From contig QPMI01000203.1 of assembly GCA_004431415.1 (NCBI GenBank), positions 1 to 64,000 of the forward strand: a DNA stretch of 64,000 nucleotides, given 5' to 3'. This document shows, in pieces, positions 1 through 64,000 of the stretch; position 1 is the stretch's first letter, and the number at the start of each line of letters is the position of its first letter. Origin of the DNA: Cyanophora paradoxa CCMP329. Lineage: Eukaryota; Plantae; Glaucophyta. A model generated the notes under the pieces. It ran no database searches, had not been told where the DNA came from, and saw only the letters and a program-made list of their open reading frames with translations. A program made the translations under genes and the position numbers.

Positions 1-3000
1 CTCCGCGAGCGCCGCCGCCCACTCCTCCAGCTCCCCGTCGAGAAGCGCTCCGCGAGCTGCCGGCGCCGGGCGGGGTCGGCGAGGGCGGGGCGGGGGGTCG
101 GGAGGGCGCACGCGCGTGGGCCGCCCTCGTTGAGGAAGCCGGGGGAAGGGGCGCCCGTGGAGGGCCCGGCGGGGGACCTCCAGCAGGCTCCGCCCCCGAC
201 CTCCCGGACGCGCACCTCCGCCCGAAGTGCCGCGACGCCGCCTCCGCCAGCCCGCCACCCGCCCCTCCAGCACCGCCGCCGCCTCCCCCGCCTCACGCAC
301 CGCCTCAGCCCCGGCCCGCCAGCGGCGCCAGCTCCCCTGCCCCGCGTCAGGCCGGAGCGCGGGGCGAGGGCGGAGAGGAGCGGGGCGGGACCGCCGCTGG
401 CGGCGGCGGCGACGTCGTAGGCGGCGCAAAGGGACTCGACGACCTGCGCGAGGCCCTGCGCCGCCCGTCAGCATGCCGCGGCGGGCGCGCGGGCCGGCCG
501 CACGGGGAGGCCGCCGGCGGGGTCCCCTCCAGGGCTGCCCGCAGGAGGCGGCCCATCCGCGTGGGCCGCAGCGGCTGCTCCGCCAGCGAACGAAGCGCCT
601 CCTGACCCGCGCGGCGCCCAGGCTCGAGAGCGAGGAGACGGGGGACCGGGGGGCGACGACCTCGAGGCGGGCGAAGCCGTCGACGGCGCGCACGAAGCCG
701 GCCGCCCCGCCCCGGCGGGTATGCGCCTGCGCCGGTCACGGGCGGGGCCGGGCGTGCAGGGCAGGGCGGGGCGGACGCGGGCGAGGAGGCGCTCGAGGTC
801 GGGGAGGGGCGGAGGGCGCGGAGGAGCGCCGCGCGGGCCTCGGCGGGGAGGCGCGCCAGGTCCTCCAGCGCGTCCAGACGCTCCCCGATCGCCTCGGGGC
901 GCACGAGCGGGTGCAGCAGCCAGCGGCGCAGCTCCCGGCGCCCCGGGCCAGTCGCGCAGCGGTCGAGGAAGGCGAGGAGGGAGGCGGCGCGGGGGCCGGC
1001 GGCGTCGCGGCCCTCGATGACCTCGAGGTTGGCGAGCGCGGGGGCGTCCAGCACCGCGTGCTCCGCCTCCCCGTCCGCCCCGTACCACTCCACCCGCTGC
1101 ACCGCCCGCAGCTGCGCTCGCGCCCCGTCGGCGCGGGGCGGGCGGACGGGTGGCGGGCGGGGCGCGCTGTTTCGCCGAGGAGGGCGTCGGAGAGGAAGAA
1201 GAGGAGGGCGGAGAGGGCGGCGGCGCCCGCCGCGCTCCGAGGGCCGCCTCGAGGACCTCGCCGGCCCGCCCGCGTGCTGCCCCCGCAGCGCCGCTGCCTC
1301 CGCGAGCGCCGCCGCTGTCTCGTGCGCGGCGGTGGCGAAGGCATCCGGGGGCAGGGCGACGATGCGCGGGGCGGCGAGGGAGCCGGCGAGGAGGCGGCGG
1401 GTGGCGAGGGCGGCGGGCCCGCGAGCGCGCTCGAGGACGACCTCGACGGGGCGGTGGCGGGCGAGGAGCGTCTGGAGGCGCGGCCGCTGCGGCGCGTCGG
1501 CGAAGGCCCCGACGAGGAGCTCCCCGCAGCGGCGTCCAGCAGGGCCACCCGAGCTCGGCCCCGGCGGCCCCCGCCCGCTCCGCCAGCACCAGCAGGATCG
1601 CTGCGCCCTGTCAGGGGCGGCGCGGGGGCGGGGCCGAGGCGGGGGGGCGGGGCGGGGGGGGGCGGGGCGGGGGGGGGGGGGGGGAGCGGGCCGGGCTGGT
1701 CGTCGGGGAGGAAGGGCGGGGCGAGGGCGGTGCCGCGGGAGAGGACCTCCTGGAGGCGGCGGCGCTGGATGCCGCCCTCCTCCGCCCCCGCCCTCGCCTC
1801 CAGCTCCACGTCCACACGCGCCACCCGGTACCCCCGCGCCACCAGCTGCGCCGCGAACTTCTCGAACGACGGGCCCGGCTGCCGCCCGCCTCACGCCTCG
1901 TCGCCGCCCCGCGGGGAGGCGGCGCGCGCACGACGCCGGCCATGGGCATGGCGCCGCTGGCGGTGAGCTTGAGGCCGAGCTCCCGCTGGCCCGTCACAGC
2001 GTCCACCCCGTACAGCTCTGCCGCCCCTCGCCGGCTTCCTGCGGCGCGGCGGCCAGCCGGCGCGCACCGTAAAACTTCCCCTTCTTGAAGAAGAGAACGG
2101 CGTCAAAGTAGTCACGCTTCACGCGCTGTCGCAGCCTCAGGCCCAGTCGGGCCGGCGGGGCGGGGCGGGGCGGGCCCAGTACTGGCGAGCCATGGGGCTC
2201 AAGCGGGCGAGCTCGCCCTCGGAGACGCGCAGCTTGCGCCCGTCGTACTCGGGGTCCTCGGGACGCCGCCCCTCCGCGTCCCGCGGCGGGTCCAGGAACG
2301 GCAGCCGCCCGAGCTCCGCCGCAGCAGCCGCCCCCGCCGCCTCCTCGTCGCCCCGCCCCGCACCCCTCTCCCCGCCCTCCAGCCGCGCCTGCCACCCGCG
2401 TCGGGGAAGGATGTGGCGCAGCGCGCGGGGCCGGGGGCGGGCCCGCTTGGGGCGGGAGGGGGCGCCGCGGGCGGAGGGGGCCCGCCGGGAGCCCGAAGGG
2501 GCAGGGCCGCGAAAGGCGAAATCCTGCGGGGCGCGGAGGTCACCGGGGCGCCCGAGAGGGCGGAGGAGGCGCGGCTGGCACGTCGAAGAGGTCGCCGCGG
2601 AGGGCGCGGCCGCTGCCGCCCCCGTGCACCCGCCTCGCCGACGGCGGCCTCGTCAGCGTCCCGGGGCTCGCCTTTGGCGTCCGGCCCCAGCCCCGCGCCG
2701 GTGACCCCGGCTCCCGCTTCGTCGCGCTCTGCGTCTGCGGCGAGGGCGCGCGATCGGCGGTGTCGCGGGCGTGGCTGCACGCGGGCGACGCACCGGCTGC
2801 CAGCGGGAGCCCGACGCGGCGTGCGGAGTCGGGCAGACGGCGACTTTGGCGTCCTCTTCGTCATCCCAGATCCTGAGCGGGCCTTCTTCCTCCTGCACGA
2901 GAGCGCGATGTGCCTATACCGACGGCGGTGAGCATATGCATATACCGACGGCGGTGAGAAGCAGGCACCTCGGCCGCGGACTGGGCAGGCTTTGGTCGAT

Positions 3001-3471
3001 CCGTTCTCGAACCATGAAAGGATGCTATCTGCGTCTGAATGACCTCCTGCGACGACGCGGAACATCCGCCAGCGCCGGAATTTGATTCCGAGCGCAAGGA
3101 TTGCAATTGCGCGCTGTAGCCTGCAGAATCACCGCGCGCGAGCATCAGCGTTGCACTTGCGCTTGAATATGCGCCGACTACGCGTGCGTGGCGCTGAGGA
3201 ACGGCGGCGGAGGACTGCGAAGCACCGAAGCTCGACGCGGCGAGCACCGCCGGAGGCGGCGAGCGCCCGTCGCGTACGCGGGGCACGAATCCCCAGGAAT
3301 TCGACTTGCAAACGAGTGGCGAGGCCCTCGCCTACGTCCACCGTCGGGCGGGCGAGTTCTAGGATCTCGGGGCGGGCGCACCGAATTCGAAGCGGCTTGT
3401 GACGGGCCCACGAGGTTTCCAAAGTCGTCGTCGAGCTCGAAGGGTTCCTCCTCGGGATCCTCGTAGGCCAT
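1..3471 (-). CDS. MSH6: MutS-family mismatch repair protein, MSH6/MSH7 type (multi-exon; 3' part outside window; start uncertain)
   Basis: Spliced minus-strand exons give DPEYDGRKLRV..QYW..KRDYFDAVLFFKKGKFY|ELYGVDA..GLKLT..MPMAG, ARGYRVARV, and VLDAPALANLEVIE..SLLAFLDRCATGPGRRELRRWLLHPL..IGERLDALEDL (MutS domains I-III). Candidate ATG at 3471 (MAYEDPEEE) is tentative. Confidence 0.8.
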
Positions 3472-3589
3472 TTCGATGGCCTCGCGATCGAAAGAAAAGT
3501 TTGTTGCGTAACGGCCCTCGACAGCGGCTCCACTCTCCTCAGGACCCCTTCCATTCTTCAATTCCCCTCGGGCCCCCTTCACTGGCGTG

Positions 3590-6500
3590 ATGCTGGCCTT
3601 TCTGACGCCGCCACCGGCGGCGCCTCCAACCAGGCTCGATGCACAGGCGGCGCCGATTGCGTCATTGCGAGCGCGCCAAGCCGACGAGCACGCACAGCGC
3701 GGACCCGTGACCCACGGCGACCGCTTCTTCCCGCTGCACAGGTGCGCGGAATCGTTCGGATCGTTTGAAGTAGTTGCAAGCGCCTCAGCGGGACGCGCAG
3801 CTCGCGAGGTGGCCGAGTTTCAACTGCGCTCCGCAGTAGATTCTTGTCAGCGGCCCTCCCCAACGCGGTCCGGCCCCAACCAGGATCTCTCTCAAGCACT
3901 TTGTAGCTCGAGTTTACGTGTTGCACAACACAGCGTCGCTGGCCGGACACGTTCAAGCGCAACGATCTCGATCGGGGCAGGAGCGTCGAGTGCATACGTG
4001 CGCGCGGTAGCAGCTAGCGCGTCCAGCGCAGGCATTCTGACGTTTGATCCCGCCAGTACCCTCGAGCGATCGCTTTGAGGCGTGGAATCCGGCGGAGTCG
4101 TCCAGACCGCTGCCTTTGCGGCCGACGATTGATCGCGGAGAGCCGGATGCGCTGCAGCGCTCGGAGAAGCGATCGGCGGCTCGGCAAAACGGTGCGCGAA
4201 GTGAACCGCGCATCAGCGGCGCCGTTATGCGCGCCGGTCACGCGCTGCCGGCAGGCATCGACGTGCGCAGGCGCGCGGCGGCGGGCGAGGAGAGCAACGA
4301 GGCGGCGGCCCCGAAGCGGCGCGGCAGACCAAAGAAGACGGCCGTCGAGGGTGAGGAAGCGCTCCCGCAGCCCGAGGCAGGCCCCGCGACCCCAGAGGCG
4401 CCGCGCCGCCGCGGCCGCCCCTCGAAGGCCGCCGCACCCCCCGCTGCTCCGGCCACTGCAGCCAGCTCCGCTGCGGCGGCGTGGGGCGAGGCGCCGGCGG
4501 GCGCAGAGGAGGGGGCGGCGAAGCGCAGGGGCCGGCCCCGCAAGCTCTCGTCGCCCGAGGTCCGCGACGCCCGCCGGCCCTCGCGCGGGGCCTCACCCGC
4601 GCTGCAGCCGGTGCCGCCGGAGCGCCCGCGGGAGGCGGCGAGGGCGGGGGTGTTCCCGCCGGGGCGGGGGAGGGCGGGGGAGCGGGGCCCCGGGGCCTCC
4701 CCGCGGGAGCTCTTCAACGAGTTCTTCACGCCCGCCGGCCGCCCCCCCGCCGCTCCGCCGGCCCCCGACTTCGTCACCCTGCCCGAGCACGACGACGACC
4801 ACATCCCCGCCCCGCCCCGCGCCCCGCCCCGCCCCTCCGCCCCTCCCCGGGCCCCTCCACGCGGCCCGCCCCCGCGCAGCCCCGCCGCCGCCACCCCCTC
4901 CGCGTTTCCCCGCTACGGCTCTCCGTCGGCGCCGCGCCCCTCGCCGCAGCCGTACGCCGCGCCCCAGCCGCACGCCCACGCGGCGGGCCAGGGCGGGCGG
5001 GGGTACCCCGGGGGTCGGGAGGTGGCGCGGGTGGCGCCGACGCAGGTGCAGTCGGGGCGGGCGCCGGCGCTGCACATCAGCGGCCCGCGCATCGAGGAGA
5101 GCACGCTGACGCTGGAGGGCGTGCGGGCGGCGTGCTCGCGGCCGGTCTTCGGGCGCGGCTCGCGGACCTTCTTCAAGCGGCTCGTCGCCGAGTACTCGGA
5201 GGAGCCCGCCGCGAGCACCGTCCGCGGCCGCGTCGTCGGCTCCGACCCCGCCTCGCCGCCCTACGAGGTGCGGGTGCGGCTCCCGGCGGAGCGGGGCGGG
5301 CGGCCGGAGTGCGAGTGCAGCTGCCCGTACGTGGAGGACGTGTGCAAGCACTCGGTGGCCCTCATGCTGCAGCACCTCGCGCTGCGGGACCGGCGGCTGC
5401 GGGACAAGCTGCAGGGGATCCGGGCGGAGGAGCAGGAGGCGCAGCGACTGGAGCGGGCGCAGGGGGGGCAGAGGGCGGGTGTGCGGGCGCTGGAGCCTCC
5501 GCGCCCCGGGGACTTCGACTTCGAGGCGGTGGGGGCGCTGCCGCGGCTGCACGTCGGCCTCCAGATCATCCCCCACCCGCTCGCCCTCCTCTTCGGCCTC
5601 GTCCCCAAGGAGGCCTTCGGCAAGGCCCGCCCCCGGCCCCCGCCCCGCCCCGCCCCGCCCTGCCCCGTCCGGGCCGGGCCGGGCTGGCATCCCAGCTCAT
5701 CCGCGCCGGCCTGCAGGCGTCCATCCTGAAGATCCCGGAGGCAGCCGCCGCTGCCATTCCCCCCGGCACCCCCGCTCGCGCGTGCGTGCCGCCGCGCAGC
5801 CGGGCGCGGCTGGGGCTGAGGGGCGGGCAGGCTGGTGGAGTACCTGCGGGGGCAGCCGTCGGCGATCGCGGGGAGCGCGGGGGGCCACCGGGTGCCGGCC
5901 GGCTTCGAGGGGGCGGCGCTGGACTTCGCCCGCCGCTGCTTCACCCTCCTCGAGCCCGCCTCGGGCGAGCCCTTCCGCTTCGCCCCCGACGCCGCGCCCC
6001 GCGCCCTCCTCCGCCTCCACGTCCGCCCGCCCCGCCCCGCCCCGCCGCGACGCGCGGCGCCCGACGCGGGGCGGGGGCGCAGGCGGAGGAGCAGGAGGAC
6101 GGGTCGGCGCTGCTCGTCTTCACCCCGTGGCTCCCCCGCCGCGAGCTCCACCCGGAGCTGCCCCCGGGCCCGGGCGGCGAGGAGCTCGAGGCGGTGCGGG
6201 GCGGGGCGGTCGTGCGGGGCGAGCCGGCGTGGGCCCTCGTCCCCGCCACGCGCACCTTCTACCGCTGCGACACGGACTGGCTGGCCGGGGCGCTGGGGCC
6301 GGCGGCGGGGCGCCTGCTCGCGCGCCTCGACGGCGGGGGGCGCTACCTCGTCAAGGCCGCCTCCATGCCGGCCTTCCTCACCCGCACCTGGCCCGCCCTC
6401 GCCGCCGCCACCCCGGCCCCAGAGTTCCTCCCCTTCCGCCCGGGGGCCCCGCCGCCGGCGACGCTGAACGCGGAGCCGAAGGGGGTGGTGCAGTTCGAGG

Positions 6501-9500
6501 AGTGGGAGCAGACGGGGGCGTACGCGGGGTCGCCCCCCTCGCTCGTCGCCCGCCTCGCCTTCCTCTACGGGGACACCCTCATCCCCTCCCAGCCCGCCCC
6601 CGACGAGCTCGCCCAGGCCGCCCGCTCCGCCCAGGCCGCCGCCTCCGCCGCCCACGCCGCTGGCAAGCGCTACGCCGGCCAGGCCGCCGCCCACGCCGCC
6701 GCCGCCGCCCCGGGCTCCCCCGGCGCCCATGCCGCCTCCGCCCCGCTCGGCTCGCCTGGCCCCGCCGCCGGCGCCGGGGCGGGGAAGGAGGGCGAGGAGG
6801 GGACGGAGTGGCAGCGGTTCACGCGGGAGGCGAGCGGGGGCAGCGTGTGGATCCGGCGGTACGCGTCGCGGGAGCTGGAGCTGCGGCGGCTGCTGCGCAA
6901 CCTGCGGCCGTACCGGATCTCGGGGGACCGCTTCTTCTTCGCGGAGGGGGAGGCGCTGCAGGCGATGCAGTTCCTGTACGGGATGCGGGAGCGCTTCGCG
7001 GAGGCGTGGCAGCTCGAGGGGAACGAGGCCCTCGCGCACTACCGCTTCGCCGAGGAGCCGCTGCGCGTCGAGGCCCACGTGCAGCTCGTCGAGGCCAACT
7101 TCGCCGTCCGCTTCCGCGCCGTCTCCTCCGCCGAGCCGGCCGGCGTGCCCCTCCGCACCCTCGGCGACCTCGCCGTCCGCGAGAACAGGCCCTTCTTCCG
7201 CAAGCGCGCCCCGCCGGGCCCTCCTCGCCCCCCCGCCCCCCTCACCGGCCCGCAGCGCCCAGACGGGCCTCTGGTCGCCCTTCTCCCCGCGCGCCGTCAC
7301 CGCCGTCTACTCCCTCTTCGGCACGGAGGTCAGCGAGGGTGCGCCGCCCCGCCGCCCCTCCCGGGCTGCGGCTCGGGCCGAGGCGGGGCAGTCGGGGACG
7401 AGACGGTGGCACCGGCGGCGCGGCGGGCGTACCAGCTGCCGGGGATTGTGGAGGCCCTCGAGGCGGCCGGCGTCCGCATGGCGCGCCCCGCCGCCGCGCG
7501 CGGGGGCCCGCGGGGCGGGTGACGCCGCGCAGGTGTACGACGAGGCGTCGCGGGAGTTCCTCGACCTGCTGCACGCCCGCCGCTCCCAGATCGAGGCCGA
7601 GGACGAGGCGCCCCCGGGGGGCCACCCACGCCTCCTCGCCCCGCTGCCCCCGATGCCCGAGGGCCTCACCTGCACCCTCCGCGAGTACCAGGCCCGCCCT
7701 CCCCCGCCCCCCGCGCCCCGCCCGCACCCCCGCGCGGGGCGGCGACGTGCGGAGCAGGCGCAAGGGGTCGGCTGGATCCGCTTCCTCGGGCGCTACGGCC
7801 TTGGCGGCGTCCTCGCCGACGACATGGGCCCGTCCCCGCCCGCCCCCCGCCCCACCCGCCGCGCCCGGGGCGAGGCGGGGGGCGGGCAGGGCTGGGGAAG
7901 ACGGTGCAGACGCTGGCGACACTGCTGGCGCACTACAGCGACTTCCCCGACTCGCCCCCCTCGCTCGTCGTCGTGCCGACCTCCGTCGTCTACAACTGGC
8001 AGCACGAGGCGGCGCGCTTCACGCCCTCGCTGCGCGTGGCAATCCTCGCGGGGCAGGAGCGGCACGCGGTGCTCGGCCACTTCCTCGAGGGGGCCGGGGC
8101 GCCGGTGGCGGCGGCGCCGGGGCCGGAGGCGGGGGCGGGGGCGGGGGACGTGGACGCCGTGCTGGCGGGCGAGGGCGGCCCCGAGGCCCCCGCGGAGGAG
8201 GACGACGCCGCCGACGCCTCCCTCGCCGACGGCCCGCCCGCCCCGTCCCGCCCCGCCCCGCACGCCCCGCCCCCTCACCGCCCCGCAGCCGCCTACGAGG
8301 AGGAGGAGGAGGGGGCCGGCCCGCAGCGCCGCCGGGGCCGCCGCGCGAAGCAGACGATCCTGCAGGGGCTCCTGGAGAGCGACTGGGCACGTCGCGGGCT
8401 GCGGCCGCAGGTGGGAGGGGGCGGGGGAGGGCGGGCGCGGGGCCGGCTCAGGGCCGGCGCAGGTCTACTTCACGACGTACGGCGTCGTCCGGCGCGACCT
8501 GCCCCGCCTCCGCCGCCACCTCTGGTCCCCCGCCCGCCCCCCCGCCCCCTGCCGGCCGGCGGGAGCGGGGCGCTGAGGGCGGGGGCAGGTCGTACGTGAT
8601 CCTGGACGAGGCGCAGGCGATCAAGAACCCGGACTCGGCGACGTCGACGGCGGTGAAGGGCCTGCGCTTCCTCCACGCCCTCGCCCTCTCGGGGACGCCC
8701 ATCGAGAACCGCCTCCTCGAGCTCTACTCCCTCTTCGACTTCCTCATGCCCGGCTTCCTCGGCTCCTCCCGCCGCGCCTTCCAGGACCAGTACGAGAAGC
8801 CCATCGTCCTCTACAACGACCCCCAGGCCCGCCCACCCCCGCCCCCGCCCTCCCCGCCACGGCCTGACGGGGCGGGGGCGGGCAGGTGCGGGGCCAGCTG
8901 CGGAAGCGGGTGCGGCCGTTCGTTCTGCGGCGGGTGAAGGAGGAGGTGGCAAAGGACCTGCCGCCCAAGACCGACATCGTCCTCCGCGTCGACCTCACCC
9001 CGCGCCAGCGCTACCTCTACGAGCAGGCCCGCCCCGCCCGCCCCGCCCCACGCCCCACCCGGCGAACGCGGGGCGTGCGGGCGCAGATGAGGGAGAAGAC
9101 GTGGGAGCAGCTGCGGGCGGTGATCCGGGCGAAGGGTTCCGTGCAGGCGGCGCAGGCGACGGTGCTGACCGCGCTCATGAAGCTGCGCCAGCTCTGCGAC
9201 GACCCCCGCCTCGTCGATCCCCACGGCCGCGTCCTTCCCAAGGCCCGCCCCCGCCCCCGCCCCCGCCCCCGCCCCTTACCCCCGCCGCCAGGCCATGCGC
9301 GCCGCCGCGCCGCCACTGCGCCCGGGCGGGGGCCGGGGCCGGGGCGGCGGGTGGCGGAGGAGGAGCCGGAGTGGGCGGCGGAGCTGCAGGCGGGGGCGGG
9401 CGAGGGGGTGCCCTACGCGGAGCGCGACAGCGGCAAGCTGCAGGCCCTCCTCGAGGCGCGTCGCCCAGTGCCAGCCGGGCGGCGCGGCGCGCGGCCGCCG

Positions 9501-10057
9501 CGGCTGAGCGGGGCGGCACGGGGGCGCAGCTGCTGGAGAGCGTGGTGGAGGAGGGCCACCGCGTGCTCATCTTCTCCCAGTTCGTGGGCATGCTGAAGCT
9601 GCTCGAGGCGGCGCTGAAGGAGCGGGGGTACGCGTACGAGTACATCGACGGGTCGGTGGCGGCGGGGGAGCGGCAGGAGCGCGTGCGGCGCTTCAACGGG
9701 GACGCGAGCATCCCCGTCTTCCTCATCTCCCTCAAGGCCGGCGGCACGGGCCTCAACCTCACCGGCGCCGACTACGTCGTCCACTACGACCCCTGGTGGA
9801 ACCCTGCCGTCGAGGCCCAGGCGACCGACCGGGCGCACCGCATCGGGCAGACGCGCCGCGTCTTCAACTACAAGCTCATCTCGCGCGGCACCATCGAGGA
9901 GAAGGTGCTCGAGCTGCAGCAGTCCAAGCGCTTCCTCGCCGACGACATCCTCGGGGGCGCCCTCTCGCGCGCCGGCTCGGGCGCCGCCGCCGCCCTCGAC
10001 GAGGCGACCGTCGTCAAGACCCTCACCGAGGACGACCTCGAGCGCCTCCTCTCCTGA
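3590..10057 (+). CDS. SWIM zinc finger + SNF2-family ATPase/helicase (bacterial SWIM-Snf2/SSO1653-like) with three N-terminal AT-hooks; multi-exon
   Basis: [24 protein letters not shown]; [21 protein letters not shown]; LREYQ|[14 protein letters not shown]|GLGKTVQTL; [12 protein letters not shown]; [14 protein letters not shown]; RVLIFSQF; [43 protein letters not shown]; stop at 10057. First exon 3590-3989 joins in phase through a GT-AG intron at 3990-4056. Confidence 0.88.
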
Positions 10058-10394
10058 GCCCCGCCCCCGCCCCCCGGACGCCCCGCCCCTGCGCGGCTCT
10101 CGATCGGCGACATGCCCGTTCGATCCGACGGCCCTGCCAGCCATGCGGCCGAGCTCCTCCGCAAACGGCACTTCAGAATATGTTCTTCATTCAAAGACAT
10201 CATTCACTGATTTGCGACAGAACTCTTGCACTACTCTGTATCTAGAGCTAGACCTGCGATGGTCCACCGATCTGCATAACGACCTTCCAGCAGGCTAATG
10301 GTGTGGTCGGGGCTTGGAACTCTTTGCCTCGTTCATTTGGTTAACTAGAACTACCGCCGTAGTGCTCGTATACGGTCCTCCGATATCTATGGTG

Positions 10395-11502
10395 GGAGCT
10401 CGCCGCCCCGTCTAGGCTATCAGTAGTCCTCCATCGCGGAGGGGGCATCGTCGCGTCTCCTCTTCGGGCCCCTGCAGAGACCGAGCCCCATGAGCGTAGG
10501 CCAGCAGAGAGAACGCGGGGCGCTGCGCACCCGTCCCACGACTCGGCTTTCCTCCGGTTGGGGGCGCTCGCCGCCGGCCGGTAGAAGAATGACGCCCCGG
10601 TCACCTGGCAGACGTACTCGCCGTTCGGCAGCAGTGTCTGAGCGGCCGTCAGCACGCGCGATAAGAGCGCGGGGCGAGCGCGAGCATTCACCTTGCAACC
10701 GCTGGCCACGTCGCACACGTGCACGGCTCCAGTAGCCACCTCGCGCCACACTGAGCGAGAGACCAGTCAGCCCTCGCTGCCAGGATCTGCGCGCTTGCAT
10801 CCGCGGACCGTTCCCGAAGACTTTTAAGTAGCCCGAGGGGGCATCGGCGAGAGACGAGCTGCTGCTCCCGCTGCACGAGCGGGAAAGCACGCTGCAAGTG
10901 CCAGCAACCGTCGGGTGGGCATTGCGCGCTTGCATCGCTGATCGGTCAGTGGAGCGAAAGCTAGCTAGGGCTTCGTGCGCCCGGGAACCGCCGCTCTTCG
11001 ATCTCCCCGATGTTGCGCTCGGCTGAGGCGAGACGAAGACTTTTCCGACCGAGGATCTCTGGTGCGCGACAGATGTCTTGTCACGTCGGGCGGGAACCGC
11101 GCCTGGGCCGCTTGCTTTGAGGCAAACGATCCTGGGGCCGTCGCTGAGTGCGAGAGGCTTTTCTGAGGGCTGGGGGCGTCGAGGGGAGCGAGCTGGGTCG
11201 AACTGCCGGGGTACCGAGTGCTGACAACCCGGGGTAGCACGGCAGCGCTAGCGCCGCAGCTCTGCAGGGGCAAGCGATCGTTCCTGTGCTCTGATTCGAG
11301 CGCCTTCAGGGGTCGCATCGTCCGCGTGACCGTGCTCGACGAGTTCTGGCATCATGGCATGGCGGACGAGGAAGCCCGCCTAGCTGCATGGAGGAAGCAG
11401 CTAGCTAGAACAGGAGGAGGACGATGACATGTTCGCGGACCGTCGGACCCCTCGCCTGGCTACGCCGCGGCCGCGGTGTATACGTACGCATCGATATCAG
11501 CG
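10395..11502 (+). pseudogene. Diverged ~1.1-kb direct duplicate of 56038-57108 (small Cys/His gene plus truncated 5' end of CCDC13)
   Basis: Colinear high similarity to 56038-57108 including introns. The CCDC13 portion is frameshifted (MADEEARLAAWRKQLAR..) and dissolves into palindrome-rich sequence after 11502. Confidence 0.92.
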
Positions 11503-11810
11503 AGGATCCGGAGCCTAGGCCTCGCGATCGGAGCCTCGGATTCGGAGGGGCGCACCGTATACGTAGTACTGCCGCGCCGGCATTCTCGGGCGAGTGTGGC
11601 GCGGCACTGCGGCAGGCCTGATCATGAGCCGCTGAGCATGATCATGAGCTCGAGGCCTAGCCGGCGCCTATAGTATATACGTAGCTATAGGAGAGAGAGA
11701 GACTCAGAAATTGAAATTACTACGACTCGGCGATTCAGTAATAGTTGCTCAATGCGCATGCAGAACTAACTTAGTAATTCATGATCACACAAGTTCGAAT
11801 TCATAGGGTT

Positions 11811-12093
11811 GTCAGAAGGACCAGGTTTCCGGTACAGATGAACATGCTCGTGCGTGCTGCGCAGCGTAGGCAAGCTGGCAGCGCAGGCGGGCAGAGCTGG
11901 TGTGTCGTGACTCGTGAACAGGTGCAGGGTACAAGTGTGTCACCCGGGGCGTGAGCCCGGGAGGGGTACATGAAAAGTAGTGGGGGTCCAATCGGCGCAC
12001 TCAATGCGAGCGCTGCGGAGACTAAGGCCAAGCACTGCGAGTAGCGCGACTCGGGGTGCCGGCTCCTGACGGCATAAAGCCGTGAGGCAATAG
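11811..12093 (-). repeat. 3' LTR (283 bp)
   Basis: Identical by eye to 25520-25802; minus-strand end ...TTCTGACA (CA completed at 11810). Confidence 0.9.
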
Positions 12094-12440
12094 CTCCGCG
12101 TGTTCCTCGTCGGCACGTCCTCGTGCCGCCCGAGGGAGGCCAGGAAGCAGCCGGAAGGGGCCGGCCAAGGGGTGAAGAGGGTGATCATGATAGCAGGAAG
12201 TGGCAGGGTCCAGAGCCGAACGGGTGATCAGCCCGCGGCTTCAACTGTGCAACCCAATCAGCGCCCAAGGAAGGGGAGCAATCCAGGAGGTGTGCGACCA
12301 ACGCGGGTCGGACACACTGAATGGAACAGCTACAAGAAAAGGTTCCCAGCCCGCTGCTCCGGTTGAGCAACGGGAAAACTGGGGGTAGGTCCGATGAGGA
12401 CCCTCCGTCGCTGGAGCGACGGCCAGCCAACCACCACTGT

Positions 12441-12610
12441 AGGGCCCACTGCCGGGTGCAGTGGCCCTCCGCTGCGATGAGCAGCGGCCAACCATCAGGG
12501 CCCACTGCCGGGTGCAGTGGCCCTCCGCTGCGATGAGCAGCGGCCAACCATCAGGGCCCACTGCCGGGTGCAGTGGCCCTCCGCTGCGATGAGCAGCGGC
12601 CAGCCATCAA
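12441..12610. repeat. 56-bp tandem repeat x3 in the retroelement 3' UTR, two hairpins per unit
   Basis: Units start at 12441, 12497, 12553: agggcccactgc-cgggt-gcagtggccct then ccgctgc-gatga-gcagcgg. Confidence 0.9.
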
Positions 12611-12767
12611 CAGAGCCTGCCGCTGGTGCGGCAGCCCTCAGGGTCCGCTGCCGGATGCAGCGCCCTCACGGTCATCACATCAACTACCAGGGCTACTCAG
12701 GTGAAGCTCAGGGACCCGAGCTCCGCGCCCGTCATAGAAACGAACGCCACCAGCCCCAGCGTCATAG

Positions 12768-14420
12768 CTAGGCGAAGTCGTGCTTCGGCCAGCCTACAAC
12801 ATGGAGCTGTACGCTCTCTTCCTGCTCAGACTCCACGGAGTCGTCGTCGCTGTCCTCCTCGGCCGGGCGGCCCTCCGAGTGAGGCTCGTCGTCACGCAGG
12901 ATCGGCGGATCCTCCATCTGCTGGTCACCATCCGCGTCCAAATGTACCGGAGGCGGAGGAGCAGGTTCAGGGGCACGCCGTCGAGGCCGACCAGGCTTCG
13001 GATCCTCGGCGAAATTATCGGGGCGGTCGTAGTAAGGGATGATGTTGTCGACATGCACCACAACGTCCATTGAACGATGCATCCGAGACGACGGGTCGCC
13101 GCATACAGTGTAGAGGTAGCCGTGAGAGAAGACCTCCACAACCACGTACGGGCCGGTCCAGCCGTTGCGGGTACCGTGCTTCATGACGTTGGTTGCCTTC
13201 GCACTCTCGCTCCAGCAAAGCACCTTGTCGCCCGGCACGAAAATCTGACGAGGTTCGTTGCCGGTGCCGTAGCGAAGAAGCTTCTGGTTGTACATCTTCC
13301 GATGGGCCTTGACCGCCTCGGCAACGCTTGACGCCGCCCACGCGACAGCCAGCGCGTACTCCGCGTACGCGTAAGGCTCGCCAAAGGGTTCACGCTGAAC
13401 CAGATCCAAACGGAGGTCCCCGGGCAGCACCAGCTCGCGTCCATGGTGAAGCGTAGCCGGAGAGAAGCCGGTCGCCGCGTGGATCGTAGTGCGCAGCGCG
13501 AAGAGCACACGGTAGTGGTAGCTATAGTACGGCCAGTAGACGTTGTCGTGCTTGTCTTCGGCACAGAGCGCGAATTCGAAGATGAGCCGCTTGTACACTC
13601 CGACGAGTCGTTCGGCACCGCCGTTGGTCGACTGATGAGAGACACCAGTGTAGATGAGCCGCATGCCCTGCGCGCAGCTTGGTCCAGAACTTGCCCCAAG
13701 GAGTGTTTGGCTTGAAAACCGTGCCGTTGTCAGTGAGGTAACGTTTGGGCGTGCCGTTCGAGGACTGAATGCTCTGTGCAGCCCATTCCATTTCCGTGCC
13801 GTCAGCCTCCGTGAGCATGACGATCTCTGGATACTTGGTGTACGCGTCGATGTCGATCAGCACTTGCGTGAAGCGGTGAGGGGCATCTTTGGCGTGAGGC
13901 ATCGGGCAGAGATCAGCTTGACGCAGGTCGCCAGGGTGCCGTGATTCGATGATCATGTGCGCATGCTGCACTCGAGGCCGGTGCTTGGCCTTCGCCAACT
14001 GGCAGTGATGACAGGTACGAACGTAGCGGTGCACCATGTTCGTCATACCAGGCCACCAGAAGCGAGTCACGATGCGCCGTGCAACGATGCATATGGACGC
14101 GCCTCGATGAGCCCAGTCATCGTGATACGCCTCCATCACTGCAGCTCTCCAGCGTTGAGGCACTACCACCGGCGAGCCCATCTTTGGGAAGAGGGGTGCG
14201 CGGAGGACCGCGCCGGAGCGGGAGAGGCAGTAGCGTCCCGCCTCGTTCACAAAGCGTTCCCGCGCCTGCCCGCAGCCGAAGCAGGTCTTGTAGACGTCGG
14301 GGTCACGGTTCAGGGCGTCAGCGCCGTGAGTGTGGGCGTAGCAACGTGCGAGATTCTCCTTCCGAAGCTTGAACGCGGTGATCATCTGACAGAGCGGGTC
14401 CGTCTTCTGATCTTCAACCA
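12768..14420 (-). pseudogene. Retroelement integrase (frameshift near 13670)
   Basis: HHCC finger YHDDWAHRG..YVRTCHHCQ; catalytic QADL, TDNGTVF, HQSTNGGAER; ATGFSPATL; WTGPYVV (GPY/F motif); no chromodomain seen. Confidence 0.9.
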
Positions 14421-15899
14421 TAGAGGCTCCGTCGACCGTCAGAGGCTGTAGAACAGGTGGTACAGGGACTTCAACCAGTGGCTGAGGCCCCTGCATCCAG
14501 CAGTCGGCGACAGTGGTTTCTGGCGGCAAGTAGGCCGGCTTCGGGGCGTTACGCCCGCCAGTTCGGTCATCCAACGGAGCGACGCCGTCCGTCGAAAACG
14601 GCTCTGCAGGTGGAAGTTCGCGTTCGTTGCCCAGCGTCTCAGGTGGAGTCGGTATCGGGAGGAGAGCCTCGTCGAGTACGTCCATCACGTTGGGAGGCGC
14701 AATGGCGTACCGACCCTTGCGAGACCCCGCACCACGCGTGAGGATAAGGTTCGGGGGACGTGGTGCTTGTGCCTCAAGTTCTTGGCGACGAGTGTCGCGG
14801 CGCTGCTTACGCTGTTCCTTCGAGAGGCGAGGACGCGCCTCGGCTCCGTCAGGATCTGCGTTGTTGCGCACGTTCTCCTCGTGTCGCTGTTGCGCTTGTT
14901 GTTTGAGCCACCGATGTTGGGCCTGCTTCGCAGCTCGATGGCGATCCTCCGCCCTGCGTCGAGGCTGCTTGTTGCCCTGCTGCCCCGCGAAGGCAGGTGA
15001 CGCCGAGGGCGCGGGAGAAGTCGCTTGAGCAGGTTCTCCATCCGTCGCGTCCGTCAGGTCTCCGACTGAGCTGTTCGGCGAAAGCGGTGGATCAGCCTCT
15101 CCGTCGCGCTCCTGCAGAGCGGGTTCGTGCTGGCGTCCGTCGAGGTGGCGTTGCGCCTCCTGCTGCCAGTAGCTCTCGATCTCATGCTGAATGCCGCCGG
15201 GGATCCGGAGCTGGGGAGGCGGAAGAAGGTTCCCGATCGGATCCGCGTCAGGCAGCACCGGCTTGCGAGGCTCGGTGGCTGAGGGGCGGTTTCGGGAAGG
15301 GTGCAAGCGAGGTCGGCCGCGAGGTCGTCCACGAGGTTGTCCACGAGGTCGCCCGCGCAGTGTACCCCTCCCCCTCCCATGGTTTCCCGAGTCGCGAGTC
15401 CCGTCGCGCGTGGTGTTGTCATGCGCGGGCGAGCTCCGCTGTTCCTCAGAGTGATGTCCCGCCCGTCCAGGGAGATCGGCCTCGGCGCGCGAGGGCGAGC
15501 TCCGCTGTTCCTCAGACGAAAGTTCCTCGTCGTCAGCGTCGGAGAACTCCGCGGGATCCACCTCCGAAGTCACGTCCTCGGCATCGTCCATCGCCTGCTC
15601 CTCTGGATTGCGGCGAGCGCGCTGTGGCGGTGAGTTGGGCGAGCTACGTGGCTCGGCCAATGTCACTGGTCGGCGTCGCTTTGTTCCAGGTGCAGGAGGT
15701 GCCCATGCCCGCCCGTCGAGGCCGGCGGCCGCGATGGATGTCGTAGGCTCGGTCGTCACGGGGACGAGCGTGCCGTAGATCTCCGTCGGGTCGTCGGGAT
15801 CGCCGCTGCGGGGTACCGAGTGTCCGTGAGCCCCATTGGGCAAGTCGGTAGTGAGGTCCGATCCGTCCGCCGCCCCAGGCTCGTAGATCGGATGCGTAC

Positions 15900-17335
15900 G
15901 AGCCATGCGCGACTCGAAGTCGGCGACAACGTTGGTCGAGCCCGGCCTGTACTCGATCGTGTAGTTGAAGCCTTGCATGACGAGCGCCGCGCGTGAGAGC
16001 GCCTTGTTCGCCAGGAGTTCTTGCGACTTCAGCCACTGCAGAGGCGAGTGGTCCGTGCGGATGGTAAACGGGTGCCCGCAGTCGAAGTAGTGTCGCCACG
16101 TGTTGACGCGTACGGCCCACATGACCGCGATGCATTCGCCTTCCGTCGGGGAGCTGTACCTCGCCTCCGTGGCCGTCAGGGTACGGCTAATGAAGGCAAT
16201 TGGTCGTTCCCGGCTGTCAGAGTCGGCCTGCATGAGCGCCGCGCCCATTGCTCGCAGGCTCCAATCCGTGTAGATGATGAACGGCTTGGAAAAGTCGGGG
16301 AGCATGAGCACGATGTCGTCGCACATGACCTTCTTGAGGTCCGCGAGTGCGTCGCTGGCTTCTGGCGTCCACTGAAGTTGCGTCGTGTCCGCTAGCTTCG
16401 CTGCGTGAATCAGGTCACGGAGCGGGAGCTCGCGTCGCGTGTAGTTGCGGATGAAGCGCCTGTAGAAACCAGTCATGCCGAGGAAGCTGCGCATGTGCTC
16501 GACGGTCTGCAGTTCGCGTTCGGTAATCTTGGAGATCACCTCCACCTTCTTCGTGTCCATGCGAACGCCTTGCGCGCTGACACGGTGACCGAGAAGGTCG
16601 ATCTCGCGGACCATGAAGTGACACTTGCTCGGTTTCAGCTTGAGGTTGCCCCGAGCAAGCGCCGCGAAGAAGGCCTTGAGATCGATGAGGTGGTGGAGAG
16701 GAGGTCCCCGAGCACTGAACTGACCGCCCGGCAGAATGCTGACGGAGCAGACTTGAGCCGAAGGGGGTGCACACCCATTTCCAGGCTCCCCATGGCAGGA
16801 GGAAAGTGGTGTAGTCACGAGAGGCTTCTTCGAGGCCGAGTTGCCAAAATCCGCTCAGGCAGTCGCCAACACTAGTACTGAAGATGGAGGAGCCTTGCAG
16901 ACGTTCGAGTTGATCGTCAATGCGGGGAAGCGGGAAGACGTCGCCTTCGATCAAGTTGTTGAGCCGTCGGTAGTCGACGCAGAAGCGCATCGTGCCGTCC
17001 TTCTTGGGCGCCAGCACCACGTGCACGGGACTGCCGTATCCAGCCTGCGAGGGCTCGATGAGGCCGTCCTTCAGCAGCTGTTCGATAGTCGCCTTGGCCG
17101 CCTTCTCCGCCGGGGGAGAGAGCCGCCGAGGGACTGTATAGAGGGGCAGCCGCTTGGGGTTGACACCTGGCAGTAGACGAATCGAGTTCGTGTACTTGAG
17201 AAGGTTGCAAGGATCAAGAACTTTGGCAAAGCATCTCGCTTGTTCGTGCACATGTACAAGGCTTTGGAAAGTGTCCGTCGTGAGGTTCAGCGCCCGAAGC
17301 ATGTAGTCGGAAGAGAGAGGTGTCGTCTGTGGCAC
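15900..17335 (-). pseudogene. Retroelement reverse transcriptase + RNase H (disrupted)
   Basis: LLKDGLIEPSQAGYGSP..KKDGTMRFCVDYRRLN..FPLPRIDD..SGFWQL..TTFLLPWG; LKLKPSKC..LLGHRVS..SFLGMTGFYRRFI..PDFSKPFIIYTDWS..IRTDHSPLQWL..YRPGSTNVVAD. 1-nt deletion after TPFG, and the YxDD segment is missing. Confidence 0.92.
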
Positions 17336-20300
17336 TGACGACGCTGGCCAGCAGCGTGCCCTGAGCGAGTGCCCTGGCCCGGAGATAGACGGAGACGCGA
17401 GGTATCAGCGCAGCTGTGTGCCGTAGCTTCGAGTCGACGTAATCGATGAGAACCTGCCCTTCGTCTGCCTCCAGCACGGGAGGGAGCCTGTGCAGTTCTC
17501 GAAGAGACTGGTGGAACAGTCGAACGTGTACAGCGTGTGTGTCACCCTGCGCCGTGACTGCACGCAGTGTGGAGTGGGTGCAGCGGTGAAGTCGTGGTCC
17601 CCTCGCCCTTGCGGGCGTCCAGCGCCGTCTTGTAGGCCCGGGCTGTGTCGATCACCGTGGAAAGGATCGCAGTAGCCACCGAGTCCGTCGTGTAGCTTGC
17701 GATGCCCGCGTCGATTGCGCTGAGGCCCTGAGGCCGAGGAACTTGAGGAAGGGGACCGACGCAGTCAGGTCGCGCAACGTAACGAGCTCCGCCGGAGTGC
17801 TGTCGTAGGCCAGACAGGCGACGAGGTAGACTGCTGAGCGGAAGCGAGGAATGTGGTGCAGCAACTGGGCAGCCTGCGCCTCGCGAGTGACCTTGTACGT
17901 GAGCGGAATCGGGCGCTTCTCGTCCTTGAAGCGGGCCATGTCGTCGTCGTTCAGCGGGCACCTGCCGATCCGACGTGCAAGGTTGTTCTGAAACACGCCC
18001 GTATTTGCGATGCCCACCGCGTCGTAGGAAGCGGGGCACCACGCGACGGGGCGCTCGTCCGAGTACAGGTCGGCGTTGTCCAGTGCCGTCGTCATGAGCA
18101 TGTACGATTGTTCGCCTGGCCAGTAGATCGCGCAGCCTGGGGCAAGGGAGAATGTGTGGGCGGGGATCTCGCGAGCGTCGGGAGGCGGGTGAAGTCTGCC
18201 GTGCTTGTTGGGTGCAATGTGAAGCCGTGCACAGACCTCCCTGCTGAACAGCGTGTCCGTGTCCTCAGCCTCCTCCGGGGCCGTCGGCGTCGTGGTCGAG
18301 GGTCCCGCGGTCGGCGTCGTGACTGTCGGCGCTGTCGGCATCGCGGCCGAGGGTGCGACAGCGGACGTTGTCACCGACGAGGCTGGAGTCATAGCACGTG
18401 CCGTTGGCTGCGCGGCCGAGGGCGTGGGGGGAAACGTCGCGGGCTTCGGAGTTGCGACTGCAACCTGTACCGTCGGCGGCGCGGCCGAGGGTGCGGTGGG
18501 CAGCTTGTCCGAAGGCATCGTCTCGCGCGGGCGCGCGGACGGTGGGCGCCACGAGCCGCCTGCAGCCGGGATGGCATCGTCCAAGCCGTCGCTTGCAGGG
18601 CGGGTTAACGAGACAGCAGCCGAGCCCGTCGGCGTTCCAGCTGGCTCGTCGTGGTCACTTGGCGACTCCTCGTCGCGGTCCTGGGCGCGCCGGCGGTACT
18701 CCGCGTTCCTCCGCCGCTGGTCCGTCTCCTCGTCCGCCGTTCGGAGGGCCGTGAGCTGCATGAGCGTCATGATGCGCTCGTTCGCATGCGGCACGATGTC
18801 GTCGAAGAACGGGAGAGGGTCATCGTTGGCGAACTGAATGATCGCCCGCTCCACCTCCAGCTCCGACAGTTTGAAGGCCGTGCACACTCGTTCGCGGTGC
18901 GCCGGCGCCAACAGCAGAAGCACGCGAAGGAGGACGTGGGGAGGGTAGTCCTCCATGTAGCCCGTGCCCAGTGCGGGGAGGGACTGAGGATTCCAGATCC
19001 ACTGGAGATTGTCGAGGTTCGGGGGCTGTACCGGATCCGTTCGAGTGAACGTTCCCGTGGCGTCGCACTGCCCCACCTGAGTCCACGGTACGGCTGAGAT
19101 GTCCGTTCCGTACGCCGGCTGAATGTGAGAGTAGGCCACGGGCGTCCCAGCATCCAGCCTGGCAGAGCGAAGGAGACCGTACTCGTCGCCCGGCCTGACG
19201 GACTTGGTCCAGCTCGTCGGGCGCGGCGGGTCCGTGACCGAGAACGTGGACGTGTCGGCGAGGGGGATGTTGGTGTACTCGTCGGCAAGAGAAGGGAAGA
19301 CCGCCTCGCGTAGATCGGCGAGCTGGGGAGCGTAGACGGCGAGGTTGCAGTAGATGCGATGAAGCAGGTCGCACATGGCCGGAGGAACCTGGCGGCAGTA
19401 GGGCGGTTCGGGGCCGGACAAGGAACGGGGCTGCGAAGCTCGTGCGGAGCAAAGCGAAGGTAGAAGGCCCGCGTTCCCGGAGAGAAGCACAAGTCCAGCG
19501 GCGTCATCTTGTTGAAGATCTCGTCGCCGCCGTGCGCGTTGTAGAGGACATGTACAGACCCCGCCGCACGAAAGCGGGCGCGAAGCGTCGCCGCCGCCAA
19601 CTGGAAGAGCTGCTCCAGCTCCCGAGCGTTTGACTGCGTGAGGCAAGCGCGGATGGTGTTGCGGAACGTCGCCACCGTCGAGTCGGAGAGTGCGGGCTGG
19701 GGCGCCGGCGTCGAGGGTATCGTGGCCAGCATTGCTGCGATCGGCGGGTTCGCAGTCGTCGGAGTCAACGTCGTACCAAGCACCTCCAGGGGCGGCCAGG
19801 GCTCCGTGAGGTGCGGCGGCCCCGAGGGACGCTGGTTCGGCGTCGCCGTCGTTGGCACCGCGGCGCTCAGCGGGTCCGATCGCGTCCGAGCCGCGGCGGC
19901 GGGGAGGGTAGGGGGGACGTAGATGGGGATGGGGCTGAGGCCGAACTCGCGCGAGAGAGCAGCGGGATCCAACGCCGGCAGGTGCGCGAAGGAGGGCGTG
20001 CCCGTAAGGTGCATTGCGACCCCCAGAGCAAGCTTCGGGCGGGGCGGCTTCTCAGTCTTCAAGTACGCGATGATGTCGTGCACCACCGAGGACCAGCTGT
20101 CGGAGCTGCAGGGTGTACAGGTCTGCGTACGTCTGGGCAAACGCGCTCTGCGTGCACGCCGGAAACGCCATCTCGTCGGACGGGGCGTCGGTCAAGGTCC
20201 GAGTCGCGGGTGGGGCTGACGATGTCGACGGCTAGCGCTGCGTGGCCGTGGACGAAGACAGCTGCGCATGCACGTGTGACGACGGCTGCGCGGCCGTGGT

Positions 20301-22890
20301 CGCAGTCGTGCGGGAGAGCGTCGACGAAGACGACGGAGTTCCCGAGGCCGTGGAGCTCGAGGCGTGGGCCAGGTGCCAGTTGGTGTGCGGACGCTGCCGA
20401 ACGCCCTCGCGGAGTACCACGTCCTGCTGCTCCGTCGTCGCCGTACCATCCACGACGGCCGCAAAAGCCTTCTGGTAAGCCCTGCGGGTTGCCCTGCCGT
20501 CGGGAAGGTCCGGGCCGGCCTCCATCAGTACCGTGTAGTACGGGTGACTGGAAGCGCCTTGCGTGCGAAGCGGTACAGTCGGGTTCCTGTTGCTTGCCGG
20601 CGGCAGCGGGCGTGGCACTTTGCCGAGGTCGCCCGGCACGCGGGCAGTCACAGTGATGGGGCCCGCGGCGAAGAGGAAGTAGGGACGGTGCTCCGGAGTG
20701 TTCGGAGGCGCAGGGAGAGGAAGGCGGGAGAGCTCATCCAGCATGAGGCGGTGAGCCGTCTGGAGGTACGCTGGCGGTTCGTGAACCCGCGCTCGCACAA
20801 CGTGCAACTCCACCGGTTCCAACGGTCCCGTGCCCCTCCGTTTGGCCGGGAACTGCTCGCAGTGAGGGCAGAACTCCTTCAAATACGGGGCCAAGCTCTT
20901 GACGAAGGAGTTCTCCGCGCGGAGGTCAACCGCATACAAGTCCGTCACGTCGTCCTGCGCCTGCATGAAGCAGGGGCGGAAGTTGTGGTGAGGCTTGATG
21001 AAGTACGACGAAGTCTCGCCAGCGACTCGCGAGTCGTAGGTGTAACCGCGCGGCCGCTTGCCGGCTTGCCGCGAGCAAAGGGCAGGGCCCCTGGGAGCAG
21101 CGATTGCCAGCGTCTTGCCCTCCCGGGAAGCCCGTCGGGTAGTGAGCGGAGCTGACAACGTCGGCACGGTAGGTAATATTGTCCTGCCGCTTGGCGTGTG
21201 CAGCGTGGGCGAGGAGCTCGAGGTACGGGCGCGCGACGGCCTCCGTGCCGGGAACGGGTGCTCCGTACACTTGGAGCGCCGGCGTAATGTGGTCGCGGTC
21301 AACGTTGGACGGCGCGGGCTCCGGCGGAGGAGGACCGGCCGTCGGAGCAGTCGAATGAGCGTTGCTGGAAGCAGCGGGCTGCCGGGGCGTAGACGTCGAG
21401 CCCATGGCCATCGCCTGCGTCGCGGCAAGCACGTCCTGAGCCTCGCGCTCGACGTTGAGGGCAGGGCGAGGACGGGGAGAGGAGCGGCCGCCGGTGGTGA
21501 CGTTGACTGGGCAGACGCGGACCGCCGCAACGTTGGAGCCGTGAGTGCCCAGGGCGCGCTCCGCCGCCCAGTGAGCCTGCTCCTGGATCCGGACTTGCGC
21601 CGCCTTGAGTCGCGCCTTCACCTCACGCGCAAGCTCCTTGGACGTCTTGAGGCCGGGCGTCGTCCGCGCAGCGTCGACGGGCGGCGGTGCGGTAGACTTG
21701 GCGGCGGGCGGGGTGAAGCGGGTCGAGGCAGCAGGGACCGTAAGAGTCGTGGCAGCGTCGGCGCGCGACGGTGTCAGAGGTCCTGAGGTCCCGACGGTCG
21801 AGGGCGTGCTCATAGTGGAGGCGGGAGCGGGGGCCTGTGTCGTAGTAATCGCCGTCGTGCCCGTGGTGGCGTCGTCGTGCGGCGGCACGCGGGAGGCAGC
21901 AACGGGGAGGGCGGGAGCGGCGGCCGCAGCCTTGACGCGCGAGGGCGCAGCCGTCGGGAGGGTCGGGGTCGCGGCGTCGGCGTGCGACGGCGCGGAGTTG
22001 GTCGAGGGGGAGACGAGATCCGACTGCGAGGCCGAGGCTGCAGCGTCGTCGTGCGACGGCGCAGTCGGGGCGTCGGGCATGGGCTCGTCGTCGAGGGGAG
22101 CGACGGGCGGCGGGGGGCAGGCCGTGTAGGAGATGCCCATCGTCACCGGCGGGCGCGAGGCGCGGGTCGTGGCCTGGAAGGGGACGCCCTGGGGCTGCGT
22201 CGGAGCGCCGCCACGGCCGCCGCCACCACCACCGCCACGTCCGCCACCGTAGCCACCGCCAGAGCCGCCGCGACCGCCTCCCGGGGCGCCACAGCCCCCT
22301 CCTGAGCCGCCGCGTCCACCGCCGCGGCCTCCCGGGCTGCCGCCGTTCGGGTTAGGGCAGTCTCGCATGATGTGGCCCTCCTGCCCGCAGCGAAGGCACT
22401 TGTTGGCCCACTCGCAGTGTGCCGCCAAGTGTCCGTAGGCTCCGCAGAGGTAGCAAGCGCCAGGTTGTTTAGTCCGTAGCGCGGCGGTCGGGGCGCAGCT
22501 CCGACCGGTACCAGTGGGTCGTGCAGAGGAGGTGTCATCGCCAAAGTGCCAGCATGCGTCCTCCGGGAGGCCAGCCTTCACGCGACGGTCACAGAGCCAG
22601 CGTGTGCCGTTGGGCCGGACGGGCTTGTCGGGGCGAAGGATGTTGAGGCCGGCGAGAAGATCAGCTTTCGTCTGCAGGCGGAGGTCGGAGGGCCACGTCT
22701 GGGGCCGGGTCGAGTTCGCGCTCGAGCCAGCCTGGCAGCGGGTGGTGGGGTCGTCGCCTGGTAGAGAGGAGCGGTCTGCGGGGCCGTCGCGTTCTGGTAG
22801 ACATAACCGATGTCGGCGTAATTGAACGGGTACTCAGTCTCGTCGCCGTCACCGTAAGCCGTCGTGTCCGTCATGATCATGATCATCGGA
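17336..22890 (-). pseudogene. Gag-like region with two CCHC zinc knuckles followed by ~1600 codons of unassigned polyprotein (several frameshifts)
   Basis: CYLCGAYGHLAAHC and CLRCGQEGHIMRDC then an RGG tract; overlapping minus-strand ORFs 20926-22581, 20232-21530, 18767-20140, 17652-19646, 17542-18042 and 17214-17477 chain up to RT. Confidence 0.7.
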
Positions 22891-23339
22891 GTTTCAAATT
22901 CCGTGCCCCGATCTGAGACCGCGTTTGCACGGAACAAGTTGTCATACTGCCCGCCGCAGCATCCATGGCAGTGCTGAGGCGACGGCGTGGATGGCTGTGA
23001 GGGGCAGGACTTGGTGTGCTCGAGCTCGACGTCGTCCTCCTCGTCGTTGTGGTCATGGGAGCGCTGTTCACGCGTGCGCGCGGCACGGGCGGCCAGCTGC
23101 TCGTTGGAGACGGGGGCCGAGGGGTCGAACTGCTTGCGCGTGCTCGAGGCACGGGCGGTTGTTCGCTCGGCGGGGCGGGAAGAGGAGGAGGCCGGGGCGG
23201 GGGCGAGGAGGCGAGGGGCTTCCGGCGCGGCGTCGACGCGTGACGGCGGCCGGGCGGCCGGGGGATGGGTGGGCGGTGTCGGCGACGAATGTGCGTCGAC
23301 GGGGCGGCGGCGGCAAGGAGGGTCCGAGGCGCCGCGAGT

Positions 23340-24670
23340 AGATCAACGGCCGGGCTTCCGCGCGGGAAGGCCGGCTACGAACTGATGTCTCCAAAAAAAA
23401 GGGCTCACCGCGTCCGCAGCAAGGCGGAGGCGGGGGAAGGAGCCGATAGAGGAGCAGGAAGACGAGTAGTGGCCGGCGCGGCGTCGACGCGCGATGGCGG
23501 CCGGGAAGGAGGAGCGACGGGTACGGGGATGCGATGTCCGCACCGCACGGGCGTCGGCCGAGGAGCGGGAGTGGGCGGGAAAGATCGGGGTCCGAGGGAT
23601 CGCACGTAGATCACCAGCCGGGCTTCCTCGCAGGAAGGCCGGCTGCGATCTGGGGTCTCCGCCGAGGCTCACAGCGTCCGCAGCGCGGCGGAGGCGGGGA
23701 GGGAGCCGGGGAGAGGGCGGGGAAGGGCGACAGGGACGGTTCGGGGCGCCGCACGCAGATCACCGGCCGGGCTTCCTCGCGGGAAGGCCGGCTGTGATCT
23801 GCAGCTGGGATCTCCGCCGAGGCTCGCAGCGTCCGCAGCGCGGCGGAGGCAGGGAGGGAGTTGGGGAGAGTGCGGGGAAGGGCAACGGGGACGGTTCGGG
23901 GCGCCGCACGCAGATCACCGGCCAGGCTTCCTCGGGGGAAGGCCGGCTGTGATCTGGGATCTCCGCCGAGGCTCGCAGCGTCCGCGGCGCGGCGGAGGTG
24001 GAGAGGGAGCCGGGGAGAGTGCGGGGAAGGGCAACGGGGACGGTTCGGGGCGCCGCACGCAGATCACCGGCCAGGCTTCCTCGGGGGAAGGCCGGCTGTG
24101 ATCTGGGATCTCCGCCGAGGCTCGCAGCGTCCGCAGCGCGGCGGAGGCAGGGAGGGAGTTGGGGAGAGTGCGGGGAAGGGCAACGGGGACGGTTCGGGGC
24201 GCCGCACGCAGATCACCGGCCAGGCTTCCTCGGGGGAAGGCCGGCTGTGATCTGGGATCTCCGCCGAGGCTCGCAGCGTCCGCAGCGCGGCGGAGGCGGG
24301 GAGGGAGAGGGCGGAGACGGGAGGGGGCAGGTTCGAGGGGCCGCACGTGGATCACCGGCTGGGTTTCCTCGCGAGAAGGCCAGTGATGATCTGCTGTCTC
24401 CGACGAGGCTCCCGGCGTCCGCGGCGCGGCGGAGGCAGGGAAGGAGCCGGTGTGGGGGAGGGGAGACGAGTAACGGACGGCGCGGCGTCGGCGAGCGACG
24501 GCGGCCGGGGAAAGGAATGACGGGTGCGGAAATCGATGTCGGCGACGTATGGACGTCGGCCAACGGGCGGGAGTGGGCGGGGGAAGTGATGACGAGGAGG
24601 GTCCGAGGAGCCGAGGGAAGATCGCCGACCGGGCTTCCGCGCGGGAAGGCCGGCTGCGATCGGTGATCTC
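23340..24670. repeat. ~149-bp tandem repeat array with a conserved hairpin in the retroelement 5' leader
   Basis: Equivalent positions at 23656, 23811, 23960, 24109, 24258; degenerate hairpin copies near 23340, 23608, 24350, 24620. Confidence 0.9.
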
Positions 24671-25314
24671 CGGCGAGGTTCACGTGTCCGCAGCGCGGCG
24701 GAGACGTGGGCGGGAGAAAGTGGGGGCGGGGGAAGTGATCGCGAGGCAGATCCGCAGCTGAGCGTCGGCGGTCCACCGGCGAGTCGAAGGGCTGGATCCG
24801 CCAAAAATTTTGGCAGAGTCTCCCCCTTCGAAAGGCCGAGAAGTGCGCGGCGCTGAAGCGGGCGGCAGGGTGGGTCGGATCGTCGAAGGGATCGGGATGA
24901 CGGGACCCGGGAGCGTTCGGTCGATGACGGGCGCGTCCGGTCGATTTCCGATCGCCTCCGATGCCGCCAGCAACGATCGGAAGCGACGGCGGCGACGGCA
25001 CGCGTGTGCAGACGACAACGGTGATGTGAAAGGTCGAGCTCAGCGGCTGGCATGGAGGATCGGACAGCGGCTGGACAGGGCGGGGGTCAAGGTGCGATCG
25101 GATGTTGCGAGGCGATCGCGCGCAGGGGGGGGGGCGACGTGACGGGGCTTCAAACGATGTGAATTGAAGAGATGGAGCTTGCCAGCACGGAGAGGCGCCG
25201 GGGGAGATCGGTTGGGGTCGGTGACGGGAGGAGATTCGCTGGGCGGACGAACGCGGCGATCGGGCCTTTTCGCGAAAGGGCCGAGTGCGACGCGCTGTCT
25301 TCTCACCGTCCGAC

Positions 25315-25388
25315 ACGTTCTGCGTCCAACGCGGGACGGAGAAACGAGCGGGCAGCAACGTTCTGCGTCCAACGCGGGACGGAGAAAC
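25315..25388. repeat. Two-copy direct repeat acgttctgcgtccaacgcgggacggagaaac, each an imperfect hairpin
   Basis: Copies at ~25315 and ~25358. Confidence 0.8.
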
Positions 25389-25519
25389 TAGCGAGCAGCA
25401 ACGAGTTCGCGATCCAACCGACGATAACGCGCTCTTCCAGCCGCGGGTCACTTCGTCCAGCGGGCCGGCGTCGCCTAGCAGCGGCTGGCGGTCGGCGGGC
25501 TGGACGAGGCCCGGCGAGG

Positions 25520-25802
25520 GTCAGAAGGACCAGGTTTCCGGTACAGATGAACATGCTCGTGCGTGCTGCGCAGCGTAGGCAAGCTGGCAGCGCAGGCGGG
25601 CAGAGCTGGTGTGTCGTGACTCGTGAACAGGTGCAGGGTACAAGTGTGTCACCCGGGGCGTGAGCCCGGGAGGGGTACATGAAAAGTAGTGGGGGTCCAA
25701 TCGGCGCACTCAATGCGAGCGCTGCGGAGACTAAGGCCAAGCACTGCGAGTAGCGCGACTCGGGGTGCCGGCTCCTGACGGCATAAAGCCGTGAGGCAAT
25801 AG
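25520..25802 (-). repeat. 5' LTR (283 bp)
   Basis: Identical to 11811-12093; lacks the terminal A of the CA end and is not followed by a TGG-type PBS. Confidence 0.9.
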
Positions 25803-26174
25803 TTGATTTTGAATAAGCTTGAAGCCTGCAATAAAAATGTGACTCGGTGAAAAGTTGAAAAACGCGGAGATCTAGACTCTGCAATAAGATCTACACGCAG
25901 ATGAGTCCGACCGGGACGGTCATGATCACGTCGTCCACCTTGGTCCAACTTGGCAAGCCTTGAAGCCGGACAATTTGGCAACTTGGCAATCCAACACTGC
26001 GACACTGTGACAATCCGCGCTCGAGGTCCGACGGTCTAAGCCCAGAGAAATACGGAGTACGTGTAATAGCTTCTACTGCCAGCGGCTGATCGAATATCGT
26101 GGCAGGAACTTGAAAGCAAAACAATTAAGTACGTATCCGGGCTCGAGAAGTCTTGCGAATGTCTCGCCAGCGCA

Positions 26175-28388
26175 CTACGCGGCGGATGTGGTCGCGGAGA
26201 AGGGAGAGGAAGGGCGGGGTGGGGCGGCGGCAGGCCGGCGGTGGAGGGGCCCCTTGGAGGCCGGGGGCGCGGGGGTGCATGTGCGCTCCTGCGGGACGGC
26301 GGCGCCGGCGAGCTCGGCGAGGTGGAGCTCGAGGGCGGCGCGCAGGTCGGCGGCGGAGGGGTCGGCCCCCGCGGGAGCCACCAGGCCGACGCTCGCGCAG
26401 CCGGCGTAGCTGAGGAGGGAGACGGCGATGCCGCCCTCGGTGCAGGGCGGCGCGAGCGGGCGCATGGCGAGCACGGGGCAGCCGGCGATGTGCAGGCGCT
26501 CGTCGGGGCCCCGCACGTTCGTGCAGAGCACGGACTCGCGCGGGCACAGCAGACCCTGCACGGCGCGCACGGCCCGCCTCGGGAGGCGCCCGAGCAGCCG
26601 CAGCAGCGCAGCCGTCAGCGCCGGCTGCACCGCCCCCCGCTTCAGCAGCGCCATCCGCGCCGAGGCCGCCCGCATACACGCCCCCGCATCGGGCCCCGCC
26701 TGCGTCGGCAGCCGCAGCGCCGCGAAACCTGCGCATCGCCGCCTCGCGCGACGCGCGGGTGCGGGGGCGGGGGAAGGGGGGGAGCAGGACCGGAGCGGTT
26801 GAAGGCGCCGGGGGCCGGGTGGGCGGAGGCGAGGGGACCCGAGGCGCGGAGGTTGAAAAGGACGTAGGCGACGGGCTCAGGGGCCGGCGCGGCCGCCCGG
26901 GGGCGCCGCGAAGCGAGGGCGGCCGCCACGCAGCCGAGGAACGCGTCGTTGAGCGTGGCCCCGCGCGCCCGCGCCGCCTCCTTCAGCCCGCCCAAGGCGA
27001 GGGACCGCGTCCACAGGACCTGCTTGGCGGGGGCCCCACGCGGCGCCGGCGAGGCGGGGCGGATGAAGGGCGTCCGCCCGAAGAGCGCCGCGTCCATTGC
27101 CCGCCACCTGCGGGAAGTGAGGGGGGCGCCGGGGCGGGCGGGCGGCGGCGGCGGCGGCGGCGCACGCGTATCGCAGGTGCTGCTCCACGAGGAGCAGCAG
27201 GCCCGCGGCCAGGCCCACCGCCCGGGGGCCCGCCACCTGCTCCCGGGGCGGCGCTGGGCCGACGGACGGCAGGAGGCGCCCGATCGCCCTCGAGAGGAGC
27301 AGGCAGGGGAGACACAGAAGCTGCCGGGCGGGCGCTCACGCGGCGACACGGGGAGCGGCGGCGGGGCGCGCACCTGGGCGAGGAGCTGGAGGGACAAGAA
27401 GAGGGCGGCATGCTCGGCGAGGGCGAGAAGGCAGCCGGGGCCAGAGCGCCAGCCGCGCGGCTGCAGGCTGGGCGGCGAGGAGGAGCCGTGGCCCTCCGAG
27501 TCGGGCCCCTCGCGCCCCGCCCCATCCGTCGCCATCAGCAGCGCCGACATCGCCCCGTACGCGTCGCTGCTCTGAGTCAGGAGGGGCGGAGCGCCCGAGG
27601 GGCGGCGCCCGGCGCCCGACCTCAGCGCGTGGCTGCACCTGCGGCGCGGGGCAGGGGTCGGCGCGCTGCCGGCGCGTGCCCCGCAGGCGGGCTGGGGCGC
27701 ACTGCAGGAAGACGAAGCGGCGGTCGCCGGCTCGGATCAGGCGGCCGAGCTGCCGCCGCGTGAGCCGCCCGAGCTCGTGTAGCGAGAGGCGGGGCGGGGG
27801 ACACCCAGAGGACGTGACCGGCGCGCCGCGGAAAGCAGGTGGAGGCGAGGCGGGAGACGGTCTCCTCGATGGCGGCCTCCACGTCGGCTTCGGCGGCGAC
27901 GTCCACCGCCGAGACCTGCCCGCCCCGCCTTAAAGGCCCCGGCGCCGGCCCCCGCCGCCTGCAGGCCTGGCGCGGCGCACCACGCGCTCAATGTCCACTT
28001 CCACGTCCTCCACCCGGCCCGCGTCGTCCAGAGAAAGCCTAAAACGCCGGTCCACCTTCACGAGCCGCTCGCTCAGCACCGACTGCAGCTCCGCCAGCTC
28101 GAGACTGAGATTTTCATCGATATCTCGAGCTGGAAGCTCGCCGGGCAGGGCGAGCGATCCCTGCAACAGAGCATCGCAAATGCTTAGCTAGAGCACTTCG
28201 CCGAAGCGCCGAGCTCACCCGCTTCCCGGCCTCGATAAGTACGCCGATATTGAGAGGCAGTTCCGCATGTTCGGCCTGAAATATTAATGTGCATTAGCCT
28301 TCTCAGAAGTACGCCGGTGACGCAGCGAAAAGCGCGCCTTCAAATAAAAGGAGTCAGATGGGTCCACGCGGGCGCCGGGTCCCATCAT
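26175..28388 (-). CDS. Wax ester synthase / diacylglycerol acyltransferase (WS/DGAT) family, multi-exon
   Basis: DPSDSFYLK|AEHAELPLNIG; spliced active-site-like CSHALSDAYG; GATLNDAFLGCVAAAL; VLCTNVRGP..LHIAG; GIAVSLLSYAG. Confidence 0.82.
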
Positions 28389-28709
28389 TCTAGGCACGCC
28401 CGCGAGACGGGCCCACCTCGACGCGAACGGCCCGGCGGCGTGACGACGTCGACCGTCGCTCCCGCGGTTTTTCCCGCACGATGGCGGGGCGAGCGCGTAC
28501 CGTAGCACGCGTGCGATGCCGTTTGAGCAGAAGGCGTCACGACAACGGCGCCCGGCTAGCCGTGAGGCTTGCAATTGATCATGATCATGACGGCTGGACG
28601 TCCACCGTCGTCCAGGGCCCGTGGGGTACAGTATGTTTGATCCTGTTCCCCGCGCTGGCCCCCCGCGCGCCTCACGCCGGCGCCGGCAAATATAGGTCTA
28701 TAGCTAGCG

Positions 28710-29330
28710 AGATGCACTGCGGCACTGTGGCACAGATCTAGAGTCTAGCGGTGCCCGACATTGCACGTCCGTATTTGGACACGTCACGGCGTACTACGGT
28801 ACTAAAACGCAGGTCCGGGCTACTAGGCTACAAGTGTGGGAATGTACACTGCGGCCGCCCGGCGGCCGCGGCCGCGGGCCCAACCCACCAGCGAGCTGGC
28901 CGGCCCGGCGGCCGGGCCCTGCGTGGCCCCCTATATAGCTAAGCTTAAGGAGAGTAATGCGCCTCCCCGCGGACACTCTGGCTAGCTAAATAGCTACATG
29001 TGTCCGCATGCACAGCGTGGTGCTGCATAGCGTCTTGTGGCGGCGGGGGTCGCCTCGGGGCGGTGGCGGGAGCCCCTACAGGGCCTTGGGGGGGCCCGAC
29101 ATGGAGTCAGCCTGCGGTGGGCGCGAAGATTAAGCTAAGACGTCCTAGGGGTTTGTGGTGTTGGCCATGGGCCATGTTCTAGATGATCGTAATCGTAATT
29201 CTTAGCTCCCCTGGGCTTTCCTCCATGTCTAGCTGATCGCAATCGTAATTCTGAGTATCTTAGCTTGGTCTAGATGAGATCGTAATCGTAATTCTAGATC
29301 TAGATGAGATCGTAATCGTATAGCTCCCTG
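28710..29330 (+). repeat. Dispersed repeat family B, copy 1, with adjoining ATCGTAATC-type degenerate minisatellite
   Basis: 28780-29128 is the reverse complement of 35310-35607; also homologous to 50190-50430. Confidence 0.88.
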
Positions 29331-29396
29331 GCCTTCGAATTCGTCAACTTCAAGCTTCTGATGATTTCGATGCGAATTAGATATTCGAGGACTTCC

Positions 29397-30748
29397 CTAT
29401 CTCTTTCCAAGAGCCCAGGAGAATATGCCGGAGCTCTTCTGGCTACCAGCACGTCTTGGGTCCCCTTCCGAGTGCTGTCTTCGAAGCTGAGCAAGCCGTT
29501 TGTAGGTCGCCTGCAGCCGCAGCCCAAGAATCAAGCCCAGTTGGCCACAAGCGAAAATGCTGACATTCGGTCTACGCACCTCTGTGGAAGCCCGCTGATC
29601 AGCTGCAGTTGCAATGTGGCTCGGGTCGTCCACGATGCACGCGGAGCCGACCTCGGACTGCCCATCAAAGTCAAGATCTGCTTCTCCAAACTCATCAGGT
29701 AACTTCGTGCTGAAATCTTCCGACCCCGCAACTGAAGAATCCCCCCCCTGCTGGCGCTGTCGCAGCTCGCCGGCCTTCCCAGCACCACGGCCTCCACTTG
29801 GACTGCCGAGCCAAGTACCCATTGACATCGCCGAATGCTGCATGCGCCTCGAGCTGGTACTCTCCTGCGACACGGAACCTGCATCGCCGTCGGCAGCAGC
29901 TGCAGCTGCAATGGCCTGCTGGCGCTTCGCAGCAGCCTGCACAAGGGTTAGCAGCGTGTTAGCCGCGATAACCACTCGTTGAAGCAGCACACCTCTAAAA
30001 TAGCATGTGCAGGAGCGGACGCGCGCATCGTTGCGTGTGCAAAGCACAGCGATGCACACGCCATCGTGGCCCAGCAAACCTGCGTGAACATTGCAACTCA
30101 AAAAGCTAGATGACATCGCATATCGCGTCAAAATACGAACCCTCACGACCACCGGAGACGAAATGGCTAGAGAGGCCGTGCCTGCATTCCATTAAATCGG
30201 AGGACTGGGTCGAGTAACACGGCGAATACCCAAAAACAGGAGGCCGTACAACTCCTCGCGCGACATACTTGTGCTCGGAGGAAGGTTCTCGTTGCGCGTG
30301 CGCAACGCGTAGAACCAGCCGAGCATGACTAATATCAAACCGAGAAAACCAAGCGTGTTCGCAATGCTATAGGCGAGGTCAGCGTGGCCCAGCGGTAGAT
30401 CTGTGATCGCGCGCGAGCTGGCGCACAACACGTAAGCGTAGAGAGAGAGGGCGAAGTTGAGGTAGTTCGTGCGGAAAGTTTGCCAGTTTCGAGCGAGCCG
30501 CGCTTTCCACTCCCACGAGGACTCGGGCAGGCGAAAGTACCTGGCGCGCACGTCAGCGAGCGCGTAGACTTCTAGGTGCTCCGCGCAGGTGCGCACGAGA
30601 CGTCAAGAACCATGAGAAGGCTTTGAGACGGCGGAAAGGACCTGTAATCCACGAAGTCGCTCGCCCACACTACGAGCTCGTGCACTTCGTTAAAGAGTGC
30701 GGCGAACGGGCCCGACGCGCCGTTCGCGGCTCGCACCCCCCTCCGCAT
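29397..30748 (-). CDS. PRA1 (prenylated Rab acceptor) family membrane protein, multi-exon
   Basis: YFRLPESSWEWKARLARNWQTFRTNYL, hydrophobic segments, LCFAHATMR; low-complexity C-terminal tail. End point less certain. Confidence 0.68.
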
Positions 30749-31001
30749 CTTAGAGGAATCCGCTAAGTGCGGCGCTGCGCGCTGACTACGTGAACCCTCG
30801 CTCGAAACTGGCAAAACTTTGCACTACCCTCGCCGGGCTCGCACCCCCCCGACAGCGGTACAGCCCCGAAGACATCAACTCTCTGCAGGCTATACGCACA
30901 CGCACACAGCGCACCGTCGAGCGCGCAGCGCCGCACGTGACCGCTACGGCGGCGCGTGGGCTCGAGCGCTACGCAAGGGCTCGAGCACAACTCAGAGGGC
31001 C

Positions 31002-32349
31002 ATGCAAGGGCTCGAGCGCTATGCAAAGGCGCACAAAGTCGGCGAGGGCACGTACGGCAACGTCTTCCTGGCCACCGACAAGCTGACCGGGCGTACCGTC
31101 GCGCTGAAGAAGATCAAGGCTGGCGACGTCAAGGAGGGTGTAAATTTCACCGCGCTACGGGAAATAAAGCTGCTGCAGGAGCTTCGCCACCCGAACGTGG
31201 TCGAGGTACTGCTGACTGTTCCCAGCGCTCGCCCCCGTTGAACCCGCGCCGGGAACAGCTCCTGGACGTATTCTCGCGAAATGGGAGCGTGTACCTCGTA
31301 TTCGAGTTCCTGGAAACTGATCTCGACGCGGTGATCCGGGACAGCTCGCTCATCTTGTATGAAGCCGACATCAAGGCTTACATGCTGATGCTGATGCGTG
31401 GTGTCCTGGCTTGTCATGATTCCTGGATCCTTCACAGGGTGCTGCCTGTCCGCCATGGGCGTTCTTCAGTTCACAAATGCCGTTCCCTTTCGTCAGGATC
31501 TGAAACCAGACAATCTTTTGATTGCTCCTGATGGGCAGCTCAAGATTGCGGACTTCGGTTTAGCTCGCATGTTTGGCAGCCCAGACCGGAACCTCTCCAA
31601 CCAAGTTGTTACAAGGTTTTTATTTGCGCGTGTCCCCCCATGCATAAACCCAAGTGCAAATCAAGCGCAGGTGGTACAGGGCCCCAGAGCTGTTTTTTGG
31701 TGCAAAAAAGTATGGGGCCGCGGTGGACATGTGGGCAGTCGGTTGCATATTCGCTGAGCTAATGCTTCGGTGCGATCTGTGCACATGCTAACATGAATGG
31801 TTTTGTACTTTCTGATTCGCATGAACAGGGTCCCTTATTTTCCTGGAGAAAGTGACATCGATCAGCTTGCGAAAATCTTTGCAGCTCTTGGCACCCCGAC
31901 AGATGCAGATTGGCCGGTGCTGTCAATGTCCCTCGGCAGTAGCCCATTCCATTCATCGCATGATTCGATACTCAGGGCATGCGCGAGTTGCCGGGCTATG
32001 TGGAATTCGAAGAGTTTCGCGGCACACCTTTTCGGATCCTTTTCAAGGCAGCCTCTGATCAGGCCCTGGATCTTCTTGGTCGCCTCTTGACATACAATCC
32101 GGCGAAGAGGATAACTGCAGCTGAGGTTAGCCCTCCACTCTCATCGGTATTATCAATGCTTCAACTCACGCAAAACAGGCCCTGCAACACCCCTACTTCG
32201 CAGTAGCACCAATGCCAACCCCTGCGGACAGGCTTCCACGTCCCAAGAAAACTGCGAGCCAGCCGGTAGAGGCCAGGAAACCTAAATCTCCAAGCTCCCG
32301 GGCCAGTGCAGGCACCGGGAATACCCCCAGAAAGGCTCTCAATTTTTAG
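31002..32349 (+). CDS. CDK7: CDK-activating kinase CDK7/CDKD, multi-exon
   Basis: [33 protein letters not shown]|[25 protein letters not shown]|[24 protein letters not shown]; TAG at 32347-32349. Confidence 0.93.
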
Positions 32350-32553
32350 TTTCGACATTGGACGGGGGTTTGGCTTTGATCTTGATTACGATTACGATTA
32401 GGGGTTGGACAACTGAGCCAAGGTCGGAATTCTTTCAGAGCTAACGTCGGACCTCTTTGATTGCGATTACGATTGCGATGTGGCCCCGGGCCCTAAGGGT
32501 TAGAGCGCCCGCGCTCTCGCTGCGCGCCTGCGGCTTTGATCCCAGTACCCATA

Positions 32554-32963
32554 TGCGTTCAGCGTAGACAGATCTAGCTAGCTGTGAACTACGCCTGTCT
32601 GGGTTACACGTAGGAAGGTGCGGCCCTCGCCGTTGCCGGCCCGGCCGTTCCCTCCCGAGACCCGTAAGGGGAGTAACGCTCCACCCCCGCACAGCCTAGG
32701 CCGCGCGCGTGTCGTGCGCAGCATCGCGTCGTCGTTCTTGGGCGGTGGGAGTTCCTGCAGGCCCGGCGGGGCCGGGACCCGTCGGTAGCCTGCGGGGCCG
32801 ATGCGGCGCACGCGCGGAGGGGGGTCGGTCACTGAGTCAGATCGAAATTGATCGGAAATCGAAATCGAAGGCGCGCACTCGGGGAAAGCGCGAAAGCGCG
32901 ATCCCTCCCTGGTCGATTCTGCAGGGCGGCGGAAGCGCGCAGAGGGGGGTCAGACAGCGCACG
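32554..32963 (+). repeat. Dispersed repeat family A, copy 1
   Basis: Highly similar to 49668-50096 (direct) and to 33522-33707 (inverted, internally deleted). Confidence 0.92.
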
Positions 32964-33229
32964 CGAGATCGGAGGCGGGGCGGGCACCCAGGGGTTCCAA
33001 TCCACGCTCCGCGAGGGTAGATTGGCGGGCCTCCCAGTGCGAGTGCCTGCACGCGCGGGGTTGCGAACGCGGGCATTCCAACGCGGGCGGCGCGCTGGGA
33101 CGGCGCGGACCTGGGCGCGCTCGGCCTCGCCGGGGAGAAAGCCTGCAGCGTTGCGCGCGCGCGCGGCGTCAAACCAGGAGGACGCGCCGGCGCGCCGCGC
33201 GCGCGGAGGCGCACCTGGGAAGGCGCCAC

Positions 33230-33470
33230 GAAAGTGGCGCGCTCCATGGAGCACCGGCAGGAATGCGATCCGCTGCGTAAGCAACGGAAAGGTCAAGGAA
33301 CAACTGTACTGAATCTCGCAAACTTTTTGATAGCCTTCCTCAGGCAGCTCTGTGTTGAAAAGCGCGGAGCAGGTTCTCCTTAGGGCAGCAATGAGCGTGC
33401 TCTCAGCCTCGAAATCGACGCCATCCTCTGGAAGAACTTGGCCTCGAGGACGCGAAGAAGAAGAACTCAA
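33230..33470 (-). pseudogene. Orphan exon-intron fragment of an unidentified gene between two family A copies
   Basis: GQVLPEDGVDFEAESTLIAALRRTCSALFNTELPEEGYQK then gt..cag intron and RIAFLPVLHG; no proper start. Confidence 0.45.
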
Positions 33471-33521
33471 ATCGAGTACCCATATGCATGGCCACTCGGT
33501 ATTGTCGGTACAGCCGAGTGT

Positions 33522-33707
33522 CCGAGTGCGCGCCTTCGATTTCGATTTCCGATCAATCGGCCCTAGGCTGTGCGGGGGTGGAGCGTTACTCCCCTTACGG
33601 GTCTCGGGGGGAACGGCCGGGCCGGCAACGGCGAGGGCTGCACCTCCCTACGTGTAACCCAGACAGGCGTAGTTCACAGCTAGCTAGCTCTGTCTACGCT
33701 GAACGCA
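33522..33707 (-). repeat. Repeat family A, inverted copy with internal deletion
   Basis: 33559-33707 is the reverse complement of 32554-32703; 33522-33556 is the reverse complement of ~32848-32882. Confidence 0.9.
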
Positions 33708-33865
33708 GCTAGTCCGACGGAACTGTCGTCGTCGACGGTATAAAAGCGCCTCGAAGCGCGGCTTTGAAGCGCCCTTCGAATTCAGCTTGAAGCAGCCCTT
33801 GAAGCGGAAGCGGCAGCGGCTCTCACACAGGACAGCTGCGCGAGAGGAGTCAAGAACGCGCCGGC

Positions 33866-34788
33866 ATGTGGTTCAACACAAATCAGACCGACGTACACGC
33901 GACGCACGGACACGCTCCCCTCGCAAACCCGGTATCAGCAACGCGAATCAACCGCGAATTCGGCTTGCGCAGCGAGATCGAGCGCGGCCTGAGGTGCGTC
34001 TCTTTTACAGAACCTTGTTACGAAAGGCGTGAATGGATTTCCCTGAGCTTCCCGCGCAGGGATGAGATCCGGGAGCTTCAGACGCGCCTTCACGACGCGC
34101 TGAGGTCCGCCGCTCGTGCAGAGCGCCGCCGCTCTTGCAGAGCGCGCTCAGGTCCGCAAACGAGGCCAGGCGCGAGCCTCCTGGCAATCGGGAGGCGCTG
34201 GCGGAGGAGCGCCAGGCGATGATGAATCAGATCAAGAGCCTTCAAGAAGACAACCTTCAACTGAATCGAAAAGCGCAATCCGCACACGCCGAGAGGGAAA
34301 AGGCCGTCAAGGAACTGCTCGCCGCCCGAAGCCGTATCGATACGCTGGAAGCAGAGTTGAAGCGGGCACGCGAGCAGGCGCCGGGCCTCCGCTTGCCTGC
34401 ACACCTGCCCGTCCCTTCTCCAGCTCCAGTATCGGCGTCGCCTGCAGCTGCCCGTCCCCGGCAGCCCATCCCTCATACCGTTGCTCAAATACCACTGCAG
34501 CCGGTGGAAGAAAGCTGGGTTTCGATTATAGCCGATGGAGTTCGCCAGCTGTTTGGCTCTGCTGGCGAGGCCGACACCGGAGCTGGGGCCTGGGAAGGCA
34601 GCGGTGGAGGCCAAGGCCGCCAAGGCCAAGGTGGAGTGCCGGCTCCTGCAAATCATCAGCAGCAGCAACGACAGCAGGACAAGAGCAGTGTCCAACGCCC
34701 ACCCTCTCAGAAAGGTCCCCGGCATCGTCGGGACTATGGATCAGCGCTGCACGGAGCCGACGCAGAGAACATAGCCGTCTTAATGTGA
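33866..34788 (+). CDS. Hypothetical coiled-coil protein (about 3 exons)
   Basis: ATG 33866, two short GT-AG introns, heptad-rich EERQAMMNQIKSLQEDNLQL..IDTLEAELKR; TGA 34788. Confidence 0.6.
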
Positions 34789-34959
34789 TATTTAGACTTT
34801 TTTTCGACCATAATAAGCATGTTGATACTGCTATGATCTCGAAGTCTCGATCTCACCTTCTCAAAGTTCTCCCAACCAAGCATTTGGACACGCACTAAAA
34901 TTGCAAGTCCAGGCTACAAGTCTTGTAGCCCGTAATCGCGTGGCACCTGTGGAAGGTCG

Positions 34960-35627
34960 TCTAGATCTGCGATTACTAGCTTTGATCTGCGACTACGATT
35001 AGCTGGGGCGTCCTTGATCTAGACTCTGAGATCTGCTCGTGATAAGGACGTCTTAGCTTTTATCTGCGATTACGATCAGGGGTTGGACCGAAACTTGGGG
35101 CTCCCGCCCAAGACGCGCCCCAGCGGCAGGTGCGCACCGCGCAGGTCATGCGGGCATCCTTGATCTAGATCTGCGATTACGATCGTAATTACTATCGGCG
35201 GCTGAGCCCGGCGGCAGGCGCTCCTCTGGGCGGGAGGCTCGTCGATCGAGTGCGCCCCCGTTTGCTTTGATTTGGATCTCAAGACCTTTCGATTACGATC
35301 TGACCCCTCTTCGCGCCCACCGCAGGCTGACTCCATGTCGGGCCCCCCCAAGGCCCTGTAGGGGCTCCCGCCACCGCCCCGAGGCGACCCCCGCCGCCAC
35401 AAGACGCTATGCAGCACCACGCTGTGCATGCGGACACATGTAGCTATTTAGCTAGCCAGAGTGTCCGCGGGGAGGCGCATTACTCTCCTTAGGGGGCCAC
35501 GCAGGGCCCGGCCGGCCAGTTCGCTGGTGGGCTGGGCCCGCGGCCGCGGCGGCCGCAGTGTATATTCCCACACTTGTAGCCCGGACCTGCGTTTTAGTAC
35601 GTGTCCGAATGCGAAGGTACAAATGCT
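34960..35627 (-). repeat. Repeat family B, copy 2 (inverted relative to copy 1), with GATTACGAT-type motifs
   Basis: Reverse complement of 28758-29128; aggacgtcttagctt at ~35045 pairs with aagctaagacgtcct at ~29132. Confidence 0.88.
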
Positions 35628-35638
35628 CCCATTACGAA

Positions 35639-36443
35639 TTAAGTCTGAGAGCCAACACTGATCTCAAGAGCTTGCTTCACTGGCAACACACTGACCCAAT
35701 CCGACGGCGCTGTTGGAAGAAGCCCAATAGACCAGCACTTGGACAGACCGAAGCCCAATGCAACGAAGTTGAGGAGGACGTACACTAGCTTGGGTTGCGT
35801 CAAATCCTTCAAGTCCGAGAAGGGCGCGAAGGCTGCAGGTGGGTAAATAAAAGGACTTCAGGAATCAAGGAGCTCAGCGCACTCTGATTCATGTTCATCA
35901 GTGCCTGCACGGGCCCTTGCATCGCCATGAAAATGACAATGATGGAGAAAATGTGGATGCCACTGCCGCTCATCCACAGCATGAAGCCAGTCATGAGAAG
36001 GTTCTTCCCGGGCGATGTCGCAAGCTCCCAAGCTTTCTGTGGGCGTATGTCGGAGCCGGTATACATCAACGTGCTTTTCAGTGAACCTTCTGCTTTAGGA
36101 GATTGAAGTCTGCCTGCTGGCGAGCCGGCGCGCGAACTTCCTGCGTTGTGCGTTAGAGCTGCGAACTTCCGGCGCGTATTGAGCTGCGGCAGATAGTGCG
36201 GCGATGCGCGGGTGCACCTCATCCTGCACCACGGCACGCGAGGAGAACCCCAGTGGTTCAGCAAGCGCGGACTTCGAGCTCTCTGACAAGGCCAGGACAT
36301 TCGCAGTGCCCGCTTTGAGCGTCGCGACCCTGCTTCTGACTCAGCGAGGTAATGTAGACGCGTAAATGAGCTCACCGCGAGTCGGATGATAGGTCGAACG
36401 CCCAGCGGCGCCGGCCGCGTGAATCTGCAGTTGGCGGCGCCAT
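35639..36443 (-). CDS. EMC4: ER membrane protein complex subunit 4, multi-exon
   Basis: MAPPTADSRGRRRWAFDL; KAWELATSPGKNLLMTGFMLWMSGSGIHIFSI; KCWSIGLLPTAPSDW; TAA at 35639-35641. Confidence 0.9.
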
Positions 36444-36725
36444 GGCTAGCTAGATCGATACCTCCCAAGCGTGCGTAGCGGATGCGTGTTGCACTGCGTG
36501 AGTGCAGATGCGCCGGAGCTATTCCACTTGGAGAGAGCAAGTAAAAGACACTCCCAGGATCGAAAGTTGGATGTCAACGACGGGTACAGGTCACGTACCC
36601 CTGAAATCGTATTGAAAGGCCCTGAATTCGTAATCGAAATCAAATTAAAGCAATCGAAAATATCTGGAATAATATAATTCAATGGAACTAGATCTCAGCA
36701 GAGTCTGCAGCACGCAAGCAGAGTC

Positions 36726-36909
36726 TGGTGCTACTGCGAAGTAGGGGTGTTGCAGGGTTTTGCGTGAGTTGAAGCATTGATAATACCGATGAGAGTGGAG
36801 GGCTAACCTCAGCTGCAGTTATCCTCTTCGCCGGATTGTATGTCAAGAGGCGGCCAAGAAGATCCAGGGCCTGATCAGAGGCTGCCTTGAAAAGGATCCG
36901 AAAAGGTGT
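36726..36909 (-). pseudogene. 184-bp inverted copy of a CDK7 exon-intron-exon fragment (source ~32024-32211)
   Basis: [34 protein letters not shown] plus the intron; acceptor AG deleted. Confidence 0.93.
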
Positions 36910-37357
36910 ATATACCGGTGGTATTTGCAGTGGTATTTGCAGTGACTGTATGTACACTGCAGCTGCAGCTGCGCATGCAGCTGCCGCGGCCGCAGCCATA
37001 TATATATATAATATATGCATGGCATGGGCCGGGCCAGCTAGCGCTGCGGGGCCCAGCGCTAGTGCTATATATATATATCCAGGTTCTCAGAGAACGTCCC
37101 AGAGTGCTACGGGTGAGCATAGGCTATAGCTAGCTATAGCCTATGCATATGCGGCACGGGACGCTAAATTCAAAGGGTCAGATCGAAATCTGAAAACCCC
37201 GAGATCGAAATCAAAGCACTCGTGCGCACTCGATGGACGAGCCTCCCGCTTCGAGCCTCGAGTTTTCCGGAACCAAAACAAAAGTCTATCTAAGTGGTAC
37301 AAGGTGCCTGTTTTAAAAATTGGCAGGAAAAAGGAATTGCCTGCTAGTGTTGCAAGC

Positions 37358-39041
37358 TCACTTCTCCTCTTTCTTTTGCTTTTGATGGGACCCAACCCCC
37401 ATAAGTCGTGTGAAGTCGACCCTGCAGGAAGTTCAAGACAAGGGACCGAGAATGGAATCGAACAATGACACACCACTGCGAGGAGCCCCAGAAAGTGTTT
37501 CCAAAGCGGAGGAGGAAGGTCGCCACCTTAGAGACATTGGGAAGGTTGTGGAGCATTGGATCCACGATGTACTGTTCAACGCCGTTCAGGAGCTGATAAC
37601 GAGTGTTTGAAGAAGACGACATGAAGGTGCCGTAGAGGAGCGATGTCTTAAGGATGGGTGCAGGCTCCGCAGTTGGGGTATGGTTGGGGTCGAGTGCCCT
37701 TCGAATGAAGAGGGCAGCATGTGTGAGCGAGGTGCCCGTCGTACTGGACATGAATCCAACTGTAAAAAAGGATTAGATGGCAGAACACAACAGAGAGCAG
37801 CCACGTGCAAATGCACACCACAGAAGAGCTGTCCTGATTTAAAGAAGTAGGCACCCACACGCTGGGCAAGAGTGTAATGATGCCCTGGCGTCGGTTTTTG
37901 AAGGCAGGAAGATGGGAGCGAGTCCAGTATGCGCTTGAGCTTGGAGGGTGATGCACTTGGGGGTCCTCCGAAACGGATCACAGGCGCAGGTACCCAGACG
38001 AGGGCGAGATCGGCAAGAATCTACGAGGAACGATCTTTTGTATTGGGCTTTGCTGGCCGAAAATAGCCGTGTACGCACCGCCATGATCACGTTCGCCATA
38101 ACAAAGTCCAGTTCTTCCCAGATGCGGTCCTTTCGCTTGTTGACCTCTGCGGATAACTATGATTCCGCGTTAGCTGATCGACGAGGAAAAAAGAAAAAGG
38201 GAGACAACTTGCTCACCTTTCCGGCAACACCGATTGCCTCTTCGACAGCAACCTTGAACAAGAATTTCGGGTCCGCGAGGATACGGGCGCGGACCCCCGC
38301 TCCAAGCCTCATCAAAAAGCCCTCGAGCGGCTTCTTTGTCGCGTCCAGGTAGCGAAGGAGGATAGCGGGCGCGAGAAGGCCGTGCTCAAGCGCGGTCCGG
38401 ATCTCGGGAGGTAGCTGCTGCTCTGTAATCCCGTAGTTCTGAAGAATCTCGTGCAGCACTTCGGGAATCGCCCGCTGATCGTTCGTTTCCATCGCCGTGA
38501 GGGATCTGTCAGCGTCGGGCTCCTCGTCACCCCCACGTCCCTCCCAGCCTCCGCCACCGCTCCCGCCACCGCTGCCGCCGCTGCCAGCTCGACCGCCGCT
38601 TCCACCAGAGGTCCCATCAAGCTGATCGGCCGGCGCATCCGAGCGCGACGCGCCTGGCCCTAGTCCGGCCGGCGTGGTCGTCGCCTCGAAAGCCGGGATG
38701 CTCACGCTCGGACCGGGCTCGCTGGACGAAGTTCCCTGGCTGCAGTAGAACTCGGGCTGCGTGCGTGTAGGCCCGCAGCTGTGCTGAAAACGCGCCTCCC
38801 CGGCGGGCGCCGCCCGGCCTGTCGGACGGCATGCAGAAAAGCGCCGGGCTACTTGCACAGCAGAAGCGTGGACGAACGACTGAGCTGAGCGCTGAACGGG
38901 ACGCGGACGTGTCGGAAGGTCGCAGGCGGGTCCACGGTTTGCGCGGCGCGTCGGCGCCTGGAAGCTCCGCGAGGCCGCGACCGGTCCGACGCCAGCGAAC
39001 GCGAACCCGATCCCGACCGCGGTGCCCGAGGCCGCCGGCAT
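37358..39041 (-). CDS. RETICULATA-related (DUF3411) plastid envelope protein, multi-exon
   Basis: Transit-peptide-like N-terminus, Gly-rich linker, RILADPKFLFKVAVEEAIG, EELDFVMAN, YTLAQRVG, FMSSSSNTRYQLLNGVE, LRFGNTFWGSSQW|VDFTR. Confidence 0.9.
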
Positions 39042-39676
39042 CTGCAGAGGAGAAAGGGGTCAACGACCCTGCCCCTTGCACGTCGCAGCCTCGCCGCACT
39101 CTACTGTACGTTATGAGCGCACCGCTGCAAAGCTAAGGATGGGGCTGCCGCTGCGCTCAGAGGCTGCCCCACTCGCCCTCTCGATACCAAGGTGTACCCA
39201 GGCGAAGGCCCGAAGGGGATGGGCGAAGCAGCCTTCACATTAATCCTTCCTTAATTACTGCAGTAATTCGAATTCGAATTCGAAGCTAGGCCTATATATG
39301 GCCTACTAGCTGCAATTCGATGCTAGTTTGTGAAGCTAGGCCTGCTGCAATTTGAGGCCGAAGCGCCGTACCCCCAAAGCGCCGTACCCCCACTCTTTTT
39401 TTCCGTTCTCGAAGCCACCAGGCTTCGATTCTAGTCTAGCTGCCCTTCGGCCAACATGACGACTCTCTTCGCCAACGCGCTGCATCTTCGCAGCCTCCAG
39501 GGTGCGCGGAGCGCGACGGCGAAACGACGCGCACTGCCTATAGGAGCACATGGCATAGAGCAGCAGCTGCCGCCGACGTCATCCGCGCTCTTGATGGCCC
39601 GAGGAAGGCGCTGCGCGCCTGATGCCCTCGCGCGCGCGCAGCCCCGGCACTCGCTGCCCCGAGCCTGGACAAGAAG

Positions 39677-41028
39677 GTGTCCCCCATTTACATTCCCTCC
39701 GTTGTCGAGCCGGCGAAGCGGGCCCTCATCCCCTCGGCGATCGAGCTCTACACGCCGAAGGTCCGCCACAGCTCTTCGCGTCTCGCCCAGCTAACCGCTG
39801 CGCAGTACTACTACAACTGCGCTATCGGCGGCGCTCTTGCCTGCGGCCTGACCCACACCGCCATCGTTCCTCTGGATCTCGTGAAGTGCCGCATGCAGGT
39901 GAACCCTAAGGAGTACGCGAGCATTGGCGACGGCTTCAAGAAGGTCAGACGTGCCGCGCTTCTCTGCCCATCGAATTTAAACATATTCAAACAGGTCGTC
40001 GCGGCGGAGGGCGCCGCCGGCCTTGCTGGTGGCTGGCTCCCGACCCTCATCGGGTACTCGCTCCAGGGCACCTGCAAGTTCGGTTTCTACGAGCTCTTCA
40101 AGAAGCTGTATGCCGATGCTGTTGGCGAGGAGAATGCCCACGCGTACCGCACCTACCTCTACCTCGCGGCTAGCGCTTCGGCCGAGGTCATCGCCGATGC
40201 TGCGCTGTGCCCCATGGAGGCCGTCAAGGTCAGGATGCAGACCAAGGTATGCCATTCGCAACTCTTTTTGCACCTCTTTTGATTGAAGCGCTTCTTCTAG
40301 CCCGGCTTCCCGCTGGCCCTTGGCCCTGCCATGAGCTTGATTATGAAGGAGGAAGGCCTGAACGGGTGCGAGATGATTTTTCCTTCTTCTTTGTTTTAGG
40401 CCATGACCGCACTCTCAGCTTCTACAAGGGCCTTGCTCCCCTCTGGATGCGCCAGATCCCGTACACCATGGTCAAGTTCGCGTCGTTCGAGAAGACCGTC
40501 GAGTTCATCTACAACTTCCTCGGCGGCAACCGCGCCGATTACAGCAAGGTGCAGCAGCTCGGCATCACCTTCGCTGCTGGCTACTGGGCAGGTGTCTTCT
40601 GCGCCATCGTCAGGTGCACACAGGCCCGTCGACGAGTCATTCTATAACTGATGGGGTCTCTCTTCTTCCTCGTTCTTCTTCTTTATGGTGTAGCCACCCG
40701 GGTCCGTCTTAGTCGTTGACTGAAACTGTCGGACACCCCTGAAGTTCCCTTCGCGCGCAGCGGACTACGTCGTGTCTCAGCTGAACAAGAACCCCGGTTC
40801 GTCTGTCGGCGGCATCCTGTCCGAGGCCGGCCTTTCCGGCGTGTGGCGCGGCCTTGGTGCCCGTATTATCATGATCGGTACCCTCACGGGCCTCCAGTGG
40901 GTTCGTGAAGGCCCCGCACTCGCGCTTCCCTGACTTCTCTCTCACGCGGTGCCGCCCAGTTCATCTACGACTACTTCAAGGTGATGGTCGGCCTGCCGAC
41001 CACTGGCGCTGCCCCCGCCAAGAAGTAG
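39677..41028 (+). CDS. SLC25A3: Mitochondrial phosphate carrier (SLC25A3/PiC), multi-exon; true start lies slightly upstream
   Basis: CGLTHTAIVPLDLVKCRMQV, GYSLQGTCKFGFYE, ALCPMEAVKVRMQT, LWMRQIPYTMVKFASFE, IVS|HP|ADYVVS, IMIGTLTGLQW|FIYDYFKV. Confidence 0.94.
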
Positions 41029-41411
41029 ACCTGGCCTGCGATGCCACTAGTCTACCTAGCTCTTTTCCTTTCAATGCAGTTGCAATTTCTCCAGAACAGG
41101 GTGTGATGCAGCTGGGCGGGCATGGTTTGCAGCATTGAGGGGGACGAGACAGAACTAGCTTGAATCAATAATCTGATCATGATTGCATATTACTAGTAAT
41201 CAATAATCAGCTGCAGTTATAGCTTTATGTAGTGCATGCACACGTGCACGTGCACGTGAGAGAGAGCAACGAAAGCCTTGAAGCCTTCAGCTTAACTCAT
41301 GATGAGTGATGCCTTGAAGTTCTAGATCTGCAGCTGTGTATATCATAGCACAAACGCGTACGTATACATATACATGCACTCAGTGACTAGCTATATAGTA
41401 CGGTTTATAAT

Positions 41412-42975
41412 TGCAAGGGGGGGTACCCCCTCCCTTGCTCCCCTGGTGAGTTGGTGCGGCGTACTTTCTGTGTCAGCAATTTTTGTAAGATGCGATTCTT
41501 TGCATGCGCTCTCGTATAGGTGTGATCGCATCGTAGCCGCTGCGAGCGGCGAAAAAAAATGCAAGGGCGGGGCTGCGCAAACATGTTGAGGTCGCGCCTC
41601 ACCTGCTGTTGCTATACGCGCCGGACCACGTGCTCCTGATTGCTCTCAATGCGCTCTACAAACTTTGTCATACATGCCTGGCCTCGAGAAGCGGCGTGCG
41701 GCGCGCTAGGCCGCCTCAAGTACCTGTTGTACCGGGCGCCGGAAAAAAGCGCTCCTGCGAGTTGGATTGTTTCGAGACTCGAGCAGGGGGGGAATGGATG
41801 CCGATATCGTGTTGCAGTACCCGCCGTGAGAGAGTGCAGAAAGAAGCGGGCGCCTTCTCCGGTGCGCACCCGGGCCGCGGCGTTTCGCCCACCCTCCAGG
41901 CGGACTCCGCCAATGATCCAGTTCAGGCGGACTTCAGCTCGGCGATGTCAAGCCCTTCAAGCGCAAGTACGGGGCGGATCACCACTCGCACGCCTCGGCC
42001 CGCCGCGGCGCGGCCGGACCGGATGCGTGGCTTGACCGGCGGCCGCGGCCGGCGCTCCGTACTAGCTGTACTACGGTAGTGGAGGGCCGGGTGGCGGCGT
42101 CGCAGTATTCACAGCTGCTCCTAGTTCGCCGCGCCGGGCTGCTTCCCTGCCCGCTGCTCCCAGCTGCTCCGCGCGCCAGCTGCTTCAGCAGCTGCTCCCT
42201 GCCTGTCGCCCCGCCCGCTGCTTCAGCTTCGTCGACTCCAGGTTCGCCCCGCCGGCGCCGCTGCTGCCGCGCGCGTCACCCGGCCGACCTCGCTGGGCCC
42301 CGCGCCGGCGCCGCCGCTGTCGACGTCCGGGGCGAGCTGACGCCTCGGCCCTGCGCACGCAGGCTACGCGCAGGGCCCGGCGCCACCTGCCGCTCCGCCC
42401 GCTTCCTCGCCCGCCGCCCCGCCGGCTGCTTCAGCTTCGTCGACTCCAGGTTCGCCCCGCCGCTGCTGCTTCGCATCTGACCCGGCCGCCCCCGCTGGGC
42501 CCCGCCCCCGCACGGCCGCTGTCCGGGGCGAACTGACGCCTCGGTTCTGCGCATGCGCAGGCTACGTGCAGGGCCCGGCGCCACCTGCCGCTCCGCCCGC
42601 TTCCTCGCCCGCCGCCCCGCCGGCTGCTTCAGCTTCGTCGACTCCAGGTTCGCCCCGCCGCTGCTGCTTCGCATCTGACCCGGCCGCCCCCGCTGGGCCC
42701 CGCCCCCGCACAGCCGCTGTCCGGGGCGAGCTGACGCCTCGGTTCTGCGCATGCGCAGGCTACGCGCAGGGCCCGGTGCCACCTGTCTCTCCTCCGGATC
42801 CCGCTTTCCCGCCCGCCGCCGCCAGCGTCGCCACCCCACCTACCCGCCTCGCCACCCCGCCCGCCTCGCCCGGCCGCCCGCCTTGCCTCTCTAGCTGCCC
42901 CCTCCGCCCCCCTCCCCTGCGCCCCCCGCCTCCCCCCCAAGTACCCTGCAATGTGTACCAGTACCCCCCCTTGCA
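41412..42975. mobile_element. Putative non-autonomous TIR element (1.56 kb)
   Basis: Perfect 15-bp inverted repeat TGCAAGGGGGGGTAC (41412-41426) / GTACCCCCCCTTGCA (42961-42975); no transposase; flanked by palindrome-rich DNA. Confidence 0.5.
42217..42785. repeat. ~200-bp GC-rich tandem repeat x~3
   Basis: ctgcttcagcttcgtcgactccaggttcgcccc recurs at ~42217, 42426, 42625. Confidence 0.9.
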
Positions 42976-43395
42976 CCTCCGCGCGCGGCCCGCACTTGCC
43001 GCACTTGCACAGGGCCGGGCGCGGTCTGCTAGTTACGTACTGCAGCTGTGCATGCGCGAGCCGCTGAGCTATACTGCATATATATGTACGTATACGTTCA
43101 TACTATGATACTTAAACGTATACGTAGCACCACAACAATGCGTATATCTAGATCGACGCCTACGCCTGCGGCGCCGGCGCCCCCGCGCGCGCGCGCGTCG
43201 CGCGACCGGCAACTGCTGGCTCGGGCAAATACAATATACCCTCAGCGCACCAAGCCCCGGGTACAAGCGCGTTTGTTTTTGGAGGCCGGCTAGCGCAGCA
43301 GCAAGCACCGCACACTAGCGGCGCGGTGTAGCAGACTAGCGGACTAGCAGTGCACCGCAACCGGCCGCCCCAGCGAGTAGCAGCGCACAGAAGCC

Positions 43396-46300
43396 ATGGA
43401 GGACGGCGACCCGCCGGTGCCCGGCCAGGACCCGATGCCGGAGGACTCGGACGAGGAGGAGGACGTTATTGGAGAGCTACGTGACAACGTGTGCAGCTAG
43501 CTACGCTTAGACAGCTTAATGGCAGGTTACGCTGGGCTTACGCACGGCTTTCGCAGGAGATCATCCAGCGCCTCAATGAGGCCCTTACCAAGCAACTTTC
43601 CACCGAGCATGAGCGTATCGCGCTCGAGCTGCGGGAGAAGGTCCCGTGCGGCAGCCGCTGCAGTTGCGCTTGAACTGAACTCGCTTGGCCCGCCTGCAGG
43701 AGGAGCAACTGCGCCGCTCCAAGCAAAAGCGCCTCGATATCGGTGTGGAGCTGTACGGCGCTCAGCAGCAGCTAGCGCGGATGCAGATGCAACTTGAGAA
43801 AACGCACGACAACTTCAATATCATCATGAAGATCCGCGAGCAGGCTGAGCAGGAGCTGGAGGGTGTCAAGTCTGAACTAGTTGAGCAGAGAAACGGCGTG
43901 GCTGTGCAGGGCAAGAAAGGTTGGAAGCTGTTCTCGTCTGAACGCATTCTCGCAGTCTCGAACGTTTCCCCTCGCAGTTGATCAGTACCAGGCCGATCTA
44001 GACAAGCTTAACTTGACGCTACGCCAAGTTGAGATGTACAATGAGCAACAGAAGCACGAAATCGCTGTCACCCGGTGACATTTTGATCGCTGCGTGTCTA
44101 GGGATATGCACAGGCTGACCGCTTAGCCAGGCGCATCACTTACAAAGCCGAGGAGACTGTATCAAACCTCGAGAAGGAGAAGAAGCAGCAAGACTTCATC
44201 ATCGATGCCCTCAACGAACAGATGAAAAATCTGCATGAACAGCTCGCCCTGTACGAGGCACAGCTCATCTCCCAGCGGCAAGAGACCAAGTCTGCTGCGG
44301 AGACTCTTGCGCAAGCGGCTGGCGAAATGGAGGCAAGCCCGCTGCATATCGTTTTCCAAGCTGTAATTCAGGAAACTGACCAGTCGTGCTCCCGCAGGCG
44401 ATCAACTTCGAGAAGAAGCAGCTGATTCAGCAATGGAAAAGCAGTCTTATCGGCATGCAGCGTCGAGATGAAGCCCTGCAGGCTGCAGAGGCGGCACTCC
44501 GGTACAGTTGTGACTTGATCTTGGGGTAAGAACTATTAATCTAACCAAAGTCGCAGCAATCAGCAGGAGCAGATCCTGTCTCTAGACAGCGAGATTACAG
44601 GATTCAAGTCTCGCATAAAGCAGGAACAGGAGAAGAACGAGCAGCTGGTCGGCATGCTCACGAAGATGCAGTCGGAGGCCGGCTTCCTGCAGAAACAAAT
44701 CGAGAGTGTCCGGGAAAGGCGCGAAAAGCTCAATGAGAGGTGGGTCTTCTGGCACATTCGGTGGGTGCGCACAATCTGACTGAATCTGACTGCGGTTCTT
44801 GAAACACAGGTTCAGCATGTTGAAGAAGTCGTTGGAGCAAACAGATGCTGAGCTAGCTAAGGCCACACAAGCAAGTCTTTTGTTGAGTCTTATTTTGTCT
44901 GCCGCTCACTCTCGGAACAGGAGCGCTCTCAGCTCATCAAAGATGCTGCAGTCGTCGACAAGAAGATTGTTGAAGTTGCTGGGGAAGTACAGAGGACCGA
45001 GGACGACATCCTCACGCAGCTTAGTGAACAGAAGACGATTGACAAAGGGACACAAAATGTCATAGTGCTCATCCAAAAGATGCGCAAGCAGATCCATGAC
45101 AAGGAAATGCAGCAGGCTCAGCTGAACAACGAGGTATGACAGCAATAGAATGTGTAATGTGCCTTGCATTGACATTCATACAGGTTGCTCGCATCCGAGT
45201 CGACATGCTCAACACAGGATCCCACAACACTCGCCTGCATGAGAACCTGAAGGAACTCGAAGCAGAGCTTAAGCAACGTAGCGCATTGATTGAGAAGTAT
45301 GAACTGGAGATCAGGAGGAGGAACGATGAGATTGAAAAGAAGCAAAGCGAAGTTGATCGTCTCAACAGGCGGCTCGACCAGCTCCTGTCGAACATGGAGG
45401 TGACTTCCACGTACCAGTCTGATCAAATGCATGATTTCGATTTTATATTGCGGCAGGATGAAAATCTCGGCCCCCTCGAGGCCACCATTCACAACCTGTC
45501 GAAGTCGATTGTGTCAAAGCAGCAGGAGTGCATCGACATGCAGCGGGCATGGATAAACGAGCAGAACGACCTTGTGCAGCTGCAGAACGAATCGTCTGGC
45601 CAGAGTGAGGCAATTCAACAGCTCAAAAGCGAGTTTGCTGTCCTCAATCAGCGCAGGATGCGAGTGGAAGGTGCACGATGGTGTTGTTGCCTGCCTTGCA
45701 ATTCCCCTCACAGGCTTTTCCTCGCAGCTCAACTCGACGGTCACGAGAAGGAGCAACGCGAACTGCAGTCTGGAATCCGCCAGATGCACACAGAGATGGC
45801 ACGCCTGAATGACCTGCTTGCAAAGCACAACAACCAGCAAGAGACACTGGTGGATGCCAACTTTACCCTTGAGAACGACTTTGCAAGGCGTTTGAAGGCA
45901 AGTGGAACATCTGTGCTTGCGGCACCTGGCTTGTCCTGACAATTGTACCTCTCCACAGGAATTGGAGGTGGACAGCATTAAATTGGAAGCACAGATCAAT
46001 GGGCTTCGAGACGAGAAGCAGCGAATTCTGAACGAGATAATTGAATTCGAGTGTGCTTCTCCGAGTCCATTCATTTACCAACATTTTTAACTCAATCACG
46101 TGCAGGCGGCAAGCTACAGTGTGGGAACGGAAAATACAGCTGGAAAGGGAGACATCAGAAGCGCTGGACCCTGAGGTAGGGACAGAGATGGCGCAGAGCA
46201 TGAGGAGAGAAATCCACCGCATGAAGCTTCGTTTCTCCGACCTGCTGAAGACACAAGAACACCTTATCAAGGACATTGAGCAAAGCATTTACAAGCGGGA

Positions 46301-46973
46301 TGCGATTGCATCAAAGTCAGCTGTTTGTTACCTCCATTTCCATCCCTGGTCTCACGCAAGCTTCAGGGGGCGGGCTGCAACCAAGACACCAGGTTTGACA
46401 CAGGGGGCCTTGAAAAAGACACTTGAACAGCTTGTTAAGAAGATCAAGGTCCGCAAAACAACTTTCCTTCTCTTGGGCTCAAAAAACACGTGTGTCCCTC
46501 GCCAGGAGGCGGAAGCCGAGGCAGCAGCTACAGAACGGGCGATTCGTTCACTCGATTCTGACCGGAGTGCACTCGCGAGACAAATCGAGGAGCTTGCAAG
46601 GTCATGCGACACCCTGAAGGTTCGGGAGGACGAATCTGTGCGCATGATTGACAAGTACATGGGTGACAAACTGCGGGTGAGAGTGGTTCTGAAATCAACA
46701 TGTGTTGCTTGCATGCTTGCATATAACAAGCGAACGCAGAACCTGGCCGACATCACTCGCCTGCAGCGGATGGCAAAGCAGGTCCAAGCTGCGAAGGAGG
46801 GGAAATACACAAGCGACATCACACCAGAGCGCATCTCTGCTGAGATCACAACACAAGCTGCTCGCATGGGGAAGCTGAAGTCCATCATAGCGATCCTGCG
46901 GCAACAGCACCCGAATGTGGAGCCACAGCTCTCCCATTTGTCAGAGTCGTTGTGGGGTATGGATTCACAATAG
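43396..46973 (+). CDS. CCDC40: Coiled-coil domain-containing protein 40 (axonemal 96-nm ruler), multi-exon
   Basis: KRLDIGVELYGAQQQLARMQ, KKQQDFIIDAL, EKKQLIQQWKSSLIGMQRRDEAL, DENLGPLEATIHNL, WERKIQLERE, MRREIHRMKLR. Confidence 0.92.
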
Positions 46974-47365
46974 CAATCAGTTTAAACATAGACACAGACA
47001 TATACAGGCTAGATATTCGCTAGATATGCTAGTACTGTTTGCATGCATTCAGAAGGAAAAGCAGAACACGTCCTTGGTGATTGAGACTGTCATTGTCAAC
47101 TGCGCTAGCTGTTTGACTACGTTTACAGGTCTTCACAGATAAAAGCGCTAGCTATATAAACAGCTGGCCAAGCGCCAAACAGCTAATCGGTCTAGATATC
47201 GCTGCGGTGGCTTCCTAGCTAACGGGGTACGTAAGCAATAGGTGCTGCCACGGGCTCGCTGCGGGGTGACAGACGCAGGCGCGCCAGCCGTGTAGCTTGC
47301 GCGCTGTCATTCGTGGCAAACACGCGCGCTGTCGTTGTCAAGATTGACGAACGCGGCGCGCGACA

Positions 47366-49578
47366 ATGAGCTCCGGAGGAACGGCCATCGAAGTCGAGGC
47401 CGGCGACGTGATCCGGCTAGTCCTCCAGTTTCTGAAAGAGTCCGGCCTGAAGGAGACCTTCCGCTCGCTTCAGGTCCGCAGCGCTGCGCTCGATTTCACG
47501 CGCTCGGGTCAGTGCCACGCAGGAGGAGAGCCAGGTGTCCCTGAACGTCGTCGACTCGATAGACAACTTTATGTCCGACATTCAGAATGGAGCGTGGGAC
47601 TCGGTTCTGAGGGAGGTGGCAAGCCTGAAGCTGCCAGAAGTGAAACTGATGGACCTGTACGAGCAGGTCGTGCTAGAGTGCGTCTTGCGGGCGAAATCAT
47701 GCACGAATTTGCGCATGCGAGTTGGCGATCTTTCTGCGCAGGATGGCAGAGCTGCGCGAGATTGACTGCGCTAGGAGCATATTGCGCCAAACTGCTCCAA
47801 TGATCATCATGAAGCAGGAGCAACCTGATCGTTATCTGAAGCTCGAACATTTATTAGCAAAGACTTTCTTCGATTCTAAAGATGTACGTTCCCCCATCTC
47901 AATTTTCATTCTTGGCCAACTGGAATACAGGTTTATATCGAGGGATACAATAAGGAAAAGCGTAGGGCGATGATCGCGCAAGGCAAGAATACTACATTGT
48001 TCGTCGCTTGACTCTTATAACGAACCTATCGCAGCACTCGCGAGCGAGATCAGTGTCGTGGCCCCTTCTCGACTGATGGCCTTGCTTGGCCATGCATTGA
48101 AGTGGCAGCAGTACCAAGGTTCTGAATCTCCTAAGTGTTTGCTTCTCGAAGATCTATGACCTCGCAACTACAGGCCTTCTTCCAGCAGGATCGAAATTCG
48201 ACTTGTTCAGAGGTCAGGCACCTGTGCAAGCAGAAGAAGATGAAACATACCCAACTAGTGAAGCTGCTATAATGAAGGTAGCCCAGTGTTTTTGGATGCA
48301 CCATTTGGTCTCGTCACTCACTCAACATATTCACAGTTTGGAAAGAAAAATCATCCGGAAACTGCAAGATTCTCCCCAGATGGTCAGTACCTTGTGTCGG
48401 GCAGTGTCGATGGCTTTGTGGAGGTCTGGGACTACGAGACTGGAAAGCTGCGCAAGGACTTAAAGTACCAAGCGCAGGTTCATCTATCGATACAGTTGGC
48501 TTTGCCCGGTTTTTGACAGTTTTTCGACAGGACGAATTTATGATGCATGAGGAGGCTGTTCTCTGTCTAACATTCAGCCGTGACAGTGAATTGCTTGCAT
48601 CTGGTTGCCAAGCAGGCAAAATCAAGGTAAGCCCCAGCCCGCTTTCTGCTTCTCACGGACTCATCTGTGTTCTTTGGGTGTCAGGTTTGGAGGATTCGCA
48701 CAGGCCAGTGTATGCGGCGCTTTGAAAAAGCTCACTCTCAAGGGGTCACATGCCTGGCTTTCACACGTGATAGCACACAATTGCTCAGTGGTTCTTTTGA
48801 CTCCACTCTCAGGTATCATATTGTCATATTCTAGTCAACCTGATCATTTTGCATTTGTCTCATCAACTGCAGGGTACACGGGCTCAAATCTGGGAAAACA
48901 CTCAAGGAATTTCGGGGTCACAAGTCATATGTGAACGACTGCTTGTTCACAAGCGATGGCTCACGCATTGCCTCTGCATCATCTGATGGGACTGTCAAGG
49001 TATCTAAACATCGTTAACCTTGCAATTCCAATTACAGCTCATTAGTCTTCTCAGGTGTGGGTAACAGCGTCATCTGAGTGCATCCACACATTCCGCCCGC
49101 CTGCACCCCAAGTCGCAACAGATGTCACAGTCACAAGTATTCATCTCAACCCTAAGAACCCTGAGCATCTCGTTGTCTGCAACAGGTCTAGCTCCGTTTT
49201 CATCATGACCATGCAAGGACAGGTGCTGGAATAGAATCGCCTAGGCATGGCATGTGCTGAAAGAGTCGGGCAGGTTGTTCGTACTTTCTCGTCTGGGAAG
49301 GCACAAGGCGGAGAATTCATTTCCTGCTGTGTTTCGCCTCGAGGAGACTGGATTTATTGTGTCAGCGAAGACTCGACATTGTACTGTTTCTCAGTAGGCT
49401 CTGGAAAGCTCGAGCACATGATGAAGGTTTGATCGCTCTTTCCCGACATTGCATATTTGTCTCATTTCGATTCACACAGCTGCACGAGAAGGAGACCATC
49501 GGCATCACACATCATTACCGGAGAAATATCCTAGCCAGTTTTAGCACAGAGGGTGTCATGAAAGTCTGGAAGAGTTAA
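47366..49578 (+). CDS. SMU1: WD40 spliceosomal protein SMU1, multi-exon
   Basis: [93 protein letters not shown]. Confidence 0.95.
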
Positions 49579-49667
49579 ATCTTTCAGGTGGAAGCATTTG
49601 GACTCGAACAAATTAAAGTGTGGGATGCACACCTGCCTCGGCTAGCTAGCATAGCCTAGAAGCGTCT

Positions 49668-50096
49668 TGCGTTCAGCGTAGACAGAGCTAGCTAGCTAGC
49701 TGTGAACTACGCCTGTCTGGGTTACACGTAGGAAGGTGCGGCCCTCGCCGTTGCCGGCCCGGCCGTTCCCCCCGAGACCCGTAAGGGGAGTAACGCTCCA
49801 CCCCCGCACAGCCTAAGCCGCGCGCGTGTCGTGTGCAGCATCGCATCGTCGTTCTTGGGCGGTGGGAGTTCCTGCAGGCCCGGCGGGGCCGGGACCCGTC
49901 GGTAGCCTGCGGGGCCCGGCGGCCGATGCGGCGCACGCGCGGAGGGGGGTCAGATCGAAATTGAAGCGCCCTGAAATCGAAATCGAATTTTGAAGGCACG
50001 CACTCGGGGAACTTCGGAAAGCGCGAAAGCGCGATCCCTCCCTGGTCGATTCTGCAGGGCGGCGGAAGCGCGCAGAGGGGGGTCAGGCAGCGCACG
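49668..50096 (+). repeat. Repeat family A, copy 3
   Basis: Highly similar to 32554-32963. Confidence 0.92.
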
Positions 50097-50189
50097 TCCA
50101 ACTTTCAAAGTTTCGTCCAACTCGTCCAACTTTCGGCCTGCACGGCGTGAGAATTAGCTGTTTGGAGTGAGAGATTCGATTCGAGCGTC

Positions 50190-50450
50190 TTGTAGCTTAG
50201 CTACATATAGTGTCCGCGGGAAGGCGCATTACTCTCCTTTAATAATGTACATGTAGGGGGCCACGCAGGGCTCGGCTGGCCGGCCAGCTTGCGCATGCTG
50301 GCGGGCTATACTAGATGATAGGCTTAAGCTTGCGGCGACAGTGGCCGCGGCCGCAGTGTACCGGCCGTACTACGGTAGTAGTACATTTATACCGTAGCTA
50401 TATAGTACATCAAGTGTGCCGCAGTGCATGCCGCAGTGCACTAGTACTGC
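50190..50450 (-). repeat. Repeat family B, copy 3 (heavily eroded)
   Basis: agtgtccgcgggaaggcgcattactctcctt..agggggccacgcaggg..ggccgcagtgta matches 35460-35562, interrupted by short insertions. Confidence 0.8.
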
Positions 50451-50808
50451 GGCACGTTAACGTTTCATTTAAACGCGTAGAATTCGAATTTCGAAGCTTA
50501 TAAGCGGAGTTGACGTCGACGGGCCAAGTACGCCGTGAGACGTATATAATACGTACGTATACTATGATACGTATACACGAGTAGCTTTTCCAATACTAAA
50601 AACGAATACCGTAGTACCCGGCCCCAAGCTGCCGATTCTGCGCCAATTTGACGTCGGCGCCGACTAGTACTCTGGTGAATTCGAAGCGTGCGCATGCGTA
50701 TTGGATGTGCACGCAGTGCGCCGACGTCGCGCTCACAATCCTTCCACGCGCACGTAGTCCGTATACGGGCCGGCGCGCGCATAAGCTTTCAAGGCGTCGA
50801 CGTACGAG

Positions 50809-52105
50809 ATGGCTTCGTGGTCGGCGTTGGAGTCTTCCATCCACGCTATCCGGGCCGTCGTCCCGAAGGCGAGTGCGAGGGAGAACATGCGTCCACGTAT
50901 GCGGACTAACCTGCGGCGCAGCTCACGCAGAGTATGCACAAAGGCCAAGCGGGGCGCATCGGCGTCGTCGGGGGTTGTTTCGAATACACTGGCGGTGCGT
51001 CAGAACTGCGCTTTTATCACACGAGCTGAGAGTTTCGAACGCAGCTCCGTATTTTGCGGCAATCAGTGCCCTGAAACTGGTACAAGCTTTCACTGCCAAC
51101 TGCTGATCACAAATTCACATTTTCGAAGGGCGCCGATTTGTCACATATCTTCTGCACCCCCGGAGCAGCGACAGCAATTAAAAGCTACTCTCCTGAGCTC
51201 ATCGTCCACCCTGTGCTTCCAGAGCGCCCTACAGGGAGCGCGGTCGGGTGCGCTGTGCTCTCAAAATGCTCCTGCTGCTGTTCTCATATTGCTTGTCAGA
51301 TCGTCAGAGCTGGCAAAGAATGCTGCGGTTTCTGTAGGGGAGTGGCTGCAAAGGCTGCATGTCCTTGTCATCGGACCGGGGCTTGGCAGGGATCCTCTCG
51401 TCCAAGAAACAGCATTCTCTGTTCTGCAGCAAGCCCGTGATATGTCAGTGCGTGGGTTTCGTTTTACTAAAGCGTCGTCACACATCTTTGACGTGACGTC
51501 AGCTGCCCGTGATTCTCGATGGAGATGGGCTTGCTCTTGCCGCTGCAAGACCATCGTGTATCGAAGGATACAATCTGGCAGTGCTCACTCCCAATGTTGT
51601 AGAATTCAAACGGCTTGTGGGAGCGGTCTTTCCTCAGTGGAGCTCAGCAGATCATCCCTCGTGTCAGGAAGTATCGAAGAGGTGAGCCCTCTTTGCCAGG
51701 CCTCTGCATGTCTCTGACTATCGATCATCCGGTAGGCTTGGGAATGTGACAATTGTTCAGAAGGGCGCAACCGACATAATTTCGGATGGATTATTTCAGT
51801 TAGAGTGTTCCACAGGCAGCAGTCCGCGAAGATGCGGCGGACAAGGAGACGTCCTTGCTGGCTCCATAGCTGTATTCATATCTTGGGCCCGAGAGTGCGA
51901 GTCTCGGAACCCTGGTAGTGTAGGGGTCAACTTCGAAGGCGTCCCTGTGTCCAGCCTCGTTTTTGCTGCTTACAGTGGTTGCTTCTTCACTCGCTTTCTG
52001 TCACAGGCTGCTTTTAGCAAGCATGATCGATCCATGACCACCACGGATCTGATAGCCGAGATTCCCACAGTGGTAAAACAGCTTTTCCCCGCTGCTGGGG
52101 GATAG
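50809..52105 (+). CDS. NAXD: ATP-dependent (S)-NAD(P)H-hydrate dehydratase, multi-exon
   Basis: [19 protein letters not shown]|[12 protein letters not shown]|[53 protein letters not shown]. Confidence 0.94.
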
Positions 52106-52150
52106 CGAAAAGTATGTATTTCTTCATCTGTGAACACAGAAAAATGCAGT

Positions 52151-52885
52151 TTACCCCTCTTTAGACGTGAGGACAAGAAGTCCAAGGAGGCCAATGAGAA
52201 CATATTTGACAGCCGGGTAGTCGTTCATAATAATCGTCACCATGCCTACGTATGGCAAGTATCTGCGTAGCGTATCTCGAATTGCAACAAGTAACTGGAA
52301 ATGAAGAATCTATTTACCCTCTCGCAGTCCCAATGATGTCGTCTTGGCTAAGCCACATCTGATTTGGAAGGTAAATCCCTCCAAATCGGTCGTCGAAGGC
52401 GTTGTTGTCACCCTTGGTCAAATAGTGCTTCGCACCACCCACCCTGGCGTAGAGATGAGGGGAAAGTGGAGGTTCAGAACGGAAGGATCTTACTTTTCGT
52501 GAACTTCTATTATCCTGTGCACAATCGGGATGTCACGACCGCGGATTCGGAATACGACGATGTCGCCGGCGGAGCACGTAGCACCCATGTAGAGGAAAAG
52601 AATGTCTCCACGCTTGAAGCCAGGCTCCATGCTCCCACTGCGCAGCTCTCACCTCGACGCGGGCGTGTGGCGTACGTATGCGCACCTGAGCACGACGACG
52701 ATTGGACTTTCGCTTTGCGTAATGACCATGAGGGACTTCCAGATCATCAGCGCTGCAGACACCCTCAGAAATGTCACAGCGAGGCCGGCGAGCGGCGCAC
52801 CCGACGTCACAATTAGTGCTAGGTTGATTACTTGATGCGCCAGCTGCCGCTTTGGCATGCTGAACAGCGTCTGTATTTCCAACAT
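52151..52885 (-). CDS. SEC11: Signal peptidase complex catalytic subunit SEC11, multi-exon
   Basis: [22 protein letters not shown]|[46 protein letters not shown]; TAA at 52151-52153. Confidence 0.95.
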
Positions 52886-53366
52886 CCTCAGGCGCTTCCT
52901 TCCAGGCACTGGCGCGTGCGCGTCTCGCGCCGGAGAACGTGCAAGCGCGCCCGGTGCTCAGCTGCAGTGGCACCCGCTTGTCGCTTCTCGTCCGCGCCGG
53001 CCGTCGCCGGCGCGCTCCCACGACGATCTCGCGCGGCTGCGGGGCCCTTCCGACTTCCTTCGCCGCGTAATGCTGTTCGCCGAACCGATGCTTCAATTGC
53101 CTTGGACAACGCGGGCACCGCGGCCGGCAACTGGCGGAGGCTTGACGGCTGGACGGCTAGCCGAGGGTACACTCGTTCTGTGTGATTCTTGTCCCCCGTC
53201 GCCTCGCCGGCAGCGTAGGCAGCTTGCCCCGCCCACCCAGCAGAGGTGAGCTAGATGCATGTGCAGACGCGCATCATTCCGGCATCGCGGCGTGGGCGCC
53301 CGTGCGAACGTCCACATCCGGCGCGCTCTGACGCCTTCCGTTGCAGACTCTGTTGAGCGGGAGGAA

Positions 53367-54944
53367 ATGGACGCCTCCCAGTCCGCCTTCGTTCCGGTGT
53401 TGCTCGCCCCGGTGGCCCCGCAGCCGCAGATCGCCATTCAGAACCGGCTTTCGGCGAGCGCTCGGCCCTTCAGCAAAGCTTCCACGTCTTCTAAGGCACC
53501 TCGTGCGCGGCGCTTCCTCACTGGAGCGAGCGAGCACTTCTTCTCCGGCTCCAGCGCGCTCAAGCTCAGCACGGCCCCTCACGCCGCGCGCCTCATCCGC
53601 AATGCAGAGGTTCGATGCGATGAGCTACACCGGGAAGTTCACCCTGACCAAGGTCGCTCCTTGTCCACCGCACGCAGATCCGTGCCGAGGCACCGGAAGG
53701 AGCGGCCGTCTCTGCGCCCGCACGGACGGGCACGGGTGCGTCGAGCAGCCCCATCTGGACCCCCGACAGCTGGCGCACGAAGCCAATCAAACAGCACCCG
53801 ACGTACGGCGACAAGGCTTCCCTTGAGGAAGTCGAGAGCAAGCTGCGCAACTCGCCGCCGCTCGTTTTCACCGGGGAGGTGCACTAGAATCTTTTTGCAA
53901 CCGAAAATTCCGGCGGCGTGTGAACGTTTTAGACTTGCAGGTCCGTCGCCTACAAGATCTCCTGGCGCGCGCCTCCGCGGGGAAGGCATTCCTTCTGCAG
54001 GGCGGAGACTGCGCCGAGTCTTTCACCGAGTTCCACCCGTGCGTCGTGCTATGGACTCGATCCTTTTTCGCCGTTCTTCGAATCGAGGCCGTCGTGCAGG
54101 GATAACATTCGCGACACCTTCCAAGTCCTGATTCAGATGACGATGGTCCTTATGTACGGTCTTCGGGTAACGGGCATCCTGCTTGCGGCGATTTAGAGCC
54201 GCCTTGATGCGCAAGCAGGTCCCCATCATCAAGGTCGGTCGCATGGCGGGCCAGTTCGCTAAGCCTCGCTCCAGTGACATGGAGAAGCGCGGCGACATGG
54301 AATTGCCGAGGTAAAGCATTCTGCTTTTTATTACAGACGAAGAATTACCGAAACGCGCTCCAGCTACCGTGGCGACATGATCAACGGCCCGGAGTTCACC
54401 TCCGAGGCCCGCATCCCCAACCCCGACCGCATGCTGCAGTGCTACCAGCAGGCAAGCGATTGGGCCTTTGTGTACGGTCGCGCTGTTCGCTCACGGATCG
54501 CCGCGCAGAGCACAGCTACGCTCAATATGCTTCGCGCCCTCGCTCAAGGTGCGTCTCTGCCGGTCGCGTGTTGGGGAGAACGGCCGGCGGCCTTACGGGC
54601 GGCGCAGGCGGCTACGTGGACCTGCGGCGTGTGCACGAGTTCAGTCTGGACTTTGTGCGGTCGGCGCCGCAGGCGCAGCGCTACGGGGACGTGGCAGACC
54701 GGATCGACGGGGCGCTGGCGTTCATGGAGGCGTGCGGGATCGATAGCGACAACCCGCAGTTCCGGCAGGCGGAGTACTTTGTCTCCCACGAGGCGCTCCT
54801 CCTCAACTACGAGGAGGCGCTCGTGCGCCAGGACAAGCAGACCGGCGAGTACTTCGCCACCTCCGGCCACTTCCTCTGGATCGGTGACCGCACTCGCCAG
54901 GTCCGACCCCTCCCCTTTTATCTGTCCTATTTCCCGGCTCTTCC

Positions 54945-54979
<35 letters not shown>

Positions 54980-55858
54980 TCCTCAACCACCCAAAGGGGG
55001 TTCAAGGAATATTTCCTTTGTCATTTATGTTCCATCCCCAACCCCCCCATCGCCGCGCCCTTCCAGTTTCCAGCCTTTAACGACCGCGCTCTTTGCAGCC
55101 GGAGGGGGCGCACATTGAGTTCATGCGGGGCATCTCGAACCCGATCGGGATCAAGGTGGGCCCCTCGATGGACCCCGACGAGCTGCTGCGGCTGCTGGAC
55201 ATCCTGAACCCCGACGACATCCCCGGCCGCATCACTATCATCACCCGCAACGGCGCCCATCTCGTCGACGAGAAGCTGCCGCCCATCATGCGGTGCCCGC
55301 CGCCCCTCCCGCTGCCCTGCCTGCCGAGCGTTGACGCCCCGGGCAGTGCGATCGCGCGTAGCGGGAGGACAGTGACCTGGTCGTGCGACCCCATGCACGG
55401 GAACACCATCACCTCGAAGGTTTGCGCGGGCCCTGCTATCCGCCCGGCGCGGGCCAATGGCGCGGGCGCGCAGACCGGGTTCAAGACGCGTCGCTTCGAT
55501 GCCGTCCTCAGCGAAGTCCGCTCCTTCTTCGAGGTCCGCTGCCCCGCCCCGTCAGCGCGCGCGGCGGCCGACGCGCGGCGGCAGATCGCTAAATCGGAGG
55601 GCGTCATCCCTGGTGGCATCCACCTCGAGATGACCGGGCAGAACGTGACCGAGTGCACGGGCGGCGCCAGCCAGGTCACGGAGGAGACCCTCGCCGACTG
55701 CTACGTTACCGCCTGCGACCCGCGCATGAATGCCTCCCAGGTGCCGCCGGCCCTGCCCCTATTCCCGCTGCCCGCATCGAACCCCTCCGCAGGCCCTCGA
55801 GCTGGCCTTCCTCATAGCCGAGCAGGCGTCCGGCCGCTGCTCCCTCCCCCTGAACTAG
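53367..55858 (+). CDS. Class II DAHP synthase with transit-peptide-like N-terminus, multi-exon
   Basis: [107 protein letters not shown]|ALELAF. Confidence 0.95.
54947..54977. repeat. ~30-nt poly(C) run inside an unusually long (~198 nt) DAHP synthase intron
   Basis: Uninterrupted C homopolymer within intron 54901-55098. Confidence 0.85.
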
Positions 55859-56037
55859 GACTGCCCCACACAATTCGTTTTCTTAGTTATGACTGCCACC
55901 CACAGAGCTCCTTGTATGCCAACGATGCGAAACTTTTTTTGATTTCGTTTGGTTCTCCTACCATAACGCTATCACCCGGCGTTCGTTACTCGTACGCTGC
56001 TCCCATGTTTTATGGAAGGGCCTTGCCGCCCGTGCTA

Positions 56038-56700
56038 GGAGCTCGCCGCCCCGCCTCGACTATCAGTAGTCCTCCATCGCCGAGGGACCGGCATCGTCGC
56101 GCCTCCTCTTCGGGCCCCTGCAGAGACCGAGCCCCATGAGCGTGGGCCAGCAGGGAGAACGCGGGGCGCTGCGCACTCGTCCCACGACTCGGCTTTCCTC
56201 CGGTTGGGGGCGCTCGCCGCCGGCCGGTAGAAGAATGACGCCCCGGTCACCTGGCAGACGTACTCGCCGTTCGGCAGCAGTGTCTGAGCGCCGTCAGCAC
56301 GCGCGATACGAGTGCGGGGCGAGCGCGAGCATTCACCTTGCAGCCGCTGGCAACGTCGCACACGTGCACGGCTCCAGTAGCCACCTCGCGCCACACTGAG
56401 CGAGAAGCCAGTCAGCCCTCGCTGCCAGGATCTGCGCGCTTGCATGCGCGGACCGTTCCCGAAGACTTTCAGGTAGCCCGACGGGGCATCGCCGAGAGAC
56501 GAGCTGCTGCTCCCGCTGCACGAGCGGGAAAGCACGCTGCAAGTGCCAGCAACCGTCGGGTGGGAATTGCGCGCTTGCATCGCTGATCGGCGAGTGGAGC
56601 GAAAGCTAGCTAGGGCCTCTGCGTGCGCCCGGGAACCGCCGCTCTTCGATCTCCCCGATGCTGGGCTCGGCTGAGGCGAGACGAAGACTTTTCCGACCGA
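56038..56700 (-). CDS. Small multi-exon protein with H-x-C-D..C..VC..TG metal-binding motif; boundaries uncertain
   Basis: Spliced [19 protein letters not shown]|[19 protein letters not shown], conserved in the duplicate at 10.4-11.0 kb. Confidence 0.5.
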
Positions 56701-56994
56701 GGATCTCTGGTGTGCGACAGATGTCTTGTCACGTCGGGCGGGAACCGTGCCTGGACCGCTCTTTGGGTCGAACGATGCTGGGGCCTTCGCCGAGTGCGAG
56801 AGGCTTCTCTTAGGGCTGGGGGCGTCGAGAGGAGCGAGCTGGGTCGAACTGCCGGGGTACCGAGTGCTGACGACCCGTTCGGGGTAGCACGGCAGCGCCG
56901 CAGCTTTGCAGGGGCAAGCGATCGTTCCTGTGCCCTGATTCGAGCGCCTTCAGGGGTCGCATCGTCCGCGTGACCGTGCGCGACGAGTTCTGGC

Positions 56995-58739
56995 ATGGCG
57001 GACGAGGAAGCTCGCCTAGCTGCATGGAGGAAGCAGCTAGAACAGGAGGAAGACGATGACATATTCGCGGACCCCTCGCCTGGCTACGCCGCGGCGTACG
57101 CATCAGCGCCGGACGTCGACGACGAGTCTAGCGACGACGATGCCCCACCAGCGTCAGCCCACGGCCAGCGTGGGCGAGGTGCAGGAGCGGGACAGCGCAG
57201 CCCAGAGAGCGCGCCCTCCAAAGGGGCGAGCTCGCATATGGACCCTCGGGTGCGCCGCAGGCCGCCCCACGTTGTCAGCAAAGGGTCAATCGTGCATGCA
57301 GGATGCAAAGATAATATCTCTGTCGAAGAAGAACAGGAACCTTGTAATGGCGCTTGGCAAGGAGCGGGCAAACATTGCAAAGCTGGCGCAGGAGGTGTTC
57401 TTGCTCGCCCTGGGACGCCCACGCCTCCTAATCACTCCCCGACACGCAGGTGCAAGTCTTGAAGCAACGCCTAAAATCCTCGGAGGCGGGAGCGAGCAGA
57501 GAGGATGGCGGCGCAAGGACTGGGGAGGACGGTGGGCGGGACGGGCGCCTGGCGGAGGAGGCGAGGGAGCTGCGCGAGAAGTACGCGGGGGCAAACACAA
57601 AGCTGAACGAAATGCGGGTGGCTCAGCAGCAACTGCGCGAGGAGCTGCGCCGCACGCAACGCGCGCTGCAGCGCGAGGTCGGCGACGACGTGCCCCTCCA
57701 GAAGGTCATCGACGAGGGCTCCTCCTGGCGCGGCCGCGCGCAGGAGATATCTCTCTTGAAGACCAAGGTGCACGTGCTGCCACTCCTGCTTCTCGCCTTC
57801 CCGACAGGGACGCAGGTGAAAGAGCTGAAGCGGCAGCTGGAGCAGGCCGAGGCGGGCAGCCCGCGGTCGCCGTCGGGGGAGGGCGCCAGCGGGACGGGCG
57901 CTGTGCGGGCGGGCACCTCGAAGCGTTCGTTTGACGACGTGCACCGGGCGGACCTGGACAGGCGCGAGGCGGACCGGCGCGCGGAGCAGGAGCGTCTGCT
58001 TCTCGAGGGCCGCGCTGCTGCAGAGGAGAACAGCGCGCTGCGGAAGCGGGGGGAGGCCTCCGCCGCCCGCATCAAGGCCCTCGAGAACGAGGTCAAGGCC
58101 CTGAAGCAGAAGGTACTGCGCCCAGCGCCCTGTGCGCGTCGCCTGCCTCCTGAATAAGATTTGTGACCTGCGAGGGCAGCTGCTGGTGGTGCTGGACAAA
58201 ACGGCGAACGACGACCGCCTGATCGCGACGCTAAAGGCCGAGCTAGAGGGCGCGCGGGGGGGAGGCGCCACCGGATCGTCGCAGCCCCGCCGCCCTCGAG
58301 GCTCCTCGTCTCGCGGCACGCCCGACGCAGAGCTCGACTCGCTGCGCAAGGTCCGTGTGACTGGCGGAGTTTCTGACCACAGCCGACGCTGGCGGGCGGG
58401 TTGGCAGGTGGCGAGAGAACAGGAGGCGCAGCTGGATCGACAGGAGCAGGTCCGCCTTGAGCCCGTGAAGCTGGCGGCGTGCTCTGCCGCGTGTCACTGA
58501 TGAGCTAGCAGATCATTCTCTCGCTGCGCGACCAGCTGCAGCGGGCGATGGAGCGCCTGCGCGAAAAGGGGCAGGGGGGCGGCGTAGGCTCGTCCGGCAC
58601 TCGCCCCGAAAGCGCCATGCGCTCCATGCAGGTGCTTCAGGACGCAAACGCCGCAATTCACCCCGCTCACCCTCCTGCGCAGGTCGAGAATGAGCGCCTG
58701 GTGCCCTCTCCGTCCCAGGCCGCCTCCGGCGCCCCGTAA
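56995..58739 (+). CDS. CCDC13: Coiled-coil domain-containing protein 13-like (centriolar satellite), multi-exon
   Basis: DAKIISLSKKNRNL, ALQREVGDDV..SSWRGRAQEISLLKTK, RIKALENEV, LDKTANDDRLIATL. Confidence 0.82.
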
Positions 58740-59108
58740 CGCAGTCGCAGCGGGAGCTTGTCGACGTTCTCCAATCGCGACTCCGCTTTGATTCGTCGCC
58801 GGGCTCGCCGGACAGAGCAGTGTCGCGGGAGAGCCGGGGGAGGTGCCCTGCATCTCGTTGTTGGTGCACGTGCCCTCGCCGTCTGAACTTCATACGTGCC
58901 GCAGGAGGAACTCTTAGCCTCAGTCCGTGCTTTTTTGTATGCACAACTCTAGCCCGAGTTGTCTTATGTCATAGTATCCCAGAAAACATGAGAGAAGCCC
59001 CATCGGCCACGTCGCAATCCCGATGTGTGTGTGTCGATGGGGCCGGTTTGGGAAGCACAATCGGCTACGGTCTGTGTGGGCCTAGCTACGGTGCGGGCGC
59101 GGGGCCGC

Positions 59109-62100
59109 TCATTGGGGCAGGTCGATGGAGTCGACGGCGCGGTCGTGCGGGTGCTCGATGTAGTGCAGCGCTGCGCCGGCGTCAGCGGGGTGGGGCGGGG
59201 CGGGGCGGCACGGGGCGCGCCGTTCGAGTAGGAGGGGTGCAGGCCGGCCTCGGCGCCGCGGGTGCGGAGGGTGTGGAGGGAGGGGTGGTCGAGGAGGGTG
59301 CGTGGCAGGGCGACGAACGAGTCGACGATCTCGATGCGTTCGCCCGGGGCCGGCAGCTGCCCGAGGTCCGCCCCTGCCATCGCGTTGAGGAGCTGCCGCA
59401 CCGCCGGCGGCGTCGGGCCGAGCCGCTGCCGGTACATATCCAGCGTCTGCTGGAGGCTGATCGCGAAGAACTGCCCCCGCCGCCCGTCAGCGCGCAGCCA
59501 GACCGGGACGCGGGGGGAGAGAGGCGGGGGCGGGAGGGCAGGAGAGCGGGCGGGAGGGCAGGAGAGCGGGCGGGGGGGGGGGGGGGGGGCCTTGAGGTCG
59601 TAGGACTCGGAGAGGAGGACCGGAGGCGCGAGGTGGCCGCGGACGACCTCGTCGGAGAGGGCGCCGGTGTGCGTGAGGACGCGGGCGCTGCTCGTCGAGA
59701 AGTTGACGATCTTGACGAGCGGCACGCGCGCCAGGTCCACCGTCAGCGACACCGGCTGCATGTACTGCCGCTCCCCCGAGGGGCCCACCAGGTACTGCGC
59801 CGGCGTCGACCGCAGGGCGCGAGCGGCGCGGGCGGGGAGGCGGCGGACCTTCTCGGCGACCTCGTAGAAGAGGAAGCGCTTCGAGGCGGGGTCCGAGTCT
59901 GCCCCGTACGACGGGCGCGCCCCGCCGGCCATCCGCCGCCGCAGCGGCTCCGAGAGCTTGACCGCGATCTGCGCCGGTGCGTCGGAGGGCGCGCGGCGCG
60001 GCTCGGCGGCAGGGCGCGGGGCACGTTGGCCGGCGAGAGGTCGCCGTGGCGGAAGGCGGCCGGCTTCCCGTCAAAGCTCGCGTTCTGCGCGCTATGCACC
60101 GCCACGATCACTGCCGCCGCGCATCGTCAGGCCCGGACAGCGCGGGGCAGCGAGCAGAGGGCGGAGCGGGCGGGCGCGCCCTGGCAGATGATGCCTGTGA
60201 GGATCTCGTCGAGCTCGGCCGAGTTGCCGCCCGTGTCGAGGGCCGCAAGGAACTTGAGGAGCGGCTTCTCCGTCGGCTCCGCCACCGTCACGACGCGCAC
60301 CCGCGACCTGTTCGTCTCCGAGAAGTCCCGCAGCGCGAAGTAGTCTGCCGCCCGTCAAGGGGGCCCAGCCGCCGCCGGCCCGGGGCGCGCACCGTAGACG
60401 CGCAGGAAGTTGGGCGAGGAGGTTTTGGCGAGGGAGCAGATGCGGTCGAGGGAGGCGGCGATGCGGGCGGCCCCGAAGTGCTCGCGCCGCAGCGGCAGCT
60501 CGAACTCGTAGCCGACCAGCTCGAACGGGACGCCCCGCCACTGGCCCTCGACGTACGGCCGCCCCGGTACTGCGGCGATCTGGCGCGTGTATGTGCTCAT
60601 GTTGTACTCGGGGTACTGCGGCCGCGCCGGGTCGTTCAGCATCGCCTCGCGCGCCGCCGTCAGCGAGATGTCGAGCTGCGCGGGACGCGTCGGCGCGCGG
60701 GCGGGGCGGGGCAGGCCGGGGCGGGGCGGACGTCGTCGAAGAAGGGGAACTGGTCGGCGTTCGGGACGGACTCGAGGGCCTCCTGGCGGCGCTTGACGAG
60801 CAGGGCGCCGATCTTGCGCTTGACCTCGTCGCTGTAGACGACGCTCTCCAGCCGCCGCGCGTCGTACAGGAAGAAGACAGCCCCCGTGTGCGGGTCCACG
60901 TCCAGCGCGTAGCCCCGCTCCAGCACGCGATCGCACCCCGCGAAGCGCCGCTCGAACGGGATGTTCACCAGCGGCGGCACGAAGACCTGTGGCCGGATCA
61001 GCGGGCGTGGACGGCAGGGCGCGGGGGGCGGGGCGCGGGGGGCGGGGCGGGGGCGCGCGTTGAAGGTGCGGTTGAGGTGCGGGACGTAGATGCTAGTGCG
61101 GAAGACCGCCTCGGCGCGCTCCTCGGGCCGGATCCGCTTCATCGAGGGGGCCAGCACCTTGACGGCCGCCCGCGGGGCCGGCGGCGCGCGCTCGGGGATG
61201 CGGCGGCGCAGGACGGCATAGATGAGGCAGCGGATCTGGTTGAGCAGGAGCACGAAGGTGACGATCGGGGGGATGAGGAGCACGGTGAGGAGGAGGCTGC
61301 CGCGTGGCGAGGCGTCGCCGCCGTTGAAGAGGGAGAGGAGGAGGCCGAGGAGGAGCAGCTGGGCGCCGCGGCGGAGCGCCTCGAGGGCGTTCTGGATGGA
61401 GTCGACGAAGGGCCAGGCGGCGAGCACGTAGAGGAGCATCGCCGCGTCCGCCAGGAAGAGCCCCGCCAGCTGCGCCCGCCCGCCCGTCGCCCCGTCCGAG
61501 AAGACGAAGATCCCGAGCACGAGGGCCCGCACAACCGCCTCCCAGCCCTCCACCACGGGGTACGCGAATGCCGCCGGGCTCTCCCGGAAGCGGTGCAGCA
61601 GCTCGCCGTAAGAGGAGAGGTAGCGGCCGCTCGGCTCGAGCCGCTCGGGGGCCACCCGCCACGGGCCCGTGACGGTGTGCAGGAGCAGCGGGGCGCCCGG
61701 CTGGGTGCCCTGGGCCTTGGGGGCGGCCGGCCCGTCGGAGAGGACGATGCCCTCGGCGAGGAGGCGCTGCTTCTCGACGGCGACCGTCTTGCGGCCCTGC
61801 TCCACGTCCCCTCCCAGCGCGATGCGAGCCCCCGCGGGGGCACCGCCGAAGCGGTAGCGCGGCACCGTGATGTCCGCCAGCCGCTGCCGCGGCCCGTCGT
61901 ACAGCGACTGCGGCCGCCGGAGTCAGCGCGAGGGGGGTCGCGGGGACGGGGCCAGGGCCGGGGCGGGCGGACGAGGAGGTGGACGAGAGCGGAGCGGAGC
62001 TTGACGGAAAGGAAGATAGTCCAGACGAGGGCGAGCACCGCCAGCGCCAGCCGCGCAATGATGCTGCACCGCCCTGTGAGCCCCCAGCCCGGCGAGGCGC

Positions 62101-64000
62101 AGCCGCCGGCGAGGGCGCGGGCACCTCTTAGCGTTGGGCTGCATCATCTGAATGTAGCTGCTGATGAGCAGGTGCCGGGCCGTCGTCGCCGTCTGCGCCC
62201 CCGACACCACGCGCCGGACCTCGTTCACTGGCGACCTCGGATGAGAGGAGCCGGCGCCGGGGCGTGCGGTGCGCGGGCGGGGTAGAGCGGGCGGACCGAG
62301 AAGGGCGGCGGCGAGGGCGACGCCGGGGAGGAAGTACTGGGCGAAGAGGATGGTGCGGGAGGGGAAGCCGACGGCGTCGTGGAGCTCGCGCTTGAGGGCG
62401 CGCTTGGCGAAGAGCCAGACGAGGGCGTGCAGCAGCGCCGCCCCCGCCCCGACGATGAGCACCAGCAGCACCGACGCCAGGTAGTTCCCCTCGTCCACCA
62501 CCGCACCCGCGCACACGTCCGCTGCGCCCCTGTCACGGCCCCGCAGATCGGCGCGCGGTGGCGGGCGAACCGATCGTGCGCTTCCCGTTGGTGACGCCGA
62601 GCGAGTCGTAGACGCGCTGGGAGAGCGGGAGCTGGCCAAGGGTCCAGCCTGCGCGCCGCGCGGGGTCAGCTGTCGGGTTGGGGCAGGGGCGGGGCGTCGG
62701 GGCGGGCGGACTGAGGCCGGAGGCGAGCTCAAGGAGGGCCGGGGGCAGGGCGAGGCCGCGAACGAAGACGAGAGAGGCGACGAGCTGCGCGTGCTGGAGG
62801 GCGCTGAACGCGAAGCCGTAGGGCCCCATGAGGGCCGCGATGAGCCAGCCGACCCCGCAGCCGAGCGCCACGAAGAGGGTCACCCACTTATCGGTGCGCC
62901 CCAGCGGGTTCCCCGACGAAACCGTCACGGGGACGGTCACCGAGGAGGAGAGGCCGGCCGCGTTCGTCGCCGTCGCCCGCAGCGAGTAGGTGCCGGGGTT
63001 TAGGCAGGACAGGGTCACGGTCTGCTCCGTGGCGCCCGCCATGCGCACGAGGGGCATGCCGTTCTCGAGCTGCTCCCAGGCGATCGCCGGCGGCGCCGAG
63101 TAGCCATTCGGGTCCTGCACGCTCGCCCGCACAACCACGCCTGACGCCGGCAGCTCCGCCGACACCGCGTCCGCGGCGATCACGGGGCCTGCCCGGGGCC
63201 CGCTCGTCCGGCGCGGGGCGCGGGGCGAGGGGCGGGGCGGGCGGCGCACTCCAGCTGGCAGTGACCTGGACGTCGGAGGAAACGGCGGCGCCAGCCTTGG
63301 CGGCGCTGACGGAGAAGAGGTAGACGCCGGGGGCGGGCAGGGCAGCCTCCACCGCGACGCCCTCGCCCCCGTTGCTCAGCGCAGCTGTCCCGGGGCCGCT
63401 CTTCTGCGTCCACGTGTCTGCCGCCCGCCCGCGTAAGCGGCGGGGCGCGCGAGCGCGGGGGCAAGCGGACAGGTGACGCTGCCGTCCTCGTCGGCGCCGG
63501 CGTTGGAGCGGGCCTGGAGGCGGACGCTCTTCGCGGCGGGCCAGGCGACGAGCATCGTCGAGCCGGCATCGACGGACTGGAGCGCCGTCGCCACCGCCGA
63601 GCGCTTCGCCATCGCTGGCGCCGCGTTCACCGTCACCAGAACCTCCGCCTCGCCCGTCGCCATCTGCCGCACAGGGTGTCGGGCGCGGATCGGGACCAGG
63701 GCGCGGCGCGGCGCCCGCACGTCGTTGTCGGTGACTTGGAGGGCGAAGCGGTAGCGGCCCTCGGCGAGGTTGGAGGCACGGGCGACGGGCGTGTCGGCCC
63801 CCGAGAGGCTCGCCTGCGTCGGGCCGGAGACCTGGCGCCACGCGTACGAGGCGACTCGGCCGTCGAGGTCGACGCCCTTGCCCTGCAGCTCCACAGCCGA
63901 GCCCTCCGGAAGGTCCACCTCCTGGTCCGCCCCAACCAGCGCCGCCGGGCCCACGTTGATGTGCAGCGACACTTGGTCTGCGCGCCACGAGCGACTCAGG
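59109..64000 (-). CDS. Large membrane protein: PKD (KIAA0319-like) repeats + TRP/Flc-like multipass region + C-terminal atypical kinase-like domain (5' part outside window)
   Basis: GADQEVDLPEGSAVELQG..YAWRQVSGP..GRYRFALQVTDND and two similar repeats; SALQHAQLVASL; YGELLHRFR..LAAWPFVDSIQNALE; SPNFLRVY|DYF, FRHGDLSPANV, VKIVNFSTS, SYDLK|FF; inferred TGA at 59109-59111. Confidence 0.72.

What the first reader, a model, noticed from the sequence alone, without database searches (positions are those of the whole stretch)
11461..11502. Stereotyped X-revcomp(X)-X 6-nt insertions: a distinctive mutational process acting on neutral DNA
Seen: the intact paralogue (57087-57108) reads gccg-CGG-c-GTA-cgc-ATC-agcg; the decayed copy reads gccg-CGG CCG CGG-t-GTA TAC GTA-cgc-ATC GAT ATC-agcg. 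That is three separate events in 40 bp, each adding revcomp(X)+X after a trinucleotide X. Another lies at ~11245 (AGC to AGC GCT AGC) and one in repeat B at ~28941 (AAG to AAG CTT AAG). X varies freely. Established: cut-and-paste elements that leave hairpins on the donor flanks (hAT, CACTA/En-Spm, Transib/RAG) generate palindromic P-nucleotides, and CACTA elements make 3-bp TSDs. Inference: these are either excision footprints at very high density or the signature of a 3-nt-staggered break with fold-back repair, possibly enriched in duplicated/TE DNA as a genome-defence-like erosion. I do not know a description of this as a dominant genome-wide indel class.
Basis: partly seen in the sequence, partly recalled or inferred. 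Interest (0 to 1): 0.92.

Follow-up and report, generated by a model that had tools for sequence, protein, structure and literature searches.

The report
Stereotyped palindrome-writing insertion scars
In this alga's non-coding DNA, most small insertions follow two exact rules (a 3-letter word X becomes X-revcomp(X)-X, or X-C-revcomp(X)-G-X); these look like scars of symmetric hairpin-type break repair, possibly transposon excision, and I found no published description of them.

Summary

- **The first rule.** X-X'-X with |X|=3 occurs 168 times (143 loci) in the window. Dinucleotide shuffles give about 27, and a hexamer-conditioned model gives 45.
- **A second rule, not in the finding as given.** X-C-X'-G-X adds 8 nt and occurs 41 times against 3.4 expected. 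Its mirror, X-G-X'-C-X, occurs 3 times against 3.1.
- **Only 3-nt units** show either pattern.
- **Paralogue comparisons.** 24 of about 42 indels belong to these two classes. All nine 2-aa insertions in the window's retroelement copy are X-X'-X.
- **Not an assembly error.** Short-read contigs from four runs (2012 and 2024) match 11306-11840 exactly.
- **Clustering.** 37% of loci lie in six intergenic tracts that make up 2.5% of the window.
- **Organism.** Inferred to be Cyanophora paradoxa. Its genome paper does not mention palindromes.

The dyad symmetry of X-C-X'-G-X points to a two-ended break in which both ends carry the same 3 bp and are processed alike. That is hairpin/P-nucleotide geometry. 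The most economical source is excision of a transposon with a 3-bp target duplication and 5'-C...G-3' ends (CACTA-like), at about 50%. A transposon-independent break-repair process remains open. Genome defence against duplicates is not supported.

First-stage notes on other pieces of this genome report the same two grammars. Those notes are unchecked.

The parts
11244..11252 (.). +6 scar AGC-GCT-AGC; copy B has AGC only
   Evidence: Alignment of copy A with copy B.
11350..11360 (.). +8 scar CAT-C-ATG-G-CAT; copy B has G-CAT-G, so the C is not copied from the flank
11399..11408 (.). +4 CTAG (AG-CT-AG-CT-AG); copy B has AGCTAG
   Evidence: Ambiguous between the same process with a 2-nt unit and simple slippage.
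11438..11448 (.). +8 scar GAC-C-GTC-G-GAC
11465..11498 (.). The reported site: three +6 scars (CGG CCG CGG, GTA TAC GTA, ATC GAT ATC) within 34 nt
   Evidence: Read-derived contigs are identical here.
11438..11802 (.). Hot tract: 17 loci (16 X-X'-X 9-mers, 5 X-C-X'-G-X) in 365 bp of single-copy DNA, ending at the LTR
   Evidence: Contig depth about 86, consistent with single copy.
25868..26036 (.). Hot tract on the other side of the LTR element. Together with 11438-11802 it probably formed one tract before the element inserted
56033..57108 (.). Paralogue B, which lacks all the scars of copy A
13519..17258 (-). Nine copy-specific in-frame +6 scars in the retroelement pol region, at 13519, 13572, 13958, 14087, 15201, 16106, 16871, 17018 and 17250
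   Evidence: tblastn of paralogues P0001 and P0002. The majority-copy contig lacks 6 nt at 13519 and at 13571.
28676..28949 (.). Hot tract inside repeat B copy a. Three +8 scars (28820, 28857, 28901) and two +6 scars (about 28932-28949), against only 3 substitutions in 330 bp relative to copy b
35308..35600 (.). Repeat B copy b, without those scars
49914..50019 (.). Two +8 scars in repeat C copy b: GCC-C-GGC-G-GCC at 49914 and GAA-C-TTC-G-GAA at 50009. Both are absent from copy a (32554-32963)
32829..32839 (.). +8 scar TCA-C-TGA-G-TCA in repeat C copy a, absent from copy b
41174..41388 (.). Hot tract: 7 loci
43040..43181 (.). Hot tract: 6 loci
50246..50697 (.). Hot tract of 17 loci, just upstream of the ORF that starts at 50809

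Best explanation
These are repair scars of two-ended DNA breaks in which both ends carry the same 3 bp (X) and both are processed in the same way through a hairpin-type intermediate.

**Geometry (inferred, derived by hand).**
- Each end is capped as a hairpin and opened 2 nt 3' of the tip. The two 4-nt overhangs then always share one complementary terminal base, because both ends carry X.
- Pairing on that base and filling in gives exactly X-X'-X (+6).
- If each hairpin has one unpaired C at its tip, the same steps give exactly X-C-X'-G-X (+8).

**Most economical source.** Excision of a cut-and-paste transposon that makes 3-bp target-site duplications and has 5'-C...G-3' termini (CACTA/En-Spm-like). 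The first nick would fall either flush with the element or one nucleotide inside it.

**Accumulation.** Each hop leaves one scar while the number of elements stays constant. Scars therefore pile up where the element prefers to land (intergenic islands) and outnumber elements by orders of magnitude.

**Shown:** the two products, their 3-nt specificity, their dyad symmetry, their polarity as insertions, their clustering and their presence in reads.

**Inferred:** the hairpin steps and the transposon.
For: 1. **Strict 3-nt unit.** X-X'-X is 6.3x over shuffles and X-C-X'-G-X is 10.6x. Units of 2, 4 and 5 nt show no C/G signature.
2. **Orientation-specific spacers.** C/G 41 against 3.4 expected; G/C 3 against 3.1; C/C 8; G/G 13. 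The product has the same form on both strands, as expected from two ends treated alike.
3. **The C is not templated by the flank.** The ancestral contexts were G-CAT-G, C-GCC-G and G-GAA-A.
4. **Perfect palindromic junctions with no loop.** This is the hallmark of covalently closed hairpins (P nucleotides). hAT, Transib and MULE transposases form such flank hairpins (PMC5499845).
5. **Polarity.** Nine of nine 2-aa insertions of the retroelement copy, relative to two paralogues, are X-X'-X. 24 of about 42 indels across paralogue pairs are of the two classes.
6. **Clustering in intergenic islands** that also received an LTR element, as expected for an insertion preference.
7. **The rate is feasible.** About 9 scars per 4.5 kb at roughly 3-5% divergence corresponds to only about 10^-3 to 10^-2 excisions per genome per generation (my own estimate).
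8. **Leads only, untested.** First-stage notes report CACTA elements with 3-bp TSDs elsewhere in this genome.
Against: - No element with 5'-C...G-3' inverted ends and a 3-bp TSD, and no transposase, lies in the 64-kb window. Hits equal the null (Pfam).
- No occupied/empty pair links an element to a scar.
- Plant CACTA footprints reported in the literature are short (3-5 bp) and variable (bioRxiv 10.64898/2026.08.24.746626; PMC6379663), not two exact products.
- The by-products expected from ordinary end joining of hairpins are at background level. That precision is unusual for host repair.
- Several events lie within 10-20 nt of each other, at about 1% divergence. This requires extreme local re-insertion.
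- Mixed products (C on one side only) are not specifically enriched, so both ends must choose the same nick position.
Confidence: 0.5

Rival explanations
1. A transposon-independent cellular process. An endogenous nuclease, possibly a domesticated transposase, makes 3-nt-staggered double-strand breaks in certain intergenic regions. Both ends are filled in, sometimes with one untemplated C (for example by a Rev1-like dCMP transferase or a terminal-transferase activity). They are then converted to palindromic extensions and rejoined, giving the same two products.
For: - The same symmetry and 3-nt evidence as for the main explanation.
- No element in the window.
- Extreme local recurrence: 5-6 events in 125 bp with 3 substitutions in 330 bp.
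- 17% of inter-locus gaps are 10 nt or less, against 2.7% for a Poisson process. This fits a recurrently cut site better than repeated landings.
- The near absence of by-products suggests an enzyme-determined rather than a repair-determined outcome.
Against: - No known cellular activity seals filled-in blunt ends into hairpins.
- A 3-nt stagger is not produced by known eukaryotic topoisomerases or by Spo11 (4 and 2 nt; established knowledge).
- It needs an extra assumption for the constant C.
Confidence: 0.25
2. Replication-based short template switching. The nascent strand copies 3 nt of the complementary or displaced strand and switches back (Löytynoja-Goldman type events, or DNA polymerase delta copying a 2-3-nt displaced flap).
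For: - X-X'-X is formally a two-switch product.
- Template-switch mutations are known to create inverted repeats (PMC5453318, PMC7954356).
- Flaps of 2-3 nt are typical of lagging-strand maturation (my knowledge).
Against: - A single nascent strand making two turns gives no reason for C at the first turn and G at the second. C/C is 8 and G/C is 3, against C/G at 41.
- The length is fixed at 3 nt, whereas template switches vary widely.
- There is no microhomology requirement, and the junctions are perfect and loopless.
- Events cluster in intergenic tracts rather than genome-wide.
Confidence: 0.1
3. A genome-defence-like process that targets duplicated or transposable-element DNA, analogous to RIP, and erodes copies by palindromic insertions.
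For: Polarised examples come from a decayed paralogue and a dead retroelement copy.
Against: - Those are simply the only places where polarity can be read.
- Only one copy of each pair is hit: copy B, repeat B copy b, and P0001/P0002 are clean.
- The 283-bp LTR pair is 100% identical and unhit.
- The densest tracts are single-copy intergenic DNA.
Confidence: 0.04
4. Not a mutational process at all: chance, microsatellites, selection for palindromic binding sites, or assembly error.
For: 27 of the 195 raw hits are (CG)n or (AT)n runs. GC-only X classes are partly chance.
Against: - After removing microsatellites the excess is more than 20 sd.
- AT-containing X classes are 10-25x enriched.
- Paralogues show the events to be insertions.
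- Scars interrupt conserved pol motifs of the retroelement, so they are not selected there.
- Short-read contigs agree with the assembly.
Confidence: 0.02

Closest known systems
Excision footprints of hairpin-forming cut-and-paste transposons (hAT, Transib/RAG, MULE; CACTA/En-Spm with 3-bp TSDs)
   Same: Both copies of the target duplication are retained, with palindromic nucleotides between them derived from flank hairpins. The 3-bp unit matches CACTA TSDs, and the constant C...G matches CACTA...TAGTG termini.
   Different: There are only two exact products (+6 and +8). The by-product spectrum reported for plant CACTA elements (3-5 bp, multiple variants) is missing. Density reaches tens per kb, so these scars are the main indel class. 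No element has been linked to any scar here.
P nucleotides at V(D)J coding joints (hairpin opened off-centre)
   Same: Perfect palindromic extension of a DNA end without a loop. An opening 2 nt from the tip reproduces the observed products exactly.
   Different: Germline scars spread through a protist's non-coding DNA. Both ends carry an identical 3-bp word. There are no N additions and no nibbling.
Short template-switch mutations and quasipalindrome correction (Löytynoja and Goldman 2017; Walker et al. 2021)
   Same: A nearby sequence is re-inserted as its reverse complement, which creates inverted repeats.
   Different: Fixed 3-nt length, dyad-symmetric C/G spacers, and no need for a pre-existing inverted repeat.
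Duplications from filled-in staggered breaks (for example topoisomerase II-linked 2-4-bp duplications)
   Same: The overhang sequence is duplicated on both sides of the break.
   Different: Those are plain tandem duplications (X-X). Here an inverted copy always lies between the two X, and plain X-X is not specially enriched.
DUP-TRP/INV-DUP structural variants
   Same: The same direct-inverted-direct topology.
   Different: A scale of kilobases to megabases, mediated by inverted repeats. Here the unit is 3 bp.

Membership tests
CACTA/En-Spm excision footprint | [quoted passage not shown] | tested here: met
   X is duplicated and |X|=3 is the only enriched unit.
CACTA/En-Spm excision footprint | Palindromic filler derived from the flanks (hairpin model) | tested here: met
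   The filler is exactly revcomp(X), with no loop.
CACTA/En-Spm excision footprint | Resident elements with CACTA...TAGTG inverted ends and 3-bp TSDs, and a Tnp2-type transposase, in the genome | tested here: inconclusive
   None in the 64-kb window: TIR+TSD scans equal the null and no transposase domain was found. The rest of the genome could not be read. First-stage notes claim CACTA elements elsewhere, untested.
CACTA/En-Spm excision footprint | An occupied allele and a scarred empty allele at the same site | not testable with these tools
   Needs the whole genome or several strains.
CACTA/En-Spm excision footprint | The footprint spectrum known from plants (short and variable) | tested here: not met
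   Two exact products, with by-products at background level. Plants show 3-5 bp and multiple variants (10.64898/2026.08.24.746626; PMC6379663).
PIF/Harbinger footprint | TSD of TAA/TTA | tested here: not met
   0 X-X'-X events with X=TAA/TTA. X is spread over nearly all triplets.
Serial template-switch mutation | Both junctions are made on one nascent strand, with variable copied length | tested here: not met
   C/G 41 against C/C 8 and G/C 3. The length is fixed at 3.
RIP-like defence against repeats | All copies of a duplicated sequence are hit and single-copy DNA is spared | tested here: not met
   One copy per pair is hit. The hot tracts are single copy.
Assembly or sequencing artefact | Absent from independent read data | tested here: not met
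   Contigs from runs X1, X9, X14 and X15 are identical over 11306-11840.

The most novel reading that the evidence does not exclude
A lineage-specific, transposon-independent enzymatic process in a glaucophyte cuts intergenic DNA with a 3-nt stagger. It reseals both ends through hairpin-like intermediates, sometimes with one untemplated C per end. It thereby writes overlapping 6-bp palindromes and acts as the main source of small insertions. This would be a mutational signature with no described counterpart.
Probability: 0.25. Interest if true: 0.9.

Novelty: new variant of a known kind. Interest (0 to 1): 0.8.

Why it matters
- **A readable mechanism.** If the pattern holds genome-wide, one mechanistically legible process accounts for over half of the small indels in this alga's neutral DNA. 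Few mutational signatures reveal their intermediate (two ends, 3-bp stagger, hairpin tip, optional C) this directly.
- **If it is transposon excision.** Footprints rather than elements can then be the main long-term legacy of a cut-and-paste family. The scars would give a fossil record of landing sites.
- **If it is not.** It points to an unknown nuclease or repair pathway in a deep-branching Archaeplastida lineage.
- **Practical use.** Collapsing the two scar types restores reading frames and homology, as it does for the nine insertions in the pol gene. That would improve annotation and alignment in this genome.

Tried and rejected
- **Rfam scan of the window:** nothing.
- **Protein-atlas search to identify the organism:** uninformative.
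- **Ten literature searches** found no description of the pattern in Cyanophora or elsewhere. The C. paradoxa genome paper contains neither 'palindrom' nor 'inverted'.
- **The Volvox Jordan transposon paper** could not be fetched.
- **Scans for inverted-end elements with 3-bp TSDs** (any start, CAC, CA or C): hits equal the null.
- **Collapsing scars downstream of 11502** did not restore homology with copy B. The duplication simply ends there.
- **The minus-strand ORFs at 10423-11247 and 56038-56949** are not a conserved coding frame. The frames shift between the copies and substitutions by codon position are 14/6/15. Coding constraint therefore does not explain the scar-free 850 bp of copy A.
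- **X-X'-X'-X (+9):** 8 against 0.9 expected, but almost all are GC-rich low complexity.
- **Repeat C ends (TGCGTTCAGCG...)** have no TSD.
- **Introns of the DAHP synthase gene:** 0 events in about 0.8 kb. This is colder than the hot tracts but cannot be told apart from the window background.

Full report
**1. The observation**

The reported sequences are exact. Copy A (10390-11502) aligns with copy B (56033-57108) at 92% identity. Relative to B, copy A carries:
- four +6 insertions of the form X-X'-X (X' = reverse complement of X): AGC at 11244, CGG at 11468, GTA at 11478 and ATC at 11490;
- a +4 CTAG;

The other five indels of the pair (1-4 nt) are unremarkable. Homology ends at 11502/57108. 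Collapsing the scars downstream does not restore it.

**2. Statistics**

- After removing (CG)n and (AT)n runs, the window holds 168 X-X'-X 9-mers at 143 loci.
- Dinucleotide-preserving shuffles give 26.6-28.4, sd 5-7.
- Conditioning on the observed hexamer counts, which is conservative, still gives only 45.
- Control patterns built from the same parts are at expectation: X-X-X' 81 vs 74 and X-X'-X' 60 vs 74.
- Nearly every triplet class contributes. AT-containing classes are enriched 10-25 fold. TAA/TTA has none.
- The whole excess of 6-bp palindromes in the window (about 300) is accounted for by these loci.
- One-edit decayed versions are also in excess, 1203 vs 823, so the process has run for a long time.

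**3. A second, more informative class**

- Allowing one-nucleotide spacers reveals X-C-X'-G-X (+8 nt): 41 occurrences against 3.2-3.9 expected.
- The mirror arrangement X-G-X'-C-X occurs 3 times against 3.1-3.4, which serves as an internal control. C/C occurs 8 times, G/G 13, A/T 1 and T/A 0.
- The signature exists only for 3-nt X. With 2-nt units C/G (67 vs 43) equals G/C (78 vs 45). With 4-nt units there are none.
- The C is not copied from the flank. The ancestral contexts were G-CAT-G, C-GCC-G and G-GAA-A.
- Products with a spacer on one side only are not specifically enriched.
- By-products expected from imprecise hairpin repair sit at the general background ratio of 1.3-1.9. These include X-x3'-X, X-x3'x1'-X, X-x3'x2'x2'x1'-X and X-CG-X (where x1', x2', x3' are the complements of the first, second and third base of X). 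X-X'-X is at 6.3x and X-C-X'-G-X at 10.6x.

**4. Polarity**

- The window's gypsy-type retroelement copy (pol on the minus strand, 12771-17287) was compared by tblastn with two paralogous proteins, P0001 and P0002, at 95-97% identity.
- It has nine 2-aa insertions, and all nine coincide with X-X'-X sites: 13519, 13572, 13958, 14087, 15201, 16106, 16871, 17018 and 17250.
- They interrupt otherwise conserved pol segments, so they are insertions here and not deletions elsewhere.
- The multi-copy contig of this family in the read data also lacks 6 nt at 13519 and at 13571. Another copy carries CAC-GTG-CAC where the window has CGC, at 12848.
- Repeat B copy a (28799-29129) has three +8 and two +6 scars within 125 bp relative to copy b. 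The pair differs by only three substitutions in 330 bp.
- Repeat C has three +8 scars distributed over both copies.
- Altogether 16 (+6) and 8 (+8) of about 42 indels seen in paralogue comparisons belong to the two classes.

**5. Not an artefact**

Logan contigs built from short reads of three runs (two from 2024, one from 2012) span 11306-11840 or more without a single difference or gap. A fourth run covers the stretch with two such contigs. That stretch contains the reported site, both +8 scars and most of the hot tract. These runs may come from the sequenced strain itself, so they validate the sequence but say nothing about polymorphism.

The copy-specific scars inside the retroelement are not represented in the contigs. 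Only the majority variant is. For those scars the evidence is the assembly plus the paralogue comparison.

**6. Distribution**

- The 174 loci of both classes are strongly clustered. 17% of inter-locus gaps are 10 nt or less, against 2.7% for a Poisson process.
- Six tracts of 140-450 bp hold 64 loci. Together they are 1.6 kb, or 2.5% of the window.
- The tracts at 11438-11802 and 25868-26036 abut the two 100%-identical 283-bp terminal repeats of the retroelement (11811-12093 and 25520-25802). The element apparently landed inside one pre-existing tract.
- The other tracts lie between genes and next to short repeats.
- Several 2-kb bins have no event.
- The roughly 0.8 kb of introns of the DAHP synthase gene (53346-55855) have none.
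- The 850 bp of copy A upstream of 11240 have none either, although they are not a conserved reading frame. Rate heterogeneity is therefore real and not simply due to coding constraint.

**7. Organism**

- The retroelement paralogues and the DAHP synthase model carry EukProt names of the form tig000xxxxx_gNNNN.t1.
- P0121 (tig00000863_g4976.t1) maps onto the window's exons at 97-100%.
- That naming, the GC content (65% here, 67.6% reported) and the roughly 100-Mb read assemblies with a 2012 data set match the Cyanophora paradoxa assembly of Price et al. 2019 (PMC6704402).
- This is an inference from names, not a tool-stated identity.
- That paper does not contain the words 'palindrom' or 'inverted'.

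**8. Mechanism**

*The two-ended break.* The reverse complement of X-C-X'-G-X has the same form. At each junction the C lies on the strand that runs 5'-to-3' into the turn. A single nascent strand making two consecutive template switches gives no reason for C first and G second. Two DNA ends processed identically do. This argues for a double-strand break and against serial template switching.

*What the product requires.* Both ends must carry X: either a filled-in 3-nt stagger or the two copies of a 3-bp target-site duplication. A total of three palindromic nucleotides must lie between them, with no loop. That is the property of covalently closed hairpins opened off-centre (P nucleotides; flank hairpins are documented for hAT, Transib/RAG and MULE, PMC5499845).

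*The geometry, worked through by hand.*
- Opening both hairpins 2 nt 3' of the tip leaves overhangs ending in x2' (the complement of the middle base of X) and in x2 itself. These always pair, because both ends carry the same X.
- Filling in gives exactly X-X'-X.
- With one unpaired C at each tip, the same steps give exactly X-C-X'-G-X.

*Where the C could come from.* A constant C at the 3' end of each flank is what remains if a transposase nicks one nucleotide inside an element that begins 5'-C and ends G-3'. CACTA elements combine such ends with 3-bp duplications.

*The rate.* It is modest. About 9 scars per 4.5 kb at a few percent divergence corresponds to roughly 10^-3 to 10^-2 excisions per genome per generation (my estimate). 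Cut-and-paste movement leaves one scar per hop without increasing the copy number.

I therefore favour excision footprints of a CACTA-like element, at about 0.5.

**9. What speaks against it**

- No such element or transposase is in the window.
- No occupied site has been matched to a scar.
- Plant CACTA footprints in the accessible literature are 3-5 bp and variable (10.64898/2026.08.24.746626; PMC6379663).
- The extreme precision and the very local recurrence fit an enzyme-determined reaction at recurrently cut sites at least as well. That is the transposon-independent rival, at about 0.25.
- A defence process directed at duplicates is not supported. One copy per pair is hit, and the densest tracts are single copy.

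**10. Relation to the rest of the scan**

First-stage notes on other pieces of this genome report X-X'-X, the NNN-C-revcomp-G-NNN grammar and CACTA elements. I had derived the C/G class from this window before reading those notes. They are unchecked leads, and I could not read those pieces.

**11. Verdict**

This is a real, highly significant, two-product insertion signature that dominates small indels in this window's non-coding DNA. I found no published description. Its geometry is that of hairpin-type footprints at a 3-bp duplication, but its source (transposon or cellular nuclease) is not settled.

Noticed in passing
window 11811-12093 and 25520-25802: Two 283-bp direct repeats, 100% identical, bracket the gypsy-type retroelement (pol and zinc-knuckle ORFs on the minus strand). 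No clear target-site duplication is visible. The internal region differs by about 5% from the majority copies, although the terminal repeats are identical.
   Followed up: partly
window 13665-13680: A 7-nt insertion relative to the majority copy creates the 10-nt palindrome CTGCGCGCAG and shifts the pol frame. It fits neither the +6 nor the +8 rule.
   Followed up: partly
window 32170-32185 vs 36757: A one-sided +4 insertion, CAGG, placed before C-CCTG gives CAGG-C-CCTG. This is an odd palindrome with a C at its centre, possibly a single-ended version of the same chemistry.
   Followed up: no
window 33678, 49686-49697, 11399-11408: (CTAG)n/(AGCT)n runs differ by +4 between repeat copies. This is either the same process with a 2-nt unit or plain slippage.
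   Followed up: no
window 53346-55855: A class II DAHP synthase gene with about 8-10 short exons. It matches EukProt tig00000863_g4976.t1 (P0121) at 97-100% per exon, which names the contig of origin.
   Followed up: yes
window 32554-32700 and 33562-33707 (also 49668-49815): A 147-bp unit beginning TGCGTTCAGCGTAGACAG is present as an inverted pair 860 bp apart and as a third copy. It has no target-site duplication and its nature is unknown.
   Followed up: partly
window 8000-8400 and 8800-9400: Read-contig depth is hundreds of times the single-copy level, with many joints. The cause is GC-rich low-complexity coding sequence of the Snf2-like gene shared with many loci.
   Followed up: no
window-wide: Within the scars, palindrome centres TA are half as frequent as AT (12% vs 24% of X end positions). 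C is slightly enriched just before, and G just after, X-X'-X (0.40 vs about 0.31).
   Followed up: no
window 12435-12440: A 6-nt indel relative to other copies of the retroelement (CACTGT) is not of the X-X'-X type.
   Followed up: no

What the first reader, a model, noticed from the sequence alone, without database searches (positions are those of the whole stretch)
13519..19556. The same in-frame inverted triplications interrupt conserved pol motifs of the retroelement
Seen on the + strand: cac gtg cac 17018-17026 (SPV[HV]VL), act agt act 16871-16879 (FS[TS]VGD), acg cgt acg 16106-16114 (WAV[RV]NTWRHY), atg cat atg 14087-14095 (HRGASI[CI]VA), tgc gca tgc 13958-13966, tag cta tag 13519-13527, aca tgt aca 17250-17258 and 19548-19556. 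Removing 6 nt restores the usual gypsy spacing in the first three (SPxxL.KKDG, FSxxD, WAxxxFRxY). A few such 9-mers are expected by chance in 10 kb, but their coincidence with 2-aa motif expansions is independent support. Being frame-preserving, the process could also add dipeptides to host proteins.
Basis: partly seen in the sequence, partly recalled or inferred. Interest (0 to 1): 0.8.

Follow-up and report, generated by a model that had tools for sequence, protein, structure and literature searches.

The report
Transposon-type scars add dipeptides to retroelement
A dead gypsy-type retroelement in what is probably the alga Cyanophora paradoxa carries at least seven 6-base insertions of the form XYZ to XYZ-revcomp(XYZ)-XYZ, three of them adding two amino acids inside conserved polymerase motifs. 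They are local examples of a scar found across this 64-kb window that looks like the footprint of a cut-and-paste transposon.

Summary

- **The 9-mers are real and not chance.** All eight listed 9-mers are at the stated coordinates, and three more lie in the span. That makes 11, against about 3 expected by chance.
- **Seven are derived insertions.** Contigs of other copies of this family lack exactly 6 nt at 13572, 13958, 14087, 15201 and 16106. More diverged relatives lack 6 nt at 16871 and 17018.
- **The motif expansions are private.** Twenty-one RT homologues and the solved Ty3 enzyme lack the extra dipeptides in SPV[HV]VL, FS[TS]VGD and WAV[RV]NTW.
- **One site fails and three are untested.** 18901 is shared by other copies. 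13519, 17250 and 19548 could not be checked.

Across the window the scar is quantised. The 3-nt form occurs 168 times against 28-39 expected, and 2- and 4-nt forms show no clear excess. A second fixed form, W-C-rc(W)-G-W (+8 nt), occurs 41 times against about 5.

Best mechanism (inferred, about 60%): excision footprints of a transposon with a 3-bp target duplication and 5'-C...G-3' ends. Flank hairpins are opened and annealed through the duplicated triplet. No donor element is in the window.

First-stage readers noted the same scar on other pieces of this genome. None of those notes had been followed up.

The parts
11811..12093 (-). 3' LTR of the retroelement (283 bp)
   Evidence: 100% identical to 25520-25802
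25520..25802 (-). 5' LTR of the retroelement
   Evidence: no clear target duplication seen at the outer ends
16415..17335 (-). ORF holding the N-terminal part of the reverse transcriptase
   Evidence: RVT_1 25.5 bits, below the 29.6 cut-off; Ty3 RT E=5e-23
13522..16818 (-). ORF with RT C-part, RNase H, a ~490-aa unconserved insert and the integrase zinc-binding domain
   Evidence: RT_RNaseH 8.6e-29, Integrase_H2C2 6e-13; Ty3 alignments
13519..13527 (.). 9-mer TAG CTA TAG at the stop of the pol ORF; origin untested
   Evidence: outside the stretch laid
13572..13580 (.). 9-mer GAA TTC GAA; 6-nt insertion
   Evidence: loose ends at 13577 in X17 and X2 read straight from ...GAGCG into CGAAGATG, so they lack 6 nt
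13958..13966 (.). 9-mer TGC GCA TGC; 6-nt insertion in the integrase
   Evidence: 'left out 6' at 13958 in X17, X1 and X2
14087..14095 (.). 9-mer ATG CAT ATG; 6-nt insertion (ASI[CI]VA) in the integrase zinc-binding domain
   Evidence: 'left out 6' at 14087 in X17, X1 and X2; X15 keeps it
15201..15209 (.). 9-mer GGA TCC GGA; 6-nt insertion shared by only some copies
   Evidence: 'left out 6' at 15201 in part of the depth in X17, X1 and X2
16106..16114 (.). 9-mer ACG CGT ACG; 6-nt insertion (WAV[RV]NTW) in RNase H
   Evidence: 'left out 6' at 16106; 2-aa gap in Ty3 at this place
16692..16693 (.). point where this copy lacks 55 nt present in another copy (expected YxDD region); also the frame change between the two pol ORFs
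   Evidence: joint 'skips 0, 55 letters between' in X17; RVT_1 matches profile positions 2-123 only
16871..16879 (.). 9-mer ACT AGT ACT; +2 aa in FS[TS]VGD
   Evidence: all 21 homologues and Ty3 have a 2-aa gap here; a diverged relative reads FSVCD (loose end at 16897); close copies differ by 4 nt, not 6
17018..17026 (.). 9-mer CAC GTG CAC; +2 aa in SPV[HV]VL
   Evidence: 2-aa gap in all homologues, Ty3 and P0005; two diverged relatives lack 6 nt (loose ends at 17017 and 17021); contigs over 16932-17183 and 16932-17200 are net 6 nt shorter
17250..17258 (.). 9-mer ACA TGT ACA; origin untested
   Evidence: no contig row and no alignable homologue
17723..17733 (.). 11-mer AGG C CCT G AGG; 8-nt insertion of the second scar class, which shifts the frame (also readable as an 8-nt tandem duplication)
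   Evidence: 'left out 8' at 17720 in X17, X1 and X2; class statistics
18901..18909 (.). 9-mer GCC GGC GCC; shared with other copies, probably chance or old
   Evidence: the X17 contig over 17961-19398 has no gaps; the X1 contig over 17339-18989 has only the 2- and 8-nt gaps
19548..19556 (.). 9-mer ACA TGT ACA; origin untested
   Evidence: only the identical X15 contig covers it

Best explanation
The span is the pol region, on the minus strand, of a 14-kb Ty3/gypsy-type LTR retrotransposon copy. The copy is dead: it has frame shifts and a 55-nt loss where the RT catalytic box should be. Its lineage has collected small stereotyped insertions while sitting in the genome as DNA. Each insertion turns a triplet XYZ into XYZ-revcomp(XYZ)-XYZ (+6 nt). 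A rarer form is XYZ-C-revcomp(XYZ)-G-XYZ (+8 nt). Three of the +6 events fall in conserved RT and RNase H motifs and lengthen them by two residues, which is tolerated because the copy is no longer under selection.

The insertions themselves are shown. The mechanism is inferred. I take them to be excision footprints of a cut-and-paste DNA transposon with these properties:
- It duplicates 3 bp of arbitrary sequence on insertion.
- Its ends read 5'-C...G-3', as CACTA-type elements do.
- On excision the transposase leaves both flanks as covalently closed hairpins.
- Host nucleases open the hairpins three or more bases from the tip.
- The two opened ends then carry complementary triplets, because both derive from the target duplication. 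They anneal and are filled in, giving W-rc(W)-W.
- If the first nick falls one base inside the element, each hairpin tip keeps one terminal base. The same annealing then gives W-C-rc(W)-G-W.
For: Insertions shown:
- Four 6-nt gaps sit exactly at four 9-mers in contigs of other copies from three runs, and the 8-nt gap sits at the 11-mer.
- Loose ends of related contigs lack 6 nt at 13572, 16871 and 17018.
- Private 2-aa gaps appear against 21 homologues, Ty3 and the closest relatives.

Same process outside the element:
- In the window's own duplicated segments, all nine 6-nt indels are W-r-W. Seven of eight 8-nt indels are W-n-r-n'-W.

Fixed geometry:
- |W|=3 gives 168 against 28-39 expected. 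|W|=2 gives 1.3-1.6 fold. |W|=4 gives 9 against 3-5, mostly tetranucleotide repeats or GC-only words.

Fixed bases:
- W-C-r-G-W gives 41 against 3-5. W-G-r-C-W gives 3 against 5.7. A/T gives 1 and T/A gives 0.
- Half forms and two-arm palindromes show little or no enrichment. No longer remnants occur.

Known biochemistry and rate:
- CACTA elements have a variable 3-bp target duplication and CACT(A/G) ends (PMC4423477, Table 1).
- Flank hairpins opened by host enzymes are established for hAT, Transib, MULE and RAG (PMC5499845).
- The rate, about one scar per 20-30 substitutions between copies, is compatible with an active element family. That last judgement is my own estimate.
Against: - No element with inverted ends, a 3-bp duplication and C...G termini is present in the window.
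- No filled/empty polymorphism was seen.
- Known footprints, for example in rice, are heterogeneous (8 perfect of 94, PMC4423477), whereas these are nearly uniform.
- Local densities are very high, about 23 scars in 450 bp at 11350-11800.
- Flank hairpins have not, to my knowledge, been demonstrated biochemically for CACTA transposases.
- The LTRs are identical, so almost all scars must predate the last copying of this element. The scarred, dead lineage must therefore have been mobilised in trans or copied in some other way.
Confidence: 0.6

Rival explanations
1. A host repair or replication process with no mobile element. Candidates are fold-back or template-switch synthesis at breaks or Okazaki flaps, polymerase-theta-type templated insertion, or a host or domesticated nuclease that makes 3-nt-staggered hairpin-capped breaks. 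Any of these would write the inverted copy directly.
For: No donor element is in the window. The density is extreme and there are hot spots. Iterated forms W-r-W-r-W occur 8 times against 0 expected. The DUP-INV-DUP topology exists at a larger scale in FEN1/rad27 mutants (PMC13334657).
Against: The unit is always 3 nt, with no length spread. The extra bases are always C then G, which a polymerase-driven switch does not predict. No flank or microhomology preference is seen. Small inverted triplications have ~150-bp units, ~30-bp spacers and 6-bp junctions (PMC13334657).
Confidence: 0.2
2. The polarity is reversed. The 9-mers are ancestral, and the other copies lost 6 nt by slippage between the two direct triplets.
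For: W-r-W contains a 3-nt direct repeat 6 nt apart, so the deletion would be precise. For 13572, 13958, 14087 and 15201 only copies of the same family were compared.
Against: At 16106, 16871 and 17018 every outgroup lacks the two residues: other families in the same organism, 21 homologues and Ty3. An excess of 9-mers over chance across the window needs a generating process.
Confidence: 0.05
3. The insertions are errors of reverse transcription (template jumps by the element's own RT), not of genomic DNA.
For: Identical LTRs imply that the scars passed through at least one round of copying.
Against: The same scars separate non-retroelement duplicates and fill intergenic tracts. One also separates neighbouring units of a tandem array inside the element, at 23799.
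Confidence: 0.04
4. Chance 9-mers, or an assembly or sequencing artefact.
For: About three 9-mers are expected by chance in the span. 18901 behaves as one of them.
Against: There are 11 against about 3. Exact co-location with indels is seen in three independent runs. Contigs of run X15 reproduce the window form without differences. Both forms coexist within single runs at 15201 and 16871.
Confidence: 0.02

Closest known systems
Excision footprints with palindromic (P-type) additions left by hairpin-forming cut-and-paste transposons (hAT, Transib, MULE) and by V(D)J recombination
   Same: A retained target duplication with an inverted copy of flank bases between the two copies. The palindrome has no loop, as expected from an opened hairpin (mechanism in PMC5499845).
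   Different: Here the added piece is always the full 3-nt duplication, or that plus one C and one G. The outcome is nearly uniform, the scars reach 2-4 per kb, and the donor element is not identified.
CACTA / En-Spm (CMC) transposons
   Same: A 3-bp target duplication of variable sequence, and ends CACT(A/G)...(C/T)AGTG, so the first base is C and the last is G (PMC4423477, Table 1). This fits the +8 scar.
   Different: None is found in this window. Rice footprints are heterogeneous (PMC4423477). First-reader notes of CACTA elements elsewhere in this genome are unchecked.
Small inverted triplications (SIT) linked to FEN1/rad27 defects
   Same: DUP-INV-DUP order of the three copies.
   Different: Units of ~148/160/148 bp with ~30-bp spacers and 6-bp junctions, tied to Okazaki fragment ends (PMC13334657). 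Here the units are 3 nt with no spacer or a fixed C/G.
Ty3/gypsy LTR retrotransposons (the carrier element)
   Same: LTRs, a CCHC knuckle, and RT, RNase H and integrase in that order. Best solved match is Ty3.
   Different: No protease or capsid domain recognised. It has a ~490-aa insert between RNase H and integrase. The RT lacks its catalytic segment in this copy.

Membership tests
Ty3/gypsy LTR retrotransposon | Two long terminal direct repeats | tested here: met
   283 bp, 100% identical, at 11811-12093 and 25520-25802
Ty3/gypsy LTR retrotransposon | Reverse transcriptase of the Ty3 type | tested here: inconclusive
   Ty3 RT E=5e-23 over motifs 1-4. Pfam RVT_1 scores 25.5 bits, below the 29.6 cut-off, and the catalytic part is missing or out of frame.
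Ty3/gypsy LTR retrotransposon | RNase H followed by integrase (gypsy order) | tested here: met
   RT_RNaseH at aa 175-284 and Integrase_H2C2 at aa 886-944 of the same ORF; Ty3 alignments
Ty3/gypsy LTR retrotransposon | Short target duplication flanking the LTRs | tested here: not met
   No 4-6 bp direct repeat at the outer LTR ends. Both flanks are scar-saturated, so it may have been overwritten.
Excision footprint of a 3-bp-duplicating hairpin-type transposon | Two direct copies of the target triplet remain | tested here: met
   W...W in both scar classes; other copies have a single W
Excision footprint of a 3-bp-duplicating hairpin-type transposon | Loop-less inverted copy of flank bases between them | tested here: met
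   168 against 28-39 expected; two-arm forms are not enriched
Excision footprint of a 3-bp-duplicating hairpin-type transposon | Constant bases attributable to element termini | tested here: inconclusive
   C...G is specific: 41 against about 5, and the reverse order is not enriched. An origin from an element end is inferred, not shown.
Excision footprint of a 3-bp-duplicating hairpin-type transposon | A donor element family with matching duplication and ends exists in the genome | tested here: not met
   None in these 64 kb.
Excision footprint of a 3-bp-duplicating hairpin-type transposon | Filled versus scarred alleles at one site | not testable with these tools
   Needs whole-genome comparison of strains
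Small inverted triplication (FEN1-linked) | Units of about 150 bp with a spacer and junction microhomology | tested here: not met
   Units are 3 nt with no spacer, against PMC13334657

The most novel reading that the evidence does not exclude
No mobile element is involved. Cyanophora would have an endogenous enzyme, for instance a domesticated transposase, that makes 3-nt-staggered, hairpin-capped breaks and so writes 6- and 8-nt palindromic insertions across its genome. This process would build a sizeable share of some intergenic tracts and occasionally add dipeptides to coding sequence.
Probability: 0.18. Interest if true: 0.9.

Novelty: new variant of a known kind. Interest (0 to 1): 0.66.

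Why it matters
The retroelement works as a natural control for the scar. Conserved pol motifs and many outgroups fix the ancestral state, so they show that it is an insertion, of exactly 6 nt, made after the family diverged.

That supports reading the many similar 9- and 11-mers across this window as events of the same process rather than as a composition quirk. Within these 64 kb there are about 140 and 36 more than expected.

If the footprint model holds, this genome records an unusually active cut-and-paste element with an almost deterministic repair outcome. Roughly a third of the 11350-11800 intergenic tract would be made of its scars.

The practical consequences are for annotation and for divergence dating of repeats, both of which would need to allow for these scars. 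The +6 class is also a ready source of in-frame dipeptide insertions. In the papers I searched, including the 2019 genome paper (PMC6704402), I found no description of it.

Tried and rejected
- **Fetching the DNA of other copies through protein searches.** Two word searches with the RT pieces returned no near-identical protein of the same genome. The best hit was 72% identical (alignment A1; 65% by BLASTP). As a result 17250 and 19548 stayed untested, and 13519 lay outside the stretch laid. The third search went on naming the organism.
- **Donor transposon in the window.** A scan for inverted ends plus a 3-bp duplication gave mostly GC-rich noise. A CACT...AGTG scan gave nothing credible. A scan with C...G ends, 12 or more of 14 inverted bases and moderate GC gave two chance-level pairs.
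- **Inverted repeats at 28799-29129 and 35308-35600.** They looked like transposon ends but enclose host genes (PRA1, a protein kinase).
- **Other unit sizes and variants.** Units of 2 or 4 nt, half scars, the reverse G...C order and remnants of two to four element bases show little or no enrichment.
- **Flank or target preference.** None beyond composition.
- **The 7-nt insertion at 13670.** It fits neither scar class.
- **Dipeptide insertions in host proteins.** The 9-mers in the Snf2-type gene are mostly GC-only words at chance level. The gaps against its gene model are introns.
- **Literature.** Searches on glaucophytes, footprints and inverted triplication found no prior description.
Full report
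**What is there**

The span lies inside an LTR retrotransposon on the minus strand. Its 283-bp LTRs, at 11811-12093 and 25520-25802, are 100% identical.

- One ORF (16415-17335) holds the first RT motifs.
- A second ORF (13522-16818), in another frame, holds the RT C-part, RNase H, a long unconserved insert and the integrase zinc-binding domain.
- The best solved relative is Ty3: RT E=5e-23, RNase H 7e-16 and integrase 1e-8.
- The copy is dead. RVT_1 reaches only 25.5 bits over profile positions 2-123. A contig of another copy carries 55 more letters between 16692 and 16693, where the catalytic box should be.

The organism is very probably *Cyanophora paradoxa*:

- A host gene at 3590-10054 matches EukProt protein tig00000863_g4959.t1 at 99-100% in its exons.
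- That identifier style is the one used in the 2019 genome paper, which reports about 100 Mb and 67.6% GC (PMC6704402).
- The contig sets of organism A run to roughly 70-120 Mb.

**The observation**

Three more, at 13572, 15201 and 18901, lie in the span. That gives 11, against 2.5-3.6 expected from Markov models of order 1-5. Palindromic hexamers as such are not enriched, at 115 against 113.

**Are they insertions?**

I laid contigs of four public runs of the same organism on 13565-19560. Run X15 reproduces the window without differences. Runs X17, X1 and X2 hold other copies that are 3-5% diverged.

- **6-nt gaps.** The indel table has four '6 left out' rows, at 13958, 14087, 15201 and 16106. 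Each is the first base of a 9-mer, and no 6-nt row lies anywhere else.
- **15201.** Both forms occur within the same runs, so this scar is shared by a sub-lineage.
- **13572.** The clipped ends of contigs in X17 and X2 read straight across and lack 6 nt.
- **17018.** Two different diverged relatives, clipped at 17017 and 17021, continue in register only if 6 nt are removed. Contigs over 16932-17183 and 16932-17200 are net 6 nt shorter, with exactly 6 gap letters.
- **16871.** A diverged relative reads FSVCD, which is the canonical spacing. The close copies differ from the window by 4 nt, not 6, so that site has a more complex history.
- **18901.** It is shared by the other copies, with no gap, and is probably one of the roughly three chance 9-mers.
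- **Untested.** 13519, 17250 and 19548 could not be checked.

**Motifs**

I aligned the RT with 21 homologues (A1). The only two insertions private to the window are two residues in SPV[HV]VL and two in FS[TS]VGD.

- Ty3 shows the same two gaps.
- So do the two closest relatives, P0005 and P0013, which are 72% and 58% identical in the alignment A1. By BLASTP, P0005 (65% identical) lacks the HV pair and P0013 (45%) lacks the two residues in FS[TS]VGD. Both carry Cyanophora-style identifiers.
- In RNase H, Ty3 has a 2-aa gap at WAV[RV]NTW.
- For the integrase sites the distant alignments are ambiguous, so the evidence there is the reads alone.

Polarity is therefore fixed by outgroups at three sites and inferred by analogy at the others.

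**The process is not specific to the element**

The window holds 168 non-trivial 9-mers, against 28-39 expected. The excess sits in the lower-GC intergenic blocks and in the retroelement, which has 26 against about 5 over 12-24 kb. The GC-rich host-gene blocks show no clear excess.

The window's own duplicated segments give an independent check over 4.4 kb of alignment:

- All nine 6-nt indels are W-r-W.
- Seven of eight 8-nt indels have the form W-n-rc(W)-n'-W, six of them with n=C and n'=G.

Counting that 11-mer gives these figures:

| Form | Observed | Expected |
|---|---|---|
| W-C-r-G-W | 41 | 3-5 |
| W-G-r-C-W | 3 | 5.7 |
| A/T pair | 1 | ~1 |
| T/A pair | 0 | ~1 |

One 11-mer lies in the element at 17723-17733, where the other copies lack 8 nt.

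Other forms show little or no enrichment. This covers units of 2 or 4 nt, half scars (about 1.6-1.8 fold), two-arm palindromes and longer remnants. Flanks show no preference.

**Mechanism (inferred)**

Three features point to an enzyme with fixed geometry rather than to polymerase slippage or template switching:

- a fixed 3-nt unit;
- a loop-less inverted copy;
- an optional constant C...G.

The model that reproduces both products is as follows.

1. An element with a 3-bp target duplication sits between two copies of W.
2. Excision leaves both flanks as hairpins, as shown for hAT, Transib, MULE and RAG (PMC5499845).
3. Opening each hairpin three or more bases from its tip gives the tails W-rc(W) on the left and, on the other strand, rc(W)-W on the right.
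4. The terminal triplets of those tails are complementary because both derive from the duplication. Annealing and fill-in give W-rc(W)-W.
5. If the first nick falls one base inside an element with 5'-C...G-3' ends, each hairpin tip keeps one C. The same annealing then gives W-C-rc(W)-G-W.

CACTA elements have a variable 3-bp duplication and CACT(A/G) ends (PMC4423477, Table 1).

Several things are not shown:

- No donor element is in the window.
- No filled allele was seen.
- Known footprints are heterogeneous (PMC4423477).
- Flank hairpins are not established for CACTA enzymes. That statement rests on my own knowledge.

**Consequence for the element**

The LTRs are identical, yet the copy differs from its relatives by 3-5% and by at least eight scars. 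Nearly all scars must therefore predate the last copying. The scarred, dead lineage was propagated, presumably in trans, and it inserted into a tract that is itself saturated with scars on both sides.

**Comparison and novelty**

The topology matches the FEN1-linked small inverted triplications. Those have units of about 150 bp with spacers (PMC13334657), so membership fails.

The nearest known kind is a transposon excision footprint with palindromic additions. What is new is the uniform outcome, the second C/G form and the density. My searches found no description of this in glaucophytes.

First-stage readers of this scan noted the same two scar forms, and proposed the same idea, on other pieces of this genome. 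Two further notes report CACTA elements there. None of these notes has been checked, and I do not count them as evidence.

**Verdict**

The mechanism is probably transposon excision, at about 0.6. A transposon-free host process is the main rival, at about 0.2.

Noticed in passing
window-wide; e.g. 11350, 11604, 25946, 28714, 50367; in the element 17723-17733: A second stereotyped scar, W-C-revcomp(W)-G-W (+8 nt), occurs 41 times against about 5 expected. The reverse order G...C is not enriched. It accounts for 7 of 8 eight-nt indels between the window's own duplicates.
   Followed up: yes
16692-16693: This copy lacks 55 nt that a contig of another copy has here. That is the expected position of the RT catalytic box, and it also changes the frame.
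   Followed up: partly
11350-11800 and 25803-26040: Both flanks of the retroelement are tracts saturated with 9- and 11-mer scars, about 23 in 450 bp on one side. No target duplication of the element itself is recognisable.
   Followed up: partly
28799-29129 and 35308-35600: These ~330-bp inverted repeats enclose host genes (PRA1, a protein kinase) rather than a transposon. The arms differ by 8-nt and 14-nt scars.
   Followed up: partly
16871-16879: Close copies of the family differ from the window by 4 nt here, apparently reading AAC-GT-ACT. Two different palindromic states therefore exist at one site, possibly as alternative repair products.
   Followed up: no
23168-24730: A tandem array of ~140-250-bp units sits in the element's leader. 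Neighbouring units differ by a 6-nt CTG-CAG-CTG scar at 23799.
   Followed up: partly
3590-10054: This host Snf2-type helicase gene matches EukProt tig00000863_g4959.t1 at 99-100% in its exons, which names the organism as Cyanophora paradoxa. Its 9-mers are mostly GC-only words at chance level.
   Followed up: partly
32554-32700, 33562-33707, 49668-49815: Three copies of a ~147-bp repeat start with TGCGTTCAGCG. Two of them are in inverted orientation 860 bp apart, and no target duplication is seen.
   Followed up: no
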